From: a virus
Lineage: Duplodnaviria > Caudoviricetes
Direction: 5' to 3' (one strand)
IMG/VR virus record: IMGVR_UViG_3300030328_000938
Span: 1 to 60,294 of that record
DNA: 60,294 bases
Shown here: in pieces, positions 1-60,294 of the stretch
How the letters are laid out: each line of letters starts with the position of its first letter
How positions within the stretch are numbered: position 1 is the stretch's first letter
Notes under the pieces: generated by a model
Database searches by the model: none
Told to the model about the DNA's origin: nothing
The model's input: the letters and a program-made list of their open reading frames with translations, nothing else
Program-made: the position numbers and the translations under genes

Positions 1-336
1 AAATGCATTAGGTTTATCAATCGGTTGATTGCGATTATCTAATACAGGATGTATCTGAGTTCTACTTACAGGCTCACTATCTCCTGTTGGCACAGTCACA
101 GTAACTTGAACAAAACAACCCGCTTCAGTTTGCATATATGGTTGTTTAGCACCTTCAAGTCCCCATTCATGTATAGTCCATGTAGCGTCTGGAGCAACTT
201 TAAGAAACTCTCTAACTGCCCACGCCCAACTAAGATAAGTGAAGTTACCTTTCTTCTTAGTAAACTCATTTACATTTAATTCGTTCAACTGGTCAAATAT
301 GTCTTGTATTCTACTCTTTGTTTTCTTTGTTGGCAT
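1..336 (-). CDS. Sak/Rad52-like single-strand annealing protein (DUF1071-type), N-terminal part, runs off the left edge
   Basis: Hand translation from ATG at 336: MPTKKTKSRIQDIFDQLNELNVNEFTKKKGNFTYLSWAWAV...HPVLDNRNQPIDKPNAF. The YLSWAWA motif is typical of Sak. Not in the ORF track. Confidence 0.85.
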   Translation of the reverse strand, partial: MPTKKTKSRIQDIFDQLNELNVNEFTKKKGNFTYLSWAWAVREFLKVAPDATWTIHEWGLEGAKQPYMQTEAGCFVQVTVTVPTGDSEPVSRTQIHPVLDNRNQPIDKPNAF

Positions 337-502
337 CTTTGCTCTCCTCGTTTTCAAATACCATTTTTACTGCATTAGTAGTGTTGTAAGCACTCTGTAT
401 GTACACTTTGGTGTATTTAGTTAAGTTATTAGCTTTTAGAAAAGACTTCGGTAAAGTAATCCTTCCTCTTTCATCAATATTACACTCAGCTATCCACATC
501 AT
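311..502 (-). CDS. AbrB/MraZ/SpoVT-like DNA-binding protein
   Basis: IDERGRITLPKS motif. Confidence 0.7.
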   Translation of the reverse strand: MMWIAECNIDERGRITLPKSFLKANNLTKYTKVYIQSAYNTTNAVKMVFENEESKDANKENKE

Positions 503-710
503 CTTTCTTCTTCTCCTTTTTCAATGTAAACTGATACATCCAAGCAGAGACTAGTTTTCTAGCCATATGTTTATCTACTCCCATTTCTTCTATTATGAAA
601 TCAGGTGCTTGAAACATATTTATACTTCCTGACTCTCTTAACTCATCCAAAAAGGGAAAAGCCTCTTCTGCTAGTTTGTCAAATAATACATCATGTTCTG
701 TTGTTGCCAC
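486..710 (-). CDS. Hypothetical phage protein (DUF5049-like)
   Basis: LDELRESGSINMF motif; GTG start with GGAGG RBS. Confidence 0.6.
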   Translation of the reverse strand: MATTEHDVLFDKLAEEAFPFLDELRESGSINMFQAPDFIIEEMGVDKHMARKLVSAWMYQFTLKKEKKKDDVDS

Positions 711-834
711 GATATTCCTCCATTCTATTCATTAACATTAAAAACAAATGCAATGATACAAATACAAGTATACTTATTAATAAATACGCTATGCATTGCA
801 TCATCCAATTAGGTAAATCAATCATTATTATCAT
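691..834 (-). CDS. Small membrane protein (47 aa)
   Basis: Hand translation MIIMIDLPNWMMQCIAYLLISILVFVSLHLFLMLM...; ATGA overlap with the upstream gene's stop. Confidence 0.55.
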   Translation of the reverse strand: MIIMIDLPNWMMQCIAYLLISILVFVSLHLFLMLMNRMEEYRGNNRT

Positions 835-1577
835 CTCGTCAATCCCTCACAATATTTTCCTTGATAATCACAATATTTACACTCCCAATTCTCAAAAGGA
901 ACACCAACATCTCCAACTTGTAAATCTTCAGGTTCATCTGTGTCTTCTTTTATTTCATACAACTCTGTCCAATATTCATACGCTTCATCAAACCATACAT
1001 CAGGGATATATTCCTTCCTAACTGTACTAGTGTCTTTGTTATACCACAACAATCCAAGTGTTGCAGTATTTACTTGTAATTCATTACAAATACCCATTCC
1101 ATAAGTAGCTACTTGCATAGCATATCGTCTATCAATCTTATTGACAGCACCTCTGCCATACTTTAGTCTCCACTTATATGAGCCTGCCGTCTTGTAATCC
1201 CATACTTCAACATTACTTATGTCACCATTTACTTCTCTGTATGTGCATAAATCTAAATGACCTAATACATTTAAATCTTCTAGCTCAATACGATGCTCAA
1301 GTAATACTTTGAGATTGTCAGGCTTATTGTCTTCCATATACTTATTAACTGCTAGTTCTAAATCATTATGAACTATAGTACCAAGTCTTAGAAGTCTCAT
1401 ATTTCTAGGTTTTAATTCCTTCTTTTCATCGCCTCTTATCTTATGTAATTGCTTACGATAGCAACTACCCGCTGATGATGCACCAAACATAGATTCAACA
1501 CCTTTGTATTTCTTTTGGTTCTCATCTTGTTCAGATTGCAGAAAAGAATGGTAAACTTGCTCAATGTCAAGATTCAT
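831..1577 (-). CDS. Cas4-like PD-(D/E)XK exonuclease
   Basis: N-terminal SSAGSC, HLD...WDYKT, QVATY and C-terminal CKYCDYQGKYC (Fe-S staple pattern). Confidence 0.85.
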   Translation of the reverse strand: MNLDIEQVYHSFLQSEQDENQKKYKGVESMFGASSAGSCYRKQLHKIRGDEKKELKPRNMRLLRLGTIVHNDLELAVNKYMEDNKPDNLKVLLEHRIELEDLNVLGHLDLCTYREVNGDISNVEVWDYKTAGSYKWRLKYGRGAVNKIDRRYAMQVATYGMGICNELQVNTATLGLLWYNKDTSTVRKEYIPDVWFDEAYEYWTELYEIKEDTDEPEDLQVGDVGVPFENWECKYCDYQGKYCEGLTR

Positions 1578-1601
1578 GTTTTACTCCTTCGCACAGGTCT
1601 A

Positions 1602-1630
1602 AATTTAACAATATCAATAGATAAAGACAA
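1602..1630 (-). promoter_or_regulatory. Sigma70-like promoter upstream of the exonuclease/recombination genes
   Basis: Minus strand reads TTGTCT-N17-TAAATT with an extended -10 TG. Confidence 0.55.
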
Positions 1631-1675
1631 GAAGGAAGGACAATGGAGCTACTCAAAACCTCCCTTCTGTCTTAT
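1621..1675 (-). terminator. Long imperfect hairpin (terminator or processing stem)
   Basis: ATAAGACAGAAGG pairs with CCTTCTTGTCTTTAT, just downstream of the HTH gene. Confidence 0.5.
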
Positions 1676-1694
1676 GGCGTACTCCTAAAGGCTA

Positions 1695-1907
1695 TCAGGG
1701 TACAAGTCTATATTCTGCGTATTTCTTCTTACCAGTGCTGTTCTTATTAATAATTGTGTAGCCTTCATCTCTTAATTCAAAGATGATAGCCGCGAGTCTC
1801 ATACTTCTTATGTCTGGATTCTGCATAGCGTCAAGTGGAGTCAATGATTGTCCTGTCTTTAAATAGTCTAAGACATTATCTTTTTTACTCTTCTTCTTTC
1901 TTACCAT
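1695..1907 (-). CDS. Winged helix-turn-helix protein
   Basis: LTPLDA...RLAAIIFELRDEGYTI pattern. Confidence 0.75.
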   Translation of the reverse strand: MVRKKKSKKDNVLDYLKTGQSLTPLDAMQNPDIRSMRLAAIIFELRDEGYTIINKNSTGKKKYAEYRLVP

Positions 1908-2458
1908 ACCTGAAATCCTCCTGAAGACTCAACAAACAATCTCCATCTCTTAGCTACATCAGTTTTAAATGGATAACTAGCCATAAAGTTTCTAGTTTTA
2001 CCTGTTCCCTTACAAGGGTTACAAGATTTCTTATCACTATTATGTATTCCAGTTCCATTGCAACCAACACACTCTTCATCTTCAAGTTTGTCTTGCCATT
2101 CTTTATAGCTCTTCTCGTACTTCTCTAAAGTTCCATCTTCCTCTGCCTTCCTTAGTAGTCTCGCCATTCTTATTGCAGTAGTCTTAGGCACTTTAATACC
2201 ATCATTAGACATACCTGCATCAATGTGTTTATCTGACATTACATTAAGACACACATCGACTGTATAAGACCACAATCCTCTCCACCACCAGACATTACTT
2301 CTCCAATAGTCTCCGGGGACTGCTTCCTCATACGCTGACACTCTTGCCCAATGGTCTTCTTGCTCATGTTTCTTGAGCTTATTGAAGTTATCAGGATAGA
2401 GTGGTTTCTCGATACCTAAGTGATTGATTGGACTTAATCCATACACATCATATCCCAT
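1901..2458 (-). CDS. Hypothetical phage protein with a DnaJ-type zinc finger insert
   Basis: CVGCNGTG...CNPCKGTG; Trp-rich YWRSNVWWWRGLW; AGGAGG RBS. Confidence 0.7.
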   Translation of the reverse strand: MGYDVYGLSPINHLGIEKPLYPDNFNKLKKHEQEDHWARVSAYEEAVPGDYWRSNVWWWRGLWSYTVDVCLNVMSDKHIDAGMSNDGIKVPKTTAIRMARLLRKAEEDGTLEKYEKSYKEWQDKLEDEECVGCNGTGIHNSDKKSCNPCKGTGKTRNFMASYPFKTDVAKRWRLFVESSGGFQVW

Positions 2459-2493
2459 AGTATCCTCCTTATCTTGCTTGTTATAGGAAATTT

Positions 2494-2577
2494 AGAGGCA
2501 ACTACAATCTTCGGTGACTCCCATCGTGTTAGCCACATTACTGCGCAGTTGGGAACGAACTTGTTATCATTGCCTCT
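2494..2577 (-). ncRNA. Candidate small multibranch structured RNA
   Basis: Closing stem AGAGGCAA(2494-2501)/TTGCCTCT(2570-2577); inner TCCCA/TGGGA, TTCG/CGAA and ACTGCGCAGT hairpin; intergenic. Confidence 0.55.
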
Positions 2578-2586
2578 TTAAAGTTT

Positions 2587-2712
2587 TGGGGGAACTGGTT
2601 CGCCAACCATATACATTTGTCATCCTCTTCTCTTTTGTTCCAAGTATTCTCAGCTAATGCTTCATTGTCTACTCTTTACTCAAGTCAAACTTTGACTAAT
2701 TCTGTCCCCCCA
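2587..2712 (-). ncRNA. Candidate structured RNA (~126 nt)
   Basis: Closing TGGGGG/CCCCCA; inner hairpins at 2596-2609 and 2683-2697; intergenic; strand inferred from context. Confidence 0.45.
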
Positions 2713-2724
2713 TTTACAGGAGTT

Positions 2725-3054
2725 TTAATCCAAGCCGTACTCTTGTTGTATACGACTAATGTGTTCACCTTCAAGGTATAGGTCATAGTTATAACCACAC
2801 ATTTGCTTTAATAAATCATAAGCATCTGTCAATTCATCACGATATTCTTCTTCCTTCATCATATCCATTGATGTATCATAATCAAACATTCCTTCGTGAA
2901 CATGGTAATTTTCATACCTATTTGGCTTATTTTGGGTATTCTTCATATCAAGAGTATCCTTAATAAGTCTAGGTATTGGTAGCTCTTTGCCATACTTCTT
3001 TTGATTGAAGTTTAGAGCTTTATAATAACTGTGTACTGGTTTGTTTTGTTTCAT
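2725..3054 (-). CDS. Hypothetical protein
   Basis: ORF with AGGAG RBS. Confidence 0.65.
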   Translation of the reverse strand: MKQNKPVHSYYKALNFNQKKYGKELPIPRLIKDTLDMKNTQNKPNRYENYHVHEGMFDYDTSMDMMKEEEYRDELTDAYDLLKQMCGYNYDLYLEGEHISRIQQEYGLD

Positions 3055-3083
3055 AACTGTCTCCTAAAGTTATTAGTATGTGT

Positions 3084-3668
3084 TTAACTTTCCAACTCTT
3101 TCATATTGCAATAGTCGTAATAACTACCTTTGTCTGTCCAAACATCCCAATATCCAACCCATCTAACTAGTTCAGGGAAGCGTACAAATCCGTACATATC
3201 AGGGTCTTCGTTCATCCAAGAGTTCTTGATATATTGTTTCAACTTCAATCCTGTATCAACAGGACTAACGCTATTAATATCTCCAACTTTTAGTAGTTTA
3301 TTTTGATTTCTGTCAATTCTAAGGTCAGCCTTCCAACCACAGTTTAATGTTATGTGTAGAGGTGTATCAGAGTTGTGCTGAAATTTATACTGTTTACCCA
3401 CAATACAATCTCTAGTCAAGTGTCCTTTAAGGTCTTTAGTGTTAATATAACAAGCATAAGCACTCATCTCTTCTAATGCAACCATTCCATAAATGAATAC
3501 TTCTTGCAATGGTTTACCTTCACCCCACTTATAACCTTCACCTATCTCAGGTGGTAATATAGGTTCTCTCTCCCCACTTCCTGCGTAATCATATGTCACA
3601 TGAAGTCCATTATGTGGGAAGAATATACCAGAGTATAATTGATTTAAATCTTTTCCATGTATATCCAT
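3084..3668 (-). CDS. Hypothetical protein
   Basis: 194-aa ORF, TAATG-coupled to the upstream peptide gene. Confidence 0.7.
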   Translation of the reverse strand: MDIHGKDLNQLYSGIFFPHNGLHVTYDYAGSGEREPILPPEIGEGYKWGEGKPLQEVFIYGMVALEEMSAYACYINTKDLKGHLTRDCIVGKQYKFQHNSDTPLHITLNCGWKADLRIDRNQNKLLKVGDINSVSPVDTGLKLKQYIKNSWMNEDPDMYGFVRFPELVRWVGYWDVWTDKGSYYDYCNMKELES

Positions 3669-3772
3669 TATTTCCTCGCCTCTTTCTTTCTCTTCTTCTC
3701 TTCACGCTTTCTTCTTTTAATGTCCTCGTTCTTCTTTCGTCTATTTATTTTATTTTGTTTAGCCTGTCTCAT
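3668..3772 (-). CDS. Very basic 34-aa peptide
   Basis: Hand translation MRQAKQNKINRRKKNEDIKRRKREEKKRKKEARK; AGGAG RBS; TAATG coupling to the next gene. Confidence 0.6.
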   Translation of the reverse strand: MRQAKQNKINRRKKNEDIKRRKREEKKRKKEARK

Positions 3773-3804
3773 TTGTCTCTCCTGTTAGTTAATGTTTAAA
3801 AGTA

Positions 3805-4238
3805 TGTGGTCACTCTTTCTCGCTTGATTAGAGTTGTCTATCACAGACTTCAATAGATTATGGATAGCGGTTTTGAACACATTATACCATAAGTACACCA
3901 AGATAACCATAATTCTGAGGAGCTACCTACTGATTAGAATGGCATCTTCTTGCCGATGCCCACAAGGTTCTTCAACCTCATGGTAAGATTCCGTCCTATG
4001 CCTTGCAACGCCTTAACACATTGCTAAGATGACATACGATGACCTGATAAGTCTTGAGTGCTTTCATACCTTTAGGGATAGCAGTAAGACCACTCTATGA
4101 TACTACATCATATCGTATTTGTATCGAAGTCTAGGATAACTTCATAGATACAGTCAAATGTACTCAACTAAGTTTAGTTTAGTTATTTAACGGTTTCCTC
4201 TATTGATGATTAGTCACTATCTACTCAAAGTGACCACA
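3805..4238 (-). ncRNA. Candidate large (~434 nt) structured non-coding RNA
   Basis: No ORF in the track; nested long-range helices 3805-3814/4229-4238, 3850-3857/4199-4206, 4034-4040/4112-4118 and many local hairpins; G-U extension of the closing helix favours the minus strand. Confidence 0.7.
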
Positions 4239-4248
4239 ATTAAAGTTT

Positions 4249-4315
4249 AGGCTCTGCATATCTATCACAAGAAGGATAAGATAGAAGGAACAGATGCGGA
4301 GTCCCTACAGAGCCT
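4249..4315 (-). ncRNA. Candidate small structured RNA with pyrimidine (UCCUUC) loops
   Basis: AGGCTCTG/CAGAGCCT closing stem; inner CTATC/GATAG. Confidence 0.55.
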
Positions 4316-4402
4316 TTAAGTCGCATTGCCAGTTTCTGTCTCCCGGTACTGGTAACCCATAGAGTATAATTTCTTTTAATTTTGGTAAATACTCATTTAA
4401 CC

Positions 4403-4507
4403 TCACCATATCTCTGGACTAGTGATTATAAGCCACCATATAAATGTAGCAAACATCATAAGTACACAAAGAAATTCACCTATAAATCTTTTGGTTGATT
4501 CTCGCAT
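4403..4507 (-). CDS. Small membrane peptide (34 aa)
   Basis: MRESTKRFIGEFLCVLMMFATFIWWLIITSPEIW; GAGG RBS. Confidence 0.5.
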   Translation of the reverse strand: MRESTKRFIGEFLCVLMMFATFIWWLIITSPEIW

Positions 4508-4564
4508 TTTCTTACCTCTAGGTTGTGACAAGTGGACATTTCTGCCCACCTGTCGTTGCAACAA

Positions 4565-4801
4565 CTACTCTGCCAAGAATGACTCTAGGATTAAACTCCC
4601 TTCATCATCTGTTATACAGAGCATAGCCTTTAGTTTATCGTAAGAGACATCTAGCATTTCAGATGCTTTACTACACGCTTTAGATGAATTAGATGCCTTA
4701 ACAAAGCCACCAAATCTCACCTTGCGTGAGGTATTCATTCCATGTTCACCATACAGTAATGATGTACTAGGAACTTCAACCAATATCATATACTTGTGCA
4801 T
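4565..4801 (-). CDS. Hypothetical early protein
   Basis: ORF; ATG at 4801 preceded by AGGAGG is preferred over the start at 4831. Confidence 0.6.
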   Translation of the reverse strand: MHKYMILVEVPSTSLLYGEHGMNTSRKVRFGGFVKASNSSKACSKASEMLDVSYDKLKAMLCITDDEGSLILESFLAE

Positions 4802-4928
4802 ACGATACCTCCTGTTCTGTTGTTGATTCATTCGTTATTTTACAACATACAAGAGTATTATAAGTTAATGCCCATGTTATCCCAATAGAACTATATATAA
4901 ATGGGAGTGAGTGAGCGTATATGTATCA

Positions 4929-4989
4929 TAATTGTACCACTTTATACAAATATACGACTTTATATAAATATATGTTAATTGTACTACTT
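4929..4989. repeat. Three degenerate direct repeats (TACNACTT) in an AT-rich spacer
   Basis: TAATTGTACCACTT 4929-4942, TATACGACTT 4951-4960, TAATTGTACTACTT 4976-4989. Confidence 0.55.
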
Positions 4990-5005
4990 AATTAATAAAT
5001 CAAGG

Positions 5006-5040
5006 TAGGAAAGTGGATACATTGCATACCCACTCTCCCC
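5006..5040 (-). terminator. Hairpin downstream of the first early gene
   Basis: GGAGAGTGGGTA/TATCCACTTTCC stem on the minus strand. Confidence 0.5.
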
Positions 5041-5069
5041 TGAAGACTCCTTAGTATCTTCAATAAACC

Positions 5070-5411
5070 TTACTTAGGATTGATTGCCTCTCGTACTGCC
5101 TCTGCAATGATTGGAGCCATTAGTGTAGCTGTTTCTGTAAGCATATCAGTCTGTGCCTGCTTCTGCTTCTTCATCGCTTTCTTTAGCTTCTTCTCACTCT
5201 TGCCTCTGCGTGCTGATGGATGCTCAGTTTCTGTTATTATAGATACAGCGTGTTCCATAGTTTCAAACATCTGTGAGTACGACCTATCTATACTTCTATC
5301 ACTAAGTGGAAACCTACGACTACGCTTCTGCCTCGCTGAGGTGTATGTAGCGTGTATGTCATCGATAACGAACTCTGCGTTCATCCACTTACCTAATCCG
5401 ACAAATTCCAT
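5070..5411 (-). CDS. Hypothetical protein, first gene of the early arm
   Basis: ORF with TAAGGAG RBS. Confidence 0.7.
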   Translation of the reverse strand: MEFVGLGKWMNAEFVIDDIHATYTSARQKRSRRFPLSDRSIDRSYSQMFETMEHAVSIITETEHPSARRGKSEKKLKKAMKKQKQAQTDMLTETATLMAPIIAEAVREAINPK

Positions 5412-5530
5412 GTTTATTCTCCTTATTAAGTTTACGATTCGATTACAACTAAAAAGTCATAATCAAAAAACCCAAAAAGACCGGGGTAGGGTGTGTATGT
5501 GGTTGCCTATCAAAATACTACAATTTTTTC

Positions 5531-5560
5531 TTGTAAATAACCTGGGCATAGGTATATATT
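5531..5560 (+). promoter_or_regulatory. Candidate late-arm promoter
   Basis: TTGTAA-N18-TATATT ahead of the first + strand gene; similar pattern at 12812 and 36632. Confidence 0.45.
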
Positions 5561-5584
5561 CTAGATAATTGGAGGAATAATATT

Positions 5585-5755
5585 ATGACAATTACATCAA
5601 AACAGTTAACAGGAAATGAAGCCTTTACAGGAGTAGCTAGAACAGAGCATGATAATGCTATGAGGGAAAAGGAAAAATTGATTGCAGAGCTTGAAGAAGT
5701 GAAAGCAAAAGTGGATGCGAAGTCTAAAAAGAAAAGTAAGCAAAAGAAAAAGTAA
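5585..5755 (+). CDS. Small hypothetical protein (56 aa, basic C-terminus)
   Basis: Hand translation MTITSKQLTGNEAFTGVARTEHD...KKKSKQKKK; GGAGG RBS at 5571. Confidence 0.65.
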   Translation: MTITSKQLTGNEAFTGVARTEHDNAMREKEKLIAELEEVKAKVDAKSKKKSKQKKK

Positions 5756-5808
5756 TAGTATATTAATATATATATAATATATAATATATATATGTAATAG
5801 GCTGTGGC

Positions 5809-6054
5809 ATGAATCTTATGGCAGTTGAAATACCTCATTTATCTAATTTCCCATTGGAAGAACAAGAGAGAATCTTGGAAAAGATGGTAACAAACTATGC
5901 TTCTGAAATGATAGCTCAAGAAAAGGCTGAAAAAGAAAAATGGACTTATATAGAAATTGATGGAGAAACTTTTCGGATACATGATAAGGTAAATGATTTA
6001 CTAAATAGCGTTTATCGGATGTATGAAAAGGAAGTCAAAAAAGAGAAGAGTTAA
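5809..6054 (+). CDS. Hypothetical protein
   Basis: ORF, TAATG-coupled to the next gene. Confidence 0.65.
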   Translation: MNLMAVEIPHLSNFPLEEQERILEKMVTNYASEMIAQEKAEKEKWTYIEIDGETFRIHDKVNDLLNSVYRMYEKEVKKEKS

Positions 6055-6824
6055 TGGAGTATAGAGAGATAAAGAGGGTAAAGCATTATGTTTACGATAA
6101 CATTGAAGAGTTTCACAAAGACCACCCTCGTATTACACCCGTGGATGATTGGAAAAAAGGAAAAGAGGGCGATTGGGTGTATTCAAGTGACAATAGGATA
6201 GTTCAACTTCTAAAAGTAAAAGAAGACCTTAAACATCCGAATGACCGACCAAACTATAGTCATAGTAAAGGTTATGTTAGGACTATTGTTGGCACATTTC
6301 TGCGTAATGATAAAACTGAAATGGATACCAACTTTGAAGAGCATCCTAACAGATACACTTTCTCGAAGAAAATTAAAAACACCAATTCACGAATTAGAGA
6401 AAGAAAGAACCCAACGAATAAAGAAAAGCTATTTGCGACAACTGTTGCAATCGGAACCGACGCAGTTAAAGCGTACATGGATGCTTTTCAAGAAACTGAT
6501 AGAGATAAGGCTAGGAAAAAAGCCGTAGTCTTACTTAAACAGAGGAGAGTTATGGAAGAAGTAGAAAAAAATGTGAACGATGTGGCTAAAAAATTAGGCA
6601 TCGACCACGATTATATCCTTAGGTCACTAAAACACCTAGCCGATTATAGTGACGACCAAAATATAGCATTGCAATCCCTAAAGGAGCTTGGTAAGGCAGT
6701 AGGGACTCTAGGTACTGGTACTAAAAAAGTAGAGACTGGAGTGATTGGAATGTTTCAAGGCTTCTCCCCTGAGCAATTACAGGGTGCTAGAAGAGAACTT
6801 AACGAAGAAAACGAGGTAAAATAG
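6054..6824 (+). CDS. Putative terminase small subunit
   Basis: C-terminal half (AVKAYMDAF...LLKQ...ALQSLKELGK) resembles TerS helices; lies upstream of TerL. Confidence 0.5.
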   Translation: MEYREIKRVKHYVYDNIEEFHKDHPRITPVDDWKKGKEGDWVYSSDNRIVQLLKVKEDLKHPNDRPNYSHSKGYVRTIVGTFLRNDKTEMDTNFEEHPNRYTFSKKIKNTNSRIRERKNPTNKEKLFATTVAIGTDAVKAYMDAFQETDRDKARKKAVVLLKQRRVMEEVEKNVNDVAKKLGIDHDYILRSLKHLADYSDDQNIALQSLKELGKAVGTLGTGTKKVETGVIGMFQGFSPEQLQGARRELNEENEVK

Positions 6825-7915
6825 TGGCAAAAAGCAAGAAGGAAGAGTTAGACCCATCGATTCACTTTGATGAAGAGGCGTTTACTACAGATAACGATGG
6901 TAATATCATCAGTTGTCCTCATTGTGGTACTAAACATCTAAGGAGAGATGGTTGGAATTACTATAAAAATAGTCAAAAGCAGATGTGGCTTTGCTATGGT
7001 TGTCATAGGAAGACATTAAAACCTGAAATAGTAAAAGCATCACCATTTACCAAAGAAACACCTGAACCAGAAGACCTACCAGTGCCTGAAATCATAGAGC
7101 ATAGGAAGAAAATGTATGCTCAGAAGGTCAAAGGTCGTAATAGTAAAAAACTCATCAATTTGGACATCCATATGGACGGACCGATAGGGATAGCACACTT
7201 TGGTGACCCTCATGTAGACGATGATGGTACTAATATTGGCGACATTCTTCAGAAATGTGATATTATAAACAACACCGAAGGCTTGTTTGCTGGGAATCTA
7301 GGAGATATTCAAAATAATTGGGTAGGTAGACTAGGTTTTCTTTATGGTCAGCAATCAATGTCAGCTAAAGAGTCTTGGAGACTTACTGAATACTTCGTTA
7401 ATAAAATGGATTGGCTTTATCTGATAGCAGGTAACCACGATGTATGGAGTGGAGATGGTGACCCTCTAGATTTTCTTATGAGAGACACAAAAGGAGTCTA
7501 TGAGAAATGGGGAGCTAGGATGAATATGCGATTCCCTAATGGAAAAGAAATCAGAATAAACGCTAGACACACCTTTAAAGGCAACTCAATTTGGAATACT
7601 GCTCATGGAGTATCTAGAGCAATCCAAACAGGTTGGCGTGACCATATCCTTACTTGTGGACATACTCATGTCTCAGGATACCAAGTGCTTAAAGACCCTT
7701 CAACTGGTCTAATAAGCCACGGATTACAAGTTGCAAGTTTTAAGATATTAGATAACTATGCCGACAAGCTAGGTTTAGATTGTAAGAATATCTTTAATTG
7801 TCCTGTTACCATTATAGACCCTCGATATGATGATGATGATAATAGGCTTATAACAACAATATTCAGTTTAGAGAAGGGTGCTGAATATCTAAATTATCTA
7901 AGGAGTCAAAAATGA
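6824..7915 (+). CDS. Calcineurin-like metallophosphoesterase with an N-terminal zinc ribbon
   Basis: GDPH, GD, GNHD, H and GHTH motifs; CPHC...CYGC. Confidence 0.85.
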   Translation: MAKSKKEELDPSIHFDEEAFTTDNDGNIISCPHCGTKHLRRDGWNYYKNSQKQMWLCYGCHRKTLKPEIVKASPFTKETPEPEDLPVPEIIEHRKKMYAQKVKGRNSKKLINLDIHMDGPIGIAHFGDPHVDDDGTNIGDILQKCDIINNTEGLFAGNLGDIQNNWVGRLGFLYGQQSMSAKESWRLTEYFVNKMDWLYLIAGNHDVWSGDGDPLDFLMRDTKGVYEKWGARMNMRFPNGKEIRINARHTFKGNSIWNTAHGVSRAIQTGWRDHILTCGHTHVSGYQVLKDPSTGLISHGLQVASFKILDNYADKLGLDCKNIFNCPVTIIDPRYDDDDNRLITTIFSLEKGAEYLNYLRSQK

Positions 7916-8019
7916 TAGAAATTTCAATGCTATTGTGTCTTGTCTTGGTTTGTTATAATTCATACCTATGGCGAGAAGGGGAATGGAAGAAAGGTAAATA
8001 TTTTTATAGGAGGAGATAA
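7912..8019 (+). CDS. Small hydrophobic peptide (35 aa)
   Basis: MIEISMLLCLVLVCYNSYLWREGEWKKGKYFYRRR; ATGA and TAATG coupling on both sides. Confidence 0.5.
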   Translation: MIEISMLLCLVLVCYNSYLWREGEWKKGKYFYRRR

Positions 8020-8168
8020 TGTGGTTCTGGATACAAACATTTATAGATGAACATTATTTTCCTTTTGTGGAATTTATCTTAACTATGTTTTTAGTGCTTT
8101 TCTGGTCTATAATTAGTAGGCTAAGAAGAATAGAAAAAAAGATAGATGGAAGTTGGTGGCAAAATTAA
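8019..8168 (+). CDS. Small membrane protein (49 aa)
   Basis: MWFWIQTFIDEHYFPFVEFILTMFLVLFWSIISRLRRIEKK...; AGGAGG RBS; coupled. Confidence 0.6.
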   Translation: MWFWIQTFIDEHYFPFVEFILTMFLVLFWSIISRLRRIEKKIDGSWWQN

Positions 8169-8389
8169 TGCCGACTCCATTTATGTGTCACGATTGTGAT
8201 TCACCAACAATGAATAGTCATGGAGTTTGTGATGGTTGTATAGAACCAACGACTGCTGACGAATACAACAAGGAGTTATATGAAAAACCCAAAGAGAAAG
8301 GGAATTACCAAAGGGGATTTGGTAAGAGCCATAAAAGATATAGGCGAGAGACAAGAAACGCTTATGAAGTTAATAAGACAATTAAATGA
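8168..8389 (+). CDS. Small zinc-finger protein
   Basis: CHDC...CDGC; ATG at 8168 is TAATG-coupled. Confidence 0.55.
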   Translation: MPTPFMCHDCDSPTMNSHGVCDGCIEPTTADEYNKELYEKPKEKGNYQRGFGKSHKRYRRETRNAYEVNKTIK

Positions 8390-8537
8390 GAAGATTACTA
8401 TAGTTGATAATATTCTTGGCATTTATGTAGATTTTAACGGAGATACTGAAAAACTAAAGGAAAGAATAAAAGAAGTTAATGAAACACAAGCAAAAGAGAA
8501 TACTAGTAGTAATCCCGTATCTGAAGAAGAAGAGTAA
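8280..8537 (+). CDS. Hypothetical coiled-coil protein
   Basis: AAGGAG RBS; overlaps the previous gene. Confidence 0.6.
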   Translation: MKNPKRKGITKGDLVRAIKDIGERQETLMKLIRQLNEKITIVDNILGIYVDFNGDTEKLKERIKEVNETQAKENTSSNPVSEEEE

Positions 8538-8564
8538 CACTACTGTGACATCTTATCCCGGTCC

Positions 8565-10124
8565 GTGGCGAACATAAACACACAAAATGTAAACGCTGCG
8601 GAGGAAGCTCTTCATCTAGCTAGTAAGGACTTAATTGCCTTTGGTAAATTATTCCTGCCTGATGATTTCTTACGAAGTGAGACTCCGTTCTTTCATCTTG
8701 AGATGGCTGATTACATTGACAATAAAGAAACAAAGCAATTAGCAATTATCCTACCTAGAGGACATGGCAAAACTGTTCTAACGAAAGCAAGTATCATTAA
8801 AGACTTTTGCTTTTTAGATACCGATATGCATTTCTATGCTTGGGTGTCAGCTACACAAAGGCTATCCGTAGGTAATATGGATTACATCAAACACCACTTT
8901 GAGTACAATGAGAAAATCATTTATTACTTTGGTAAACTTAAAGGAAAGAAGTGGACAGAGGAGGATATAGAATTAACAAATGGTTGCAAACTCATTTCCA
9001 AGAGTAATGTCGCTGGGATTAGGGGAGGAGCAAAGCTCCACAAAAGATACGACCTCATCATCCTTGACGACTTTGAACATGAACAGAACACAATCACACA
9101 AGAAGCTAGAGCAAAAAACGCCAATCTGGTTACTGCCGTTGTTTACCCTGCTCTTGAGCCTCATACTGGTCGCCTTCGTGTCAATGGGACTCCTGTTCAT
9201 TATGATTCTTTCATTAATAACCTTCTTACTTCAAATGAAAAAGCTATTAAAGGGAACAAAGACTTCGCTTGGAAGGTTATAACCTATAAAGCCATATTGC
9301 CTGATGGGAGTCCATTGTGGGCAAGTTGGTTTCCTACTTCAAAACTAGAAGAAAAGAAGAAGTTCTATAGAGACTCAGGAACTCCTTCTAAGTTCTATCA
9401 AGAATATATGATGGAGGTACAAAGTGAAGAAGATGCAGTCTGGACTTACAAACATATTAAATACTATGAAGGATTTTATACCCACGAAGATGGAGTTAAC
9501 TACATTTCTATCGATGGGGAAAGAACTCCTGTTAATACCTTTATTGGCTGTGACCCTGCTACTGATATTGATACTAAGGAGTCTGACTTTAGTGTTATCA
9601 TGGTTGTTGCGGTTGATGTAAATAATAATTTATATGTATTAGAATATGAAAGACATAGAAGTATTCCTACATTAGGTGCGAAAGATAGTTCCAATAAAAT
9701 CATCGACAAGAAAGGTGTTGTGGATTTTATTATGGAACTTCACGAGAAGTACCATTGTACATCTTCCTGTGTCGAAGATGTGGCAATGAACAGGTCTATC
9801 TTTCAAGCCTTAAATGATGAAAGAAGAAGACTTAATAAATTTAGTATAGCAGTTATACCTGAAAAACCTGGGGGAACACAAAAGAGAAATCGTATCTATA
9901 GTGGTCTTTCTGGTCGTTTTTCAATGGGTGCAGTATATGTAAGAGAAAACCAGTTTGATTTAATAAACGAAATTGTTACATTTGGACCGAGAATGGCACA
10001 TGATGACACCATTGAGGCACTTTATTATGCAAATTTATTCGCTTTTCCCGCTAATTTATCGCAAAATAAGGAAAAAAAGTGGTATAAAAAGAAAAGAAAA
10101 GCAAAAAGTTGGCTTATTGCATGA
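8565..10124 (+). CDS. terL: Terminase large subunit
   Basis: Walker A PRGHGKT, Walker B LIILDD, GTP coupling motif, nuclease GCDPA and HDDTIEAL. Confidence 0.95.
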   Translation: MANINTQNVNAAEEALHLASKDLIAFGKLFLPDDFLRSETPFFHLEMADYIDNKETKQLAIILPRGHGKTVLTKASIIKDFCFLDTDMHFYAWVSATQRLSVGNMDYIKHHFEYNEKIIYYFGKLKGKKWTEEDIELTNGCKLISKSNVAGIRGGAKLHKRYDLIILDDFEHEQNTITQEARAKNANLVTAVVYPALEPHTGRLRVNGTPVHYDSFINNLLTSNEKAIKGNKDFAWKVITYKAILPDGSPLWASWFPTSKLEEKKKFYRDSGTPSKFYQEYMMEVQSEEDAVWTYKHIKYYEGFYTHEDGVNYISIDGERTPVNTFIGCDPATDIDTKESDFSVIMVVAVDVNNNLYVLEYERHRSIPTLGAKDSSNKIIDKKGVVDFIMELHEKYHCTSSCVEDVAMNRSIFQALNDERRRLNKFSIAVIPEKPGGTQKRNRIYSGLSGRFSMGAVYVRENQFDLINEIVTFGPRMAHDDTIEALYYANLFAFPANLSQNKEKKWYKKKRKAKSWLIA

Positions 10125-10597
10125 GATTTGAAGAAATTATAGAACATACTTTAAAGCATGAAGGAGGATATGTTGACGACCCTAAGGATTTAGGGGGAGA
10201 AACTAATATGGGAATTGCTAAAAGATTCTATCCTGATGTTGACATAAAGAATCTCACAAAAGAAGAAGCCATAGAAATTTATAAAGAAGATTATTGGGAC
10301 AAAAATAAAGTAGAGCAAGTCCCTGAAGAGTTAAGACATATTTATTTTGATATGTGTGTTAATCAAGGTAGGCGAACTGCTGTTAAGATATTGCAAATGG
10401 CTATCAATGGAAAAGGTGCTAATCTAGAAATAGATGGAGGCTTTGGACCAGCGACAAGAGGAGCTTTGAACCAATATACACCTTCGGCAAATAGAGTTCG
10501 GTGCTATAGATTAAAGCATTATTATGATTTAGTTAATCGAAAACCAGAGCAAGAAAGATTTTTGTATGGTTGGTATAGAAGGACAATAGCAGTATAA
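10121..10597 (+). CDS. Glycoside hydrolase family 108 lysozyme (endolysin)
   Basis: HEGGYVDDPKDLGGETNMGI motif; ATGA overlap with terL stop. Confidence 0.9.
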   Translation: MRFEEIIEHTLKHEGGYVDDPKDLGGETNMGIAKRFYPDVDIKNLTKEEAIEIYKEDYWDKNKVEQVPEELRHIYFDMCVNQGRRTAVKILQMAINGKGANLEIDGGFGPATRGALNQYTPSANRVRCYRLKHYYDLVNRKPEQERFLYGWYRRTIAV

Positions 10598-12834
10598 TGG
10601 CTAGAAAAGGTAGACCTAAAAAGGCTGAAATTGTTAGAGACTTATATAAGAAGACGAATACTTTTCATAGAAGAAAGTGGTATAACGATAGTCAGCAATC
10701 AGTAGATTTTTATTTAAACGACCAGTTATCACAAGCTGAAAGAGATGCATTAGTAGAGTCAGGTATGCCTGATTTTATTATTAATAGAATAACTCCAGCT
10801 ATAGACATAATGAAATACTTTGTTACTGCTAATAACCCTAGATGGCAAGCAGTAGGAGTAGATGGAAGTGACTCAGATATTGCTCATTTACATGGAACTA
10901 TTTCAGAATATTGTTGGCATTTATCAAATGGTAAATCATTATTTGGTCAAGTTATTCACGATGCTCTTACAAAAGGAATGGGTATTTTTGCTATATCAGT
11001 AGATACCAATGCTGATAAAGGGAAAGGGGAAGTTAGATTTACAAGTGTAGACCCTTATGATGTTTATGTAGACCCAACATCTAGAGACATTCAATTCAGA
11101 GATGCTAATTATATTATCATTCAAAAGAATATGACTAAAGAGGCATTGAAGAAATTGATGCCTAAATATAAAAGAAAAATCTCAATAGCAAGTGCTAGTC
11201 CAGAGGCTAAGCAAACATCTAATAGAGATAAAGATGCTAGTTATTCTATTCAACATACAGATATAGATTTTGCTGATAGTTATAAACCTGATACTGCTGA
11301 GAGAGATGAGACAGTAGATTTTTATGAACTCTACGAAAGAATTAGAGTTGAATTTGTAAGCGCAGTTATTAAAACGCCTCCTACTCCTTCTGAGATAAAA
11401 GCAATACAAATGCAGATTGAACAAGAGATGGAAATGAATCAACAAGAGATTCAAGTCTCGTTAATGGAGAAACAACAAGAAATACAACAAGCTGTTCAAG
11501 AAGGAGAAATGATTCAAGAAAGAGCAGAACTTGAAATGCAAAAAGCACAACAAGAGGCAGAGGCTACTATTCAGGAAATGCAAAGAAGTCTTGAGGCTAG
11601 GCTTGTGGAAGCTAAGACATCTACAGAACAAGTTATTGTTGAGAAAGCAGTATTCGATGAATTTATGAAAGACGATGAGTATGCCTCGAATGTTATAGAT
11701 GCAGTTGATTTCTCAGAACAAAGAATTAAATTATCTTGTGTTGCAGGAGACCAGTTTCTATATGAGCAAACATTAGAAGTTGATAATTTTCCAATAGTCC
11801 CTATTTGTTATACACACACAGGAACACCTTATCCAATGAGTGCAGTAACACCTATGATAGGTAAACAACAAGAATTAAATAAAGCTCATCAAGTTATGCT
11901 TCATAATGCAAACCTCGCTTCTAATCTAAGGTTTGTTTATACTGAAGGTTCTATTGATGAAGATGAGTGGGAACAATATTCATCTGCTCCCGGTGCATTG
12001 CTAAAGCATAGACAAGGATTTGAACCTCCAACGATTGTTAATCCTCAGCCTATTAATAATGCATTTTTCACTATCACTCAACAAGGGAAAGAGGATATAG
12101 AGCATATATCTGGAGTTGCATCTCAAATGCAAGGTGTTGGTGAACCTCAACATGAAACTTATAGAGGTATGTTAGCATTAGATGAATATGGTACTAGAAG
12201 AATTAGACAATGGACTAATAATGTAGTTGAACCAGCTTTGGAATCACTTGGTAAAGTATTTATGCAAGTATCTCAGTTGGTCTACACATCAAACAAAGTA
12301 TTTAGAATTGTTCAACCTGAAGCAGGGCAACAAGATTCAGAAATACAACAAGCTGAAATAAACATTCCTGTTTATAATGATTTTGGTGAGGTTATAAAAA
12401 GATGGAACGATTATGAAAGTGCTAAGTTTGATATTAGAATAGTAGCAGGTTCTACACAACCTATCAATAGATGGGCATTATTAGATGAATATTTTAAATG
12501 GTTTGAAGCTGGTCTTATAGATGATATAGCAATGCTTGGAGAAACTGACATAAGGAATAAGAAACAAATTATGCAAAGAAAGTCTCTTTATTCTCAGTTG
12601 GAATCAACTATATCGCAATTACAAACAACTGTTAAAGACCAACAAGGAACTATACAAACACTTCAAAGGCAAGTAGTTCAAAGTGCAATTAAAGATAAAG
12701 TGAACGAAGCAGATAAAACAATACACAAGGCAACCACAGAGACAACTCAACAACAAAGATTGATACAGAATATAATGAGGTCAGACCTGCAAGGTGCTAA
12801 GAAAGAACAGGTTGCAAAAGAAGGTGAAAAATAA
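10597..12834 (+). CDS. Portal protein (P22-like, podoviral)
   Basis: Size and position after TerL; INRITP, DPYDVYVDP, QQELNK motifs; Gln-rich coiled coils. Confidence 0.85.
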   Translation: MARKGRPKKAEIVRDLYKKTNTFHRRKWYNDSQQSVDFYLNDQLSQAERDALVESGMPDFIINRITPAIDIMKYFVTANNPRWQAVGVDGSDSDIAHLHGTISEYCWHLSNGKSLFGQVIHDALTKGMGIFAISVDTNADKGKGEVRFTSVDPYDVYVDPTSRDIQFRDANYIIIQKNMTKEALKKLMPKYKRKISIASASPEAKQTSNRDKDASYSIQHTDIDFADSYKPDTAERDETVDFYELYERIRVEFVSAVIKTPPTPSEIKAIQMQIEQEMEMNQQEIQVSLMEKQQEIQQAVQEGEMIQERAELEMQKAQQEAEATIQEMQRSLEARLVEAKTSTEQVIVEKAVFDEFMKDDEYASNVIDAVDFSEQRIKLSCVAGDQFLYEQTLEVDNFPIVPICYTHTGTPYPMSAVTPMIGKQQELNKAHQVMLHNANLASNLRFVYTEGSIDEDEWEQYSSAPGALLKHRQGFEPPTIVNPQPINNAFFTITQQGKEDIEHISGVASQMQGVGEPQHETYRGMLALDEYGTRRIRQWTNNVVEPALESLGKVFMQVSQLVYTSNKVFRIVQPEAGQQDSEIQQAEINIPVYNDFGEVIKRWNDYESAKFDIRIVAGSTQPINRWALLDEYFKWFEAGLIDDIAMLGETDIRNKKQIMQRKSLYSQLESTISQLQTTVKDQQGTIQTLQRQVVQSAIKDKVNEADKTIHKATTETTQQQRLIQNIMRSDLQGAKKEQVAKEGEK

Positions 12835-12841
12835 TTATATT
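12812..12841 (+). promoter_or_regulatory. Candidate promoter for scaffold and capsid genes
   Basis: TTGCAA-N18-TATATT. Confidence 0.4.
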
Positions 12842-12855
12842 AAAAGGAGAGAAAT

Positions 12856-13758
12856 ATGAGTGAAAATACAAATAATGCTAACCCGCCTAAAGGAAACGAT
12901 GTGGACTTAAGTCAACATGAAGCTCCTTCGGTGGCTGCAGATTTAGAAGGCACTCCTAAAACGGATGATTTTTTCGACCAGCTTGATAAACAAGTTATGG
13001 GTTCGGTTCTTACTAATGAAGAGCCTAGCGCAGAAACATCGGTGGCAACTAGCCAAGAAGCAGTAACTCCATTGCAGGACTCTGTAGAAGGCGATGGCGT
13101 TGATTACGCCAAACTTGAGAAAAGGTATAGTGATTCTTCTCGTGAAGCACAGCGACTTAACCATCGCTTGAAAGAGTTAGAACCATATATGCCAGTTCTT
13201 GAGGCAATGAAAGAAGACCCTAATTTAGTTTCTCATGTGAGAGGCTACTTTGAGGGTGGTGGCTCAGCACCACAAGACCTAAAAACAGAACTCGGATTAG
13301 ATGAGGACTTTATGTTTGATTATGATGATGCAGTAGCAGACCCAAAATCTGATAGTGGAAAATTATTTCAAGCTACGGTTGATGGAGTTGTCCAACGAAG
13401 AATAAGTGAATTTGCACAAACACAAGCGAAGCAAAATGCTCAGAAGGCAGAGGAGAAATCTTTTAGAGCCTCCTACAATATTGACGATACTGAGTATAAC
13501 GACCTTGTGAACTATGCAAAATCAAAAAAACTTACTCTTGAAGATGTTTATTACTTGAAGAATAGAAACTCTCGTGACCAAAAGGTTGCTGAGAATGTTC
13601 AGAAAAGCAATATGGAACAAATGAGGAAAGCAAGAGAGGGTACTCCACAGAGTATCGCTAGTGTTGGAAATCAAGTTCCTGTTGAAACATCAGTTGATGA
13701 CGCAGTATTTGACCAGTTATTAGGTGTTGGTGATAAGTTGAGCGACCTCGGACTTTAG
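12856..13758 (+). CDS. Putative capsid scaffolding protein
   Basis: Acidic and helical; EKRYSDSSREAQRL; lies between portal and capsid. Confidence 0.7.
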   Translation: MSENTNNANPPKGNDVDLSQHEAPSVAADLEGTPKTDDFFDQLDKQVMGSVLTNEEPSAETSVATSQEAVTPLQDSVEGDGVDYAKLEKRYSDSSREAQRLNHRLKELEPYMPVLEAMKEDPNLVSHVRGYFEGGGSAPQDLKTELGLDEDFMFDYDDAVADPKSDSGKLFQATVDGVVQRRISEFAQTQAKQNAQKAEEKSFRASYNIDDTEYNDLVNYAKSKKLTLEDVYYLKNRNSRDQKVAENVQKSNMEQMRKAREGTPQSIASVGNQVPVETSVDDAVFDQLLGVGDKLSDLGL

Positions 13759-13802
13759 CAAACAACAATAACAACGGGTAAATCCCGTAAAGGAAAAGTA
13801 AA

Positions 13803-15323
13803 ATGGCTGACACAAGTTATCCTCAGAATACACCTCTGAAATTAGCAACTGCCTCAGGACTTTCCGAATCAAGTAAAGCTATTGCCGCGTCTGGTTTATC
13901 AACTGGTGACCTTAGGAGAAGATATGACTTCTCTGAGAGGTTTGCAGAATTAGCTATTGACCAAACACCATTCTTTAGATTGGTATCTGGTCTAGCAAAA
14001 GCTCCAGTAGACGACCCACAGTTTAAGTTCACAGAAAAGAGACAATCTTGGATGAAGCGTTATGCTTATGTCGTAGGTTGTATCAACTCTGGTTCTACTG
14101 ATGTCTTTAATGACGCGACAGTAACTGCTCATGGTGGAGACGCTTCAATGGCTCTTCAAGACACTTTGAAAGTGTACATGGCTACTGATTACAAGTCTGC
14201 AGGCAATCTTCAAAACATCTCCGGTCAAGCGAACGGAGCGATTGCAATAGGTGCGGCAGGAACAGCACCTGAATTTCTAATGCCTAACCAAATACTTCGT
14301 ATTAATGTCTCTGACACCGCTGGTGGTGGAGTTGCAATTAGCGATTATTTGCTACTAAAAGTAACATCTGTTGGTGCAGAAGCTACTAAGAATGGTATGC
14401 AAGTAAAGTTAGTTACAGGCGAAGTGGTAAGAGCTGCGAGTGGAGAGTATGCCTCATATTCGAGTAATGCTCCCGTTTCTCAGGCTTATGACAAAGACAT
14501 CGCAACCTCATTAGAGGCTATGAGGTCTTATGTTGTAGGTACTTCTTATGAAGAAGGAAGCTCACTACTTGGTAAATCATGGAAAGATAATCCATATAGT
14601 ACTGGTTATGGACAAACTCAGATTTTTAGGTCTGAATTTGGTATGACTAATACTGCAAGAGCAACTGCACTAAAGTATGAGCCTAATGAATGGGCAAGAG
14701 TATGGCGTGATAAGTTGATTGAACACAAATGGGAAATTGAATACGCAGGACTTTTTGGTTCTCAAGTTTCTGATTCCAATGCTGTTGGTCACACGCAGGG
14801 TGCAGTCGATTACATCTTGAAATATGGAAACATCTTTTCTTGGAGTACATCTAAAACTTTAGATGATTTCCTTGATGATATGTCTAAGTATTGTGACCCT
14901 CGTTACAATCAATCAAAAGCAACCGTATACTTCTGTAGTACTGATGTATATAATTGGTTACACAAACTTGGTGGTTTCTTTGCTAAGAACATCAGTATTG
15001 ATGACCAATTCCGTGCAGACTTAGCTATTACAGGTCGTAAGAAAGTTATGGGTCTAGATGTTACTACTATTAGTACTGTCTATGGCGACATGAATGTCTC
15101 ACGATGTATTGCTCTTGATGGTTCTAATGTAAAAATCTTAGGTATCAATATGAATCATGTTAAATACAGACCATTGGTCGGTAATGGCGTGAATCGTGAT
15201 ACTGCTATCTACGCAGGAGTACAATCACTAGAGAACTCTGGTATTGATAAAAGAGTAGATATGATTCTTACTGAGGCAGGCTTTGAATGGCAAATGCCTG
15301 AAGCACACGCAGTTTGGAAATAA
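13803..15323 (+). CDS. Major capsid protein (SU10/DUF5309-like HK97 fold)
   Basis: TPFFRLV, TQIFR, EHKWEIEYAGLFG and LTEAGFE...PEAHA motifs; position. Confidence 0.85.
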   Translation: MADTSYPQNTPLKLATASGLSESSKAIAASGLSTGDLRRRYDFSERFAELAIDQTPFFRLVSGLAKAPVDDPQFKFTEKRQSWMKRYAYVVGCINSGSTDVFNDATVTAHGGDASMALQDTLKVYMATDYKSAGNLQNISGQANGAIAIGAAGTAPEFLMPNQILRINVSDTAGGGVAISDYLLLKVTSVGAEATKNGMQVKLVTGEVVRAASGEYASYSSNAPVSQAYDKDIATSLEAMRSYVVGTSYEEGSSLLGKSWKDNPYSTGYGQTQIFRSEFGMTNTARATALKYEPNEWARVWRDKLIEHKWEIEYAGLFGSQVSDSNAVGHTQGAVDYILKYGNIFSWSTSKTLDDFLDDMSKYCDPRYNQSKATVYFCSTDVYNWLHKLGGFFAKNISIDDQFRADLAITGRKKVMGLDVTTISTVYGDMNVSRCIALDGSNVKILGINMNHVKYRPLVGNGVNRDTAIYAGVQSLENSGIDKRVDMILTEAGFEWQMPEAHAVWK

Positions 15324-15337
15324 TCTAAACTAAAAAT

Positions 15338-15398
15338 AGATGGCAACGCTTCCTTCCGCTTTTAACCCTCCTTTCTCCGGTTGGAAGCTGCGCCGTCT
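15338..15398 (+). ncRNA. Stem-loop displaying an anti-Shine-Dalgarno sequence (CCCUCCUUU)
   Basis: AGATGGC/GCCGTCT, GCTTCC/GGAAGC and CCG/CGG helices; loop contains CCCTCCTTT at 15366-15374. Confidence 0.6.
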
Positions 15399-15411
15399 TG
15401 TAAGGAATTAA

Positions 15412-18400
15412 ATGAGACTTTGGGAAAAAGTAAATAATGTAACTGGACATAAGTCTAAGTCTAGGTATCTTGTAGAATATATAAATGCAGGTGCAAAGTT
15501 TATTCTTAGTTCATTACCTGAAAAGTTTTTATGGACTGTGGCTAATGAGACAACTATAAATGGTTGGAACTCAAGTGATACTAATAATGATAATTTAGGT
15601 GCAGGTTCTAGTGTAGCCTATGATAAGATATTAGCAGTCTATAGATATGATAATGGGAAGAAAAGAGTGTGTGCAGAAGCACCTGATAATTCTATACACA
15701 TCTTTGATGAAGAAGGTAGTTTATTAACTGCAACTGAAATGTTCCCTAAGTTTTACAAGTTATCAGGAAAGATTTTTATAAAACCTGACCCTGACTATAA
15801 TGCTAGTAGTAGTAATAAGACTTATGTCCCTCTTGGTGGTACTTCTACTACATTAGCTAGTGGTGCAGGAGATAAAGGAATTGTTGTTTATTCTGCTCCT
15901 CCAGTAATTGACGAGAATACTGATAATTGGATATTGGTTGAGTATGAAAATATAGCATTAATGTACGCAGCGTCACTTGATTGCCTAAGACTTGTTACTC
16001 ATTATAGAGATTTATGTGAGTCAGAGATAGAAACAATCAATACTGCTACTACAGGTCTATTTGCTCAATTTAGAAATAAAGTACCTACTTTATCACTAAC
16101 TACAGATACTAATGGAAACAATATATCAATACCTATATTAGCATTAAATTGGAATCCAAGTGGTTCTTTACCTAGTTATAACTTTAATGAAACACTTCCA
16201 AGTTGGAATTTTAATGATAGTTTACCCTCTCCTTTGAGTGTGTCTACCAATTTACCAACTTTTGATAATAGTGCATTAACTGCTCCTAGTGCAATATCGG
16301 TATCAACGGCATTGCCTACTGCTATAAATCTATCAACATCATTACCTAATTGGTCTGGAATGGGAACTTTGGATACTGAAGTACCTGATTTTAGTGTAAG
16401 TACACCAGTACCAACTTTTGCATTTGCTAAAGAAGTTCCTGATAAAATTAATATAACTAAGGATTTACCCGGAGATTTTGAACTATCAAGACCTTTTCCA
16501 GTTCCAATTACTATTTCAGCTGATTTTCCTGCTGATATGGAAATAACTGTTGACTTTCCTGAGTTTTCTTTTACAGGAGTTCCACCTCAGCCAGTTACAA
16601 CATCAAAGCAATTACCTAATAGTATGTCTGCTGATATGACAACAGTACTTCCTACTTGGGATTTATCAACTGTTTTACCTAGTGAGGTGAATGTAACGGC
16701 TAGTTTACCTAGTGCATTTAACTTAACAAGTAATTTCCCTACTGATTTAGCAGTTGGTTCAAGACTTCCTAGTGATTTTAGCGTGAGTGCTACATTGCCT
16801 GAAGGGTTCAGTATTGATAGAACCTTACCTACATTTAGAGATGAGATATTTAATTTAGACCATTCTGAAGTAGATGAGGCTTTAGTAGAGGTAGACCAAA
16901 CATTAAAGACTGGTTTATTAGGTGCTAAGGATGATGCTGATTCAAGTAGTGGTGGACCAGAGAATACTTTTCCTAAGTCTCTAGCATATTGGCTAACTGA
17001 TGAAGACCCTGACATGGTTACTTCTACTACTCAAGCCGCGAACATTCAAATAAATAGAGCAAATGCTGAGATTCAGAAACAACAACAAAGATTAGATTCA
17101 TTCTCTAAGAAGATAAATACTGAGGTATCAAGGTTTAGTGGGTTAATTAATGCTTATAACGCAGATGCTCAGAATGAAAGAACAAGAGTTGAAACAGATG
17201 CTAACCTTTATAAAACATCAGTTGAGTCTGAAAGAACTAGAATTAATGCAGAAATAGAGAAATACAATGGTGATTTAAGTGCTGAGTCTAAGAGAATTGA
17301 TAGTCAGCTACAAAGATACTCTATGGAGTCTCAATCAGAGCAAACTAGGATTAATGCTGAATCGACTAAGTATCAATTAGAATTAGATAAAGAGAAAACA
17401 AGAATTAATACAGAATTAACAAGGCTTAAAACTGATGTTGAAAAAGAATCTACTAGGGTTACTACTGAGTTAGGTAAGTATCAGGCTGAAGTTCAGTTCT
17501 TAGGTACAAAATCTCAACAAGATATTGATATTTACTTAGGTGAATTAAATGGAGAGAGAACAAGAATAGAGGCTGAAACTACTAGATATACAAAAGAATT
17601 AGAGGCTGCGGTGGCAGTTAATAAGACAGAAGCTGAGAATTACTCTCTTGAGATACAAAAAGAGACTGCTCGTATTGAGAATGGTGTTAAAAGATACCAA
17701 ATAGAAATGGAAACTGAAGTATCTAGATACAGAGAAGAATTAAATGCATATAGCGCAGAGGTAAGTAAAGAAGCTGCGAGGTCTAATGTAGATGTTCAAG
17801 CGTATAATGCAGAGTTGCAAAAAGAAACTACTAGGATTAATGCAGATTTAAGTATATGGACTAATGAATTTCAAAAAGCAGTTCAAGAGTATCAGGCTAA
17901 ACTTCAAGGCTATCAAGCAGATGTAGCTCTCGAAACCACTACATTTAATTCAAATCTTGGTAAATGGAACGCAGATGTTGCATCAAGAGTTCAAGATTAT
18001 CAAATGGGTGTTACTAAATACTCTACTGAATTAGGTAAAGAGGGACAAAGACATCAATCTGAGACTGCTAAATATAATTTAGAACTTCAAAAAGAAATAA
18101 ATAGGATACAAAGTGATATAAATATCTTTCAAACAAATCTAAATAAGTTAGATGCTCAGTTTAAAAATGATTTAGCTAAGTATTCTACTGAGTTACAAAA
18201 AGATATTAATAGGGTAAATAGTGAAGTCGCTAAGTATAATGCATCTCTAGGTAAGTCAGCTCAAGAGTTTCAAGCCAATTTAAGTAAGTATACGAATGAA
18301 TTACAAAGAGAGGGTGCTAGATTTAACGGAGAAATAAGTAAGTACAATGCTCAAATTGGAGAAGAAGTCCAATCAATGAATAAAGATGTTGCTCAATTTA

Positions 18401-18669
18401 CTCAGGATATGGGTAAATACACTCAACTAGTACAAGCAAAGGCTTTAAAGTTTAACTCAGACCACGGTGAAGCAAAGACATATCTAGATGAAGCTACTAT
18501 GAGATTACAAACTAGTGGAAGTTATATGAATAAAAGTGGTTCTCTTTTTCAAGATTCTAGAGATTATTACCAAAGAGCAATGAATGAGTTAAGTGCAATA
18601 AGTGGAGCAATAACTGCACCAGCTCAGCAACAAAAAACACAAAGACAAGAACAAGGAGCTACTTCATAA
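15412..18669 (+). CDS. Virion structural protein with Pro-rich and 18-aa helical repeat arrays
   Basis: Follows the capsid gene; repeats visible in the translation. Confidence 0.7.
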   Translation: MRLWEKVNNVTGHKSKSRYLVEYINAGAKFILSSLPEKFLWTVANETTINGWNSSDTNNDNLGAGSSVAYDKILAVYRYDNGKKRVCAEAPDNSIHIFDEEGSLLTATEMFPKFYKLSGKIFIKPDPDYNASSSNKTYVPLGGTSTTLASGAGDKGIVVYSAPPVIDENTDNWILVEYENIALMYAASLDCLRLVTHYRDLCESEIETINTATTGLFAQFRNKVPTLSLTTDTNGNNISIPILALNWNPSGSLPSYNFNETLPSWNFNDSLPSPLSVSTNLPTFDNSALTAPSAISVSTALPTAINLSTSLPNWSGMGTLDTEVPDFSVSTPVPTFAFAKEVPDKINITKDLPGDFELSRPFPVPITISADFPADMEITVDFPEFSFTGVPPQPVTTSKQLPNSMSADMTTVLPTWDLSTVLPSEVNVTASLPSAFNLTSNFPTDLAVGSRLPSDFSVSATLPEGFSIDRTLPTFRDEIFNLDHSEVDEALVEVDQTLKTGLLGAKDDADSSSGGPENTFPKSLAYWLTDEDPDMVTSTTQAANIQINRANAEIQKQQQRLDSFSKKINTEVSRFSGLINAYNADAQNERTRVETDANLYKTSVESERTRINAEIEKYNGDLSAESKRIDSQLQRYSMESQSEQTRINAESTKYQLELDKEKTRINTELTRLKTDVEKESTRVTTELGKYQAEVQFLGTKSQQDIDIYLGELNGERTRIEAETTRYTKELEAAVAVNKTEAENYSLEIQKETARIENGVKRYQIEMETEVSRYREELNAYSAEVSKEAARSNVDVQAYNAELQKETTRINADLSIWTNEFQKAVQEYQAKLQGYQADVALETTTFNSNLGKWNADVASRVQDYQMGVTKYSTELGKEGQRHQSETAKYNLELQKEINRIQSDINIFQTNLNKLDAQFKNDLAKYSTELQKDINRVNSEVAKYNASLGKSAQEFQANLSKYTNELQREGARFNGEISKYNAQIGEEVQSMNKDVAQFTQDMGKYTQLVQAKALKFNSDHGEAKTYLDEATMRLQTSGSYMNKSGSLFQDSRDYYQRAMNELSAISGAITAPAQQQKTQRQEQGATS

Positions 18670-18941
18670 TGACTATATTAGAGATGATGGAAAGAGCAAA
18701 TACTAGAGAAACGAATCTTTCTATTGCCTTTATTAAGGATGCAATAGCTAAAATTCAAAGTTCTAATGAAATTGTTTTAAAGGTTGATAAGCAAAATATC
18801 ACTAAAGACCAAAGAGATTATTATTTACCAGTTGATATTATAGCACTTGATAGTGTTTCAATACTTGATACTGAAGATGGTAATAAATATAAGAAGATTA
18901 GAAGAATAATGGATGACCCTGTTGTAACAGAGGATGTATAA
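18669..18941 (+). CDS. Putative head-tail adaptor / structural protein
   Basis: Position; coupled; DQRDYYLP motif. Confidence 0.5.
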   Translation: MTILEMMERANTRETNLSIAFIKDAIAKIQSSNEIVLKVDKQNITKDQRDYYLPVDIIALDSVSILDTEDGNKYKKIRRIMDDPVVTEDV

Positions 18942-19402
18942 TGAGTTGGGATACACAAAAGAATTATTTTTATAAGAGACATGGTAAGGTATTAAGACTT
19001 TATAGGTTAAGAAAGAACTCTCATAGGACAATAGATAATGAGGGAAGAGTCCCTCCTTCGTCAAATGATGATTTAATATACCCTGATGAAACCATTACTA
19101 ATGGTCTAAGAGTAGAATTTACTGCTCTAGTTAAGCCTTTTGTTCAACAAGACCCTGAGCAAACTGCATACGAAAGTTTAACAGAAATAGATAAACCAAC
19201 AGAATTAACTCATGTAAGTCTAAATAGGACTCTGTCCCTAGCAGTTGTTGAATATCTTAAGGCTATGTTCGCAGAGCGTAAGGGAGATATACAGGCAAAA
19301 GAGTACTTTATGAGAGAATTTTATAATAAATTAGCGGATAATGAAAGCAATCGAAATGATGTTTTCGTGGTAACGCCAATGTCACCATTCGCAGTAAAAT
19401 AG
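18941..19402 (+). CDS. Putative adaptor / structural protein
   Basis: Coupled; LAVVEYLKA helix resembles adaptor C-termini. Confidence 0.5.
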   Translation: MSWDTQKNYFYKRHGKVLRLYRLRKNSHRTIDNEGRVPPSSNDDLIYPDETITNGLRVEFTALVKPFVQQDPEQTAYESLTEIDKPTELTHVSLNRTLSLAVVEYLKAMFAERKGDIQAKEYFMREFYNKLADNESNRNDVFVVTPMSPFAVK

Positions 19403-19411
19403 GAGTAAAAT

Positions 19412-19927
19412 ATGGCAACAAGTATAAAAGCAAGGGTTGATGTAAGTGTCTCTCCCTATATGGAAATAACAGGAGCGGGTGGTAATCAACCTGATATAAC
19501 TACTGGATTGACTTCAGCCACTTTCCCAACAGGCTATTTTGGAGGTGGAAGCTACTTAGCAACCATAGACAATGATAATGATGTAGAGGCTGTAGCTTGT
19601 CACCAAACTTTAGAATCAAACGCAGGAAGTACATACACACAATTAAAGGCTGAAAATGATAATGGAGTCTTAATTATCAAGCATAGTGGTTTTACAAGTA
19701 GTGCAAAGTCTACCGCGGCAGATGCAGGTTCTAGTGTTTCAGTATATGTTAGGATAGCGTCTACTACTAATTATGCAAAAGTGTGTAGCTTGTCAGTAGC
19801 GAATAAGGATGTATTTGTAATACCTTTTACATCAAATGGTGCTAAACAATATTATGTGCAAAATGATAATGCAACGGCTTCCAAACCTGCTTATCTAGAA
19901 GCATTTTTAATTCATAGTGAAGAATAG
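19412..19927 (+). CDS. Putative structural protein
   Basis: AGGAG RBS; beta-rich composition. Confidence 0.55.
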   Translation: MATSIKARVDVSVSPYMEITGAGGNQPDITTGLTSATFPTGYFGGGSYLATIDNDNDVEAVACHQTLESNAGSTYTQLKAENDNGVLIIKHSGFTSSAKSTAADAGSSVSVYVRIASTTNYAKVCSLSVANKDVFVIPFTSNGAKQYYVQNDNATASKPAYLEAFLIHSEE

Positions 19928-19937
19928 GGAGTAATAT

Positions 19938-20174
19938 ATGCCTAAAAATATACAAGATTATACAATAGCTGAAAGTGTAGCTCCATACATTAAAGCAGTA
20001 GTAGCAACTGGTAATGACATGGATGCTTGTAGAGCAGTTCATATGAAGGGAACTTCTGCTGATGTTGCACTTACTATTGATGATGTAGCAGTCACTTTTC
20101 ATCTATTAAAAGGTCATACATATAAAATATGTGCGACAAAATCTAATTCAACAAGTGTAGTATTTTTATATTAA
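19938..20174 (+). CDS. Small structural (spike/decoration-like) protein
   Basis: ORF with RBS in the structural operon. Confidence 0.5.
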   Translation: MPKNIQDYTIAESVAPYIKAVVATGNDMDACRAVHMKGTSADVALTIDDVAVTFHLLKGHTYKICATKSNSTSVVFLY

Positions 20175-20567
20175 ATGATAACTAACGAAGCATATCAAGA
20201 CATTCAGATACTTCAGGATAGTGATTTTGAAAATGTAGTAACATTTGACTCATCTCACGATATGACAGGTAAATCATACAAGGCTTATATATCTAAGGAT
20301 TATGTGCCTACTGCTTTTACTGGTCCAAAATATGAGAGTAATTCTTGGTCATCGGCTAATGATGTAACTAGAATACCTTTGACAACTGTGGTATCAGGTC
20401 AAAGTGTAACAATATCATTGCCTGCTGAGGCTACTACATTTTTTACTGATGGATGGGAAGGAGTATGGGATTTATTAGAAAAAGATTCTGATAATACTTC
20501 TTACGCTAGACAATTACAAGGTGATGTCGTAGTTTCTAATTCAATAGCAAAGGTAAGTGATTTTTAA
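20175..20567 (+). CDS. Putative structural protein (BppU-like adaptor fold)
   Basis: ILQDSDF...GVWDL...RQLQGDVVV pattern. Confidence 0.5.
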   Translation: MITNEAYQDIQILQDSDFENVVTFDSSHDMTGKSYKAYISKDYVPTAFTGPKYESNSWSSANDVTRIPLTTVVSGQSVTISLPAEATTFFTDGWEGVWDLLEKDSDNTSYARQLQGDVVVSNSIAKVSDF

Positions 20568-20902
20568 TGGCAATTACCACAAAAGTAACAAATAATTCAG
20601 CAACCAAGACTTTTGGTACTCAGGTTGCTTCTAAGACGGCAGAAAGTTTTAGTATAAGTGCAAGTGAAATTCCTGTAACTCTAAGTTCTCAACCTGACAA
20701 AAAGAATGTACAAGATGCATTAGAAGCGATGGGAACAGGACAAGGAGTCACAGTTCAAATCAATGAACCATCAAGTCCAACAGAAGGAGACTTATGGTTT
20801 AAATCAAATACAGATACTCTTTTCGTAAGAGGAGATAATGCTTGGGCAGAAATAACTGATACTTCTGACCAAAACAATGTAGACGGGGGGACATTTACAT
20901 AA
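20567..20902 (+). CDS. Fibre-associated protein
   Basis: PSSPTEGDLWF knuckle motif; ends VDGGTFT. Confidence 0.6.
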   Translation: MAITTKVTNNSATKTFGTQVASKTAESFSISASEIPVTLSSQPDKKNVQDALEAMGTGQGVTVQINEPSSPTEGDLWFKSNTDTLFVRGDNAWAEITDTSDQNNVDGGTFT

Positions 20903-20921
20903 CTAGTAAAGGGCAATTAAT

Positions 20922-22022
20922 ATGGCTATTCAAATAAAAAGAAACGCTAACAACGCCTCGACAGACCTTCCGGGTTCACTGTTAAGTGGAGAAATGGCAC
21001 TTGTCCAAGCAGACAAGAAACTATTTATAGGTAGGCATAATAATTCTAGTGTGGAAGTATTCCACTTGTCGAGTTTGTTAGATTTAACAGGTGGTAATGG
21101 TGTAACTGCAACAGTCGCAAGTGGCTCAACTGATAATTCAGTCTCACTAGCAGTCGATGTAGCTGATTCAAATATATTCGGCTCAACTTCAGCGAAAGGT
21201 ATACTACAAGCCGACTCTGATGTATTTCAAGTCACATCAGGTGTAATTGACATCAAAGCAGATGCTATTGATGAAACTCACATAGATTGGGGAACTGGCT
21301 CAGGTCAAGTATCAAGTGCTGATGTTCCTGAAGAAACAAATTTATATTACACAAATGCAAGAGCAAGAGCTTCAGTATCGGCAACAGACTCAGGTGGTGA
21401 TGGTTCATTTGCTTACAATAGCTCAACAGGTGCTTTTACATACACTGGTCCATCAGCCGCGGAAGTCCGTGCCCACTTCTCAGGAGGTACAGGAGTAACA
21501 ATAACTAATGGTAGTGTTGCTATAGGTCAATCAGTAGCAAGTAGTGACTCTCCTCAGTTCGCAGGTTTAGATATTAATGGTAGTATGACTATCACAGGAG
21601 ACATTACTGGAGATAATGGCAACTTAACGGTTTCATCAAGTAGTGGTAATACTCTTGTAGAGGGAACAACTTTTAATGCAAATGATGTTACTATTGCAGG
21701 TAATTTAACTGTTCAAGGGACAACCACGACAGTTGAATCAAATACCGTTGTAATAGATGACCCTATATTTACATTAGGAGCTGTGAGTGGCGCAGCACCT
21801 TCATCAGATGACAATAAAGATAGAGGTATATTAGCACATTATCACGATGGCTCAAATGCTAAGACTGCTTTCTTTGGATATAATGACAACGACTCACGAT
21901 TTGTCTTTATCCCAGATGCTACTGAATCAAGTGGTGTAATGAGTGGTACTTTAGGACACGCTGAGTTTGCAGAGGTAACGGCTACAACATTTCATGGAAC
22001 TATTGATGGAGGCTCATTTTAA
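20922..22022 (+). CDS. Fibre protein
   Basis: MAIQIKR...GEMAL N-terminus, ETNLYYTNAR repeat, GNLTVQGTTTTV; ends IDGGSF. Confidence 0.75.
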   Translation: MAIQIKRNANNASTDLPGSLLSGEMALVQADKKLFIGRHNNSSVEVFHLSSLLDLTGGNGVTATVASGSTDNSVSLAVDVADSNIFGSTSAKGILQADSDVFQVTSGVIDIKADAIDETHIDWGTGSGQVSSADVPEETNLYYTNARARASVSATDSGGDGSFAYNSSTGAFTYTGPSAAEVRAHFSGGTGVTITNGSVAIGQSVASSDSPQFAGLDINGSMTITGDITGDNGNLTVSSSSGNTLVEGTTFNANDVTIAGNLTVQGTTTTVESNTVVIDDPIFTLGAVSGAAPSSDDNKDRGILAHYHDGSNAKTAFFGYNDNDSRFVFIPDATESSGVMSGTLGHAEFAEVTATTFHGTIDGGSF

Positions 22023-22393
22023 TGGCAACCATTAAACATTATCGCTCAGGTACGGAAAATGCAACTCCAACGGCAGGTAATCTAGACCACGGAGTATTAG
22101 CTATCAATTATAATGATGGAAAAATATTCTATAAAAATGCTAGTAACACCGTTTCTGAGTTTAGTAGTGCAGGTACTTTATCTAGCCAAACTAGTGATAG
22201 TAATGGTTGGTTGCAATTTGCATCTACTGGTGCAGTTTCAAGTGGTTCTTTGTTAAAAATAAAAAATCAAAGTGATGAGAAATTTGCAGTAGAATATGAT
22301 GGTCAATTACAATTAGCATCAGTTAGTAGTAAGGGGACTGCCGGAACTGGAAAGTTTGTTTTCGATGGCACAAACCTTTATATAGGAGTCTAG
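22022..22393 (+). CDS. Short fibre protein
   Basis: GVLAINYNDGKIFYK N-terminal motif; ends FDGTNLYIGV. Confidence 0.65.
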   Translation: MATIKHYRSGTENATPTAGNLDHGVLAINYNDGKIFYKNASNTVSEFSSAGTLSSQTSDSNGWLQFASTGAVSSGSLLKIKNQSDEKFAVEYDGQLQLASVSSKGTAGTGKFVFDGTNLYIGV

Positions 22394-22414
22394 TAATGAG
22401 AAAAGGAGAGACAT

Positions 22415-22615
22415 ATGTCTTTAATAGAAAAGATAACAAAGGTTAATGAATATCCTAAACATACAAATAATTTATCGCCAAAGGAGATTGGTTTCTTGAT
22501 TAATATGATTGAAGAAATGGCTATCTCAGGCAAAGTACTTGAACTTGCATATTCTGTCAAGACTAAATTACAGGGCAAGTTAAATCAAATCGCAAATAAA
22601 ACAGAGGAGTTTTAA
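22415..22615 (+). CDS. Small helical protein (possible fibre chaperone)
   Basis: AAGGAG RBS; similar to 23821-23991. Confidence 0.55.
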   Translation: MSLIEKITKVNEYPKHTNNLSPKEIGFLINMIEEMAISGKVLELAYSVKTKLQGKLNQIANKTEEF

Positions 22616-23803
22616 ATGGCAACATGGAAAAGAGTCCTGACAGATGCAGACATTGGAACTAATGTCAATGGTCAAATAGGGACAGATACCGACTTAGATA
22701 CATCTACTGCTGAAGTAGTAGACCAGATTAATGTAACTGATGGTGTAATATCATCAATGAGTAAGAGAACCCTTACTCTTGCAAACTTAGGGTACACAGG
22801 AGCGACTAACGCTAATGCCTATACTCACCCTACTTTTGATGGAGATGATATTAACATCGACACAGGTGCTTTAACAGGTCAAACAGTAATATCTGATTTA
22901 GATTTCAATGTTACAACAAATGGCGATGGTCATGTTACAGACGCTAACGCTAGTATCGCTACTAGAGAGTTAACATTATCTGACTTAGGTTATACGGGTG
23001 CAACCAACGCTCAAGCGGGTACGGTTACATCAGTAGGCTCAGGAACTGGATTGACTGGAACAGTTACAGGAAGTGGAAGCATTAGTCTTAATTTTGGTGC
23101 TTTAGGAACTGTTACTACTTGGCAAAAAGGTGATGCTAGTAATGACTTAGATTCTCTTATAGTATATGATGACTCAGCAGGTGCAGCGAAACAAGCCTTT
23201 TTTGGAGACATTCCAGTATCAATGTTTAACAATGATGCAAACTATGGCGTAGGTTCAGGTGACATCACAGGAGTAACAATTACAACTGACACAGGTGGTG
23301 CTTCTAAGATGAATGACACTGGTGGAAGTGCTGATTTTACAATAGTCGGTGGTGGTGGAGTAGGTGTAACTAATCTTGGTAATACTGCAACCGTTGCAGT
23401 TGATACTTCAGTAGTAAGAACATCAGGAACTCAAACTATAGCAGGTAACAAATCATTTTCAAATAATGTAGTTATAAGTGGTAACTTAACAGTTAGTGGA
23501 ACTTCAACATCGATAAATACTGAAACCATTGAATTGGCTGATAACAATATCGTATTAAATAGTAACGCTTCAGGTACTCCTAGTGAGGATTGTGGTATTA
23601 CTGTTGAAAGAGGTAGTAGTTCTAATGTAGAATTACATTGGGATGAAAGTGAAGACTATTGGGCAATCAAAGGTACAGGTGTTACTGCAAGAGTAATGGA
23701 AGCACAAGTCGCAAGTGGTGTACCAAGTGGTGATGCAAATGGTGTTGGTTCTTTTTACATGAACTCAGGGAGTAGTCACGACTTATACATAAGAACAGCG
23801 TAA
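22616..23803 (+). CDS. Fibre protein
   Basis: MATWKRVLT start; internal repeat LTLANLGYTGATNA/LTLSDLGYTGATNA; GNLTVSGT domain. Confidence 0.75.
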   Translation: MATWKRVLTDADIGTNVNGQIGTDTDLDTSTAEVVDQINVTDGVISSMSKRTLTLANLGYTGATNANAYTHPTFDGDDINIDTGALTGQTVISDLDFNVTTNGDGHVTDANASIATRELTLSDLGYTGATNAQAGTVTSVGSGTGLTGTVTGSGSISLNFGALGTVTTWQKGDASNDLDSLIVYDDSAGAAKQAFFGDIPVSMFNNDANYGVGSGDITGVTITTDTGGASKMNDTGGSADFTIVGGGGVGVTNLGNTATVAVDTSVVRTSGTQTIAGNKSFSNNVVISGNLTVSGTSTSINTETIELADNNIVLNSNASGTPSEDCGITVERGSSSNVELHWDESEDYWAIKGTGVTARVMEAQVASGVPSGDANGVGSFYMNSGSSHDLYIRTA

Positions 23804-23820
23804 AATAAAAAGGAGGGGAA

Positions 23821-23991
23821 ATGAAGAAGAAGTTAGAGGCAAGTGAATGGATGTTCATAATCAAATCTTTACAAGCAATTAGCATAACAGGAAAAGATGC
23901 TAGAGGATTTGTAAACATATTAGATAAAGTAGAACACCAATGCCAACTTTCAATCGAAAGAGAAAATAAAGAAGCACAAGGTAAAGAGTAA
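23821..23991 (+). CDS. Small helical protein (56 aa, possible fibre chaperone)
   Basis: Hand translation MKKKLEASEWMFIIKSLQAISITGKDARGFVNILDKVEH...; AGGAGG RBS; TAATG-coupled. Confidence 0.65.
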   Translation: MKKKLEASEWMFIIKSLQAISITGKDARGFVNILDKVEHQCQLSIERENKEAQGKE

Positions 23992-25142
23992 TGGCAACAT
24001 GGAAAAAAATACTTACTAAGGGTTCGAGTAATGAGATTACTTCAACCGAGTTAGCAAGTGGATGTATAGACCATCCTTCTTTTCTAGCTTCTAATGTTGT
24101 AGGTGCTGACGCGATAGACGCTAACGCAGTTGGAGCATCTGAATTAAAAGTAAGTGGGAATGGTAGTAGTTCTCAGTTTTTAAGGTCTGATGGAGATGGA
24201 ACATTTACTTGGGCAACTCCTAGTAATGATAATACAACTTATAGTTTATCAGCGGGAGATAATTCACCTGCAGCGTATGTTACTTTAACTCCAAGTTCAG
24301 GTTCTGCACAAAATGTAGAACTTACTGAAGGAGATTTGCATTATTCAGTAAGTGGTAATAGTATTACTGCGAGTATCGCAGGTAATGCAATAGGCTCATC
24401 TGAGATTGCTAGTGGAGCAGTTGGATTATCTGAAATGGCAGATGACTCAGTTAGGTCAGATGAATTAGATACTTCAAATACACCTACTAGTGGCTACTTT
24501 CTACAATTTGCACCAACATCAACTGGAATCCATTGGATGCCAATTAATAATGGAGTTTGGAGTGGAACAGATTTAGCAATAACTAATGGTGGTACTGGTG
24601 CTTCTTCTGCTATAGACGCTAGAACTAATCTTGGTTTAGGAGGAATGGCAACAAAAGATGAAATCAAATTTATTTTATTCCAAAAAAGTGCAAGATTCTA
24701 TCTAAAGTATGGTAATTATTATGTTCCTTCAACATCATACGGACCAGATTATTACCAATACTCTCAAACTTTTAGTTCTACGAGTCCGACTACTGCTTGG
24801 TTAGCAACTTATCATCCTATGATATATGTACCTTTTACTTGTACAATAGAACAAGTTTATATGACTGGATATATAACTAATACTGAAACCGTACAAATGT
24901 CCTTAATGAAAGGCACTCCTAGTTGGAATGGTACTGGTACTACAACATTGACTGCTCATTCATGTATTAATACTTCGTTTACAACAGGTCAAATAACTAG
25001 AAGAGGAGCGAGTAATTTAAATCTTTCTTGTGCTAAAGGAGATATACTAGTGCCTACTTGGAGAAAATCCACAAATACCTTTTCAAGTACTACGAGGTAC
25101 TTTTATGGTAATTTAGTTATAACGGCAAAGAAAAACGCTTAG
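23991..25142 (+). CDS. Fibre / receptor-binding-like protein
   Basis: MATWKKILT start; NAVGASEL repeats; GGTGASSAIDARTNLGLG motif; globular C-terminus. Confidence 0.75.
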   Translation: MATWKKILTKGSSNEITSTELASGCIDHPSFLASNVVGADAIDANAVGASELKVSGNGSSSQFLRSDGDGTFTWATPSNDNTTYSLSAGDNSPAAYVTLTPSSGSAQNVELTEGDLHYSVSGNSITASIAGNAIGSSEIASGAVGLSEMADDSVRSDELDTSNTPTSGYFLQFAPTSTGIHWMPINNGVWSGTDLAITNGGTGASSAIDARTNLGLGGMATKDEIKFILFQKSARFYLKYGNYYVPSTSYGPDYYQYSQTFSSTSPTTAWLATYHPMIYVPFTCTIEQVYMTGYITNTETVQMSLMKGTPSWNGTGTTTLTAHSCINTSFTTGQITRRGASNLNLSCAKGDILVPTWRKSTNTFSSTTRYFYGNLVITAKKNA

Positions 25143-25152
25143 GAGTTATTAA

Positions 25153-26013
25153 ATGGCTAGACCTACAAAATTTTCAGGAATAAAGAAATCATCTATTAGT
25201 GAAATAGCAGATACCGATATAGAAAATAAGATTACTGAGTTTGAGTCTTTTAGAAGTAAGCACGATGACGACTATGTTACTGCTTTAGTACATAAGTTAA
25301 TGACAAAATGCGATGAGATTGTAGATGATGTAGATACTATTTCATTGACACCCGGTCCAAAGGGAGATACTGGAAATACTGGTGCAAAAGGCGATACTGG
25401 AAGTCAAGGAATACAAGGAATACAAGGACCAGCAGGTGCTAAGGGCGACACTGGTGATACAGGCGCGGCAGGTTCAGATGGTTCAAATGGTTCACAAGGT
25501 ATTCAAGGAGTTAAGGGAGACAAGGGAGATACTGGCGATACTGGTCCACAAGGTGCTACCGGTCCACAGGGAGCGACTGGTGCTACAGGTGCTGCGGGAG
25601 CAGACGGAAGTGATGGTTCTGATGGTGCTGATGGCTCTGATGGTGCAACTGGTGCGACTGGTCCACAAGGAGCTACTGGCTCACAAGGTCCGAAGGGTGA
25701 TAAAGGAGATACTGGAGATACAGGTGCCGCAGGTTCTAATGGAACTAATGGTACTAATGGTAGCAATGGTGCAAAAGGGGACAAAGGAGATAAAGGAGAC
25801 ACGGGTGCTACGGGAGCAACTGGTCCTCAAGGTGCAACTGGTCCCGCCGGAGCTGATGGAGCAGACGGAGCTGATGGCTCAGATGCCTCGGTAAGTGGTT
25901 ACTCAGGAAAGCTAACAGTTGTTGTATCAGCAAGTTATAGTAGTAAAACTGGATTAAGCACCACTACAAAAGAATTAACAATAGCCAATGGCTTAATATC
26001 AGGTATTAAATAA
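25153..26013 (+). CDS. Collagen-like (Gly-X-Y) fibre protein
   Basis: Uninterrupted Gly-X-Y run at ~25354-25884. Confidence 0.9.
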   Translation: MARPTKFSGIKKSSISEIADTDIENKITEFESFRSKHDDDYVTALVHKLMTKCDEIVDDVDTISLTPGPKGDTGNTGAKGDTGSQGIQGIQGPAGAKGDTGDTGAAGSDGSNGSQGIQGVKGDKGDTGDTGPQGATGPQGATGATGAAGADGSDGSDGADGSDGATGATGPQGATGSQGPKGDKGDTGDTGAAGSNGTNGTNGSNGAKGDKGDKGDTGATGATGPQGATGPAGADGADGADGSDASVSGYSGKLTVVVSASYSSKTGLSTTTKELTIANGLISGIK

Positions 26014-26032
26014 AGGAGTAGGGAGATAAATT

Positions 26033-26242
26033 ATGGCAACACATAAAGTAAAATCAGGTCAAGATGGTATTGACTGGAAAGATAAAGTAATCACTAGAGG
26101 GGATTCATCTGAAGAGGAATTAACTTATAATCAAGTTGAGGAACAATTAAACCAAGAAAAAGTATGGTTGAAGATGAATCAGGATAAGATTAAAGATTTA
26201 GAAGAAAAATTAAAAAGAATACAAGCAGTAGCAGATAAGTAA
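26033..26242 (+). CDS. Hypothetical coiled-coil protein
   Basis: ORF with RBS. Confidence 0.6.
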   Translation: MATHKVKSGQDGIDWKDKVITRGDSSEEELTYNQVEEQLNQEKVWLKMNQDKIKDLEEKLKRIQAVADK

Positions 26243-26247
26243 GGATA

Positions 26248-26517
26248 ATGGCACACAAGAAGGATGAAACAGCACTAAGAGATATAGGAATAATAATTGG
26301 AATATTCGTAGTCCTATTTTTCTTATTAGTACCACTAGGGTGTTCTGGTTGGTCAATCATGGGTTACGACATATCGCCTAATGATAGCACCTCAGTAGCA
26401 ATCATAGACCAAGATAGTATAATTCATAGATATTTACACCCAGTATTAATCTTAGAAGATAACTGGTGTGAAGAGCATAAGATTTGGGAAAGAGTCGAAA
26501 GGTTGGTAGGTGAGTGA
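26248..26517 (+). CDS. Putative lipoprotein
   Basis: Hydrophobic stretch followed by lipobox-like PLGC. Confidence 0.55.
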   Translation: MAHKKDETALRDIGIIIGIFVVLFFLLVPLGCSGWSIMGYDISPNDSTSVAIIDQDSIIHRYLHPVLILEDNWCEEHKIWERVERLVGE

Positions 26518-26812
26518 GCAAGACAAACCTAAGACGGCAAGGAGCTATCGTGGAACTATGGTCGATGACAACGCTGTTATATCTATCAATATTAAGTGGC
26601 TTATCCAGATGTTTGTGGCTCTCGGTGGACTTATTTATTCGTACTATCAAGTTATCACGAGGATTGACGACCTTGAACGAAGACTTAATGAGGCTGATAC
26701 CACAATTACAGAACTTGTCGAAAAACATATAAAAGAAGAAGAGGAGAGATTTACAGAAATGGAAGAGGAACTGAAATGGCATCAGAAACTCTTAAAAAAG
26801 AAGAAGAAATGA
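26510..26812 (+). CDS. Membrane-anchored coiled-coil protein
   Basis: One TM segment followed by heptads. Confidence 0.6.
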   Translation: MSEQDKPKTARSYRGTMVDDNAVISINIKWLIQMFVALGGLIYSYYQVITRIDDLERRLNEADTTITELVEKHIKEEEERFTEMEEELKWHQKLLKKKKK

Positions 26813-26813
26813 T

Positions 26814-27131
26814 ATGGAAGAATTTTTAGCACTATACTCAGAAGCAGGAATGATAGGCGTTGTTGGAGCAATGTTTGTCTTCATGGTATATCAAAATGCA
26901 AAACGAGCAGAGAGACAAGAAGAAGCTCTTGCATCTCTTAAGGTAGAAAACGAGGGACAGTCAAAAGATTTAGAGAATATTGAATCTATTGTGCTTAAAT
27001 TCTTAGATAGATGGAACAGGTCTGATGAGACACGAGACAGAAGGCACGAAGAAATGGTAAGAGAAATTAATGACCTAAGTGATGTTCTAATGGAAATCAA
27101 AGGGTCTGTATCTAGAATAAATGGAAAGTAA
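26814..27131 (+). CDS. Membrane-anchored coiled-coil protein (holin/spanin-like)
   Basis: N-terminal TM segment, coiled coil, ends RING. Confidence 0.55.
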   Translation: MEEFLALYSEAGMIGVVGAMFVFMVYQNAKRAERQEEALASLKVENEGQSKDLENIESIVLKFLDRWNRSDETRDRRHEEMVREINDLSDVLMEIKGSVSRINGK

Positions 27132-27142
27132 AGGAGAGTAAA

Positions 27143-27325
27143 ATGAAACAAGATAAATCAAAAGATGAACTAAAACAAGTAGAAGCAAGGGATATAAACC
27201 TAGATGAGCAAATGAAACAGATAGAAACACAAATTGCTGAATTAAGAGGTGTACATAATTACTTGAAATCTCTACAATCAAATGGTGCATCTGTTGTAAT
27301 GAAAGTAGAAGATGACAAGAAATAA
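27143..27325 (+). CDS. Small coiled-coil protein
   Basis: AAGGAG RBS. Confidence 0.55.
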   Translation: MKQDKSKDELKQVEARDINLDEQMKQIETQIAELRGVHNYLKSLQSNGASVVMKVEDDKK

Positions 27326-27548
27326 AGACTGCGAATGGTGTACTAATGTTCAGCAAACTCTTGGAGAGTTGAACGCTCACCACAAGAATATATATCATCA
27401 TATTAAAAGAATCGATGACCACCTTCGAGGTATCAATGGTTCTGTTCATAGGCATGATGTTATATTGTCTAAATGGAAAGGCATTTCTATTGGAGTAATT
27501 GGAATGTCTACTGCTATCTCTACAGTTATTAGTTATCTTATTAAATAG
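27312..27548 (+). CDS. Coiled-coil protein with a C-terminal TM segment (XhlA/holin-like)
   Basis: HLRGINGSV followed by a hydrophobic tail. Confidence 0.55.
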   Translation: MTRNKDCEWCTNVQQTLGELNAHHKNIYHHIKRIDDHLRGINGSVHRHDVILSKWKGISIGVIGMSTAISTVISYLIK

Positions 27549-27556
27549 GAGTGAAT

Positions 27557-27718
27557 ATGGATATTTCACAATGGTTAATGGAAAACTGGGAGTATGTAGC
27601 TATCGCTATTCTTCTGCTAGATAAAGCAGTAGCACTTTCTCCAATGAAACAAGATGACCTAATCTGGGCATCTGTAAAAGGTGCAATAATGAAACTAGCA
27701 GGAAAGGATAAGAAGTAA
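27557..27718 (+). CDS. Small membrane protein (53 aa)
   Basis: Hand translation MDISQWLMENWEYVAIAILLLDKAVALSPMKQDDLIW...; AGGAG RBS. Confidence 0.65.
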   Translation: MDISQWLMENWEYVAIAILLLDKAVALSPMKQDDLIWASVKGAIMKLAGKDKK

Positions 27719-27957
27719 TGATAAGCTCATATAAACTACTTGGTAAATTTATCAAGAGACAAAAGCATAATGTTGGAATTGCTAAAGCAGTTGTAGATTT
27801 TGCTAAGTTCGCGGCTAAACTAACTCCTTCTAAGAAAGATGATAAGTTCGTTGCAGACTTAGAGAAGTTCGTTATGAAAGCAGATAAATCAGTTTCTAAA
27901 GCATCTTCAGTTAAAAAAGAAGTTGATGATGTTGTTAAAGCAGTTAAAAAGAAGTAA
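27718..27957 (+). CDS. Small basic protein
   Basis: LTPSKKDD motif, similar to LSPMKQDD of the preceding gene; coupled. Confidence 0.6.
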   Translation: MISSYKLLGKFIKRQKHNVGIAKAVVDFAKFAAKLTPSKKDDKFVADLEKFVMKADKSVSKASSVKKEVDDVVKAVKKK

Positions 27958-27960
27958 TAA

Positions 27961-29607
27961 GTGGCAAATCGCTCCCAAAAGCTAAGTGCTTTTCATGGAG
28001 GCTTAAATGACAATAGTGATTCTAGGGACATAGCTGAAGATGAATTAGCAAGTTCAATAGACTTAGCAATTAATCGGATAGGTAGAGTAGGAGTTATAGG
28101 CTCTGAAGGAACTGCCTTAACGAATCTTGCTTCTGTAGATATTAAGCCTTTAACTGGCTATGGTATGTTTTACTTTAGCACAGATAGAGATAAAAATGGT
28201 AATTTAAATTCTGAAGATTGGATTGCCATATATAACTCTGCTGATGGTAAAATGCAATTCTACTATAGAGACAAGTCCTCAGCTAGTCCTAGTCCTAATT
28301 TATGGACATATGTAGATGCTTGGATTAATTTCTCCTCTTATCAACCACTCGCTATACCTAATTTCTATATAGCAGATGGTATACTTAGATATTCAGATGG
28401 AAATTTTGAAGCTGGTAATAATAATAAAGTTCATTATCATGTTGATAACAAATTATTCCAAAGGTCAAGTGCTAATACTACTGTTGATGTTACATCTGTA
28501 TTAACTAAATACAAGGATGAAATAACTGCTCCTGCTAGTGCAGGATATGGGAATATAGTTGTAGGTATGACTGCAGTTCAAAATGAATTTGGAAATGGTC
28601 TTCCTTCTGGCACAACTGTTCATACTGTTGATACATCATCAGACCCTCATATTGTTAAATTAAATCAAGGAGTTAATCAAAACGCAGGTTTCTCTGGTCA
28701 AAACACAACAATAACTGCTGAAGTTAGATTTACTTTAGACAATGTAGTTACTAGAAATGCTTGGGTAAATCGTGAGCAAGAATTAAAAAGTTTTGATGAT
28801 TTAGGAGTATCTATGGCATTAGATGATTCTCAATCAGAAGGTCCAGATGATACTGCTTTAGGAAGCACTGCAGGTAAGATTATACTATCATATTGGAAGG
28901 GTACTGGAGATGACAATGGTAATTGGAATGGTTCTTTTTCATTCGCGGCTTCACCTATATATAAACAAGGAGGTGTCGGACCGATTAGTGAGTTTGATGG
29001 TATAACAAATTTTCATAACGATATGGTTTCGTTTCAAATGCATATAGCAATGGGTAGTACTATCAATGCCACGGCTCATCCTTTTGTAGATGATAGAATA
29101 GAGGGAGTTAGAGTTTGGTTTAGAAGTCACGGTGCTGATAAATGGCACAAGTTAAAAGATTTTGATTTAAAGAAAGGTGGTAAGCATAGGTGGGAAACTT
29201 ATGATGGGAACACTAATAAGGCTTATGGAATATTTGATGGAGCTATTTCTAATCCTGCTGTTGCTGAGTCAGATAGAGAGAGCTATAAAGAAGTTAATAT
29301 GACATTTACTATTACAAATTCTGCACAAGGCTTTAGTGGTCGAAAAGGTTTTATCAGAGTTTGGGGAGTATATAATGAACCTCAATGGTTAAATACATTT
29401 AATAATAACCCTATTGATTTATCATCTTCATCTACGGCTTATACTATGGTAGTTACTATGCCCGGAAATGGAGATAGGGAATTTAGAGTTGAGTTACTTG
29501 ATGAAAGTTTTAATGTTATTAAAAAATCTAGTAAAACTACTATCACTATCGGAGATTCAGGAGACACACCTCCTCCAACTTACAGCGATGACACAAGCTC
29601 TAGTTAA
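27961..29607 (+). CDS. Tail tubular/stabilisation (nozzle-like) protein, N-terminal part
   Basis: FHGGLN...RDI N-terminus typical of podoviral tail nozzle proteins. Confidence 0.65.
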   Translation: MANRSQKLSAFHGGLNDNSDSRDIAEDELASSIDLAINRIGRVGVIGSEGTALTNLASVDIKPLTGYGMFYFSTDRDKNGNLNSEDWIAIYNSADGKMQFYYRDKSSASPSPNLWTYVDAWINFSSYQPLAIPNFYIADGILRYSDGNFEAGNNNKVHYHVDNKLFQRSSANTTVDVTSVLTKYKDEITAPASAGYGNIVVGMTAVQNEFGNGLPSGTTVHTVDTSSDPHIVKLNQGVNQNAGFSGQNTTITAEVRFTLDNVVTRNAWVNREQELKSFDDLGVSMALDDSQSEGPDDTALGSTAGKIILSYWKGTGDDNGNWNGSFSFAASPIYKQGGVGPISEFDGITNFHNDMVSFQMHIAMGSTINATAHPFVDDRIEGVRVWFRSHGADKWHKLKDFDLKKGGKHRWETYDGNTNKAYGIFDGAISNPAVAESDRESYKEVNMTFTITNSAQGFSGRKGFIRVWGVYNEPQWLNTFNNNPIDLSSSSTAYTMVVTMPGNGDREFRVELLDESFNVIKKSSKTTITIGDSGDTPPPTYSDDTSSS

Positions 29608-30028
29608 TGAAGCAAAGGATAAGTTTCCAGACTATGAGTTCTATCTTGTAGGTTCTCTGACTAGAAATAATCCAAAGCCAAACGATATTGATATTGGAAT
29701 AATCCCACCCAAAGGGAGAGCTATGTTAAGTGCATGGGAAAAGGTATTAGAATTTTTTCATAATAAAAAGATAGATAATTTAAGAGTAGATGCTCAAATA
29801 GTACCTGCTTATAGAAGGTTGTTTAGATTAAGTGGACAGGCAGTTAAGCAACTAGCTAATAGTAAAATTTATAGATATGTTTACCATACTGAAATTCCAC
29901 CAAACAAATTAAATACAAAATACTCAAGAGCTTGTGGTAATCTCTGGAGAAAGAAAGTAAATGTAGTCTCTGATAAATATAAAGCAAGAGGATTGCTTGG
30001 TATGGAGTTTACGAATAGGAGATTATAA
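29588..30028 (+). CDS. Minimal nucleotidyltransferase (Pol-beta superfamily)
   Basis: FYLVGSLTR...NDIDIGII...VDAQI gives GS-x-DxD...D; start more likely 29588 than 29468; TAATG-coupled to the next gene. Confidence 0.75.
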   Translation: MTQALVNEAKDKFPDYEFYLVGSLTRNNPKPNDIDIGIIPPKGRAMLSAWEKVLEFFHNKKIDNLRVDAQIVPAYRRLFRLSGQAVKQLANSKIYRYVYHTEIPPNKLNTKYSRACGNLWRKKVNVVSDKYKARGLLGMEFTNRRL

Positions 30029-31173
30029 TGGCTAAAAAATCAGTAATAAATCCAGGAAAATTTCATTTAGGATATGCATTTGACTTCCCTCCTTATCAGA
30101 ATGAGGAGTATAATGAAGAACATGAAATAAAACAATTAAGATGGAAATCTTCTTGTGTTATGAATAGAAGAGCATATGTAGGCAATGTTAAGATTACAGA
30201 ATACGATGGAACTACTTACACTTTATCTGATTCTGTTTTTAAGTCTAGGACTAATAAGTTTGATTCATTTACCAAAACTAGAAGAATTGATGTAGCAGTT
30301 GGGGACGGAGAAGATATTATTGCATTAGCAGGTTTTGCTGATATGCTTCTTCAGTTTAAACAAACTACATTACACATTATTAATTGTGCAGGAGCATCTG
30401 AGTTCTTAGAAGGTACTTATAAATTTAAAGGAGTTGAACATCCAGCCTCTGTATGTAGTACTGACTTTGGGATTGCTTGGGCAAATAAACATGGAGTATT
30501 TTTCTTTGATGGAAGACAAGTTGAAGATTGCTTTATTAAAAGAGGCGTAAGAAGAATTAAGCCTTCTACATGGTCTACTTTCGCAGGTTCTGATATTTTA
30601 AGAGTTGGCTATCTCCCAGACGAAAGACTCATAATGGTTATCAATGATGATGGAGATACATTTATATATGATATGACTACTAAGTCTTTTACTCAAGGAA
30701 AAACACGAATTAGCGTACATGAAAAGACAAACTTAATTAATATATGGGATGGTACTCTAGTTCTAGGTTCAAATGATGGAACTGGTGATGAGGACTTAGA
30801 TGTTAAACCTATTGAGGCTGTTTCAAGTGCTACTGATAGTGGTAATTTTTATCTCTTAACAAGGCAAGTAGATGGGACATCTCCTACTCAAGAGAAGAAA
30901 TGGAAGAAAGTTTATGTAACATATAGAAACGCAGGTTCGGCTAAAGTAGAATTATCTTATAAAGGCATTAGTAAGAAGGATGGAGAAAGTGCTTTTATTC
31001 CTGTTACTGAGGCTTTTGAAAATAGTGGAAATTGGGAAACAACAGGATTTAAAATTGGTACAAATGCCTATACTATGCAAATTGAAATAAAGCCTAAGTC
31101 TGGTCAACAGATACCTTACAATTTTGAAATTAATGATATAACATTGGTCTATAGAGATAAGAGTGTAAAGTAA
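30028..31173 (+). CDS. Tail tubular/stabilisation (nozzle-like) protein, C-terminal part
   Basis: RAYVGNV, GIAWANKHGVFFFDG beta-propeller-like blades, KKWKKVYVTY, FEINDITLVYR. Confidence 0.7.
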   Translation: MAKKSVINPGKFHLGYAFDFPPYQNEEYNEEHEIKQLRWKSSCVMNRRAYVGNVKITEYDGTTYTLSDSVFKSRTNKFDSFTKTRRIDVAVGDGEDIIALAGFADMLLQFKQTTLHIINCAGASEFLEGTYKFKGVEHPASVCSTDFGIAWANKHGVFFFDGRQVEDCFIKRGVRRIKPSTWSTFAGSDILRVGYLPDERLIMVINDDGDTFIYDMTTKSFTQGKTRISVHEKTNLINIWDGTLVLGSNDGTGDEDLDVKPIEAVSSATDSGNFYLLTRQVDGTSPTQEKKWKKVYVTYRNAGSAKVELSYKGISKKDGESAFIPVTEAFENSGNWETTGFKIGTNAYTMQIEIKPKSGQQIPYNFEINDITLVYRDKSVK

Positions 31174-34100
31174 TGCCATTTGATAGACCTGATAGAAGAC
31201 TCAGGCAATTAAGTCAGCCTGTTACATTAACATACATTCCTTCTGATGATTACGGAAAGAATGGAGATAGAGTTTTCTTTAGAGATGAAGGCTCTAATAG
31301 TATTGAAGAATTATTCAAAAGAGATGGAAGATGGTACTCTGTTACAACTGGAAGACCAGCTAATGATTCAAAGAGAAGAGCAGGTAAAAAAGGAACTAGT
31401 GATGCAGTAGCAACAACTACTGTTCAGAATATTACTGTTAACCAAGATGGCTCAGGTGGAACTGGTACAGGTGGAGGTACTAGCGACCATTCCTTATTAG
31501 AGAACTTAAACCAAGATAATCATTCTCAGTATGTTCATAATACTAATGTAAGAACAGTTTCAGCCTCTCATGTATTTAGTGGCAATCCTTCTTTTACATC
31601 AAATCCCGTTTTTTCTAATACTCCTCAGTTTACTAAAGCAGATGGGAATACTCCATTTACTGTTACATCAACTACTAAGGTTGCTAACCTACATTCAGAT
31701 AATAGTGATAAATGGGATGGTTATCAATTTTCTGACTATTTAGACCAAGCAGTTAAAACAACTAGTGATGTTACTTTTGGTACTATTACTGCTACTGAAT
31801 TATCAGCTGTTCAAGGAGGTATTCACGAACACGATTCAGGAAATACTTACTCAACAGAATTAAGAATGACTCCTACTTCATTGAGTGCTAATAGAACTTT
31901 ATCGATATTGAATGGAGATGCTGATAGGACTATTACTGTTGATGGTAATTTAAATATTGAAAGTGCATCTATTATTAATCAAGATGTTACAACTGATTCT
32001 GATACAACATTTGGGAGTACTACATTAAGCAATCTTACTTCTACTAGACTTATAGCATCTGATGGTAGTAAAAAAGCAGTATCAACAAGTATATCAAGTT
32101 GGGTAGCAGGTACTACTAATCAAATAACGGTTACCGATGATACTGATGGTACAGCTACTTTATCGACTCCTCAAGATATACATACCTCAGCTACTCCTAC
32201 ATTTGCTAGTGCTACATTAGGAACTGTTAATGCAGGTGCTTCAGCGGGGACAGTAACTACTACTACTGGTGACTTGGTTCTTGACTCAGCATCTAATACT
32301 TTAAAGATAAATGCCGATTTAGATGTAGAATCTTCAGTAGATGTGGGTACAAACCTTAATGTTTTAGGCAATACGATATTAGGTGATACTACTGATTTTT
32401 CAGGTTCGGCTGATACTGTTGAGATGAAAGCCAATGTTACTATCAAAGGTGGCTTAACTGTTGATGGAACTACTACGACTATTAATAGTACTACTCTTTC
32501 AGTTGATGATAAGAATATTGAACTAGGAACTGTTGATTCTCCTAGCAATACAACGGCTGATGGTGGAGGAATAACTCTTAAGGGAGCTACTGATAAAACT
32601 ATTAATTGGATTAATTCAACAGGCTCTTGGACTTCTAATCAACCTTTTGAAGTAAGCAATCAATCAAGTCAGCTTAAATTAAGCTATGATAATTCCAATG
32701 CGAGTACTCTAGGAGTAGATAGTGGTGGAATACTCACAATAGGTGCAAGTGATATAAGATTTAATGCAAGTGGTCAAAATGTAGACCCTTCAGCTACCGT
32801 TCATACCGACTTAGGTGCATACAATAGAATGTGGAGAAGTCTATATGCTGCGGAACTTTATGTTGAAAATTTAGTTGCTCAAGATGTTATGGCTACTATG
32901 GGTGGTCGTATTATAGTTGCTCCTACTACAAAGCTAATAGCAAATGTAACTAATAATGCTACAACGATAGATGTTGAACACAATAATATAACTGGTGCAT
33001 ATATAAAACTACAAACTGCTCCTGCAGGTGTTGCTCAAATTGAAATTATGAAAGTAAATACTGGGAGTCCTACTACAATAACTGGTGGATTTAGATACAC
33101 AGTTACAAGAAATGCAGATGGCTCAGGTGCTAATAGTTGGGTAGAAGGAGATGCAGTTGTCAATTTTGGAGCTTCGAGTGGAGAAGGGTTTATAGATTTA
33201 ACATCTACTACTACATCATTAAATCATCTCGGTCCGAATATGACAATCTATTCAAGAAAAGATATGAACGCTTGGGATAGAATGGATGCCACGGTTTCAA
33301 TAGGTAACCTAGAAAGTTGGGTTGATTATAGTTCAGATGAGTTTGGAATTGCTATTGGTATGAATATGCTTAATTCTCCAAATGCTAACTCTGGTCCTTT
33401 TACAGGACTAACTGCTGATAGAACTAATGGTCTTAGACTATTTAATACTCCTATTGAGATGTATAGAGCAGGCGTAAAGAAAGTTAAGATTACTTCTTCT
33501 GGTGGTATAAAATTAGGTGACCAAATAGATGGTGGTAGTGAGGATGTAAAATTTGATTGGGATGAGGATAATGATAAATTAACCATATCAGGTATTATCC
33601 ATGTTCAAGATGGAAGTACTGGAATGGGAGACGATATAAGCGAAGGAACAACAATATCATCAGGGGGAGTTTATGTTAATAGTGGTACAGGAAAGTTTAC
33701 AATATCTAATACTTCAAATAGTATTAGTTATGGTGATGCTAGTGCTATATTTCTTGGACTTGATTCTGCTACTCCTAAACTATCTCTAAAGGGTGCAGGA
33801 ACAGAGGGATTAACTTGGGATGGAAGTAGTTTAAGTGTAACTGGAACAATCAATGTTCAGAATCCAGGTGACTTTGCAGGTGCATCTTTACAAGAGCAGT
33901 TTGGAGGTAGTTCATTAGATTTAACTACTTGGACAATTAATTACGGACTTGTTACTATTGCTAATCAATCTATGACTTTTAGTGGTACAACAGATGAACA
34001 ATGGAATGTAGTTAGTGGTGATTCAATTTTTAAAAGAGCGAATAGACCAGTTTTTGAATGGGATGTAGAAATAACAGGTGCGAATCCTAATTATGTACTT

Positions 34101-36314
34101 GGTCTTTGGAACGCTGATGTTAGTATTACATCTCATTATTATTCACACTATGGTGTTATTTTTAGAAAGTCTAGTGCAAGTAGTACTAAATATATAGAAG
34201 CTAGATGGGAACAGAATGGGGGTTATAGTACTCACCAAGATTTAGTTGGTTCATCTACTGCATGGGATATTGGTGATGTATTTAGATGTAGAATAAGTTT
34301 ACTTGCTACTGGTGGTTATTTAGAGATATTTAAAAATGGTAACTACACATCTCCTCTTTATACACATACTTATACTTATAATACATTTGAAAATATTAAA
34401 GTAATTATGAAAGCATATAAGCAATCTAACTATACTATTGATGGTATAAAATTTCTTGGAGTAACTGCTAATGGTCACTTACCAATGGGTACTCGTATTG
34501 ATGGTAATATGATTAGCACAGGTCAAATAGAAAGTAATAATTGGAGTTCAAGTGCAGGTTCTAGATTAAACTTAGATGATGGCTCTATGACTATGGGTGG
34601 CTCTAGCTCTCCTACTCTTAGTGTTCATGCTAATGGTGATGTAACTATGACAGGAACCGTTACTGCAAACGCAGGTTCTATTGCAGGGTGGACTATAGAC
34701 TCTGATAAGTTATTTAAAGATGGTATGTGGTTAGGTAAAACTGGTGCAAGTGGTCAAAATGCTACTGTTAGAGAATTAAGAGTAAGTTCAGATGAGACTG
34801 GAACTGGAAATTCTAATTTTGTTAGGATGTATATAGATTCTGGTACTGATGATACTTGGGGAATAGAAGGATACGCAGATGGTAATGAGCAATTTCATTT
34901 AGGTGAAATAACAGGAACTGCTACTAATCGTATAGCAGGTTGGACTTTTGATAATACTAATTTTTATAAAGTTCAAGATAGTAAATATATTGGATTAACA
35001 ACAAATGCTCATAGCGACATAGCAGATGAAAGTCAAACCCTATCTTCTGTTTTCGCAGGTGGTACTGGTTCCACAGGTGCAGGTTCTACAATATCTATAT
35101 CTTCAGATGGTAAATTTAGAGGGAATGGTATTTATAGAAGAGGTGGTAAAGATTGGACTATTGAATCTAGTAGACTATTTGGAGATGGTGCTGATGGTTC
35201 TTGGGTACTTAAGGCTGAAGATGGTCGTTATCAAGTTAAATCAGTAGGACATCCTCAACAAAGTCTAGATGCTTATAATGGCATTAATCAAAACTCTACA
35301 GATGCTTCAAATAATGGTACTGCGGGAGGTCTAGGTTCTTGGGAAGATGCTGATGATTGGGGACAGATATTTTATGATTCATCTCAGCAAGATGGATATA
35401 GGTATCAAATAAAATTATTAAGAGATGTTTATTTAGAAAAACTTGAATTTGAACAAGCTAGTAACGACTATCCCGTAATTCAAACTAATGGATATAGAAT
35501 GTTTGTTAGAGATAGAATACATATAGGAAGTGGTTTTTCTTCTAGTGAGTATGTAAGATTTAGAAATAGAGGGGAGGCAGGGACAGGAGGTTCATCAGGT
35601 TCTGTTGGATATTCAAATGATGATGGTTCTACTATAGCTGGTCCAAGTGGTACTACTGGTGGTGGAATCGGTGGAACAGGGGGAGCTGGTGGTACTTTAA
35701 GAGGAGGAAGAGATGGAAGAAATGGTGGTAATGGTGGCGCGGCAGGTGGAGTTTCTAGTCAAAATGGTACAAGTGGAACAACAGGCTCTGGTAGTTCGAG
35801 TGGACTTGGCTCATATAGTGTTACATTAGAAGGTAAGACTGGTGCGCAGGGAGGCAATGGAGGTACGGGTGGAGATATGTCAGGAGGTAATAATGGTGGT
35901 TCTTCAGGTCCAGCAGGTACTTCTTATAATGGTGGTACTGCTACTCAAGCAAAAACTAGAATACAACACGCTGACCCTCACTTATTAACAATGTTTAGAG
36001 ATGTATATAGTGAAGCAGATGATTCAGATAGAATATCTCCTTCAGCTGGTTCCTCTGGTGGAGGGGGAGGCGGTGGAGGCGGTGGTGCTTACTTCCAACA
36101 AGATACTGAAGCTATCACAGGAGGCTCAGGTGGAGAAGGAGGAGGAGCAGGAGGCTCAGGTGGAACTATATTAATATGTTGTAGGTTATTTACATCAGAT
36201 GGTGGAAAGTTTAATTTTGATGCTCGTGGTGGAGATGGTGGTAATGGTGGCGATGGTGGATATAGAGGTTATACTGATGATTTTGGTGGTGGTGGCTCAG
36301 GTGGACCTCCATAA
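31173..36314 (+). CDS. Long tail fibre protein with a Gly-rich C-terminal domain
   Basis: Fibre motifs (DNHSQY, GGLTVDGTTTTINST, GSIAGWTI); FGDGADG followed by poly-Gly region. Confidence 0.8.
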   Translation: MPFDRPDRRLRQLSQPVTLTYIPSDDYGKNGDRVFFRDEGSNSIEELFKRDGRWYSVTTGRPANDSKRRAGKKGTSDAVATTTVQNITVNQDGSGGTGTGGGTSDHSLLENLNQDNHSQYVHNTNVRTVSASHVFSGNPSFTSNPVFSNTPQFTKADGNTPFTVTSTTKVANLHSDNSDKWDGYQFSDYLDQAVKTTSDVTFGTITATELSAVQGGIHEHDSGNTYSTELRMTPTSLSANRTLSILNGDADRTITVDGNLNIESASIINQDVTTDSDTTFGSTTLSNLTSTRLIASDGSKKAVSTSISSWVAGTTNQITVTDDTDGTATLSTPQDIHTSATPTFASATLGTVNAGASAGTVTTTTGDLVLDSASNTLKINADLDVESSVDVGTNLNVLGNTILGDTTDFSGSADTVEMKANVTIKGGLTVDGTTTTINSTTLSVDDKNIELGTVDSPSNTTADGGGITLKGATDKTINWINSTGSWTSNQPFEVSNQSSQLKLSYDNSNASTLGVDSGGILTIGASDIRFNASGQNVDPSATVHTDLGAYNRMWRSLYAAELYVENLVAQDVMATMGGRIIVAPTTKLIANVTNNATTIDVEHNNITGAYIKLQTAPAGVAQIEIMKVNTGSPTTITGGFRYTVTRNADGSGANSWVEGDAVVNFGASSGEGFIDLTSTTTSLNHLGPNMTIYSRKDMNAWDRMDATVSIGNLESWVDYSSDEFGIAIGMNMLNSPNANSGPFTGLTADRTNGLRLFNTPIEMYRAGVKKVKITSSGGIKLGDQIDGGSEDVKFDWDEDNDKLTISGIIHVQDGSTGMGDDISEGTTISSGGVYVNSGTGKFTISNTSNSISYGDASAIFLGLDSATPKLSLKGAGTEGLTWDGSSLSVTGTINVQNPGDFAGASLQEQFGGSSLDLTTWTINYGLVTIANQSMTFSGTTDEQWNVVSGDSIFKRANRPVFEWDVEITGANPNYVLGLWNADVSITSHYYSHYGVIFRKSSASSTKYIEARWEQNGGYSTHQDLVGSSTAWDIGDVFRCRISLLATGGYLEIFKNGNYTSPLYTHTYTYNTFENIKVIMKAYKQSNYTIDGIKFLGVTANGHLPMGTRIDGNMISTGQIESNNWSSSAGSRLNLDDGSMTMGGSSSPTLSVHANGDVTMTGTVTANAGSIAGWTIDSDKLFKDGMWLGKTGASGQNATVRELRVSSDETGTGNSNFVRMYIDSGTDDTWGIEGYADGNEQFHLGEITGTATNRIAGWTFDNTNFYKVQDSKYIGLTTNAHSDIADESQTLSSVFAGGTGSTGAGSTISISSDGKFRGNGIYRRGGKDWTIESSRLFGDGADGSWVLKAEDGRYQVKSVGHPQQSLDAYNGINQNSTDASNNGTAGGLGSWEDADDWGQIFYDSSQQDGYRYQIKLLRDVYLEKLEFEQASNDYPVIQTNGYRMFVRDRIHIGSGFSSSEYVRFRNRGEAGTGGSSGSVGYSNDDGSTIAGPSGTTGGGIGGTGGAGGTLRGGRDGRNGGNGGAAGGVSSQNGTSGTTGSGSSSGLGSYSVTLEGKTGAQGGNGGTGGDMSGGNNGGSSGPAGTSYNGGTATQAKTRIQHADPHLLTMFRDVYSEADDSDRISPSAGSSGGGGGGGGGGAYFQQDTEAITGGSGGEGGGAGGSGGTILICCRLFTSDGGKFNFDARGGDGGNGGDGGYRGYTDDFGGGGSGGPP

Positions 36315-36341
36315 AAATAAAATTAAAATAGGAGTAATCTT

Positions 36342-36617
36342 ATGGCTATAGCCAATTATGCAGGAGATGGTGGAGGAGGCGGAGGTGGTGCCGGAGGTAA
36401 TGGTGGCAATGTTGTTATCATTACATCTCAGCTAACTAAAGATATGGGATTTTTACATAGTAATTATTGGAATATTGTTATCACAGGTGGGGATAAGGGT
36501 GTTCATGGTGACCCCGGAGAAGTAGGTAGACCTCAAGGTGAGTCTGGTAGTAATGGACAGCCAGGCTCTGATGGTAACGATGGACAGGATGGAAAATATA
36601 TATTAGTATTAATATGA
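36342..36617 (+). CDS. Small Gly-rich protein
   Basis: AGGAG RBS; GGGGGGGAGGNGGNVVII repeats the pattern of the preceding fibre tip. Confidence 0.65.
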   Translation: MAIANYAGDGGGGGGGAGGNGGNVVIITSQLTKDMGFLHSNYWNIVITGGDKGVHGDPGEVGRPQGESGSNGQPGSDGNDGQDGKYILVLI

Positions 36618-36660
36618 TAAAACAGTTAAAATTGAATGGTAAAATAGGTATATTTATATT

Positions 36661-38787
36661 ATGGCAAGTTCATTAAGAAGACAAGCCGCGAAGACCTCTG
36701 TAGCTTATCAAAAGCACCAACATCAAAGCGCGGCAGAAGCATCTATACAAAAACTCTCTGACCAAGCCTCACAAAAAGCTCAAGAGAGAAGTGACCAAAT
36801 GTTTGGCTTTTTAACTCAAGCAGTTGGCGTTATGGATAAGATGATGGCTAAGAAGAAGACTGATACTAAGATTGAGAAAGCCGTTAATCAAAGAGCTAAA
36901 GAAATGGGTGGGGAAAAAGGAGGAGAGGTATTTTATAAGAAGAATACTCTATCTGATTGGTTAAAAGGAGATGCAAAGCTCTCTGATGTTGGTAAAGAAA
37001 GTTGGGAGATTAGTGGTGGTGGAAAGACGGAAACATTTGATAGAGCAGATATGATTGCCTATGGTAAATACTCAGAAAAGAATAAATGGAAAGATAAGGT
37101 AGGAAAAAAATTAGGTGGTGAAGATAGTAGTCTTGACAAGATGGATGAGTTATACAACAAAACTGTCCAGAATAGTACTGGAGCTGATGGCGTTGACCCT
37201 GAGTCTATTAGGGATAGGGGAGTAAATGATTACGCAGAGACTTCTGATGCTAAGCATACAGGTGATAAGACTGCTATGAATCAAGAGATTGACTATGATT
37301 CTTTACCTTCTCCTACTGTTGAGGGTATGGAATATGTTACTAGAGACAGGGAATATAGAACAGAGCATTTTGGTAAAGACTTCACTAAAAAGAGACATCA
37401 ATTTGATGAGGGTTGGTCTTATAAGAAAGCTAAAGCTATAAGTCGTTCTCAGAGAAGAGAAAATTTTAGAAGAGTAGACCAAGACCATTTCGGTGGATTA
37501 CTACCGGGTGGTCAAGCATACAATGAAGCATCTGCTCAAAGGAAACATAAGGCAACAACTAAAAGTTTCATAAACGAAGTAAAGGCAGTATCTGGCTCTC
37601 CTTCTCAATATAGTCCTGCACAATCTGATAACTATAGGAATGATGCTAGAAGTTTACTAGCAGAGATTAAGAGTGGCAAATTTGAGACATCTACTACAAA
37701 TAATAAAGATATAATGGATGCTCTTAATAATATGGATGCAAGTGTTGGCAATATGGAGAACTCAGCCGATAATATTCGGATGAATACAGATAAATCATTA
37801 AGTAAAGCTGAAGATACATTAAGAATTGGAGGCGAAGAGCAAAAAGGTACAGGTAGAAGTTGGGTTGAAAAAGGAGAAATGGCTAGTTTAATGCCTGATA
37901 ATGATTTAGAAATGGCAGATACTATTGTTCAATCTAGAGTTGGAGACCAGATGGTTGGCATGATGGATGAACCAAAAGGATTTAATAAGCTATGGAAAGC
38001 CGCGAAGCGTGAATGGGGAGATAAAGTAGATAAGATTTTCGGTAAACAGAAGAAAGCATTTGAAGGTAAGGGTTATCAAAAAGGTGATGAATTGCCTTCT
38101 CCTGATAAATTAGATAGAATAACTGCTGATACTCAAGACTTTGACCCAATCAATCCAATGGACATCGCAGCAAAAGCGTCAAGAAGAACTGATAATCAAC
38201 ATCCTTTATTTGATGCTATCAATCCTGATGGTGAAGTTGGTCAGTTAATGCAAAATCAAATTCCTCAAGAATCAGAACCATTCACTCCATTAGAGGTTCC
38301 AGACATTACTGCAGAAGGTCAAGAAGATATGAGTGATTATATTGATGCAGAAACTGGACAATCTGCGGCAGATACTGATTATGAAAAATCTAGAAGTAGA
38401 CCTGATTTGTATGCTATAGGTCAAGAAAATGCAATAGAAGGTGACATTGCACAACAATATCTTGATGGAACTCCTTCATTCGCAGGTACAACTGAGCAAA
38501 ATATAAACTTAATGAACGCTGTAGTTCAAGATACAATCGGATATGATTTTGATTTTAACAAAGCTCAGAAAGGTGAATATGATAGTGAAGGTTTTACACT
38601 TAGAGGGCAAAATGAGAATTTAGATAGCTTAAGCACTCCTGAACTTGCTGAAAAAGGAATAACATTAGATTATCCACCAGTTTCTTTAAAGGGACAAGGA
38701 TTAAAAGAAATGTGGGATACTCTTGGAATAGGTGATTGGGATAATAGAGATACTCTATGGAATAAATATATGGCAAGTGAGAAATAA
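36661..38787 (+). CDS. Putative internal virion (ejection) protein
   Basis: 708 aa, low complexity, position after the tail genes. Confidence 0.5.
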   Translation: MASSLRRQAAKTSVAYQKHQHQSAAEASIQKLSDQASQKAQERSDQMFGFLTQAVGVMDKMMAKKKTDTKIEKAVNQRAKEMGGEKGGEVFYKKNTLSDWLKGDAKLSDVGKESWEISGGGKTETFDRADMIAYGKYSEKNKWKDKVGKKLGGEDSSLDKMDELYNKTVQNSTGADGVDPESIRDRGVNDYAETSDAKHTGDKTAMNQEIDYDSLPSPTVEGMEYVTRDREYRTEHFGKDFTKKRHQFDEGWSYKKAKAISRSQRRENFRRVDQDHFGGLLPGGQAYNEASAQRKHKATTKSFINEVKAVSGSPSQYSPAQSDNYRNDARSLLAEIKSGKFETSTTNNKDIMDALNNMDASVGNMENSADNIRMNTDKSLSKAEDTLRIGGEEQKGTGRSWVEKGEMASLMPDNDLEMADTIVQSRVGDQMVGMMDEPKGFNKLWKAAKREWGDKVDKIFGKQKKAFEGKGYQKGDELPSPDKLDRITADTQDFDPINPMDIAAKASRRTDNQHPLFDAINPDGEVGQLMQNQIPQESEPFTPLEVPDITAEGQEDMSDYIDAETGQSAADTDYEKSRSRPDLYAIGQENAIEGDIAQQYLDGTPSFAGTTEQNINLMNAVVQDTIGYDFDFNKAQKGEYDSEGFTLRGQNENLDSLSTPELAEKGITLDYPPVSLKGQGLKEMWDTLGIGDWDNRDTLWNKYMASEK

Positions 38788-39344
38788 TGGATAAAAAGTC
38801 TGCTAAAAGACAATTTAATCAATTAACTAAAGATTTAGATATTGAACATACTTTTAGTTTTGATGAGGCTTGGGATTTCTTAAGTTATAAAAGAGCTATG
38901 AATCTTGTTAAAGACCCTACTGCTTCTTATCCTGTTGATTATACTAAAGAACAATTCAGGAATGGAGTTTTTAAAGTTCAAGAAATAATGCTAGACAATA
39001 TAGAAAGAGTTAAGGACATACATAAATTTAATCCAGTTAAGAATATCTTCACAGATGGTCAACTCGTAAGAGAGATATTTAATCCAGCAGGAGAATTAAT
39101 AGTAACTGCGATACATAAGATTAGTCACCCTTACTTTCTTTTAAAAGGAGAGATGTCTATTATGACGGAGGATGGTGAAGAGCGTATTACTGCTCCTCAT
39201 TATGGTATTACTAAAGCGGGAACAAAGCGTATCATTTATGCTCATACAGATTGTATATTCATTACTGTGCATCCGACCGATAAAGACAATCCTGATGAAG
39301 TATTGAAAGATGTAACCGTTGAATCATATGAGGAATTAGTATGA
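38787..39344 (+). CDS. Cupin-fold protein
   Basis: REIFNPAG...AIHKISHPYFLLKGEM...GTKRIIYAHTDCIFITVH. Confidence 0.7.
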   Translation: MDKKSAKRQFNQLTKDLDIEHTFSFDEAWDFLSYKRAMNLVKDPTASYPVDYTKEQFRNGVFKVQEIMLDNIERVKDIHKFNPVKNIFTDGQLVREIFNPAGELIVTAIHKISHPYFLLKGEMSIMTEDGEERITAPHYGITKAGTKRIIYAHTDCIFITVHPTDKDNPDEVLKDVTVESYEELV

Positions 39345-39850
39345 GTGTAGTAGTAGCCGCAGTAGGCGTAGGATTAACTGCAACTTCAATGATTGGAGGT
39401 GCTAGAAGAAATAGTAAGCAAAGTAGACTTCAAAAAGCATCTGCTCGTAGGCAGTTAGGAAGTATTAATCAGGCTCTAGGAGAGCTAGATACATTAGCAG
39501 GTCAAAAATCTGATATTGCTAATAGCGATTTTCAATCATCATTAGTTAGTGAAGCTAAAACTATAGGTAGAACTAAATCAAAGATGATAGAGAAGGGAGA
39601 GGATGCAATGACATCTTTTGCATTTTCAGGTGAAGCTGAAGAAACCCTTTCTCAAGCAACAGAAGAAATGGATTTTACATTTGATGAATCAAAAAGACAA
39701 AAAGAAGTAGAATTAGATAAAACATTATCAGCCATTGATGAATGGAAAGGTGGAGAGGCTTCAAGATTAAACGCAGAGAAAGATGTATTAAACGAACAAA
39801 TAAAGGTAGCAAGTACTACCGATTCCTTTTGGGAAAACATTTTTGGATAG
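39341..39850 (+). CDS. Putative internal virion protein (T7 gp14-like position)
   Basis: Hydrophobic Ala/Gly N-terminus followed by a helical body. Confidence 0.55.
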   Translation: MSVVVAAVGVGLTATSMIGGARRNSKQSRLQKASARRQLGSINQALGELDTLAGQKSDIANSDFQSSLVSEAKTIGRTKSKMIEKGEDAMTSFAFSGEAEETLSQATEEMDFTFDESKRQKEVELDKTLSAIDEWKGGEASRLNAEKDVLNEQIKVASTTDSFWENIFG

Positions 39851-39859
39851 GATATAATT

Positions 39860-41620
39860 ATGGCTGCAGCACAAGTATTACAAGCACTTAATATGATTCT
39901 AGACGACAGGTCTAGGAGAGAACAAAGAGATGTTCAATCTTCATTGGGAGCTATGGAATTAGCATTGAAAGAAAAGAAGATGGAAGAAGATGCTATTCAT
40001 AGAAGGTTTAGTAGAAAGAAAGCATTAGTTGAAACCGAAGATGCATTGAAAACATCTAAGGCGAAAAGAGGTCAAATAGCTCAATCAATAAGAACAAGTA
40101 GAACTGTTGAAGAAAAGAACAGACAAGATATATTCTTAAAGGCTTGGGAGGGTATGAACGAATCATACGAAGAGTCTCAAATGATGTTAGCTAATCAGAT
40201 ATGGTCAGACTTTGGCTTTTCTGCACTATGGACATATATGGAAGTAGGTGAAGGTAAGCCAGTTACTGTTTCAAACATGACTAGACTTCGTACACATCTA
40301 GAAAAGAATGGAATGGATAAGGCATCTGCTCAGTTTATTACTAAGAAGGTTGCTCAAATTGGAGCGCAGGAAAAGAAACCTGCTTCAACTGTTATTGGTC
40401 TAGGTCGTTTTGTTAGGAATAGATTAGTTTCAATACAAAATTTAAAAGGCAATGAGAAGAATCAAAAATTAAAAGACTTTGTTGACGCTGGTTATAATGT
40501 TGGCATCTTTACAGACCCTTTCAATTCTGAGTATAGCAATAAGCAGGAAATGGTTGAAAAGAACATGGGATTGATGAATGATATAGGTAAGCTAAATAAG
40601 ATAGCAGTATTAGATGATATTAAAGCCAAGCTAACTCAAGAGAGATATGAAATGTCTTATCAAGATGATGATTCTTCTACAACATCAGATGAGGAACTTG
40701 GAATTAGATATGAGTTTCAGAATGATAATAGGAATAAAATTAATAATAGTCTTCGAGGCTTTGGTGAGCAATTAACTCAAGAAGAAAAAGACCAGAATAA
40801 AAAAGTATATACCAAAAGAGAAATAGAGGAGGCACAAAATAAGTATTGGTCACAAATTCGTGCAGGTTCACAATGGGTTGATAACTTTAGAAATCTGAAG
40901 TCAGAAGCTCAAGATGAATTAAGAGCAAGTGGTGACTTAGGATACGCCCAGTCAGTTGAAGGAGTACTTGGACCGACAGGTACAAACATAACTTCTCTAC
41001 CTAATCTTCAATTAACACTACCTACTAATATGGTAGGAAAGACTCCTAATGAGATAGAAAACTATTGGGAGAATATGAGAGGAGGCGTAGATGCAGAGTT
41101 GTTTAAAGTCCAAACTGCAATACAAAACCATAATGCTGAAACATCTGCTATTGCTACTAATCTTGCTAATATGAGACAATCAGGTATAAGTGTTACAAAT
41201 GCAGAAGAATTAACAAGGCAAGATGAAAAAAGAAATATTGATTTATATAGGCTTCAAGAACAACAAAGAGCATTAGAGAATTGGATGAGCAATCTAAATA
41301 AAACAATGTCTGCAATACCAGTAGATGAATCACATGGTTTGTCTTCATTGCCTTATAAAGATATTAATCAAGACCAAAAACAACAAAGATATGATGAACT
41401 CGCTCTTAGGCAAATGAATCCTATTGGTAATGTTTTAATGGATTGGTTCGGAGGGACATCTGAGGAACAAAGATTTGATAAGGTAAATACTTCTAACGAT
41501 GAGAAATATGTAGACCCTATGGGAGATGGTTTAGACCCTATTAAGAAGAAGAAAACTGATGATTTAAAGTTAAATACTATGAAATGGAATATGATATTTA
41601 GAGGTTTAGGAGGGTACTAA
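39860..41620 (+). CDS. Putative internal virion protein
   Basis: Helical 586 aa, coupled to the giant gene. Confidence 0.5.
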   Translation: MAAAQVLQALNMILDDRSRREQRDVQSSLGAMELALKEKKMEEDAIHRRFSRKKALVETEDALKTSKAKRGQIAQSIRTSRTVEEKNRQDIFLKAWEGMNESYEESQMMLANQIWSDFGFSALWTYMEVGEGKPVTVSNMTRLRTHLEKNGMDKASAQFITKKVAQIGAQEKKPASTVIGLGRFVRNRLVSIQNLKGNEKNQKLKDFVDAGYNVGIFTDPFNSEYSNKQEMVEKNMGLMNDIGKLNKIAVLDDIKAKLTQERYEMSYQDDDSSTTSDEELGIRYEFQNDNRNKINNSLRGFGEQLTQEEKDQNKKVYTKREIEEAQNKYWSQIRAGSQWVDNFRNLKSEAQDELRASGDLGYAQSVEGVLGPTGTNITSLPNLQLTLPTNMVGKTPNEIENYWENMRGGVDAELFKVQTAIQNHNAETSAIATNLANMRQSGISVTNAEELTRQDEKRNIDLYRLQEQQRALENWMSNLNKTMSAIPVDESHGLSSLPYKDINQDQKQQRYDELALRQMNPIGNVLMDWFGGTSEEQRFDKVNTSNDEKYVDPMGDGLDPIKKKKTDDLKLNTMKWNMIFRGLGGY

Positions 41621-44600
41621 TGGCTGAGAATATGTTATTCGGGAAAAGTCTAGAGCAATTCTTAGATGAAGAATTAAAAGGAATTAATACATCAACAGAG
41701 TATGCAGACCCTTCAGGGGGAGCATCAGGTATAGTAAGTGATAGTCAGTATCGAGGAAGAGGTGCTGTTCCTTCTCCTATGGTAACAGATAGAGAGCCTT
41801 TTATAGATACTAATAATTTATTTGCTCAATTACAACATGAACCTGAACATTTCCCAGCTCACCTAAGACCTGATTCAGATAAGTCTATGATGGCTCATTT
41901 AGGAAGAGGTATTGTATCAGCTTTAGACTCAGCTAGTATGAATGTTGGTAGATTATTTATCCCGGGTAAAGGCTCGGTTGCTGAAACCTTGCCTGATATG
42001 TTTGAGAGTGGAAAACTTGATTGGTTAAAGAGTGATAACTCTTGGCAAACTAAAGTATCTGACTCTCTTGGTGAAACTGTCGGTTTTCTAGGTTCATTTT
42101 CAATAGCAGGTGCGGCAGAGAAAGCAATTATAAAGAATATCCCTAGAGTAGGTTCTAAATCTATTGCAAAAAGCATAAAGAAAAAGGTTGCAGACCAACT
42201 TGAAAAAGGTGGACAGATAAAATGGATGTCCAATCAGGGTACTACGAAAGCAGAAAGAGAACTTTTAACCGAGGCTAGTGCAAAGTCTACATTTCAAAAG
42301 ATATATAAAGATGTATGGGATACACCTTTGTCTAATTATTCTCATGGATTTAGAAATGCATCTAAGCAAAACTCATTTAAACAAAAGGTTGAAGCAGGAT
42401 TTGCAGACGAATTTAATAAAGTATTAAATCAGAATGGTCTTGAGGCTTCAGATGACTTAGCTAAACTTGTAGGCGATGAATTTATGAGGTGGTATGGTAA
42501 GAATACTAAGCCTCCTGTAAGTGATATAGCTACTGCTATTCAAAGAATAATGGCTAAAGGTGGATTGCCCGGCTTGTCTAACCCAGCTTTTGGTGCGGCA
42601 GTAGGTGTAATTGGTCAAGAGGCTATTACATTCTCAATGGTTGAAATGTTAATGGAAGCAGTACAAGCGACAGATGAAGAAAGAGAAGCACATATAGGAG
42701 ATGTTGGTTTTCACGCGGCAGGTATGGGTATGTTACTTGGTGGTATAAGACTTATTCCGGGTGGTAAAACAAAGGCTAATACATTATTTCCTAATCCTTT
42801 TGGTGGCAAAGATGGTGGATTTTCTATGTTTAGAAAGCTAATCTTAGGAAGGAAACCATATAAAGGTAGAGTTGATTTCACAAAAAATTCAGAAAGAATG
42901 GCATTATTAAATGTTTGGGAGTATCTATCTAGTAGGAATCTAGGTACTGGTGCTTTAGGAAAGATAATGCAAGACTCTGCAAAGAGACATAAGCATCATT
43001 TAAATAAAGTTTTTGGAGGAAGAACAGGAAAGAACTCTACTAAAGTACATGATTATACTCTTAAAGAACTAGAAGCAGTTCTTAATCAATCTGGCTCTGG
43101 CATAAGAATGATTAATGGAAAGAAAGTAAATCAGAAAGAGGCTATAGCAGAGATAATGGCTGATGCATTAGATGATGTATATTCACAGTTTAGAGGAAGG
43201 TGGGTAAAAGATTTCTTTAGAGAGTACGCTACTGATTTTACAATGTCAACTCCTAGAATGTTATTAGGTTCTATGGCTATGGGAGGCGGTCCGAAGATGT
43301 TGGTAGACCCTGATATTCCTTTTGAAGACAAAGTACTTGGCTTTGGTCTTGGTGGCTTTATGATGAAGAGAGGTAAGTCCCTTAAGTATTACAATAAAAA
43401 GGGACAGGCAATGGAACATGAAGGATGGATAGGTGGAAAAAGAAAAGAATTTTATTCTAAGTCAAAATTAGGTGAATCTCATTTAAAAGAATTATCCTCA
43501 ACAATGAAACTTATGGGTGCTAATCCTAAAGAGCATTGGCATTGGGGAAATATGGCTGACAATTTAGATATAGACCCTCGTATGCCGTGGGTTTCTAGCT
43601 TTAAGGATACAGAGACTAGAGAGAGTAGTAAGGTTAGAGAAGAGTTTCTTAGAGAAGAAAATGGTAAGCGTGTCTACACAACAGAGAAAGAACCGGGAGA
43701 GAAGCAGATAAGAAAAGAAGGTAAGAATGACCCCGGTGACCATATTAAAAAATTATACAAGCACTTCGTTGTTTACTCAGGGAATAAGCACTTTCAACAT
43801 CATGTAGAAGGTAAAGAACAATTCGTAAAGGATTGGGAACATCTAACAAGTAAAGAGAAGAAGCAGTTTGAGAAAAATATGGAAGACGCTGGTATTAGGG
43901 AAGTAAATGACTTTCTTGATGTGATGATGGAAACTAAGATGGCAGGTCTTGACCAAACAGCTATAGAGGTTGCAAGTAATCTTCGTAATGCTGTTGAGCA
44001 ATTACAGAAAGTATTACCTGAGGGTAGTAAGCGTTTGATGAAAGTTATTGAGGGTGATAGATTAAAATTTGTAAGACTCGACTCTAGAAGAGATGGTGAC
44101 TCTAAATTAACTACAGACCAAGCTAATATGATTGAGAGATATAATTCTTATGTCGAGTTCTTAGTTAGGTCAGGTAAGGCTGAATTAATAAACAGAAGTC
44201 CTTCCGATATTGGAACTATCATAGATTCAAAAACTCCTGGCGTTAAAGAATTTATGACACAGATGGAAGCAACTCATATAGGATTCAATAAGGCATTTGG
44301 TGGTAGAGAAGGTGAAATTCTTCTAGAGCCAACAGATGGTGTTTTTATTGATTACCATAGATTTGCAATGATGCATAAGAATGTTAAAATGGGAAGTGCT
44401 TTTTTATCTTCAATCTTTGAATCAGGTTACAAAACAAAGCATCAATTTAATAAACAAGAATTACAAAAAGCTGGGGAGTTAATTCGAGAGATATTCCAAT
44501 CCGAAAAAGGATTTCCAATACAAAAAATTGAGGCAGGTAAAGGTCAGCAACTATTTGCTGAGACTATGCTTGAAGTTTTAAAGCCTTACTTGGCTACTCC

Positions 44601-47600
44601 TACTCCAGTTAAAGGTGGGGAGTTTACTGGTAATAGAAGTGGTGCTAAGTGGAGAGAAAAGATAAAGACACTAGACTTAATACTTCAAAAGAATGGTGTT
44701 ACTTTAGTGGGGGACAGGTATCAAAATGTTAGGATGGATTTCATTGCTAATATGAGAAGAGAGTCTTTGATTCACAAAATAAGACATGGAAATGTTTTCA
44801 ACCCAAAGACAGGTAAGATTGAAAAAATAAATGCTGGTCATGTCGAACAAGTTGTTGCATTGGTTGAAGATGGATTTGTTAATAAAGATATGACATTGCA
44901 TAATGTTACTGATATTATGGATGGTCTTGGTAGAATGAAAGCTGACCCTAGACAAAGACTATTTGTTGATTGGGCAAATGAAAGATTAAATCTTAGAGAA
45001 CTAGATACTCCAAAGAAATTTAATGAAAAGGTTGCTCGTGAATATGGATTAGTAGAAAAACCTGAAAGCGTTAAGCAGTTATTTGAGAACCTTGAGCAGT
45101 CAGCTCAGAGTATGGTTACTGAAGGTAATGTAAAGAATATAAAGGAAGCTAGACAGCGTATAACTGAATCATGGGGAGATGTTCTGCATCTATATAAAGA
45201 TGTTGTTATGCCACTTGTAAAGACTACTAGGGTGATTAATGGTAAAAATGTTACATCTGGTATATTGAATCTAGATAAGAGTCAAAATCAAGCTAGAGAT
45301 ATAGGGGACTTATGGTCTATAACTCATAAGTTAAAATTGTTACAGAAAAAGAAGACTAGTTATAGTGTTGAAAAATTTATGGAAAAGATAAAGGAAGTCT
45401 CTCAAGACCCTAAGTCTGAATACTATGAAATATTAAACTTTGCATTAGAAGAGATAGCAATCAATCCTAATAATAGTCAAAGAGTAATGGAGTTAGCTCA
45501 AAGACATCTTAAGTATAAACCTGAGACTAATGAATTTGAGATGAAGTCTGAAACTCCTACAAGAAATATAGAAGAGTTTATTGAAGGTTTATCAAGACCT
45601 GAGTGGGGCGGTAAGGAACATATGGAAGCTCACTTCAGGCAGTATCAAAGAAGATTGCAAGAACAAAGTGCAGATGGTGGATATAAAACTGAATCACTAT
45701 CTGATATTGTAAAGAAAAATGCTCTTTATGATATGAGCTTTTCAGAAGGTGGAACTGTCCAGAGAAAGCATCCTACATTAACTGTTGAGAAGCAGATTCA
45801 AAATATGTATGATAAGTATACTGGTATGGGTAAGAGGGAGCAATTTAAAAAAGAACTTATACAACAAGCCGAGCAAAAGAATCCTGAGTTGGATGTTGTG
45901 GAGTTTGGTGAGAAAATGGATTCATTATTTCTTCAGTTGGATTCATCTATAAGAGTTACTAAGCAAAAAATTAATTTACAAGACCAACATAAATGGACAA
46001 GAGATGATAACCATGCTATAAGAAAAACTAGCGTATGGGATATAATGCACTCAGCTATTGGTTCTCCTATGGGTAAGAGAAATTTCCTACCTCAAATAAC
46101 AATGATTGACCAACAGATTATTAATGCTAATGGAAGAAAGTCTTCTTTAAGTAATAATGCTGAACTGGTTAATGAGCATCTATATAATGGAGACAGGGTT
46201 AATGTTAGAGAAAGTGCTAAGATAGCAGAAGGAAAGGGAGCAAAAGACCTTATAACTGAACCTGAACAAAGAGTTCTTTATAGGTTTGGCTCTAATCAAT
46301 ATGGATATGGTGTCAAAGCAGATACTAAGTCTTTGAATAGATTGGCTAATAGATACGCAGAGTATGTAATAAACAATGTTAAGAGTAAGGAAGCTCAAAC
46401 TGAAATTCTTGCAGAAGCTGGTGTTAGGTACAATGAAAAAACTAAGATGTATGAGGTAAATAGAGATGTAGATAATAACTATGTCGTAGAAAATATAGCC
46501 TCAGGTAATAGAGATTTCGTCAAAAGAGTTATGGATGATATGATTTATGGTGAGCTATGGGGACAAAGTTATTGGAATGAGATGAGAGCTTACGATACTC
46601 AAAGTAAAACAGATTGGCATAAGAGACTTAATTTATATAATAATGTATCTACTATTAAGTTAAGAACAGATAGCATTATGGATATATATAAAAGAAGGCA
46701 ATCTAGTGGGTTATATAAAAACGCAGAAGGACTTAGAGCTAACGAATCATTAAGAAAGTGGGCATCTGGTGATTACAGGCAGATGACAATAAGAGATGAG
46801 AAGGGTGGTTTTGATTCAATATTTAAAACTATTCAAAAACAACATGAACTAGAGATAGGGAAGCTACCTGATGGTGCTAAAAGAGATGCATTAGTTTCAG
46901 AGTATAATCAAATTAAAGATTTGCTTTCTGATAAAAGTAAATTCGATGGAATGACTATACTTAGAGATGAGTTGTTTGATGGTATGGCTAGTTTAATGGG
47001 TGCTTCAGGAGAGGGAGTTGGAGCTATAAAGCCTATAGTTATGAGAATAGGTGAACAACATTTTATTAATAAGACTGCATTTCAAAAGGATGCTACTTTA
47101 AAAGCAATGTGGGAAGCTAACCCTAACTTAGGTTCTATAACTTTTACTAGTGCAAGTAAAACTGTTATGAAGGATGGGAAGTATCACGAGTGGATGGAGA
47201 ATAGAATATTTGATGCTCCAGCAGACTTTAATCTACTTGCTATAGAGCCTTCCATGTATGGTAAAGGCATAGGCATAACTATGAAGCCTGAAGATGTTCA
47301 GCTACTTAGTGTTAAAGCAGAGAAGAAAAAGGCAACACTTAGTCCATTGCATACATCTGGTATGACTAGAGAAGGGCAGAGACAATTTATAGAAACTCAT
47401 GTAGAAAGAAAATATGATTTAGCTGAAAAAGATATTAATTCTCTTTACAATCCTCAGCAATTTAGTCAAGCAGTTGCATTTAATAGGGCGAACTTCCACG
47501 ATATGTATCAGGGAATGACTCTTGAAAGTAGCACAATGGGAGTACATCAAATGTTGGCTGAGGTTGGTGCTATTCCTCATATTTTTCAAGGTAAACAATT

Positions 47601-50600
47601 TGATAACATGATTAAAAAGAGACTTATTGATGATATTATATCATTGAAAGTTGATGGAGTATCAGCAGTAGTATCACCAGATGCTACAGGTGAATTGAAA
47701 TCTAGTATAATGTATAGTGAAGGAGGTAGAAGTAAAATTGCAGAGATTGGAGAATTAAAGCTCCCTCGTTATGCAAAAGATATGCCTTTCGATAGTAAAT
47801 TAACATCTGTTGTCCTTAAGTCTAGGAAAGATTTAAGTGTTGATGTGACTACTAAAGATATGAAAACAGTTCAAGAGATGGGATGGAAAGACCTTAACAC
47901 TCTTGGCGAATTACATTTCTTTGCTAACCAAAAAGGTTATGATGTATTAGTTGCATTAGAAAGAAACCCACATACTAAGCCAGACTCAGCTACTATACTA
48001 AGACTGCACAGCTTCAAGTCTAAGACCGATGGTGCAAACGCTACTGTTAATGCTGTTGACTTTAGAAGAGCGCAGGAAGGTGACCATGATTTAGATACAT
48101 CATCTTTTTATTGGGATACTGGCAATGAGGTTAGAAACTCTTATCTTAAACAAAGAGGTACTGTTCCTGATTCTGTTCCTACTGGAAGTAAGAATAATAA
48201 ATGGTCTACAAATGATATTGATGTGAATACAACCTCAGGACACGACAAGTATTTATCTAATGTTGAAAAAGGTGATATGTTAAAAGGTAAGGTTATGTCT
48301 TACCAACCTGTTATAGATGCATTAGAACATTATGTAGGTGCGAAAAAAGCAAATTCATCAGGCAATGAAACTATTATAAGAGTTGGTGCTGATTCATATA
48401 TAAAATTTAATGCTGATAAATTAGTTCAAATAAGACAACGACTTAGTAATGATATTCAAGGAATACTAGATGCTAAGGGTGGATTTGATGAGGCTATGTA
48501 TAGAAATTGGGAGAATAATTTCTTATTTGGCGAAGCTAATGGGCAACAACAAAGTGTTTTTAGTTACGCTAACAAGTCAGATACTAGAATGAAAGATGTC
48601 TATCAAGATGGAGGGTTTGTTAGTAATCCAGTACATCAAAGAATAATTAGAGACTTATTAATTACTCCTTATAGAGAATTTTCTAGACTAACATCAGGTA
48701 ATTGGGAAACAGGTGTGAGAGAAAGTGTTGGGATGGCTGAGTTTATGACTGGAGTTGAGTTGTATAATTCTAGATTAAGACGCTCTAAAGATAAAGTAAA
48801 AGAAATTATTAGAGAAGAATATGAAGGTCAGCAAAAAAGAGATGAATTAGATGCCATAGAGACTGGCTTTTTTGATGGTGGATTAACAAAGCAAATGCAA
48901 ATTTTAAGTAAGAACTATAGAGCAGAGCTAGACCATCTTACATCAAGAGATAGGCAGATGAGAAAAGCATACAAGCTAATGGAAAAGTCTAAGGTTATGG
49001 GTAATCTAGATAGGCGTAATCACGAAGCAGAATGGATGGACCAGGTATATAGTTGGTCTGGTAATTCAAATGTTCAGAACTTTTGGAGAGAACATAATTC
49101 TCATATGCAATCAAATGCTCAGAAGATTGAGTATGTTAGTTGGTTAACTTCAAAGCATAGAGATTTAGTTAAGCTAAGAAAAAATATAGTTCGTGAAGGT
49201 GACTTGATAGCCGCGAAGTCTTATGATAGGCAGATAGCAAATGTTAGAGAGATGAAAGATAGAGCATTAGGTGAGATGCAATATAAGTTTGACATGGATG
49301 GAAAGTTTTATAAGAAAAGTTGGAACAAAGATAGTCAGCAATTTGAATGGAAAAAATCTAAGCCTAAGGGAAAGAATAAAAAGAAGCAAAAACTATGGGA
49401 AGATATTATTCAGCATAAAAAAGATGCTATGAAGTGGGAATATATTCGCAAGATAAAGGGTAAAGAAGAGAGATTTAAAGCTGCGGCTAAGTTTGAGAGG
49501 AACTGGGAAAAGAAACATAGAAAGCAAGTCTATGAAGATTTACAAAAGAATGGTGTTCACTTCACCGATGTAAAAGACTTTGAAGCAGTACAAGCTCTCA
49601 TATTCCATGATGTATTTAGCTCTAAGGCTAATATGGAATTATTTGAAACAGGTAGTGGAAGTTTTGGCTCTAAGGATTTTCAAAACATATCCTATACTGC
49701 TACTAAAGCCGCGAAGAGAATAAATAAGATGATTAATAAGGCTTGGAGTGACTTCCTAGACCCTAAGAATGATAGGTATCCTAATCAAGAATTTGTAAAT
49801 GAACAAATATTTAGAGAAATAGAACATAGATATAATAATTTTGCAGAACAAAATAGCTTACTTGCTGAACAATTTTTATATAAGATTGCTACTCCTGAGA
49901 TAGATATATCTAGAAGAATGAGAATAGGGGAGAATTATTACCCAGCAGTTAAAGAGGGTAATCATCAGACACAAATAAATGCAGTTATGAAATTCATAAT
50001 GCACCCTGAAAGTCCATACACTCCTGAAATGAAAAGACAAATATTTCAAGATATAGCAGATGCATCAGGCAGGTCTTTCTTAGACTACTATGGAGTTACA
50101 TCGAATCAGGCTTTCAATGGTGGAGAACTAAGATTAAGTCCAAGTGGTAAGATGTTGGAGTATGGAGGTAGGGATTATTATGGTGATGTAGCTACTACAA
50201 TAAAAGACAAGGTATTGTTTTATGATAGACCTAATCCTTTTCAGTATGGAAGAGGTGGAACAGTTAAGGATTTACTATATGAGATGTCTCCTCAAGTAGC
50301 ACAGCAATTAGAATTAGATGGTTTAAGTAAGCTATCTCAATATGATTCAATGAGAATGTTGTACGGAATGGGTTCAGTAAGAGATATTGTGGCAAATAGA
50401 AATTTAAGTTTCATACCTCAAGGAATGACAAGAACTAAAAACGGAGCATATTACTCAATAAATGGATACAAGGATTATCTTAGGCAGATGGATATAGAAA
50501 TGAGTGGTGTTGTTGGTAACAATAGAACAAGTATGTGGAGAGAAGGTCCGATGAACAATATTAATTTAAAAGAACCTGCTACTAAGCAAAAAAAGGCACA

Positions 50601-50649
50601 AGAAAGCGTATTAGAGTTTATGAATAATTGTCCAGAGGGATTACAATAA
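41620..50649 (+). CDS. Giant internal virion protein with a probable two-barrel (double-psi beta-barrel) RNA polymerase domain
   Basis: FDG...GAIKP...SASK, then ERNP (47959-47970) and EGDHDLD (48076-48096), in the order of RxP...DxDxD in two-barrel polymerases. Confidence 0.7.
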   Translation: MAENMLFGKSLEQFLDEELKGINTSTEYADPSGGASGIVSDSQYRGRGAVPSPMVTDREPFIDTNNLFAQLQHEPEHFPAHLRPDSDKSMMAHLGRGIVSALDSASMNVGRLFIPGKGSVAETLPDMFESGKLDWLKSDNSWQTKVSDSLGETVGFLGSFSIAGAAEKAIIKNIPRVGSKSIAKSIKKKVADQLEKGGQIKWMSNQGTTKAERELLTEASAKSTFQKIYKDVWDTPLSNYSHGFRNASKQNSFKQKVEAGFADEFNKVLNQNGLEASDDLAKLVGDEFMRWYGKNTKPPVSDIATAIQRIMAKGGLPGLSNPAFGAAVGVIGQEAITFSMVEMLMEAVQATDEEREAHIGDVGFHAAGMGMLLGGIRLIPGGKTKANTLFPNPFGGKDGGFSMFRKLILGRKPYKGRVDFTKNSERMALLNVWEYLSSRNLGTGALGKIMQDSAKRHKHHLNKVFGGRTGKNSTKVHDYTLKELEAVLNQSGSGIRMINGKKVNQKEAIAEIMADALDDVYSQFRGRWVKDFFREYATDFTMSTPRMLLGSMAMGGGPKMLVDPDIPFEDKVLGFGLGGFMMKRGKSLKYYNKKGQAMEHEGWIGGKRKEFYSKSKLGESHLKELSSTMKLMGANPKEHWHWGNMADNLDIDPRMPWVSSFKDTETRESSKVREEFLREENGKRVYTTEKEPGEKQIRKEGKNDPGDHIKKLYKHFVVYSGNKHFQHHVEGKEQFVKDWEHLTSKEKKQFEKNMEDAGIREVNDFLDVMMETKMAGLDQTAIEVASNLRNAVEQLQKVLPEGSKRLMKVIEGDRLKFVRLDSRRDGDSKLTTDQANMIERYNSYVEFLVRSGKAELINRSPSDIGTIIDSKTPGVKEFMTQMEATHIGFNKAFGGREGEILLEPTDGVFIDYHRFAMMHKNVKMGSAFLSSIFESGYKTKHQFNKQELQKAGELIREIFQSEKGFPIQKIEAGKGQQLFAETMLEVLKPYLATPTPVKGGEFTGNRSGAKWREKIKTLDLILQKNGVTLVGDRYQNVRMDFIANMRRESLIHKIRHGNVFNPKTGKIEKINAGHVEQVVALVEDGFVNKDMTLHNVTDIMDGLGRMKADPRQRLFVDWANERLNLRELDTPKKFNEKVAREYGLVEKPESVKQLFENLEQSAQSMVTEGNVKNIKEARQRITESWGDVLHLYKDVVMPLVKTTRVINGKNVTSGILNLDKSQNQARDIGDLWSITHKLKLLQKKKTSYSVEKFMEKIKEVSQDPKSEYYEILNFALEEIAINPNNSQRVMELAQRHLKYKPETNEFEMKSETPTRNIEEFIEGLSRPEWGGKEHMEAHFRQYQRRLQEQSADGGYKTESLSDIVKKNALYDMSFSEGGTVQRKHPTLTVEKQIQNMYDKYTGMGKREQFKKELIQQAEQKNPELDVVEFGEKMDSLFLQLDSSIRVTKQKINLQDQHKWTRDDNHAIRKTSVWDIMHSAIGSPMGKRNFLPQITMIDQQIINANGRKSSLSNNAELVNEHLYNGDRVNVRESAKIAEGKGAKDLITEPEQRVLYRFGSNQYGYGVKADTKSLNRLANRYAEYVINNVKSKEAQTEILAEAGVRYNEKTKMYEVNRDVDNNYVVENIASGNRDFVKRVMDDMIYGELWGQSYWNEMRAYDTQSKTDWHKRLNLYNNVSTIKLRTDSIMDIYKRRQSSGLYKNAEGLRANESLRKWASGDYRQMTIRDEKGGFDSIFKTIQKQHELEIGKLPDGAKRDALVSEYNQIKDLLSDKSKFDGMTILRDELFDGMASLMGASGEGVGAIKPIVMRIGEQHFINKTAFQKDATLKAMWEANPNLGSITFTSASKTVMKDGKYHEWMENRIFDAPADFNLLAIEPSMYGKGIGITMKPEDVQLLSVKAEKKKATLSPLHTSGMTREGQRQFIETHVERKYDLAEKDINSLYNPQQFSQAVAFNRANFHDMYQGMTLESSTMGVHQMLAEVGAIPHIFQGKQFDNMIKKRLIDDIISLKVDGVSAVVSPDATGELKSSIMYSEGGRSKIAEIGELKLPRYAKDMPFDSKLTSVVLKSRKDLSVDVTTKDMKTVQEMGWKDLNTLGELHFFANQKGYDVLVALERNPHTKPDSATILRLHSFKSKTDGANATVNAVDFRRAQEGDHDLDTSSFYWDTGNEVRNSYLKQRGTVPDSVPTGSKNNKWSTNDIDVNTTSGHDKYLSNVEKGDMLKGKVMSYQPVIDALEHYVGAKKANSSGNETIIRVGADSYIKFNADKLVQIRQRLSNDIQGILDAKGGFDEAMYRNWENNFLFGEANGQQQSVFSYANKSDTRMKDVYQDGGFVSNPVHQRIIRDLLITPYREFSRLTSGNWETGVRESVGMAEFMTGVELYNSRLRRSKDKVKEIIREEYEGQQKRDELDAIETGFFDGGLTKQMQILSKNYRAELDHLTSRDRQMRKAYKLMEKSKVMGNLDRRNHEAEWMDQVYSWSGNSNVQNFWREHNSHMQSNAQKIEYVSWLTSKHRDLVKLRKNIVREGDLIAAKSYDRQIANVREMKDRALGEMQYKFDMDGKFYKKSWNKDSQQFEWKKSKPKGKNKKKQKLWEDIIQHKKDAMKWEYIRKIKGKEERFKAAAKFERNWEKKHRKQVYEDLQKNGVHFTDVKDFEAVQALIFHDVFSSKANMELFETGSGSFGSKDFQNISYTATKAAKRINKMINKAWSDFLDPKNDRYPNQEFVNEQIFREIEHRYNNFAEQNSLLAEQFLYKIATPEIDISRRMRIGENYYPAVKEGNHQTQINAVMKFIMHPESPYTPEMKRQIFQDIADASGRSFLDYYGVTSNQAFNGGELRLSPSGKMLEYGGRDYYGDVATTIKDKVLFYDRPNPFQYGRGGTVKDLLYEMSPQVAQQLELDGLSKLSQYDSMRMLYGMGSVRDIVANRNLSFIPQGMTRTKNGAYYSINGYKDYLRQMDIEMSGVVGNNRTSMWREGPMNNINLKEPATKQKKAQESVLEFMNNCPEGLQ

Positions 50650-53345
50650 TGGCAAAATTAAAAATATGTATTCCAAAGAACGCAGCGAACCCTGAAAGAT
50701 TAAAGTCTCTATATAAGATTGCTAAAGAATATGATGGGCATAGAGCCGTTGAACAATTTGGATTAGGAGATGGTCAGTTTAAGAAGCTATACAAAGCCTC
50801 AACTGGACATCACTTTGGTGAAGCAATACCTTCTGTTGAACAATTAAAATTATTAAATAAACAGGTTCAGCAGTTCACTAGTAAACTTGAAAAGGGCAAT
50901 ATAAGTGCTGCGGAAAGTTTGTTCTATCTACCTAAAGAACTAGCTGAAAGATTTCCTGCGTCAGGTCAATGGTATAAAGAATCACAAAGGTCACTTCAGC
51001 ATTTCAAGGGAAACACTCAAGCATTTCAACAGATGGCTAATGATATATCCAGATTACTCAGTCGGGAGGCAGGAGAAGGTGGTATAACACGCCTACTAGG
51101 CAGAGGGATGTCAGCTAATAGAGAGATAGCAATGAGGGAAGCTGAATATAGAAAATTAGTAAATGAAGGTAGGATGGATGATGCTTTATTATATAAACAA
51201 ACTAAAATTGAACCATATATAAAAGAAGGTGAGGGTTTAGTATTTAAACAATTCCATGATTTAGTAACTGCTGATAAGATTGATTCGGCTATGGCAAGTA
51301 AATACCCGGGAAAAGTAGTTGAAGCCGCGAAGATATGGAGAGAACAGATGATGCCAAGACTAGATAAGATGCTAGTCAATGGTATAGCTAACTATAAATA
51401 TGGCTTTAAAAGGACTAAGGGAACATTTGGTGATGATGTTGGCTTTGGTGAGATGGGTAAAAAAATAGAGATTATTGAATCATACATCAATAAAATGGTT
51501 AAAAAAGGTGGTGGATTCCCTATAAAAAATTTAGATATAGTTCCAACATTAGGTAAAACCTCTGAATTGTATCATACTGGTACAAAAGAATCAATGAGAG
51601 AAGCAAATGAATTACTTGATAGCTTAGTAAAGAATGTTGTAGAAAGCGATATAAACATTAACAATGTAATGAGAAGTGGAGATGGTGCTAAAGGTGAAAT
51701 ATCATACAATATAATAGACGCTATAGATAGCTATACTAGGTCTGTTTCTAGATTTAATATGGTATCTGGTCAAACTAATGCTTATTTAAAAGGTATTCGT
51801 GGAATGAAGAATATGGCAGAGAAGGTAAGTGATGCTGATTTACAAGCAGGTGTTGACTCTATGGTTGAATATATGGCTGATTCTTATTCACATAATGTTG
51901 GGTTAAGTAATTCTCAGGTAGGTAGTAAAATAGCAAGAGCATTAACTAGTTGGCAGGCTATTGGTAAAATGGGATTTCCTAACTTAAGAACTCCTGTTAG
52001 AAATGCTGGTCAGTATTTGCAAAATGTAGTTTGGTTTGGATTTAAAGGTATGAGGGATTTAAAATCAGAATTACAGAATACTCGAATGTTAAATAGGGTG
52101 AATGAAGGACTTGCTGATAATGGTATACTATTTCCTGAGATAACAGAGATTTATCAGAACTATGCACCTAAAAGAAAAAGAGATGATGCTACTGGATTAT
52201 ATATGGAAGATGTCTCTTTAGGAGCTTCTGATTTTGTACTAGGTGGATTAGAAAAGATAGCAAAAGCAGTTAATAAGCCAATGACTGAAATTGAGAACAA
52301 TCTTAATAGGCGTACAACATTTCAGCTTGGATATATAAAAGAATGGAAAGCTCAATCACAAGCTCTTGATTATCATATGAAAAACTTTGAAAGAAAAGTT
52401 ATGAATAATCCAAAAAAATATGGTGTCACTAAGGATAATCCAATAGAAGCATTAAGGAAAGAAAAATTACCATTACATGATGAGATGGTAGATGCTTACG
52501 ATTACCACTTTGAGCAGTATCGTAAAAAAATGGCTACCAATGTAGCAAATGAAACTGTTGTAGAATTACATTATGACTATGATGCCTCTGCTAAGCCTAG
52601 AATAATGAGAGGAGCAACTGGTTCAGTAGCAACTCAGTTTCAAACATTTTCAGTAAACTTTTTTAATTATCAAAGAAAGATAATAAATAATGGTACAAAT
52701 GAAATAATGGCTGGAATGTGGGGAGGTGAGAACGCTTGGAGAATGTATAGATTAGGTAGTCTATATTTAGGAATATCAGGATTAAGTGCTATTACAAATA
52801 CTGACTTAACTGGTTTAGTTAATAATGATACATATGAAAGATTAACTCAATGGTATAAATATGCTAATGGTGATAAAGAAGATAGAGAAAGAGCTATGTT
52901 TGGAAGAGGTATTAGTACCTTAGCTGGTCCAACTATTAGTGACGCTGTTAGATTAGGTCAGATAGCAGGATTTATGCAAATGGATGAAGATGATTGGAAA
53001 AGTTATATGTTTGGATATGGTGATTTTGCTTCAGCTACAGATGATGATAAAACTAAAGAATTAGTAAGAACATTGAATGTAGGTATGGGTAGGATGGTTT
53101 ATGGTCATATGCCAAGAATGATTAATGGTGCTAATTTAAGTTCTCATATTGGATTAGAGTTTGGCTTATATAATAGCAAGGAAAATAAAAAGAGACAAGA
53201 ATGGGTTCAAGGAAGTAAATATTCTCCATTAAAGTGGGTATATGATAAATGGAAGAAACCTACTAAGAAACAGCAGAAACTTGCTAAAGGAAGAAGAGAG
53301 CCAGTTATGGCTACACTAGATGCAATGGAAAGAGGTTTCATATAG
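50649..53345 (+). CDS. Large putative internal virion protein
   Basis: TAATG-coupled start at 50649; HYDY...QFQTF pattern resembles large phage ejection proteins. Confidence 0.55.
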   Translation: MAKLKICIPKNAANPERLKSLYKIAKEYDGHRAVEQFGLGDGQFKKLYKASTGHHFGEAIPSVEQLKLLNKQVQQFTSKLEKGNISAAESLFYLPKELAERFPASGQWYKESQRSLQHFKGNTQAFQQMANDISRLLSREAGEGGITRLLGRGMSANREIAMREAEYRKLVNEGRMDDALLYKQTKIEPYIKEGEGLVFKQFHDLVTADKIDSAMASKYPGKVVEAAKIWREQMMPRLDKMLVNGIANYKYGFKRTKGTFGDDVGFGEMGKKIEIIESYINKMVKKGGGFPIKNLDIVPTLGKTSELYHTGTKESMREANELLDSLVKNVVESDININNVMRSGDGAKGEISYNIIDAIDSYTRSVSRFNMVSGQTNAYLKGIRGMKNMAEKVSDADLQAGVDSMVEYMADSYSHNVGLSNSQVGSKIARALTSWQAIGKMGFPNLRTPVRNAGQYLQNVVWFGFKGMRDLKSELQNTRMLNRVNEGLADNGILFPEITEIYQNYAPKRKRDDATGLYMEDVSLGASDFVLGGLEKIAKAVNKPMTEIENNLNRRTTFQLGYIKEWKAQSQALDYHMKNFERKVMNNPKKYGVTKDNPIEALRKEKLPLHDEMVDAYDYHFEQYRKKMATNVANETVVELHYDYDASAKPRIMRGATGSVATQFQTFSVNFFNYQRKIINNGTNEIMAGMWGGENAWRMYRLGSLYLGISGLSAITNTDLTGLVNNDTYERLTQWYKYANGDKEDRERAMFGRGISTLAGPTISDAVRLGQIAGFMQMDEDDWKSYMFGYGDFASATDDDKTKELVRTLNVGMGRMVYGHMPRMINGANLSSHIGLEFGLYNSKENKKRQEWVQGSKYSPLKWVYDKWKKPTKKQQKLAKGRREPVMATLDAMERGFI

Positions 53346-53405
53346 AAGGAGAGAGGTCTGACCTTTTTCATAGCTCTCAGGTACCAGTAGCTATTACTCC
53401 CCTTC
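53345..53405. terminator. Branched stem-loop at the convergence of the two arms
   Basis: GAAGG/CCTTC closing stem; inner AGGT/ACCT and ATAGCT/AGCTAT hairpins. Confidence 0.45.
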
Positions 53406-53430
53406 CATACTCATCGTAACCTAATTAAGG

Positions 53431-53643
53431 TCAATTCCATCCATTATTTTTATGGTACATTTTAATTTCATCAAATGTTGGTAGTCCACTTTTTTCAATT
53501 TGCCTTTTCGCATCATTAACTTGGTCTTCCATCATTTTCATTCCTGTTATTAAATCCATAAATTTCAATTTTCTTTCTTCAGGCAAGTTTAAATATTTTC
53601 TTATCTTTTTTGTTTCTCTTATAGATTCTTTTTTGGATACCAT
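53431..53643 (-). CDS. Hypothetical protein
   Basis: ATG at 53643 with AGGAGAGG RBS. Confidence 0.55.
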   Translation of the reverse strand: MVSKKESIRETKKIRKYLNLPEERKLKFMDLITGMKMMEDQVNDAKRQIEKSGLPTFDEIKMYHKNNGWN

Positions 53644-54098
53644 TGTTCCTCTCCTATTCCTTTGTCGATATACCATTGTCCTATGCATATCGCATCTGCA
53701 TTTTGTAAGGTCACCTTAACCCTACCTTCTGATATTTCCATTGCTTTCTGTTTCAAGAAGTTCTTCCTGTCTTTCTTGTCTTTAGGTACATCTTTCCAAT
53801 TAGCCTGCCACATCTTAGGTGGTACTAACATCGTCTCTTTAGATGCAGTTGCTAACATTCCATTCCACATTCCATAATTATATCCAAATTTGAAAGTACT
53901 AGCCACTCCTTGTCCGGGCATACTATGTACCCATTCTAAAACTGCTATACTTGCTCTATGAATATCCTTTCCACATAACTCCCAAGTCTCCGTTGATGTT
54001 GGCATACACTTATGAGTTGTAATTAATTGTCCATCTGTGAATACTGCCATTGCTCCTGACCAACCGGGGTCTATAGCTATAACTGTTCCTTTCATCAT
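53619..54098 (-). CDS. RuvC-like Holliday junction resolvase
   Basis: IAIDPG, LEWVH, STFKFG, NADAICI. Confidence 0.85.
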   Translation of the reverse strand: MMKGTVIAIDPGWSGAMAVFTDGQLITTHKCMPTSTETWELCGKDIHRASIAVLEWVHSMPGQGVASTFKFGYNYGMWNGMLATASKETMLVPPKMWQANWKDVPKDKKDRKNFLKQKAMEISEGRVKVTLQNADAICIGQWYIDKGIGEEQWYPKKNL

Positions 54099-54298
54099 AT
54101 TAATTCTCCTTTGAAGATATTTATAATATCTGCGACAATTCCTTTTGGTTCATATCCTGCATATCTTGATTTTCTATACTTGCAACCTTTGTTGAATGTA
54201 TCCTTTGGTATTATTCTAGGATATTCAAACCAATTACATTTATTGCCACTTCTTAAAGAACACCCTGCACAAGTCGTAAACTCCTTTACCTTCTGCAC
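54095..54298 (-). CDS. Small Cys-rich protein
   Basis: CAGC...C...GC. Confidence 0.55.
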   Translation of the reverse strand: MQKVKEFTTCAGCSLRSGNKCNWFEYPRIIPKDTFNKGCKYRKSRYAGYEPKGIVADIINIFKGELI

Positions 54299-54310
54299 AG
54301 GGTGACCTAT

Positions 54311-55648
54311 TTATGAGGATACTGGTTTCAGATTCTTAGATGCAACCTTAACTGCGTCTGCTCTGCTATAGTACATACGACACTTGTCGCCATTAAATCC
54401 CATAACATAAGAGCCTAATTGACCATACCTAGATTTCTGACATATTATCTCAGTTTCATAAGGGTCATTGTCTTCATCATCTACTGCATATCCATAATAT
54501 ACAAAGAACGCTGATTCTGCCGTTTGTTCAATAACTCCACTTTCAGCGAAGTCACTTAACTTAGGCTTTCCATCTATCCTTCTCTCGATTTCTCGATTTA
54601 ACTGACTAACGAGTATAGCTGAACAATTTAACTTCTTACAAAGCCATTTATAGTCCAACATTATCTCTTCCAATTCAAATCGTCTATCGCTTTTTGCTTC
54701 ATCTAGTTGTATCAGTTGAATATAATCGTCAATAACAACATCAGGTTGCTCACGACTTAACTCTTTCATAGCATCAGCCAATGTTCGAATATCATCATAC
54801 ATGACAAGATTCTTGTACTTTTCCTTCAGCTTATCTAGGTTCATTTCAACCATAGTAAGTTCGCCATTAAGTTTATCGGCTTTTCTAACTGCACCATAAG
54901 AGAGTTCTTCATGTTCCATAACTATTATCTTCTTGAACATTTCAGTATTACTCATTTCTCTATTAAACAGACACACCTTGTATCCTTGTTCAATTAATCT
55001 ACGAGCTATATTGATTACAAGAGTGGTTTTACCATGTCCCGGTCTACCACCAATAACAGTTATCTCCTTTCTTGTCATCCCTCCTGCTGATTCATCTAGT
55101 TGTTCTAATCCAAATGGTATTAGATTTGTTTGAGATTTCAAAGCATGGATAGTATCATCTATAATATCTGATGTATCTTGCTTTAATGAAGGTGAAATCT
55201 CTTTCAATTCTTCTATTATTCTTTCATGTTCGTGTAGTATTTCTGTTATATCTTTATTTTCTTCTAATGAGTGGTCATATAGTTTATGTGCTGACTTCAC
55301 TGCTTCTCTTTGTATGAATCTGTGCCATACAATCCTACACCATTCTTCTACATGAGCATTAGTTGGTGAGCTATCAGGAAGTCCTGTTATATAATAACTA
55401 TTTAATGTTTGGTCATATTGGTCTTTTAATTCAGATGTTAGTATTATTATATCTATTGGTTCATTTTGTCTATGCAGTTTCTTCATGCATTGCCATACTC
55501 TTTTATTGGCTGATGAATAAAATGCTTCATCATCCCTAATCCACGCTTCAACAGTAGGAACTACTGAATTATCGTTGATTATTGAACCAAGTATAGCCTC
55601 TTCTGCGTCAACCGCATTTGGTTGCACTTTTAGTTTGGGCATATCCAC
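54311..55648 (-). CDS. dnaB: Replicative DNA helicase (DnaB family)
   Basis: AEEAILG N-domain, GGRPGHGKT, DDYIQL, SQLNR, ESGVIEQ, KSRYG. Confidence 0.95.
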   Translation of the reverse strand: MDMPKLKVQPNAVDAEEAILGSIINDNSVVPTVEAWIRDDEAFYSSANKRVWQCMKKLHRQNEPIDIIILTSELKDQYDQTLNSYYITGLPDSSPTNAHVEEWCRIVWHRFIQREAVKSAHKLYDHSLEENKDITEILHEHERIIEELKEISPSLKQDTSDIIDDTIHALKSQTNLIPFGLEQLDESAGGMTRKEITVIGGRPGHGKTTLVINIARRLIEQGYKVCLFNREMSNTEMFKKIIVMEHEELSYGAVRKADKLNGELTMVEMNLDKLKEKYKNLVMYDDIRTLADAMKELSREQPDVVIDDYIQLIQLDEAKSDRRFELEEIMLDYKWLCKKLNCSAILVSQLNREIERRIDGKPKLSDFAESGVIEQTAESAFFVYYGYAVDDEDNDPYETEIICQKSRYGQLGSYVMGFNGDKCRMYYSRADAVKVASKNLKPVSS

Positions 55649-55650
55649 TC

Positions 55651-56472
55651 CTAAAATAGACTAGCTTGAATACTAGCTGGTTCGTAGTTAGTAATTACCA
55701 ATTCGTTCTTTACATCCTTTGCGAATAATTGTCCTGCATATCTACACGGTATTTTATGTATATTATATTCTTTAAAAGCATCTGTAACTTCCTTCCTGTC
55801 ATCATAAGAAACCATAAAGTTACCACCTGATTGGTGTATGGTGTGACATAAATTTACGAAATCTTCATGGTCTTTCTCATTAAAATCGTAAAAGTAGTAG
55901 TCTTTCCTTTCCCCTGCAATTACATATGGAGGGTCTAAGTACCAAAAATCAGTTTCTTTAATAGGGTATCTTGTAGGTAAGTCTCTGAAGTCCAAATTTT
56001 CTATCATTACATTGTCTAATGCTTTCCTAGAATACTCAAGGTCTTTCAACATATTAACATTCCAATCTGCTTGTTTGGCAATAGGATTATTAAAATTGTT
56101 ATTGAAAGCACACTTTATTACATAATAGTAAACTGCTGCTCGCTTAGGGTCTGGTAATTCAAATGTTTTATCTTGTAATTCCTTTCTATATCTGTCAAAT
56201 AGTTCTCTTGATTTAACTAGCCATTTAGCATAGTCGCAAAACTCTTCATAATGTCCACCAACACTCAAATATAGATTGACAACATCATTATCTTTATCAT
56301 TTAGTACATTCTCTTTTACCTTCTGTTTGCGAAAGAACATAGAGGCACCTCCTGCGAATACCTCTATGTATCTCTCATGGTCTGGTATCATTGGTACTAA
56401 TTGTCTAGATAATTCAAATTTACCACCCATATAAGGAATGATGACTGGACATTGTAGCCATCTAAAATCCAT
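55651..56472 (-). CDS. dam: D12-class N6-adenine DNA methyltransferase (Dam-like)
   Basis: YMGGK, EVFAGG, DPPY, ELVITNY; start at 56472 is TAATG-coupled. Confidence 0.9.
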   Translation of the reverse strand: MDFRWLQCPVIIPYMGGKFELSRQLVPMIPDHERYIEVFAGGASMFFRKQKVKENVLNDKDNDVVNLYLSVGGHYEEFCDYAKWLVKSRELFDRYRKELQDKTFELPDPKRAAVYYYVIKCAFNNNFNNPIAKQADWNVNMLKDLEYSRKALDNVMIENLDFRDLPTRYPIKETDFWYLDPPYVIAGERKDYYFYDFNEKDHEDFVNLCHTIHQSGGNFMVSYDDRKEVTDAFKEYNIHKIPCRYAGQLFAKDVKNELVITNYEPASIQASLF

Positions 56473-57281
56473 TAAGCAACTCCTGCCCATTTAGTTATTG
56501 TAGGATATATACTCTGTTCTAACTTATGAGTCGCTTCATTACTTCTTTTCATGCTATGTGTAGCAATCCAAGTAGCTGAATTAAGCAAATCCCAATAGTT
56601 CTCAGGCTTATCTTTCATTAGATATTGAGTAAATGCCTCCATTTGATTACTTGGCATCATATCAATTAATCCAACAATATGTTTTTCTTGCAGTTTAGTG
56701 TTCTTTAACTTTGGTAAATCTTTATTGAATATACCATCAGTTGATAAGACAGTTTCTTGTATGGAAGGTTCGATGTCCTTTAAATCCATATTATAGATAC
56801 TATGCTTATAGCTTTTCCTTGATATAACAGTCCCTATTACAAGACCATTAGAACACAAGATTCTAAATGCACCTGCTAATATGTGTAATCCCCATTGTCC
56901 ATTATAAGAATTTCTCAAAGTAATCTCAGGAGATACTACATCACCATCTCCTAAATCTACCTTAGTTCCTCTTAAAGTCCATTTGAATTGGGTCTTAGCA
57001 CCATTAGAGAATGATTCTACTTCTGATAATTGTGCATCTACATTCAAATTTGTCATAACTTCACTAGCTGTTTCATATATATCTTTATTTTCTATTAGTT
57101 TATATTCATCTGTCATACAACTAAGTACTTCATTGTTATCTTCCCTAACTACAAATTTATAACCTGTTGTTTGTTCTCTAACACTAGTACCATTTCCTTT
57201 ATTCTTATTTGTTGTTTCCCAATAAGCTGGAACTGTTTTGACTGGAACAAGTGCTTCATTTAAAGTGACATTAGCCATCAT
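56472..57281 (-). CDS. DUF932-family protein
   Basis: NSYNG...GAFRILCSNGL; WDLLNSATWIATH. Confidence 0.8.
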   Translation of the reverse strand: MMANVTLNEALVPVKTVPAYWETTNKNKGNGTSVREQTTGYKFVVREDNNEVLSCMTDEYKLIENKDIYETASEVMTNLNVDAQLSEVESFSNGAKTQFKWTLRGTKVDLGDGDVVSPEITLRNSYNGQWGLHILAGAFRILCSNGLVIGTVISRKSYKHSIYNMDLKDIEPSIQETVLSTDGIFNKDLPKLKNTKLQEKHIVGLIDMMPSNQMEAFTQYLMKDKPENYWDLLNSATWIATHSMKRSNEATHKLEQSIYPTITKWAGVA

Positions 57282-57663
57282 TATACTCCTTTTTCTTAAC
57301 TTCTTTTAATTTAGGTGTCCTACCATATCGTTTTATTTCATTTTCTAATTGTCTATCAGCATTGGTATCAGTTCGCCTTATTACACCGCCTAAGTAAGCA
57401 AAACCTCTTTGATGTTCGTGAGCCTTGCTATGTAAATAGTTCTCAATCCCTTTTCTTACCATTTTATCATCAATGCCTGATATTCCCTGAAGAAACCTGA
57501 AATAAATCAGTATAGTCTCACTAGGACAATGTTCAAGTATTATTTTCTTTGTGTCTTTAATTGCTTTTCTAGTATTCTTACTTCTCTCTCTTAATAGAGC
57601 TTGTATTTGCTTTGAAGGATTAAACTCTAATCTTTCACTCCAACCACAGCAAGGACATTTCAA
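57271..57663 (-). CDS. Hypothetical protein with N-terminal CxxC
   Basis: MKCPCCG; in the replication module. Confidence 0.6.
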   Translation of the reverse strand: MKCPCCGWSERLEFNPSKQIQALLRERSKNTRKAIKDTKKIILEHCPSETILIYFRFLQGISGIDDKMVRKGIENYLHSKAHEHQRGFAYLGGVIRRTDTNADRQLENEIKRYGRTPKLKEVKKKEYNDG

Positions 57664-57890
57664 TCCTCTCCTCTATATCCTATAGAAGTAATCATTCCAC
57701 CCATCTTATCATGTATTTTATTCAGTTCTTTATATTCAGCTTTGTCTTTATTGTCTCGCATTTCCTTGTGTGCATCAATGAACCCTTGAGCTACTTCTTC
57801 ACTTCCAACTTCTTCAGTTAGCTCTTTTAAGTTTCCATCTGCTGCCAACTTTGCTATCCACGGCATCCTACTCACGATTCCCTCCTTCAT
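57660..57890 (-). CDS. Hypothetical protein
   Basis: Coupled ORF. Confidence 0.6.
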   Translation of the reverse strand: MKEGIVSRMPWIAKLAADGNLKELTEEVGSEEVAQGFIDAHKEMRDNKDKAEYKELNKIHDKMGGMITSIGYRGED

Positions 57891-58186
57891 ACTTTAACCT
57901 CTGTTTGATTTCCCCAGTATCTCTTACCAAGACCTGTCTTATCAGGACATTCAGTTACTATAACTGTGGTTTGACCTGGATTTGTTACAATTTTAATAGC
58001 CTCTAATCCACAACTAGGAATCTTTACTACTTCTCCAACTTCACAATCTTCTAAGTATTTGTATCCCTTGCTTGGTTTCCACTTAGGCTTATCCTTTAGA
58101 GCTTTAGTCGCAAGTCGCTTGACCTTTGACATTACACTCTTGAGGGTTTTGTGTCCCGTATTGTTCTGTTTCTTGTTGCTTTTCAT
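57887..58186 (-). CDS. Hypothetical protein
   Basis: AAGGAG RBS; coupled. Confidence 0.6.
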   Translation of the reverse strand: MKSNKKQNNTGHKTLKSVMSKVKRLATKALKDKPKWKPSKGYKYLEDCEVGEVVKIPSCGLEAIKIVTNPGQTTVIVTECPDKTGLGKRYWGNQTEVKV

Positions 58187-58367
58187 AAGCAGTCTCCTTT
58201 TCTCTAATATCTTTCTGAATTTTCTTTAAATCTTTTAAGAGTGCTTCGTAAGGCTTCTTCCATCTACCATTATCTTCTGTTGGTACTTGGGTACTACAAG
58301 TCATAACTAGACTATTGATTAATATTTCCAATTCACCTGTTGAATATTTTATTTGAACAGTACTCAT
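58104..58367 (-). CDS. Hypothetical protein
   Basis: AAGGAG RBS; coupled. Confidence 0.55.
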   Translation of the reverse strand: MSTVQIKYSTGELEILINSLVMTCSTQVPTEDNGRWKKPYEALLKDLKKIQKDIREKETAYEKQQETEQYGTQNPQECNVKGQATCD

Positions 58368-58561
58368 TTTCTCTCCTTATCATAAATTTCTAATAATGTT
58401 GCACTTAAATACACCAATAAATCTAACATCTCTTCAATGGATTCTTTGAAATTATCTCTGCCTCCCTCTCCTGCTAGTGGTATATCTTGTCCATATCTTT
58501 TCTGACCTAATTCTAATCGTTCTTTAACTAACTCAAGAACTCTTTCATTACTCTTCTTCAT
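58364..58561 (-). CDS. Small all-alpha NTP-pyrophosphatase-like (MazG-like) protein
   Basis: RLELGQKRYG...ESIEEMLDLLVY (ExxEExxD). Confidence 0.55.
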   Translation of the reverse strand: MKKSNERVLELVKERLELGQKRYGQDIPLAGEGGRDNFKESIEEMLDLLVYLSATLLEIYDKERK

Positions 58562-58763
58562 CGTTTTTCCATAAGTTTATATGTGTTACTTGGTCAGTAT
58601 CTCCAGACATTCCATCATAGTTCTTGTAGTCTTCGTCTGCTTGTTGTTTAAGTATTTCAACTACTTCTTTACTTCTAAAACCATCATCACCTATTACAAT
58701 ATCAACTGCATTTCTGATAGTTTCTAAATCAAATACTTGTGTTATTTTTTTTGCTGATTTCAT
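58548..58763 (-). CDS. Hypothetical protein
   Basis: ORF with RBS. Confidence 0.55.
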   Translation of the reverse strand: MKSAKKITQVFDLETIRNAVDIVIGDDGFRSKEVVEILKQQADEDYKNYDGMSGDTDQVTHINLWKNDEEE

Positions 58764-58780
58764 ATCCTATTCCTTAAAGT

Positions 58781-58852
58781 TATGGGGAGATACCTGCTGA
58801 TGCGAGTTTGCTTTGTGGAAGGATATGTATGGAGGATAAGCACCTCCCCATA
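58781..58852 (-). ncRNA. Candidate small structured RNA with anti-SD-like loop
   Basis: TATGGGGAG/CTCCCCATA closing stem; minus-strand loop AUCCUCCAUACAUAUCCUUCCAC. Confidence 0.6.
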
Positions 58853-58864
58853 CCCTAATTTAGT

Positions 58865-58895
58865 AAAAGGAGAAGTATATTTCAACTCCTCCTTT
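58865..58895 (-). terminator. Intrinsic terminator-like hairpin after the SSB gene
   Basis: GGAGGAGT/ACTTCTCC stem followed by TTTT. Confidence 0.55.
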
Positions 58896-58913
58896 CACTT
58901 TATCAATCAACTC

Positions 58914-59486
58914 CTAGAATGGCACATCATCAGATGATAATTCATCTGCAGATAATCTAGTTCCATCATTCCACGGGAATACCGAAGTTACTTTCATTGC
59001 TGTCCGTTCTTCGCCCTCCTTATTCTTGAATGATTGTTGCTTGATGTCAATTAGACAAGGCAATCCGATAACATCTGACTCTTCAACTTCAGCTAATGAT
59101 ACCTTACCATCTTTAGAAGGAAATTCAACTCCTAGAGCCTCGAAGAACTCTTTATAGCGTCTATTTTTCCAACTCTCACCTGCTTTAGGTTTAGGAGTTA
59201 GCCAAACACCATTGTTCTTGAATTTCTTTCCAACCATATACTCACCTGATATAGTTACTGAGCCATTGTCATCTTGTTGTTGGACAAAGCCACCATTACC
59301 ATCAGAAGACATCTTTGGAATCTTTAAATTCTTAGCTTCTTCTGCTATAGTAAAGGTTAGATTGAAGATTTTACTATCATTCCAATCATTTACTGCGAAC
59401 TCATTGCAATGTGCAGGGTAAGTTCCTTCAGCGATTGGTGTAAATCCATCAACTGCTTCATCGAATGTTGCATCAACTTGTTTCAT
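58914..59486 (-). CDS. Putative single-stranded DNA-binding protein (DUF669-like)
   Basis: FTPIAEGTY start; acidic tail ending DDVPF; near Sak. Confidence 0.75.
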   Translation of the reverse strand: MKQVDATFDEAVDGFTPIAEGTYPAHCNEFAVNDWNDSKIFNLTFTIAEEAKNLKIPKMSSDGNGGFVQQQDDNGSVTISGEYMVGKKFKNNGVWLTPKPKAGESWKNRRYKEFFEALGVEFPSKDGKVSLAEVEESDVIGLPCLIDIKQQSFKNKEGEERTAMKVTSVFPWNDGTRLSADELSSDDVPF

Positions 59487-59496
59487 ACTGGTTCTC

Positions 59497-59772
59497 CTAT
59501 TTTGTTGTCTGTTTTGTTACTGTGTGCTTTCTTATCACTTCATTTACTGCTTGTCTCAAAGTATTCATATCGTCTGAGTAAGACTTTCCATTTAAACCTT
59601 GAAAGTATAACTGAGGTGATACCCAAGTTCCTTCCTTAGTCTTAATGAATCTCTTTTCTCCTCTTTTACGAGTACCTACAAGTCCATCTTCTTGCATTTT
59701 ATTAAATGCTTTCTTAGATAGAACACCTTGCTTTACAAGACCTTCAGCTTCTGTTAGTGTAATTTTACCCAT
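59497..59772 (-). CDS. Hypothetical protein
   Basis: GGAGG RBS. Confidence 0.6.
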   Translation of the reverse strand: MGKITLTEAEGLVKQGVLSKKAFNKMQEDGLVGTRKRGEKRFIKTKEGTWVSPQLYFQGLNGKSYSDDMNTLRQAVNEVIRKHTVTKQTTK

Positions 59773-60039
59773 TTATTCCTCCGTAGATTGTATGTCACCT
59801 TCCAAATAAAGAACTTCAGGGTTCTCTAGTGTGAATGAATGGTAACTAGGGTTTATTGTTAGTTGTTGTTTATTTTGTGTTGTGAAAACCATAATCTGTT
59901 TGCCATTATAGTTCTTAGTGCCTTTATACTTGACATTTTTGAACTGACAACCATCATTAGTTCCCACAGTATATTCCTGCCCTTCGGCTAGAACGCTTTG
60001 CTCATAACTTCCATCATTTGCTTTTGGTAGTGGCTTCAT
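59773..60039 (-). CDS. Hypothetical protein
   Basis: ORF with RBS. Confidence 0.6.
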   Translation of the reverse strand: MKPLPKANDGSYEQSVLAEGQEYTVGTNDGCQFKNVKYKGTKNYNGKQIMVFTTQNKQQLTINPSYHSFTLENPEVLYLEGDIQSTEE

Positions 60040-60294
60040 TTTCCTTCTCCTTAACTAATCGTTCAAGTTTAGCTTTGCTCGCAGCGTAATTGCTGCGGTT
60101 AATCTGACCACTATCAATCATATCAGCGATACTCTTCACCTTACTATCATCACCTGTAGCATCAGCAAGATGTAACATCTCTTTGATTTCAGCATTAGTT
60201 ATTGGGTCATCCACTGGTAAATCCTCACCTGCATAGATATATATACCTAAGCCATGTAAACCTATAGCTTTAGTTAAACATCTTTGTATCGAAG
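60014..60294 (-). CDS. Sak/Rad52-like protein, C-terminal part, enters from the right edge
   Basis: Hand translation SIQRCLTKAIGLHGLGIYIYAGEDLPVDDPIT...; the GLGxYIYAGEDLP motif marks Sak/DUF1071. Confidence 0.85.
   Translation of the reverse strand, partial: SIQRCLTKAIGLHGLGIYIYAGEDLPVDDPITNAEIKEMLHLADATGDDSKVKSIADMIDSGQINRSNYAASKAKLERLVKEKENEATTKSK

Follow-up and report, generated by a model that had tools for sequence, protein, structure and literature searches.

New structured RNA families form a modular, probably processed array in the presumed early operon of an uncultured marine phage

Small ORFs and replication genes are grouped in an operon, presumed to be early, on the minus strand of the window, that is, of the whole 60,294-nt stretch of phage DNA analysed here. 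Reading of this strand confirmed five intergenic elements (E1 to E5; all their coordinates refer to the minus strand) at the positions given in a preliminary description of this DNA, each with an end-closing helix of 8-15 bp followed by AAAUUU or ACUUU. E1 (2494-2577, 84 nt) is closed by a 9-bp clamp between AGAGGCAAU and GUUGCCUCU, after which comes UAAAUUU, and E2 (2587-2712, 126 nt) by a 9-bp clamp between UGGGGGGAC and GUUCCCCCA, followed by AAACUUUAAA. E3 (3805-4238, 434 nt) has a 12-bp clamp and then UACUUUUAAA, E4 (4249-4315, 67 nt) a 10-bp clamp and then AAACUUUAAU, and E5 (58781-58852, 72 nt) a 15-bp clamp that includes G-U pairs and then ACUUUAAGG. The 3′ flanks proper are UACUUU at 3799-3804 for E3, AAAUUU at 2488-2493 for E1 and ACUUU at 58776-58780 for E5. 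Every clamp is followed by 3-4 U within 3-5 nt, and A-rich bases stand between the helix and the U-run. E2 and E1, and likewise E4 and E3, are tandem pairs whose spacing agreed with the value of about 10 nt previously proposed: their A/U-rich linkers measure 9 nt (2578-2586, AAACUUUAA) and 10 nt (4239-4248, AAACUUUAAU), respectively. The 3′ ends of E1, E3 and E5 lie 20-35 nt upstream of a Shine-Dalgarno sequence and start codon, and the 5′ starts of E4 and E2 lie directly past the coding sequence upstream. No further clamp-closed elements were apparent in the gaps 58187-58363, 1578-1694, 53346-53618, 26243-27086 and 29608-30027.

The combination of helix and ACTTT on which the preliminary description relied was above chance in this genome. 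On the sense strand of the minus-strand block (11,694 nt) we looked for helices of at least 8 bp with at least 4 G-C pairs, a span of 45-520 and ACTTT no more than 4 nt downstream. This yielded five cases (E2 to E5, and E4 once more with an alternative partner) versus a mean of 0.16 (maximum 2) in 200 shuffles, none of which reached 4. Long-range helices as such were not above shuffles in the block (21 versus 23.0 ± 4.9), nor was ACTTT alone enriched (17 versus 14.8 ± 3.7 expected). Elsewhere, the combination was found for 1 of 20 helices on the antisense strand and 4 of 89 in the late region. Compared with dinucleotide shuffles, the minus-strand folding z-scores were -2.99 for E1, -4.18 for E2 (as stable in 0/200 shuffles), -3.58 for E3, -3.87 for E4 and -2.62 for E5, and those of the plus strand were -2.19, -2.17, -1.77, -1.61 and -0.77, respectively, the minus strand being the better folder in all five elements. 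The helix scan, these z-scores and the covariation of E1 and E3 described below support the earlier view of distinct, end-paired structured RNAs placed in tandem on the early-gene strand.

In E1, an inner helix P2 accompanies the clamp P1, which is formed by 2569-2577 and 2494-2502. An H-type pseudoknot joins UUCCCA (2550-2555) to UGGGAG (2518-2523) and GUGGC (2532-2536) to GUCAC (2514-2518), and a 10-nt palindrome, ACUGCGCAGU, occupies 2540-2549. Alignment of the eight members of the E1 family (alignment A3) revealed a covarying clamp helix, the H-type pseudoknot and a loop palindrome whose two halves covary such that it stays palindromic. Under the named structure 94.3% of the cells were paired, compared to 28-47% when the partners were slid, and 11 of 27 pairs showed compensatory change, a level reached in 0/500 shuffles. 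Compensatory changes were present in five of the eight clamp pairs, and the pseudoknot stem covaried as well, one of its pairs occurring as G-C, U-A and C-G. The palindrome was perfect over its 10 nt in all eight sequences, in the same columns and in four different versions; E1 probably forms homodimers through this covarying loop. The longest ATG frames in the eight sequences reached only 0-29 aa, with no conserved open frame. When covariance model R1 was run over 88 sources (~1 Mb), it recovered the eight known members and no new ones, the next match having E = 0.23. The strong covariation of this eight-member family identifies E1 as a structured RNA.

E3 is much larger and is closed by pairing of 4227-4238 with 3805-3816. 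Its conserved blocks comprise ACCGUUAAA at 4186-4194, UCCCUAAAGG at 4069-4078 and the hairpin GGCAUC..GAUGCC at 3941-3960. The eight members of the E3 family (alignment A5) are RNAs of 438-486 nt with 14 helices and 86 predicted pairs, 45 of them with compensatory changes, which 0/500 shuffles matched. Pairing amounted to 93.4%, compared to 38-43% with slid partners, a contrast inflated by the derivation of the structure from the same eight sequences that were used for counting. Invariant G-U pairs in the family become C-A mismatches if read on the opposite strand, and invariant single-stranded blocks are also seen. There was no conserved ORF in E3: the longest ATG frames (13-62 aa) fell in differing frames and strands among the eight sequences, and only 31 of the 110 indel runs relative to the window came in multiples of three. 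E3 is thus, by strong covariation in an eight-member family, a structured RNA, and with more than 400 nt, many covarying helices and no coding capacity it belongs to the large ornate RNAs as a kind. A palindromic loop core was also observed in E3 (AAUU in 6/8 and AGCU in 2/8 members), which is weak evidence in A/U-rich sequence.

E2 rests on one sequence, because no homolog was found in any related locus examined; its clamp pairs 2704-2712 with 2587-2595, and a hairpin, GGUUGGCGAACC, adjoins the 3′ clamp strand. The clamp of E4 pairs 4306-4315 with 4249-4258, and a 10-nt motif, GGACUCCGCA (4295-4304), covers the 3′-terminal part of one strand of a hairpin stem and continues into the loop. E4 homologs were present in the related loci L257 (98.7%) and L117 (86%, interrupted by the contig end), and the 10-nt motif recurred within or beside the inner hairpin of differently clamped helix-closed elements in L197, L203/L204 and L210. 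The clamp of E5 (58781-58852) is formed by UAUGGGGAGG and CUCCCCAUA at its two ends, with UCCUUCC in the interior (58817-58823). Relatives of E5 in the phage genome G001 (L001:6639-6704) and in L187:1380-1440(-) have in common a UGGGGA/UCCCCA clamp and the invariant UCCUUCC, and covariation support is limited to the clamp (10 pairs, 3 compensatory, from three sequences). E4 and E5 probably act through these exposed C/U-rich motifs.

Among cultured phages, the closest TerL is at most 25% identical to that of this phage. The TerL search gave 1327 relatives at E<=1e-10 and 488 confirmed viral-contig stretches. Comparison of the five elements with 80 TerL loci by blastn produced three matches (E1 in L137, E3 in G001 and E4 in L117), and the E3 and E5 homologs in G001 were recognised by eye and then by alignment. 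The hairpin pattern of E3 occurred in 108 stretches of viral contigs, of which those in G001 and its identical counterpart L072 alone proved genuine. An E3 pattern run over genome contigs gave 41 stretches, 0 of them genuine, so that no bacterial copy was found by this one exact pattern, and the pattern used there returned 33 stretches and no new lineage when applied to viral contigs. Searches with three early proteins (3084-3668, 1901-2458 and 831-1577) retrieved no related viral contigs, blastn of 2400-4900 against cultured phages gave no match, and the 2.5-kb stretch showed only chance-level matches to G001. Automated scanning of intergenic stretches for MFE domains was noisy, with a filter that removed even the window, and was used for leads, never for counts.

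Across these genomes, E1-, E4- and E5-type elements were found in different slots, and unrelated helix-closed elements occupied the same slots in related phages. Specifically, L199 has E1 at the slot of E5, L137, L201 and L204 have it before different genes, and overall the genes that it precedes or follows differ between these four and the window. The segment AACUUUAAA-E1-UAAAUUU is common to the window and L137, where the sequence on either side, including the element further upstream of AACUUUAAA in L137, is unrelated. Similarly, the ORFs that come after E3 in the window, G001 and L260 are unrelated, and G001 carries three tandem helix-closed elements that are non-homologous. In such comparisons the elements behave as cassettes that would move between intergenic positions among the members of a single abundant family of uncultured marine phages. 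The preliminary description had suggested a search of relatives for helix+ACTTT cassettes with variable interiors. Exact ACTTT was at chance level: among 45 related loci it followed a helix 5 times in the sense strand, 4 times in the antisense strand and about 3 times in shuffled sequence. The looser AA(A/C/U)UUU was enriched in the same 45 loci (15 sense, 4 antisense, 3 shuffled). The flanks in the E3 family were AUACUUU in 3/8, UUACUUU in 1/8, UAAUUUU in 1/8, (C)AUUUUAA in 2/8 and AGUAAUUG in 1/8 members; flanks other than A/U runs were present in two of the eight E1 members and one of the eight E3 members.

In RNA libraries, too, E3 was found, and E1 together with part of E2. This evidence consists of assembled contigs, which carry neither end nor strand information and may include DNA carried over into the libraries. 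E3 was covered in all four seawater RNA runs compared, from three studies; a contig in run X6 spanned 2473-2648, that is, E1 and part of E2; and variants of E3 and of the E1 core occurred as well. In run X7, the E3 contig had a depth of 185.7, the highest of the seven contigs on 1-6000 (the others ranged from 3.1 to 59.8), contig depth being a poor measure of expression. No compared contig crossed from an element into an adjoining gene, and the flanks of E3 were uncovered, contig gaps carrying no evidential weight. The contigs around E3 ended at 3806, 3819 and 3833 and at 4170, 4191 and 4203; these ends define no RNA end because they differ between studies.

We compared the elements with catalogued RNAs and known classes of signal. 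None of the 4227 covariance models of Rfam 15 matched the window at the gathering threshold, and at E<=10 the regions 2300-5100 and 3790-4250 gave only chance-level matches (snoRNA, CRISPR repeats; 12-22 bits versus thresholds of 38-100). In five loci that carry E3 homologs, a single sub-threshold snoRNA match was seen, and it lay outside E3. The E1 and E3 families are new in the sense that they match no catalogued RNA family. ARAGORN called no tRNA or tmRNA gene on either strand of the 60,294 bases. Intrinsic terminators, for which we demanded a short G+C-rich hairpin with a loop of 3-8 nt and a T-run 0-2 nt after the stem, were rejected since 50-410 nt lie between the two strands of the clamps and the U-run comes only after A-rich bases; a terminator scan of 1-5600 (E5 lies beyond) called two sites (5039-5007 and 5485-5471), none of them at E1-E4. 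An RNase III site needs about two turns of near-continuous double-stranded RNA, and the clamps, of just 9, 9, 12, 10 and 15 bp, do not qualify as T7-type sites. Riboswitches or gene-specific leaders were discarded given that E1 and E3 have no constant downstream gene family; E1 is not bound to one regulated gene because the genes that adjoin it differ among the five genomes named above. A protein-coding gene was likewise rejected, as no frame is conserved in the eight E1 or the eight E3 sequences.

These results indicate that E1-E5 are real structured RNAs and not chance hairpins, with folds shown by covariation for E1 and E3, and that new RNA families make up a modular early-operon array that is probably processed. 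On balance, we consider it somewhat probable that the five elements are structured noncoding RNA gene cassettes of the minus-strand operon, co-transcribed, cut at their linkers, stabilised by their clamps and acting in trans. Each element would be an independently folding domain whose two ends are clamped by a G+C-rich helix, and the elements would be kept apart from the genes and from each other by short A/U-rich linkers, single-stranded and of the AAA(C)UUUAA type. We infer co-transcription with the flanking ORFs because linkers of 9-10 nt leave no space for promoters. A host endonuclease of the RNase E/G type, specific for single strands and preferring A/U (RN|WUU), would cut the linkers, exonucleases would trim the products up to the clamp helix, which would stabilise them, and the released RNAs would act in trans. 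The preliminary description had proposed RNase E cleavage at the ACUUU sites, and this mechanism is plausible: the core motif of RNase E is RN|WUU (PMC5222698), and AC|UUU, AA|AUU and AA|UUU stand single-stranded directly 3′ of the clamps, by a loose criterion. ACUUU, AAAUU and AAUUU are all compatible with RN|WUU, a motif that by our own estimate arises by chance in most A/U-rich 10-mers. As in the RNase E-released sRNAs described in PMC5222698 (3′UTR-derived, ArcZ, RprA), structure lies beside an A/U-rich RN|WUU and cleavage would free a stable product; unlike those sRNAs, Hfq binders that end in an intrinsic terminator, the predicted products are helix-clamped and tandem.

Two sigma-70-like hexamer pairs upstream of the first small ORF (4978-4949 and 4885-4857, minus strand), which are consensus matches only, might be promoters of the transcript bearing E4-E1. 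These candidates are weak because the number of promoter-like sites in 1-5600 (14) is below that in shuffles (22.0 ± 4.8). Another promoter-like pair lies at 4452-4425, ~110 nt upstream of E4, and the hexamer scan called none before E1, E2, E3 or E5 or at the junctions. More tentatively, the elements might constitute an exchangeable RNA toolkit produced first during infection, in which E3, as a new ornate class of about 450 nt, and homodimers of the 85-nt pseudoknot RNA E1, cut at linkers and protected by clamps, would form protein-free or protein-binding particles that serve in host takeover or counter-defence.

A rather unlikely alternative is that the elements work in cis within the mRNA and are never released, whether as 3′-end stabilisers of the cistron upstream, as 5′ leaders or translation-control structures of the one downstream, or as insulators of folding between cistrons. 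The closing of E1, E3 and E5 shortly before a Shine-Dalgarno sequence, the start of E4 and E2 right after coding sequence and the lack of called promoter- or terminator-like sites at the elements agree with such a role. However, E1 adjoins different genes in different genomes, a stabiliser would need far less than a domain of 435 nt in which 86 pairs are conserved and single-stranded blocks are invariant, and E3 has the deepest contig in run X7, with the reservation on contig depth made above. It is less likely that the elements are separate primary transcripts, each with a dedicated promoter and with the clamp and U-run as terminator, no endonuclease being involved. The 3-4 U after every clamp and the promoter-like pair upstream of E4 would suit this idea, but neither tandem linker offers space for a promoter, no promoter-like hexamers precede E1, E2, E3 or E5 in a scan whose total was below that of shuffles, no terminator-like site was called, and A-rich bases part the U-run from the helix, unlike in intrinsic terminators.

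Slightly less likely still is that the linkers are module boundaries for recombination at the DNA level instead of RNA cleavage sites. Short shared sequences have been proposed to mediate cassette shuffling in the case of the PeSLs of T4-type phages, in which a promoter and a stem-loop flank ORFs and bound shuffled modules in hyperplastic early regions (PMC2839356, PMC4122927). Like the PeSLs as these papers present them, the array has short repeated motifs at module boundaries; unlike them, its modules are the RNAs themselves and its junctions have no promoter-like hexamers. The AACUUUAAA-E1-UAAAUUU segment shared by the window and L137 amid unrelated surroundings, and the differing slots of E1-, E4- and E5-type elements, would be explained, but the linkers are just 7-9 nt long and variable between families, and DNA boundaries account for the flanks and not for the RNAs, which makes them compatible with the processed-cassette explanation and not exclusive of it. 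Finally, it is very improbable that the helices arose by chance as inverted repeats in spacer DNA of an A/T-rich genome: the number of long-range helices equals shuffle expectation and E2 is a singleton, but covariation refutes the idea for E1 and E3, and the helix+ACTTT level never met in 200 shuffles, the strand asymmetry of folding in all five elements and the presence in RNA libraries speak against it.

The array as we read it, co-transcribed and processed, resembles other phage systems only in part. In the T4 tRNA cluster, with its stable RNAs (species 1 and 2), and in phage tRNA arrays, tandem RNAs with paired ends are cut from a polycistronic precursor, as we propose for the array; by contrast, the elements comprise no tRNA or tmRNA, T-arm or acceptor geometry, and the enzymes would differ. 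The early RNase III sites of T7 are simple irregular hairpins between cistrons that are cut inside the stem and define the mature RNAs. Here, too, structured elements lie between cistrons of a presumed early polycistronic transcript, but their clamps of 8-15 bp surround interiors that are large, conserved and covarying, and it is the single-stranded flank that holds the conserved feature. Fremin et al. 2023 (PMC10690425) listed in supplementary tables 10,006 candidate viral structured RNAs from intergenic regions of IMG/VR, the data source of the window as well, and E1 or E3 may be among them; the main text of that paper presents neither such an array nor an RNA of ~450 nt. Literature searches, which covered neither subscription papers nor supplementary tables, retrieved no description of E1- or E3-type RNAs.

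Phages encode few structured RNAs besides tRNAs, and of these the large GOLLD and ROOL were lately shown to build RNA-only assemblies. One operon in the window adds two well-supported new RNA families, carried by uncultured ocean phages of a family that is often met in metagenomes. From the way the cassettes behave, such phages may exchange RNAs between their early operons much as they do small ORFs, a traffic to which gene-centred virome annotation is entirely blind. E3, which is long enough for cryo-EM, is like GOLLD, ROOL and OLE in being large, multi-helix, covarying and phage-carried. GOLLD, ROOL and OLE form homo-oligomers (PMC12286853), and the covarying palindromic loop of E1 would permit self-pairing. 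E3, in contrast, is shorter than these RNAs and has no match to their Rfam models, hence no homology to them was found, and its palindromic core is weak evidence of oligomers. In the phi29 pRNA and the HIV-1 dimerisation initiation site, loop-loop pairing is kept through complementarity while the sequence drifts. The 10-nt palindrome of E1, in its four versions, is alike in this respect, the dimer being deduced from sequence and no likeness of sequence or fold being claimed, and E1 dimerisation through it constitutes a sharp prediction that can be checked at the bench.

The preliminary description had read five elements of this genome as an array of end-paired RNAs cut from the early transcript at ACUUU-like sites, with RNase E as the proposed enzyme. 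We found all five in intergenic positions on the minus strand (E1, 2494-2577; E2, 2587-2712; E3, 3805-4238; E4, 4249-4315; E5, 58781-58852), each closed by a clamp, that is, a helix pairing both ends of the element (9, 9, 12, 10 and 15 bp, respectively). The reported flank sequences were present on this strand and the tandem pairs were indeed about 10 nt apart, with linkers of 9 and 10 nt. Every element was more stable than its own dinucleotide shuffles (z -2.6 to -4.2) and folded better as minus than as plus strand. Neither long-range helices (21 vs 23.0 +/- 4.9 in shuffles) nor ACTTT alone (17 vs 14.8 expected) were in excess in the minus-strand block. A helix followed by ACTTT within 4 nt occurred five times, at four elements, while shuffles averaged 0.16 and 0 of 200 reached four; the co-occurrence thus lay above chance in this genome, where a chance-level frequency had been named as grounds for abandoning the proposal.

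The window is a complete virus record of 60,294 bp. Plus-strand genes, including both terminase subunits (small and large) and the portal, span ~5.6-53.3 kb, while the minus-strand block runs from ~5.4 kb down through 1 and then from 60,294 to 53,600. This block, which would correspond to the early region, contains many small ORFs, a PD-(D/E)XK nuclease, DnaB helicase, Dam methylase and a DUF932 protein. Shine-Dalgarno sequences are clear ahead of the window genes. TerL is at most 25% identical to the nearest cultured-phage terminases and marine data are rich in this phage family (1327 TerL homologs, E<=1e-10); 488 of 599 viral-contig stretches matched by pattern were confirmed as belonging to it. 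Two plus-strand proteins of 1713 aa (31173-36314) and 3009 aa (41620-50649), together about a quarter of the genome, matched no PHROG family at E<=0.001. On the minus strand, a 113-aa ORF (5070-5411) is 40% identical to a homolog in the related locus L117, lies under an RNA-library contig (depth figure 59.8 in run X7) and is followed by a terminator-like 15-bp hairpin (5039-5007), which places the start of the block to the right of the position implied by the GC-skew switch. The longest ORF there, a 162-aa plus-strand frame with many Cys, Ser and Phe residues (5080-5568), is probably spurious.

Covariation was strong in E3 and E1. G001, the one close complete relative, whose DnaB is 86% identical to that of the window, carries an E3 homolog of 469 nt at the same position, with a different clamp sequence and the pairing kept. 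A two-block pattern retrieved 69 stretches from metagenome contigs, seven of them true by blastn. The resulting family (n=8, 438-486 nt; L242 was omitted, its ends and length being equal to those of L210) yielded a consensus structure with 14 helices and 86 pairs, 45 of which show compensatory changes. The proportion of paired cells was 93.4%, compared to 38-43% when partners were slid, and 0 of 500 shuffles were as high; the structure was predicted from the same eight sequences, which favours it, and the margin was large. Invariant G-U pairs fix the strand, and a search for a conserved reading frame across the E3 sequences found none. Every carrier belongs to the same phage family and holds E3 1-1.5 kb into the minus-strand block. 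Invariant single-stranded blocks, among them ACCGUUAAA and UCCCUAAAGG, suggest tertiary contacts or binding sites. In one RNA library (X16), a contig matching 3906-3947 and 4053-4141 was an E3 relative with the middle 105 nt swapped for 106 unrelated ones, and the large insertions of L240 and G001 fall in the same region (alignment columns ~178-270), which depicts E3 as a conserved frame with a variable internal module.

A 34-aa, extremely basic (Lys/Arg-rich) minus-strand ORF with a good ribosome-binding site (3668-3772) starts 32 nt past E3; other ORFs follow E3 in G001 and L260, so nothing points to a fixed RNA-protein pair. Many chance matches to the E3 pattern came from one sample series of viral contigs (L315, L318, L321, L323-L325, L329, L330, L332-L336 and L338-L341); most share a 132-base spacing, none matched E3 by blastn, and their probable source is a conserved gene in some unrelated phage group. 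The Rfam snoRNA Z267 model matched L239:2012-2086 (-), outside E3, at 33 bits (gathering threshold 43, E = 0.0036), probably by chance.

For E1, a pattern built from the window and one relative retrieved eight viral-contig stretches, all E1 homologs (8/8); one of them shares a contig with L137, and two are mutually identical. Shared proteins place five carriers within the same phage family and two at a greater distance. The eight-row alignment (L202, identical to L198, was omitted) supported a clamp P1, an inner P2, an H-type pseudoknot and a small hairpin, with 94.3% of cells paired compared to 28-47% with slid partners and both-sided changes in 11 of 27 pairs; 0 of 500 shuffles reached the observed values. 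The clamp is nearly wholly different between members with its pairing kept, and one pair of the pseudoknot varies among G-C, U-A and C-G. All eight hairpins (8/8) are perfect 10-nt palindromes, of which four versions occur (ACUGCGCAGU, AGCUCGAGCU, AUUGCGCAAU and AGUUGCAACU). The central four bases of the palindrome cannot pair inside one hairpin, yet they vary self-complementarily, which points to E1 copies that would pair with each other as a kissing dimer.

Close homologs of E4 occur in L257 and L117, and the E4 motif GGACUCCGCA recurs in L197, L203/L204 and L210, inside or beside an inner hairpin of helix-closed elements with quite different clamps. The clamp UGGGGA/UCCCCA of E5 and its invariant UCCUUCC are common to elements of G001 and L187; at the UCCUUCC site, L187 and L210 have ACCUCCUU, which we take to resemble the 16S rRNA 3′ end, and such motifs could possibly pair with ribosome-binding sites. 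No E2 homologs were found in any locus examined; the support for E2 is the stability of its fold (z -4.18) and a contig from one RNA library that covers part of it. Altogether, the reading as an array of end-paired RNAs holds in its essentials for E1 and E3, is likely for E4 and E5 and is possible for E2.

Of 20 sequencing runs listed for part of 2400-4900, seven are recorded as RNA, and four of these seven, from three studies, were mapped as contigs on 1-6000. Contigs lay on E3 in 4/4 (X6, 3806-4191; X7, 3819-4170; X11, 3950-4203; X16, 3833-3983 and 3960-4110), and an X6 contig (2473-2648) spans E1 and part of E2. Another was a variant with the E1 core and unlike flanks; with the variant E3 contig, it indicates that relatives of both RNAs are also present in RNA libraries. 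In X7, the E3 contig had the highest depth of seven on 1-6000 (185.7; others 3.1-59.8), although contig depth poorly reflects expression. The RNA runs were selected for containing this stretch, and DNA may occur in RNA libraries. We take the contigs as good evidence for transcription of E3, which is probably abundant; they say nothing on its ends.

A single-stranded site beside stable structure is the textbook RNase E setting. The ACUUU, AAAUU and AAUUU flanks are single-stranded, adjoin stable structure and fit the loose RNase E core motif, described as RN|WUU (PMC5222698). The E3 family 3′ flank is AUACUUU/UUACUUU in 4/8 members, another A-then-U run in 3/8 and neither in 1/8; E1 members have an A-then-U run in 6/8. 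Across 45 related loci (44 after duplicate removal, plus G001; window left out), exact ACTTT after a helix was at chance level (5 sense, 4 antisense, ~3 shuffles), but AA(A/C/U)UUU within 3 nt of a helix was enriched (15 sense, 4 antisense, 3 shuffles). The expected recurrence in related genomes therefore held in the looser form: the general feature is an A-run then a U-run, and the exact ACUUU form is a local variant, typical of the window genome and its closest relatives. One ribosome-binding site without an element (3071) is likewise preceded by AACUUUA. The most economical mechanism, as yet unproven, is cleavage in the linkers by an RNase E-type enzyme, which would release the end-paired RNAs. 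Since the window and L137 share E1 plus both linkers while all sequence beyond differs, the linkers may also be recombination boundaries. Among known classes, a riboswitch would have a fixed downstream gene, which the elements lack; the clamps are too short for RNase III sites; no terminator-like or promoter-like site was found at the elements (terminators were scanned in 1-5600, which holds E1-E4); and the searches gave no tRNA or tmRNA in the genome and no Rfam family.

The elements are new families among phage-encoded structured non-coding RNAs, themselves a known kind, and are arranged in an unusual way, as tandem clamped cassettes, spaced by linkers, that swap slots within one phage family. 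A 2023 catalogue of structured RNAs from IMG/VR, whose 10,006 candidates are given in supplementary tables only (PMC10690425), may have E1 or E3 among them. Between the nuclease gene and a 70-aa ORF (1578-1694), the minus strand has a long G+C-rich hairpin with UUUAUC after it, conserved in G001 (L001:3441-3529, 82% over 49 nt); it has the look of an ordinary terminator or stabiliser and differs from the clamp-closed elements. Relatives carry large gene-free stretches in the same operon part, none of which carries the E3 motifs. That of L137 (~660 nt, L137:5716-6381 (-)) includes a ~385-nt element with an 11-bp clamp then CUAACUUUAAA, G001 has three non-homologous helix-closed elements in tandem (L001:1432-1820 (+)), and such stretches span 500-1080 nt in other loci, as in the upstream regions of L149, L160, L135/L136 and L168. 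These stretches may hold further undescribed RNA families.

Follow-up and report, generated by a model that had tools for sequence, protein, structure and literature searches.

A large, uncatalogued and conserved structured RNA, probably of a new family, in the early region of a marine phage genome

Does a stretch of phage DNA free of open reading frames encode a structured RNA, and if so, of what kind? The stretch spans positions 3805-4238 of IMGVR_UViG_3300030328_000938, a complete IMG/VR virus record analyzed here at its full length of 60,294 bp (the window). The original prediction saw in it a new large phage non-coding RNA, possibly a ribozyme, a scaffold or a protein decoy. The small and large terminase subunits, the portal protein and very large structural ORFs are encoded by the plus strand (5809-53345); genes for a DnaB helicase, a Dam-type methyltransferase and a Cas4-like nuclease lie on the minus strand in both flanks. 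Given the content of these flanks, the RNA was assigned to the replication/early module of the minus strand; the divergent point of the genome is some 1.6 kb away. The interval from approximately 1600 to 5440 is hypervariable within the phage lineage. The phage, an uncultured marine one, has no close cultured relative: no terminase in the phage collection matches at better than about 25% identity, blastn and megablast searches of the phage GenBank collection returned no DNA match to a phage, and no relatives of a neighbouring 194-aa gene were found in IMG/VR.

The lack of coding capacity noticed at first sight was confirmed under three genetic codes. ORFs of at least 40 codons spanning 3805-4238 are missing with table 11, with table 4 and with TAG read as glutamine; the longest frames are 98 codons, including 4 read-through TAG triplets, and 72 codons under table 4. 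Across the four copies of the element described below the longest stop-free frame is 68 codons, no frame is shared between copies, and the copies are set apart by indels of 1, 2, 5 and 6 nt. A recoded gene, or a protein read in an alternative code, was thus rejected, as no frame spans the stretch under the three codes and none is conserved among copies. Identity as a tRNA or tmRNA was rejected as well, no such gene being found by ARAGORN in the 60,294-nt window.

Two divergent contig variants found in sequencing runs pointed to an invariant core at about 4053-4099, from which a 21-nt pattern was taken to scan metagenome contigs. Four loci (L086-L089) were retrieved. L086 was discarded, having only 23 nt in common with the window; the other three are true homologues, aligned to the window over 584 nt in L087 (76.7% identity), 512 nt in L088 (84.0%) and 568 nt in L089 (87.0%). 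The gene regions flanking the L087 copy are 68% and 78% identical to those of the window.

Alignment of the four copies sets the limits of the conserved non-coding unit at approximately 4318 and 3800 on the minus strand, on which all features described hereafter lie. The extent originally proposed, 3805-4238, was right for the core, and too short by about 80 nt at the 5' side, where the conserved unit reaches about 4318. The size of the RNA may be set at about 440-520 nt. The core (about 435 nt) is bounded by a 10-bp perfect inverted repeat, TGTGGTCACT (3805-3814) and AGTGACCACA (4229-4238), which on the minus strand grows to a 12-bp closing helix including one G-U pair, exactly as had been described. 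The 10-nt arm taken alone is unremarkable, being found three times in the window with at most one mismatch (3.0 expected).

Upstream of the core lies a 5' domain (4245-4318) folding as a three-way junction made by helices H5a (4315-4307/4257-4249), H5b (4306-4301/4291-4286; one base is lost on each side in L087) and H5c (4285-4280/4266-4261). This domain is nearly invariant, with a mean column identity of 93%. Further upstream a conserved 34-aa ORF (4403-4507; MRESTKRF...ITSPEIW) encodes a predicted membrane peptide, basic at its N-terminus and with a single hydrophobic helix, for which neither Pfam nor PHROG matches were obtained. In all four copies the core comes with both the 5' domain and the peptide ORF. 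In the homologues the stop codon of the peptide lies within about 10 nt of H5a; in the window copy only, the two are separated by a spacer of about 84 nt (4319-4402) carrying a promoter-like repeat (4361-4383) common to 3630-3652. A second insertion peculiar to the window, at 4527-4856, holds an 88-aa gene with a hairpin. Beyond it, a putative sigma-70-like promoter (TTGGGA-17 nt-TATAAT, 4857-4885) matches the consensus at 10 of 12 positions; the same TTGGGA...TATAAT elements, with spacers of 17 or 18 nt, were read by eye from the alignment directly upstream of the peptide ORF in L087 and L089. On the other side, the unit is limited by an AGGAG (3779-3783) followed by a Lys/Arg-rich 34-aa ORF (3668-3772), the N-terminus of which is conserved in L089 and L087, a different gene being found in L088. 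RNA, peptide ORF and promoter appear from this arrangement to be a small accessory early unit set in a hypervariable stretch.

The minus strand of 3805-4238 folds at -122.9 kcal/mol, where shuffles average -101.3 (z -4.56; none of 100 shuffles as good), in agreement with the strong folding that had been predicted. The plus strand scores z -1.74 (5 of 100 shuffles as good). Values for the homologues are -4.78 (L087), -3.22 (L089) and -1.66 (L088; 8 of 100 shuffles as good). As a mostly coding control stretch (58368-58913) also scores z -3.3, the folding z-score is by itself modest evidence. The control value, the poor folding of L088 and the hypervariability of the surrounding region are what could be expected of chance structure in an intergenic spacer, be it decaying or hypervariable. 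Set against this reading, which is hardly credible, are the conservation of the RNA, 77-87% over more than 500 nt and equal to or above that of the flanking genes, and the pattern of its base changes.

Covariation was assessed on 19 curated helices, 120 pairs in all, counted on an unfitted MAFFT alignment of the four copies. Two-sided changes occur at 25 of the 120 pairs, the shuffle mean being 10.5 (sd 2.3), and none of 500 shuffles reaches 25; when partners were slid by 1-3 columns the number fell to 1-4. The count rests on four copies at 77-87% identity and on few independent events, mostly double changes in L087 and L089. Overall 92.3% of the cells are paired, a percentage inflated by the derivation of the structure in part from the window sequence itself. 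RNAalifold, run on the four sequences, proposed 125 pairs, 16 of which show compensatory change. The unfitted count was relied upon because a helix search tolerating shifts of up to 6 nt in either direction proved too permissive, short helices being equalled by local shuffles in 15-100% of trials. One candidate for an additional covarying helix (4087-4083 with 3927-3923) came from a further scan, over a high background in which 10 of 15 hits fell outside the curated structure. Double changes of the same kind were seen in a variant contig from a DNA run (X5), in helices Pb (4100/4108) and Pa (4126/4143); this variant resembles L089, and may not be independent of it. G-U is the commonest pair type at 12 pairs, the plus-strand equivalents of which are A-C mismatches; the fold therefore belongs to the minus strand. 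The element thus features a conserved fold with compensatory changes, specific to the minus strand and devoid of coding capacity, and the conserved RNA structure is almost certainly real.

Covariation is strongest in helices Pa, Pe, Pd, Pf, P1, Pl and Pj. The core is closed by P1 and contains at least 12 further helices arranged in multi-way junctions. In P1 the 5' strand UGUGGUCACUUU (4227-4238) pairs with the 3' strand AGAGUGACCACA (3805-3816) at 12 of 12 positions in the window, L089 and L087, an A-U pair being replaced by G-C in L087; the helix is broken in L088 (7 of 12). Three bases past its 3' strand a run of four U residues (3798-3801) may mark the end of the RNA. The sequence after P1 reads UACUUUU in the window and L089 and UAUUUUU in L087, and has no counterpart in L088. 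P2 (4199-4204 with 3852-3857) is paired in 100% of cells, one U-A having changed to U-G, and P3 (GGA..CCGUU, 4189-4198 with 3986-3995) in 97%, both bases of an A-U pair being changed in L087, to G-C; the 3' strand of P3 sits within the invariant stretch AUAGGACGGAAUCU.

The most variable stems belong to the central part of the core. Pa, a hairpin with outer and inner stems (4120-4152), shows six two-sided pair changes around an invariant loop, UUAUCCUAGA, and three kinds of outer stem are found (UGUAUC/GAUACA, GAUGAG/UUCAUC and, as fitted, UGCACA/UGUGCG). Pe (4112-4118 with 4034-4040), which encloses Pb and Pc, has five two-sided changes, in L087, where it reads UAUUAAU/AUUAAUA, and is unformed in L088. 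Pb, the UAUGAU/AUCAUA hairpin (4096-4112), is paired in 100% of cells, one A-U having turned into U-A in L089. No part of the core is more conserved than Pc, the GAGUG/CACUC hairpin (4056-4095), which supplied the search pattern: its stem never varies, and its interior 30 nt are nearly invariant. In the Pd hairpin (4005-4024, loop GWUAAGG) an A-U is changed to U-A in L087, and a wholly different 7-bp stem, GUCUGAC/GUUGGAC, is found in L088 with a 2-nt shift. Pf, the hairpin CCAU..AGGUU/AACCU..GUGG (3960-3983), has both sides changed at 5 of 9 pairs. Pj, a GUCU/AGAC hairpin (3836-3848), is paired in 100% of cells, G-C being replaced by C-G in the three homologues.

Most pairings listed in the original prediction survive this comparison. 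TCAATAGA/TCTATTGA, AGGTT/AACCT and ATACGAT/ATCGTAT are kept in the homologues, mostly with compensatory changes, as are TATGAT/ATCATA, GTATC-GAAGT/ACTTC-GATAC and the unvarying GAGTG/CACTC. AACTAA/TTAGTT is kept in part only: the corresponding hairpin Pk (4166-4184) is paired at 67% as aligned and thus weakly supported, and L087 carries at this place a different hairpin in a shifted register. GGCATC/GATGCC is invariant in three copies, but deleted in L088, and as a local hairpin (3941-3960) it is an alternative to Ph, a competing long-range helix (3955-3959 with 3895-3899), which encloses Pi (3936-3940 with 3912-3916) in the region 3895-3959. In Ph/Pi alignment pair 380/440 reads UA, UG and CG. 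ATTATGG (3857)/CCATAAT (3907) was probably mis-paired, the covariation seen in L087, a G-C to C-G change, favouring the pairing of 3887-3892 with 3858-3863 in helix Pl (UUAUGG/CCAUAA, 3858-3892), which contains a small hairpin, Pm (3867-3880). L088, which lacks the P1 3' strand, helix Pe and the GAUGCC segment, may be either a decayed copy or a variant built in a different way, as far as its sequence tells.

The repeated heptamer CUAAUCA, proposed earlier, does occur three times in the window; its copies number 2, 0 and 2 in the homologues, and its role as a conserved binding motif was rejected on this ground. Heptamer repeats are not enriched overall (17, shuffle mean 12.5; 17% of 300 shuffles reach 17). 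Conserved motifs are of another kind. UAUCC is found four times in each of the four copies, and two of the four conserved motifs lie in apical loops reading UUAUCCU, a heptamer present twice in each copy. AGGATAA, complementary to the loop motif, shows no enrichment, with 14 matches in the genome where 16 are expected. A palindrome, CUAG, lies within the invariant apical loop of Pa.

The perfect 10-bp terminal inverted repeat raises the question whether the element acts as DNA, either as a miniature inverted-repeat mobile element or as a site for replication or packaging. A patchy distribution among relatives would fit this reading, as would the breaking of DNA and RNA contigs near 3801-3806 and 4241. 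Covariation, however, extends throughout the interior and is not confined to the ends, the fold is strand-specific by virtue of its 12 G-U pairs, and the element is present in RNA libraries. It is moreover found as a single copy in the genome, and is missing from the prokaryote genome collection; a miniature inverted-repeat transposable element was rejected on these last two counts, and flanking direct repeats were not seen. A DNA-level role is accordingly highly improbable.

The distribution of the RNA is narrow in the collections searched. No copy was detected by blastn and nhmmer in 84 related viral loci, 80 of which encode a large terminase 76-90% identical to that of the window and four of which share the 88-aa upstream gene; the matches obtained were one of 42 nt in the coding flank and a hairpin of 30 nt that is not part of the RNA. 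Ten fuller records of relatives contain no convincing copy recognized by model R1, a match of 22.6 bits that leaves out 74 of the 176 model positions being judged spurious. Pattern scans gave 0 matches in the prokaryote genome collection, and two invariant stretches 0 matches each in viral contigs. A looser two-block pattern hit a single locus (L090), which is not recognized by R1; a scan with a back-translated peptide pattern gave 0 matches. The 5' domain is detected by model R2 in no more than the four RNA copies among 91 sources. In one relative (L004) the equivalent slot is occupied by a tRNA-Met gene, and the RNA is missing.

Is the element transcribed? A search with a 901-nt stretch around the RNA identified 20 runs holding part of it, 12 of which are ocean RNA libraries, from three studies (P2, P3 and P5). 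Contigs were examined in 4 of 22 listed runs, one RNA run per study and one DNA run. Those from the RNA runs match the window with 0 differences at 3806-4191 (X2), 3819-4170 (X3), and 3833-3983 plus 3960-4110 (X6). The X3 contig has a word depth of 185.7, compared to 3.4 and 59.8 for two other contigs over the same stretch, though depth is a poor measure of expression. Contigs are uninformative on strand, ends and level of the transcript. Their ends (3806, 3819 and 3833; 4191, 4170 and 4110) vary from run to run and coincide with variable sites, and hence cannot be read as the termini of a transcript. Contigs are missing from both flanks in X2 and X6, and from 4210-4318 in the three RNA runs, which is evidence neither way. 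Altogether, the RNA is very probably transcribed.

The RNA belongs to no catalogued family. At the gathering score Rfam 15 gave 0 matches over the whole window; at E values up to 10 the only match within 3600-4700 was CRISPR-DR18, at 18.8 bits (gathering score 50), and the only one in L087-L089 a 28.9-bit snoRNA match. Mimicry of a CRISPR repeat was rejected, the match being single and having an E value of 2.4. Full-text literature searches gave no description of the RNA, with the proviso that a sequence cannot be found by its text. Group I and group II introns were rejected, as Rfam intron models are unmatched and a splice joint was not seen in the contigs; the only joint in the contigs examined comes from a variant in which a 106-nt segment has been replaced. 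The upstream ORF ends in a stop codon in all four copies; the ORF downstream is provided with an AGGAG and a start codon of its own. By sequence comparison the RNA is therefore best described as an uncatalogued large phage RNA, a putative new family among the loosely defined large orphan RNAs of phages.

ROOL and GOLLD, according to the account of Kretsch et al. 2025 (PMC12286853), are RNAs of phages and prophages, of unknown function, which form nanocages and often adjoin tRNA islands; many GOLLD members exceed 800 nt, the conserved region being the 3' one. The element analyzed here is likewise encoded by a phage, as terminase, portal, DnaB and Cas4-like nuclease genes testify. It resembles ROOL as described there, being a large multi-helix RNA of unknown function and seemingly independent of proteins, and resembles GOLLD in being ornate, in residing in marine metagenomes and in having a conserved domain beside a more variable one. 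Membership in the GOLLD, ROOL or OLE families was ruled out, their covariance models being unmatched. Further differences are the absence of a tRNA island (L087-L089, like the window, have no tRNA genes), the linked small peptide ORF and the marine setting, that of ROOL being rumen/Firmicutes. The size of about 440-520 nt also sets it apart from GOLLD, and the most conserved part is the 5' domain, whereas it is the 3' region in GOLLD as reported in the same account.

These likenesses call for considering an RNA-only machine, that is a homo-oligomer in the manner of ROOL, GOLLD and OLE, or a new ribozyme. The RNA is large, ornate and phage-borne, without a linked protein in all copies, and the CUAG palindrome in the Pa loop recalls the palindromic tetranucleotides used by symmetric kissing loops in the structures presented by Kretsch et al. 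(PMC12286853). The 5' three-way junction and the UUAUCCU and CUAG loops would be the active or contact sites. The loop palindrome is invariant, however, and so carries no covariation signal, the GOLLD, ROOL and OLE models do not match, and neither do the self-cleaving ribozyme families of Rfam. By this analysis an RNA-only machine seems quite improbable; its bolder version, a new class of such machines working early in infection in a widespread marine phage, as a multimeric particle or a ribozyme, may be called rather unlikely.

The position of the RNA suggests a different explanation, a cis-acting element of the early operon. The RNA could be a structured 3' UTR of the mRNA for the 34-aa peptide, a leader of the downstream genes, or both, serving to stabilize the message, to insulate or terminate transcription by P1 and the U-run, or to couple translation of the small ORF to folding. 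It always follows the peptide ORF, the stop codon being within about 10 nt of H5a in three of four copies, it lies between the promoter-like site and the next ribosome-binding site, and a U-run follows P1 in three of four copies. Yet about 500 nt and at least 12 conserved helices far exceed the needs of known leaders and terminators; the window copy tolerates the insertion of about 84 nt between ORF and RNA, the downstream gene differs in L088, and the terminator scan did not flag the P1/U-run site. A cis-acting role is regarded as unlikely.

Messengers of the hok type carry a small hydrophobic peptide gene on a highly folded RNA, the ends of which are paired over a long range. The constant linkage of the 34-aa peptide to the RNA, and the long-range closing helix, make the locus similar in outline to such a type I toxin-antitoxin module, in which the peptide, a putative toxin by its sequence features, would be controlled by the RNA. 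Here, unlike in hok, the ORF is located outside the closed structure: ORF and ribosome-binding site lie 80-165 nt upstream of the closing helix, the P1 5' strand (4238-4227) being downstream of the ORF (4507-4403), and a hok-style fold-back control of translation is therefore unworkable. An antisense gene was not identified, the peptide has no family match, and the RNA exceeds that of hok in length and, in two of three comparisons, the peptide region in conservation. A hok-like module is accordingly very unlikely.

The explanation preferred, to which a probability of about 0.55 is given, is that the locus encodes a genuine, uncatalogued, large structured non-coding RNA with a trans-acting scaffold or decoy role in the early module. 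That it is a new large phage RNA, as first proposed, is supported by the lack of Rfam matches, by a minus-strand fold better than shuffles, by covariation and by contigs from RNA libraries. The narrower claim that the RNA binds proteins in trans as a scaffold or decoy is more tentative, and is held at somewhat less than even odds. It is favoured because the RNA lies among hypervariable early genes, is independent of any one neighbouring protein gene, and exposes conserved motifs. Under this explanation the early sigma-70-like promoter would drive the RNA together with the peptide ORF, and the transcript would end near P1 and the U-run and persist as a stable RNA species. The RNA might then use its invariant loops, including the UAUCC motifs, to bind at least one protein of the host or the phage, and could serve host take-over or counter-defence early in infection.

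CsrB/RsmZ and 6S RNA are RNAs which sequester proteins as sponges. The element shares with them a non-coding nature and short repeated motifs exposed in loops, and is itself known from RNA libraries. It differs in the small number of its UAUCC motifs, four, in lacking GGA-rich repeats, in an architecture going beyond a string of hairpins, and in not matching the Rfam models.

Large and intricate RNAs of bacteria and phages without a known function are few: GOLLD, ROOL, OLE, HEARO, raiA and a handful more, and each of them opened a new question in RNA biology. If the RNA analyzed here is a stable trans-acting molecule, it would be a candidate marine RNA-based factor of host take-over or counter-defence, or a new self-assembling RNA. 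More divergent variants are present in public runs, which brings a proper covariation model and the determination of its structure within reach.

The region spanning positions ~1600-5440 of the window, part of the early module, is hypervariable, and only scattered short matches to it were found in 80 relatives whose terminases are 76-90% identical. Three large ORFs of the window, encoding 3009 (41620-50649), 1713 (31173-36314) and 1085 aa (15412-18669), lack Pfam matches at E values up to 0.001. In L004, a relative sharing an 88-aa gene with the window, the slot that the RNA occupies in the window hosts a tRNA-Met (L004 4531-4605). GOLLD and ROOL RNAs are reported to be located near tRNA genes (PMC12286853).

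The metagenome homologue L088 carries a copy of the RNA (L088 1273-1710) missing the 3' strand of P1, the helix closing the core, the inner helix Pe and the GAUGCC segment of a local hairpin. Despite 84% overall identity, this copy folds no better than shuffled sequences (z -1.66). The interior of hairpin Pc is invariant, except for one change found at 4083-4087 in the homologue L087. This change would be explained by a candidate long-range pairing of 4083-4087 with 3923-3927 (UUACU/GGUAG in the window, UGACU/GGUCA in L087), picked up by a scan in which the background rate of such matches is high.

An insertion of ~84 nt (4319-4402), unique to the window copy, includes a 23-nt promoter-like repeat with the core AATTATACTCT. 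A second copy of the repeat resides at the start of a 194-aa gene (3630-3652), and the repeat is also found in L007, a related locus. Its function may be that of a phage promoter, or it could be a motif for recombination. The conserved ORF at 4403-4507 is constantly linked to the RNA, and encodes a 34-aa peptide featuring a basic N-terminus, a single hydrophobic helix and the invariant C-terminus FIWWLIITSPEIW, for which no family match was found.

In the window only, the sigma-70-like promoter is separated from the peptide ORF by the 88-aa gene (4565-4831), accompanied by a GAAA-looped hairpin of 26-30 nt at 4527-4556; both are missing in L087 and L089, another homologue. The hairpin, found once in the window, is matched with 100% identity in the related locus L003 and with 93% identity in L002, another related locus, whereas the protein encoded by the 88-aa gene is only 54-67% identical. 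Gene and hairpin (4527-4856) may form a small mobile gene cassette, or may mark a conserved processing or recognition site.

Follow-up and report, generated by a model that had tools for sequence, protein, structure and literature searches.

Organization of the giant gene and its neighbours

The window analysed is the whole 60,294-nt genome of an uncultured marine phage, with a CheckV completeness of 100%. A single uninterrupted reading frame on the plus strand (41620..50649) encodes a giant protein of 3009 residues plus the stop, as the initial annotation had proposed. The N-terminal region (residues 1-1630, 41620..46509) is mostly helical and includes a conserved, Gly-rich and moderately hydrophobic helical module at residues ~311-620 (42550..43479), which was delimited from the conservation profile and hydrophobic windows. 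A predicted two-barrel RNA polymerase (RNAP) core of ~830 residues (1631-2463, 46510..49008) follows, as defined by an AlphaFold model, Foldseek searches of the PDB and BFVD, and VIA comparisons. The C-terminal region (residues 2464-3009, 49009..50646) has scattered invariant residues up to C3004. All the regions and genes described below with coordinates between 30028 and 53345 are on the plus strand.

The ATG of the giant gene and the stop codon of its upstream neighbour (39860..41620, 586 aa) overlap in a TAATG sequence, with GGAGGG located a few bases 5' of it. A second TAATG overlap joins the stop of the giant gene to the ATG of a conserved downstream gene of ~900 aa (50649..53345), for which the ORF finder placed the start at a TTG at 50628. 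These overlaps couple the giant gene translationally to both neighbours. The 586-aa protein has no family match in Pfam and PHROG searches; relatives carry a gene of 410-599 aa at this position, with BLASTP similarity to the 586-aa protein only in loci L003 and L011. A homologue of the ~900-aa gene follows the giant gene in all 86 testable loci. Its product has no match in Pfam or among PDB sequences, matches only PHROG families without a function, and falls exclusively into viral hypothetical clusters in the Atlas.

The giant gene is the next-to-last of the structural operon and is co-oriented with the genes for TerS, TerL, a P22-like portal, an SU10-type capsid protein, tail fibres and an internal-virion-protein-like product. 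The last is a 381-aa protein (30028..31173) with a weak match to phrog_511 'internal virion protein' (E 1e-4), homologues of which occur in 85 of 126 related loci. No tape measure protein was found in the genome with Pfam and PHROG. The gene order is identical in the nine closest loci (9/9), and the giant-protein family is present on more than 100 IMG/VR contigs, always at the end of the structural operon.

Searches of the whole 60,294-nt genome found no other RNAP or sigma factor and no DNA polymerase. The replication-type genes comprise only a DnaB helicase, nucleases, a Sak-like annealing protein, a resolvase and a Dam-type methylase, in agreement with the earlier statement that no replication module of the crAss type is present. 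A faint primase match (phrog_47, E 6e-4) was detected in the ORF at 6824-7915. SD-like sites precede 34 of the 58 ORFs, compared with 4 of 44 CDS in phi14:2, a crAss-like phage, and this frequency of Shine-Dalgarno sites argues against a Bacteroidota host.

Conservation of the putative active site

The motifs quoted in the initial annotation are all located where it had placed them, and for LERNPH the nucleotide positions are exact: KFDG at residue 1774 (46939-46950), GAIKP at 1801 (47020-47034), SASK at 1844 (47149-47160), LERNPH at 2113 (47956-47973) and, 39 residues past LERNPH, QEGDHDLD at 2152 (48073-48096). The DHDLD at residues 2155-2159 is the sole DxDxD of the protein, and 37 residues separate R2115-N-P2117 from D2155-H-D-L-D2159. 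However, with an Asp content of 6.15%, a protein of 3009 residues is expected to contain 0.7 DxDxD by chance. Among 2000 shuffles of the giant protein, 951 contain DxDxD and 333 contain [RK]xP-x(20-100)-DxDxD, corresponding to the search pattern [RK]xPx{20,100}DxDxD used in PMC10770324. The bare motifs are not beyond chance; thus, the case for an RNAP rests on conservation and fold.

Two alignments were used for the comparison of relatives. Alignment A1 has 10 sequences with 24-34% identity to the giant protein, whereas A2 has 43 rows with identities down to ~16-20%, of which 41 reach the DxDxD site and 40 cover the first-barrel lysines. On the catalytic side, ERNPHTKPDS, D2155, D2157 and D2159 are invariant in A1; in the first barrel, G1801, I1803, K1804, P1805, K1818-TAF, K1823, D1824, F1842-T-S1844 and K1847 are invariant. 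In A2, each of the three Asp residues is retained in 41/41 rows, so that the Asp conservation asked about at the outset is found in every homologue covering the site. P2117 is likewise retained in 41/41 rows and R2115 in 38/41, whereas K1804 (GAIKP), K1818 (NKTAF) and K1847 (SASK) are Lys in 40/40 rows. KFDG is not conserved, and only the adjoining S1773 is invariant in A1. The stretches bearing the catalytic residues are among the protein's three most conserved. Judged from these alignments, the conservation of the putative active site is beyond chance. Retention of the Asp triad, R-x-P and the three Lys residues down to ~16% identity is the pattern that a working active site would show.

The catalytic loop varies at its second and fourth positions. 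The His and Leu, which had been put forward as a possible mark of a distinct lineage, do not serve as one: DHDLD is a feature of the giant protein's own subclade (9/41 A2 rows), and the majority of relatives have DYD[AVI]D or DFDID (DYDID, DFDID, DYDVD, DYDAD). To our knowledge, His at the second position is without precedent among characterised enzymes. Gly at the fourth position occurs in 0/41 A2 rows, which have I, L, V, T, S, Y, F or M there; the IMG/VR loci have A, V, I, F, Y or L. The aligned sequences indicate that the trait common to the relatives and phi14:2 gp66 is the absence of this Gly, which is described for gp66 (DFDID type) in 10.1101/2020.03.07.982082.

These features bear on the reading that the giant protein is an ejection or internal-core protein whose polymerase-derived domain no longer makes RNA and might instead draw the genome in as a DNA clamp or translocation device. 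Non-polymerase sequence makes up two thirds of the protein, conservation of the N-terminal module equals that of the active site, and the His and Leu of the loop deviate from the cellular DFDGD. The DFDID loop in the gp66 crystal is also reported to adopt a conformation unable to bind Mg2+ (10.1101/2020.03.07.982082). However, the same source describes gp66, with its likewise non-Gly loop, as active and requiring each Asp, and the retention of the Asp, Pro, Lys and Arg residues in distant relatives also argues against a loss of activity, making this reading very unlikely.

Fold of the core

The AlphaFold model of residues 1601-2500 (model residue 1 is residue 1601) has a pLDDT of 82.8 and a pTM of 0.85. 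The predicted structure has two domains of the double-psi beta-barrel (DPBB) type forming one catalytic core, as in the two-barrel RNAP superfamily; the barrels on which the earlier proposal depended are thus present in the model. The first (beta-like) barrel comprises residues ~1778-1906 (46951..47337; strands at model residues 178-306) and bears K1804, K1818 and K1847. A helical connector at residues ~1917-2007 (47368..47640; helices at model residues 317-407) leads to the second (beta-prime-like, catalytic) barrel at residues ~2010-2164 (47647..48111), which is identified by both VIA and hhalign. The latter contains the [RK]xP element R2115-N-P2117 (47962..47970) ahead of the catalytic loop and the presumed Mg2+-binding triad D2155-H-D2157-L-D2159 (48082..48096). 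A connector of ~140 residues is described at the equivalent place in gp66 and QDE-1 (10.1101/2020.03.07.982082). Long helices (model residues 605-637, 665-683 and 737-801) follow the catalytic barrel, the place in which the superfamily carries a bridge helix and trigger loop, and the alignments with QDE-1 and gp66 extend to model residue ~864.

The best Foldseek match in the PDB is phi14:2 gp66 (6vr4_A, E 4.1e-9), followed by QDE-1 chains (~7e-6 to 6e-5), maize RDR2 (7e-5) and the largest subunits of Pol I, II and III (~1e-3). Comparison of the whole core with VIA gave QDE-1 (Z 15.8, 483 residues aligned), RDR2 (Z 14.0), P74-26 gp62 (Z 13.7), P23-45 gp96 (Z 11.9), Pol I (Z 11.2) and gp66 (Z 10.1), the last with the longest structural alignment (623 residues). 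Model residues 31-863 align with gp66 863-1814, and model residues 38-864 with QDE-1 646-1186. The catalytic barrel alone (model residues 409-583) matches Sulfolobus RNAP A' (Z 10.3, r.m.s.d. 2.3, 107 residues aligned) and designed DPBB proteins (Z 8.2-8.8; 7dww, Z 8.8), whereas the first barrel was delineated only through the whole-core alignments and the strand pattern of the model. Foldseek against BFVD returned 34 matches at E<=1e-3. Two viral entries are on top (TM 0.78 and 0.72), and the lower ranks hold further viral entries and many giant proteins of crAss-like phages, with the protein of phi14:2 itself at rank 32. The best structural matches therefore bear out the suggestion of a divergent single-chain two-barrel RNAP of the gp66/QDE-1/YonO kind. 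An N4-like, T7-type right-hand polymerase was rejected, as the core has the two-barrel fold and no match to a T7-type RNAP in Pfam or PHROG.

The highest VIA scores belong to QDE-1 and RDR2, which raises the question of another template or product: an RNA-templated enzyme like these two, an enzyme of primase type or a DNA polymerase resembling PolD could stand in for the missing DNA polymerase and primase, the former not being found in the genome and the latter represented by the faint match alone. However, QDE-1-like enzymes and gp66 are described as transcribing single-stranded DNA well. PolD is absent among the best 50 VIA and the best 50 Foldseek matches, and the giant gene sits in the structural rather than the replication block. 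Many small phages depend on the host replisome. We consider such a substitute highly improbable.

Relationship to crAss-like phages

BLASTP gave no match between the giant protein and gp66, and the A1 and A2 profiles found no RNAP among PDB sequences at E<=10. With tblastn against 50,697 phage records, the giant-protein core had 0 matches, leaving no cultured representative among them, whereas the gp66 core had 120; the 30 of these that were listed are all from Crassvirales or phages of Bacteroides, Flavobacterium and Cellulophaga. An hhalign comparison with a profile of seven crAss RNAP sequences gave a probability of 71% (E 3.6e-5, against 0.69-0.8 for reversed controls), compared with a probability of 4.6% for gp66 alone. 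The confident block is limited to residues 1979-2162 in the catalytic barrel, where the R-x-P...DxDxD is in register with gp66 1361-DFDID-1365; K1804, K1818 and K1847 are set opposite the first-barrel region of the crAss RNAPs. By these profile comparisons, the protein has only marginal similarity in sequence to any polymerase that has been characterised. The earlier idea of a distinct RNAP lineage holds on these grounds: no BLASTP match to gp66, no phage record found by tblastn, and a borderline profile similarity confined to the catalytic barrel.

Membership of the phage in Crassvirales was rejected. TerL, the portal and the capsid protein of the phage are assigned to phrog_38, phrog_156 and phrog_1328 (Pfam P22_portal and SU10_MCP), compared with phrog_6681, phrog_6547 and phrog_11589 in phi14:2, and none of the three pairs shows BLASTP similarity. 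Comparison with 20 proteins of the phi14:2 virion and RNAP block, including gp65 and gp67, gave a single BLASTP match of 29 residues (E 0.003), which is not meaningful. From its hallmark protein families, the phage is not crAss-like.

Arms flanking the core

The AlphaFold model obtained for residues 1-1200 is of poor quality (pLDDT 63.7, pTM 0.41). It has no Foldseek match at E<=0.001, and its best VIA score (Z 6.7) is under the noise level. The weak VIA matches include Tim22/Tim17-type four-helix membrane proteins (Z 6.4-6.7), which give no more than a lead, and the one N4 match that the searches returned, 9pnq (E 0.46, Foldseek with this model), is noise. Residues 501-600, with a conservation of 0.54, likewise belong to the protein's three most conserved stretches. 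Hydrophobic windows are located at residues 323-348 and 362-380, and P380, M547, G550, G578 and G585 are invariant in alignment A3. Profile comparisons of the N-terminal arm with gp66 residues 1-870 (E 0.37) and of the C-terminal arm with gp66 residues 1801-2180 (E 0.29) revealed no similarity. Since the model of residues 1-1200 is poor and unmatched, a role of the N-terminal region in packaging or ejection is a conjecture.

Proposed role in infection

The gene position, the translational coupling and the analogy with known virion enzymes make virion packaging and ejection plausible. We regard it as likely that the giant protein is a packaged and ejected two-barrel DNA-dependent RNAP of a podovirus-type phage with a 60-kb genome, serving early-gene transcription, with its three-part organization (a central polymerase core and a long arm on either side) belonging to the same explanation. 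Catalytic activity, a DNA template and the identity of the transcribed genes are what we infer. In the second barrel, D2155, D2157 and D2159 would bind Mg2+, with R2115-x-P2117 ahead of them, and K1804, K1818 and K1847 of the first barrel would feed the nucleotide and RNA 3'-end site. The connector would join the barrels as in phi14:2 gp66 and QDE-1. Gene order suggests that the giant gene is expressed late and that its product would then be packed in the capsid as cargo. In crAss001, the RNAP proteins are described as being stored in the capsid as cargo, with partial unfolding needed for their exit (PMC10172136). The giant protein may similarly be extruded through the tail, partly unfolded, before or along with the DNA. 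Once refolded in the cell, it would transcribe the ~12.7-kb early and replication block on the minus strand (53431-60294 plus 1-5838) before any phage protein is made. The N-terminal part, with its Gly-rich hydrophobic helices, and the C-terminal part may serve packaging and passage through the envelope.

The enzyme could instead be active but unpackaged, being made in the cell for the transcription of middle or late genes, as with P23-45 gp64, while the host RNAP starts infection. P74-26 gp62, which we take to be the counterpart of the non-virion gp64, is among the best structural matches (Z 13.7). However, the giant gene is embedded deep in the structural operon, with translational coupling to the genes on either side, and an enzyme made so late could act only on the next host. 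In its size of 3009 residues and its long non-catalytic arms, the protein is more like the virion enzymes gp66, P23-45 gp96 and N4 gp50 than the compact non-virion gp64. An unpackaged enzyme is thus unlikely. The presumed early region yielded no repeated promoter-like element, and a scan for sigma-70-like promoters at 50000-60294 gave chance level, which speaks neither for nor against host transcription. The preferred reading, a packaged RNAP, suggests that a large phage group delivers a transcription enzyme of its own to the host.

Comparison with known polymerases

N4 gp50 has a central polymerase between N- and C-terminal arms, and the giant protein is similar in this outline and in its giant size. 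The N4 protein (Schitoviridae, ~3500 aa) is described as packed in the capsid and expelled into the cell for early-gene transcription (PMC13434306). However, its polymerase domain is a T7-like right hand rather than a two-barrel fold. QDE-1 and RDR2 are single-chain two-barrel enzymes with a connector and have the highest overall VIA scores, but they are cellular eukaryotic RNA-interference enzymes of ~1000-1400 aa with no virion context, and their identity in the structural alignments is 11-13%.

The Thermus phage proteins P23-45 gp96 and P74-26 gp62 are, like the core described here, phage single-chain two-barrel RNAPs. P23-45 gp96 is described as the fusion of a polymerase with a large virion protein and is thought to couple DNA entry with pre-early transcription (PMC10770324). 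It differs in its DFDGD loop and in being a siphovirus tape measure fusion, whereas the portal of the present phage is P22-like. The A1 and A2 profiles showed no similarity to the gp96- or gp64-type Thermus-phage RNAPs among PDB sequences.

Phi14:2 gp66 (PDB 6VR4) is described as packed in the virion and transcribing early genes (10.1101/2020.03.07.982082). Its N-terminal arm is ~860 aa compared with 1630 aa here, the crAss carrier genome is ~100 kb compared with 60 kb, and its neighbour gp65 bears a zincin, whereas the proteins neighbouring the giant protein are without HExxH. Both are giant single chains with two DPBB barrels, a helical connector, an R-x-P...D-aromatic-D-aliphatic-D loop with a non-Gly fourth position and large non-catalytic arms, and for both the gene marks the structural block's distal end, with a further large conserved gene after it. 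The giant protein represents a new family of an already known kind of enzyme.

The giant ORF and its polymerase-like motifs

The window, a complete virus entry of IMG/VR (60,294 nt), is linear, with an estimated CheckV completeness of 100%, and encodes a giant protein of 3009 aa in an unbroken plus-strand ORF (41620-50649). The ATG of the giant gene overlaps the stop codon of the upstream gene (TAATG), with GGAGGG located a few bases 5', and a second TAATG overlap joins its own stop codon to the ATG of the gene that follows. The motifs from which the initial annotation proposed a divergent two-barrel RNA polymerase were all located at their positions in the translated plus-strand ORF, namely KFDG at residue 1774, GAIKP at residue 1801, SASK at residue 1844, LERNPH at residue 2113 (nt 47956-47973) and QEGDHDLD at residue 2152. 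DHDLD, the presumed Mg2+-binding loop (residues 2155-2159), is the sole DxDxD of the protein. However, a bare DxDxD is uninformative in so long a protein: the Asp content of 6.15% predicts 0.7 occurrences, and shuffling of the protein generated DxDxD in 951 of 2000 sequences and [RK]xP-x(20-100)-DxDxD in 333 of 2000. Thus, the case for a polymerase rests on conservation and fold. Searches of the giant protein showed nothing beyond a sub-threshold LRAT match in Pfam (E 0.17) and no match in PHROGs, and profiles built from a 10-sequence full-length alignment (A1) and a 43-row core alignment (A2) found no polymerase among the PDB sequences at E<=10.

Conservation of the predicted active site

Residues 1700-2300, used as query in a word-indexed search, retrieved 10 proteins at E<=1e-3 from 5155 candidates. 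Excluding the window's own cluster, these relatives have lengths of 2830-3185 aa and identities of 30-42%; some carry Tara labels, which point to a marine origin of the phage group. An exhaustive HMMER search of 1.84 billion cluster representatives with residues 1601-2500 gave 50 proteins at E<=1e-3, of which 24 remain at E<=1e-10 and 10 at E<=1e-30. The rows of A2 comprise the window fragment, all nine non-self proteins of the word search and 33 of the 47 further HMMER proteins, the 14 omitted being fragmentary or incomplete sequences of 131-865 aa.

The A1 alignment shows invariant residues at E2114-RNPHTKPDS-2123 and at the three loop aspartates (D2155, D2157 and D2159), as well as at G1801, I1803, K1804, P1805, K1818-TAF, K1823, D1824, F1842-T-S1844 and K1847. 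Among 100-residue stretches of the giant protein, conservation is highest at 501-600, 1801-1900 and 2101-2200. Loss of the loop aspartates in homologues would have spoken against the polymerase proposed initially; all three are retained in the 41 of 41 A2 rows that cover the site, the short fragments P0026 and P0028 not extending to it. P2117 and D2147 are likewise kept in 41/41 A2 rows and R2115 in 38/41, and K1804, K1818 and K1847 are lysines in 40/40. The loop itself varies, with DYDID in 12 rows, DHDLD in 9, DFDID in 7, DYDVD and DYDTD in 3 each and seven other variants in one row each, indicating that DHDLD is a quirk of the window's own subclade. The exact gp66 loop, DFDID, occurs inside the giant-protein family, and glycine at loop position 4 is present in no A2 row.

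Predicted fold of the polymerase core

The AlphaFold2 model of residues 1601-2500, calculated with A2, has a pLDDT of 82.8 and a pTM of 0.85. A Foldseek search of the PDB with the core model ranked 6vr4_A, the phi14:2 virion RNAP gp66, first (E 4.1e-9), followed by QDE-1 chains (E 6.7e-6 to 6e-5), maize RDR2 (7e-5) and the largest subunits of Pol I, II, III and V (from E ~1e-3). Structural comparisons with VIA-align against a library of 48,161 representative chains gave QDE-1 (Z 15.8, r.m.s.d. 5.3, 483 residues aligned), RDR2 (Z 14.0), P74-26 gp62 (Z 13.7), P23-45 gp96 (Z 11.9), human Pol I (Z 11.2) and Sulfolobus A' (Z 10.3, r.m.s.d. 2.3 over 107 residues of model positions 409-583). The longest alignment, of 623 residues, is that with gp66 (Z 10.1), pairing model positions 31-863 with gp66 residues 863-1814, and designed DPBB proteins match model positions 411-567 (Z 8.2-8.8). 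The two-barrel fold expected from the motifs is thus borne out at the level of the model, which matches both gp66 and QDE-1 and has predicted double-psi barrels.

The predicted secondary structure places a first barrel with three lysines at residues ~1778-1906, a helical connector at ~1917-2007 and the catalytic barrel at ~2010-2164. R-x-P ends a strand, and DHDLD lies in the loop preceding the last strand of the catalytic barrel.

Among the viral models of BFVD, 34 entries match the core model at E<=1e-3. The top two are unnamed viral entries of UniProt (E 3.6e-42 and 1.8e-27, TM 0.78 and 0.72), followed by more unnamed viral entries, by giant proteins of many crAss-like phages from rank 5 and by the phi14:2 protein at rank 32. 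Further matches of the model include an uncharacterised Microcystis phage MaMV-DC protein (E 6.2e-4) and entries of uncultured Podoviridae and Siphoviridae labelled 'RNA dependent RNA polymerase'. From these model-based matches, two-barrel enzymes may occur in additional phage groups.

The N-terminal arm

Residues 1-1200 gave a low-quality model (pLDDT 63.7) that had no Foldseek match at E<=1e-3. The top VIA rows for this region are membrane proteins of the Tim22/Tim17 type (Z 6.4-6.7, residues ~300-620), which serve as a lead only, since their Z scores are below the tool's noise level for helical models. The Gly-rich hydrophobic helices at residues 320-620 are conserved; together with the sub-threshold Tim22-like rows, they give a hint, at most, of membrane insertion. 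An Atlas look-up of residues 80-640 yielded viral hypothetical clusters and sub-0.9 leads to LPD22, LPD14 and P22 gp16, which were not relied on.

Genome organisation and neighbouring genes

The giant gene resides in a plus-strand structural operon (5809-53345) that begins with TerS, an exonuclease, TerL and an endolysin and continues with a P22-like portal, an SU10-type capsid protein, collagen-like and other tail fibres, a spanin and an internal-virion-protein-like protein of 381 aa. The operon ends with proteins of 1713, 708, 185, 169 and 586 aa, the giant protein and a ~900-aa protein. An ORF of 186 aa within it (29468-30028) has a nucleotidyltransferase-domain match (PF01909, E 8e-5). Besides a resolvase, a DnaB helicase and a Dam-type methylase, the minus-strand block (53431-60294 and 1-5838) has genes for a DUF932 protein, a Sak-like annealing protein and a PD-(D/E)XK nuclease, along with numerous small ORFs. 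In the whole window, rated as a complete genome, no gene was found for a DNA polymerase, a clear primase, another RNA polymerase, a sigma factor or a tRNA, and the replication genes are just those for DnaB, the resolvase, nucleases, the annealing protein and the Dam-type methylase. The Sak-like gene (1-357, minus strand) runs past position 1, and an open minus-strand frame (60014-60292) comes in at the opposite end; the record probably represents a permuted circle opened within this gene, with an inexact join that leaves the two end frames 2 nt out of phase.

The ~900-aa protein (50649-53345) may be a partner of the polymerase, by analogy with gp65 in phi14:2. It has no Pfam family and matches only PHROG families of unknown function; LPD39, a 'large polyvalent protein' domain, is present in 28% of the members of a nearby Atlas cluster, and an HExxH motif is absent from the protein. 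Comparison of the 905-, 1713-, 708- and 586-aa neighbours with PDB sequences gave no match better than E 0.2.

Related loci

As single-protein scans of IMG/VR with the related proteins P0040 and P0023 found no relatives, subclade alignments were used. A2 lacks any stretch of sufficient conservation for such scanning. The full-length alignment A1 yielded 9 loci, and the subclade alignments A4 and A5 yielded 89 relatives (80 kept) and 43, respectively. The resulting set has 126 related loci, in which 17 contigs are present twice, leaving ~109 distinct contigs. The contigs are at most ~57 kb except for two of 72 and 85 kb, and the GC content of the loci is 27-37% (median 31%), with a median SD fraction of 0.5. 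Of the 126 loci, 98 contain an ORF of 2511-3181 aa. Most of the 14 loci without the motif are explained by the ORF caller, which requires a stop codon and misses ORFs cut by contig ends; the giant ORF of locus L009 is merely interrupted in this way. The loops of the set are DYDAD (46), DYDVD (26), DFDID (16) and DYDID (14), with DFDVD (5), DYDFD (2), DYDYD (2) and DHDLD (1) being rarer.

Gene order is kept in the nine closest loci: a 548-aa gene, a 381-aa gene, a 1713-aa or 97-aa gene, a 400-590-aa gene (resembling the 708-aa protein of the window in most of these loci), a ~170-aa gene, a 410-599-aa gene, the giant gene and the ~900-aa gene, followed by a convergent resolvase-DnaB-methylase block. 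A homologue of the ~900-aa protein lies directly 3' of the giant gene in all 86 loci with at least 2.8 kb downstream. The 1713-aa protein (31173-36314) is replaced by the 97-aa protein in most of the more distant relatives (L004-L010 compared), indicating an operon slot highly variable in size; the 97-aa protein matches only a short segment of the 1713-aa protein (49-70 aligned residues).

Regulatory signals and host

No convincing promoter family emerged from a repeat search of the early block, from a sigma-70 and terminator scan (41 sites vs. 43.1 expected) or from a search with the motif of twin direct repeats. These 28-nt repeats (4918-4945 and 4965-4992) are 47 nt apart in the intergenic spacer that precedes the minus-strand gene 4565-4831, and both contain AAGTRGTACAATTA on the gene strand. 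The window has no other exact copy of the motif, and five matches were found with at most two mismatches, vs. 2.24 expected. A stretch of ~490 nt in the otherwise densely packed minus-strand block (3910-4403) has no gene-strand ORF of at least 40 aa and no Rfam match; its role may be regulatory, or it may hold an origin or an RNA of unknown kind; the window as a whole has no match in Rfam.

SD-like tetramers are located 4-20 nt 5' of 34 of the 58 window ORFs (background 9.5%), and of 4 of the 44 CDS of phi14:2 (background 6.8%). SD sites are little used by Bacteroidota. Their frequency in the window therefore suggests a host that is probably not a member of this phylum. The window has six intergenic sites of the Bacteroidota-type TAnnTTTG. 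A profile scan of 185,579 prokaryote genomes with A1 found no copy of the giant protein.

Proposed mechanism and significance

Three phage systems offer analogies. According to bioRxiv 10.1101/2020.03.07.982082, gp66 is a virion protein that transcribes early genes and needs each Asp of DFDID. PMC10172136 describes crAss001 cargo stored in the capsid and partly unfolded on ejection, and PMC10770324 describes gp96 as a polymerase fused to a tape measure. By analogy, the giant protein would be made late as cargo of the capsid, would be extruded via the tail and refold, and would then transcribe the minus-strand early block, while its arms would serve packaging and passage through the envelope. 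What the data demonstrate is the modelled fold, the residue conservation and the genomic context; we infer the other steps of this scheme.

A wider joint reading, which we regard as tentative and on balance unlikely, combines a third virion two-barrel RNAP lineage, a fusion of ejection module and polymerase, genome entry by transcription and priming of replication. The lineage would be independently recognisable, beyond Crassvirales and the Thermus P23-45 group, and would comprise more than 100 uncultured low-GC (27-37%) phage contigs of ~50-60 kb, with SD-using, probably non-Bacteroidota hosts. A single polypeptide of ~340 kDa would join a membrane-inserting ejection module to the polymerase. 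If true, one and the same protein would open the envelope and initiate genome entry through transcription, perhaps even powering it. As the genomes have no DNA polymerase or clear primase, the transcripts might also prime replication.

The enzyme is of a known kind; as far as our full-text searches show, its family, the phages that carry it and the loop variants are undescribed in the literature. These searches gave no paper describing the family outside Crassvirales; it may be included among the 23 family alignments that accompany PMC10770324 or in the final gp66 publication. The predicted function is assigned to the largest gene of more than 100 previously unannotated viral contigs. A crAss-type kind of enzyme would now extend to a structurally unrelated, far smaller podovirus group, frequent in viral metagenomes and probably with non-Bacteroidota hosts, widening the known range of host-independent early transcription among phages. 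It would also add a deep branch to the debate on the kinship of phage, plasmid and eukaryotic RNAi polymerases, and the natural loop series DHDLD, DYDAD, DYDVD and DFDID offers material for testing Mg2+ binding by a non-glycine loop.

Comparison with gp66 and crAss-like phages

The PHROG families of the phi14:2 TerL, portal and capsid proteins differ from those of the window, and BLASTP similarity to the window counterparts is absent. Comparison of 20 phi14:2 virion and RNAP-block proteins with the 58 window ORFs gave nothing meaningful, the lone match covering 29 residues (E 0.003). BLASTP of the entire giant protein showed no similarity to gp66. A tblastn search of 50,697 phage records with the window core had no match at E<=1e-3, whereas the corresponding part of gp66 matched 120 records of the same set; the 30 matches listed are all Crassvirales or phages of Bacteroides, Flavobacterium and Cellulophaga.

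Alignment of A2 with the lone gp66 sequence by hhalign gave an E of 0.0088 and a probability of 4.6%, setting R-x-P...EGDxDxD against gp66 RIP...GSDFDID. With a 7-sequence crAss RNAP core profile, the family core reached a probability of 71.4% and an E of 3.6e-5, compared with 0.69 and 0.8 for column-reversed controls; with default settings, the confident block was residues 1979-2162, the catalytic barrel, only. The arms showed no such relationship to gp66 (residues 1-1630 vs. 1-870, E 0.37; 2450-end vs. 1801-2180, E 0.29), in comparisons of low power because the template was one sequence.

The initial annotation took the unusual DHDLD as the mark of a distinct lineage. A separate standing holds in that the giant protein is not recognisable as a gp66 orthologue by sequence, but His and Leu are confined to the window's subclade and do not define the lineage. 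Giant two-barrel transcription proteins are regarded in PMC7886860 as a trait distinguishing crAss-like from other phages. The enzyme of the giant protein belongs to the broad clade that unites the single-chain polymerases of phages and of RNAi, and its non-glycine loop is common to it and gp66.
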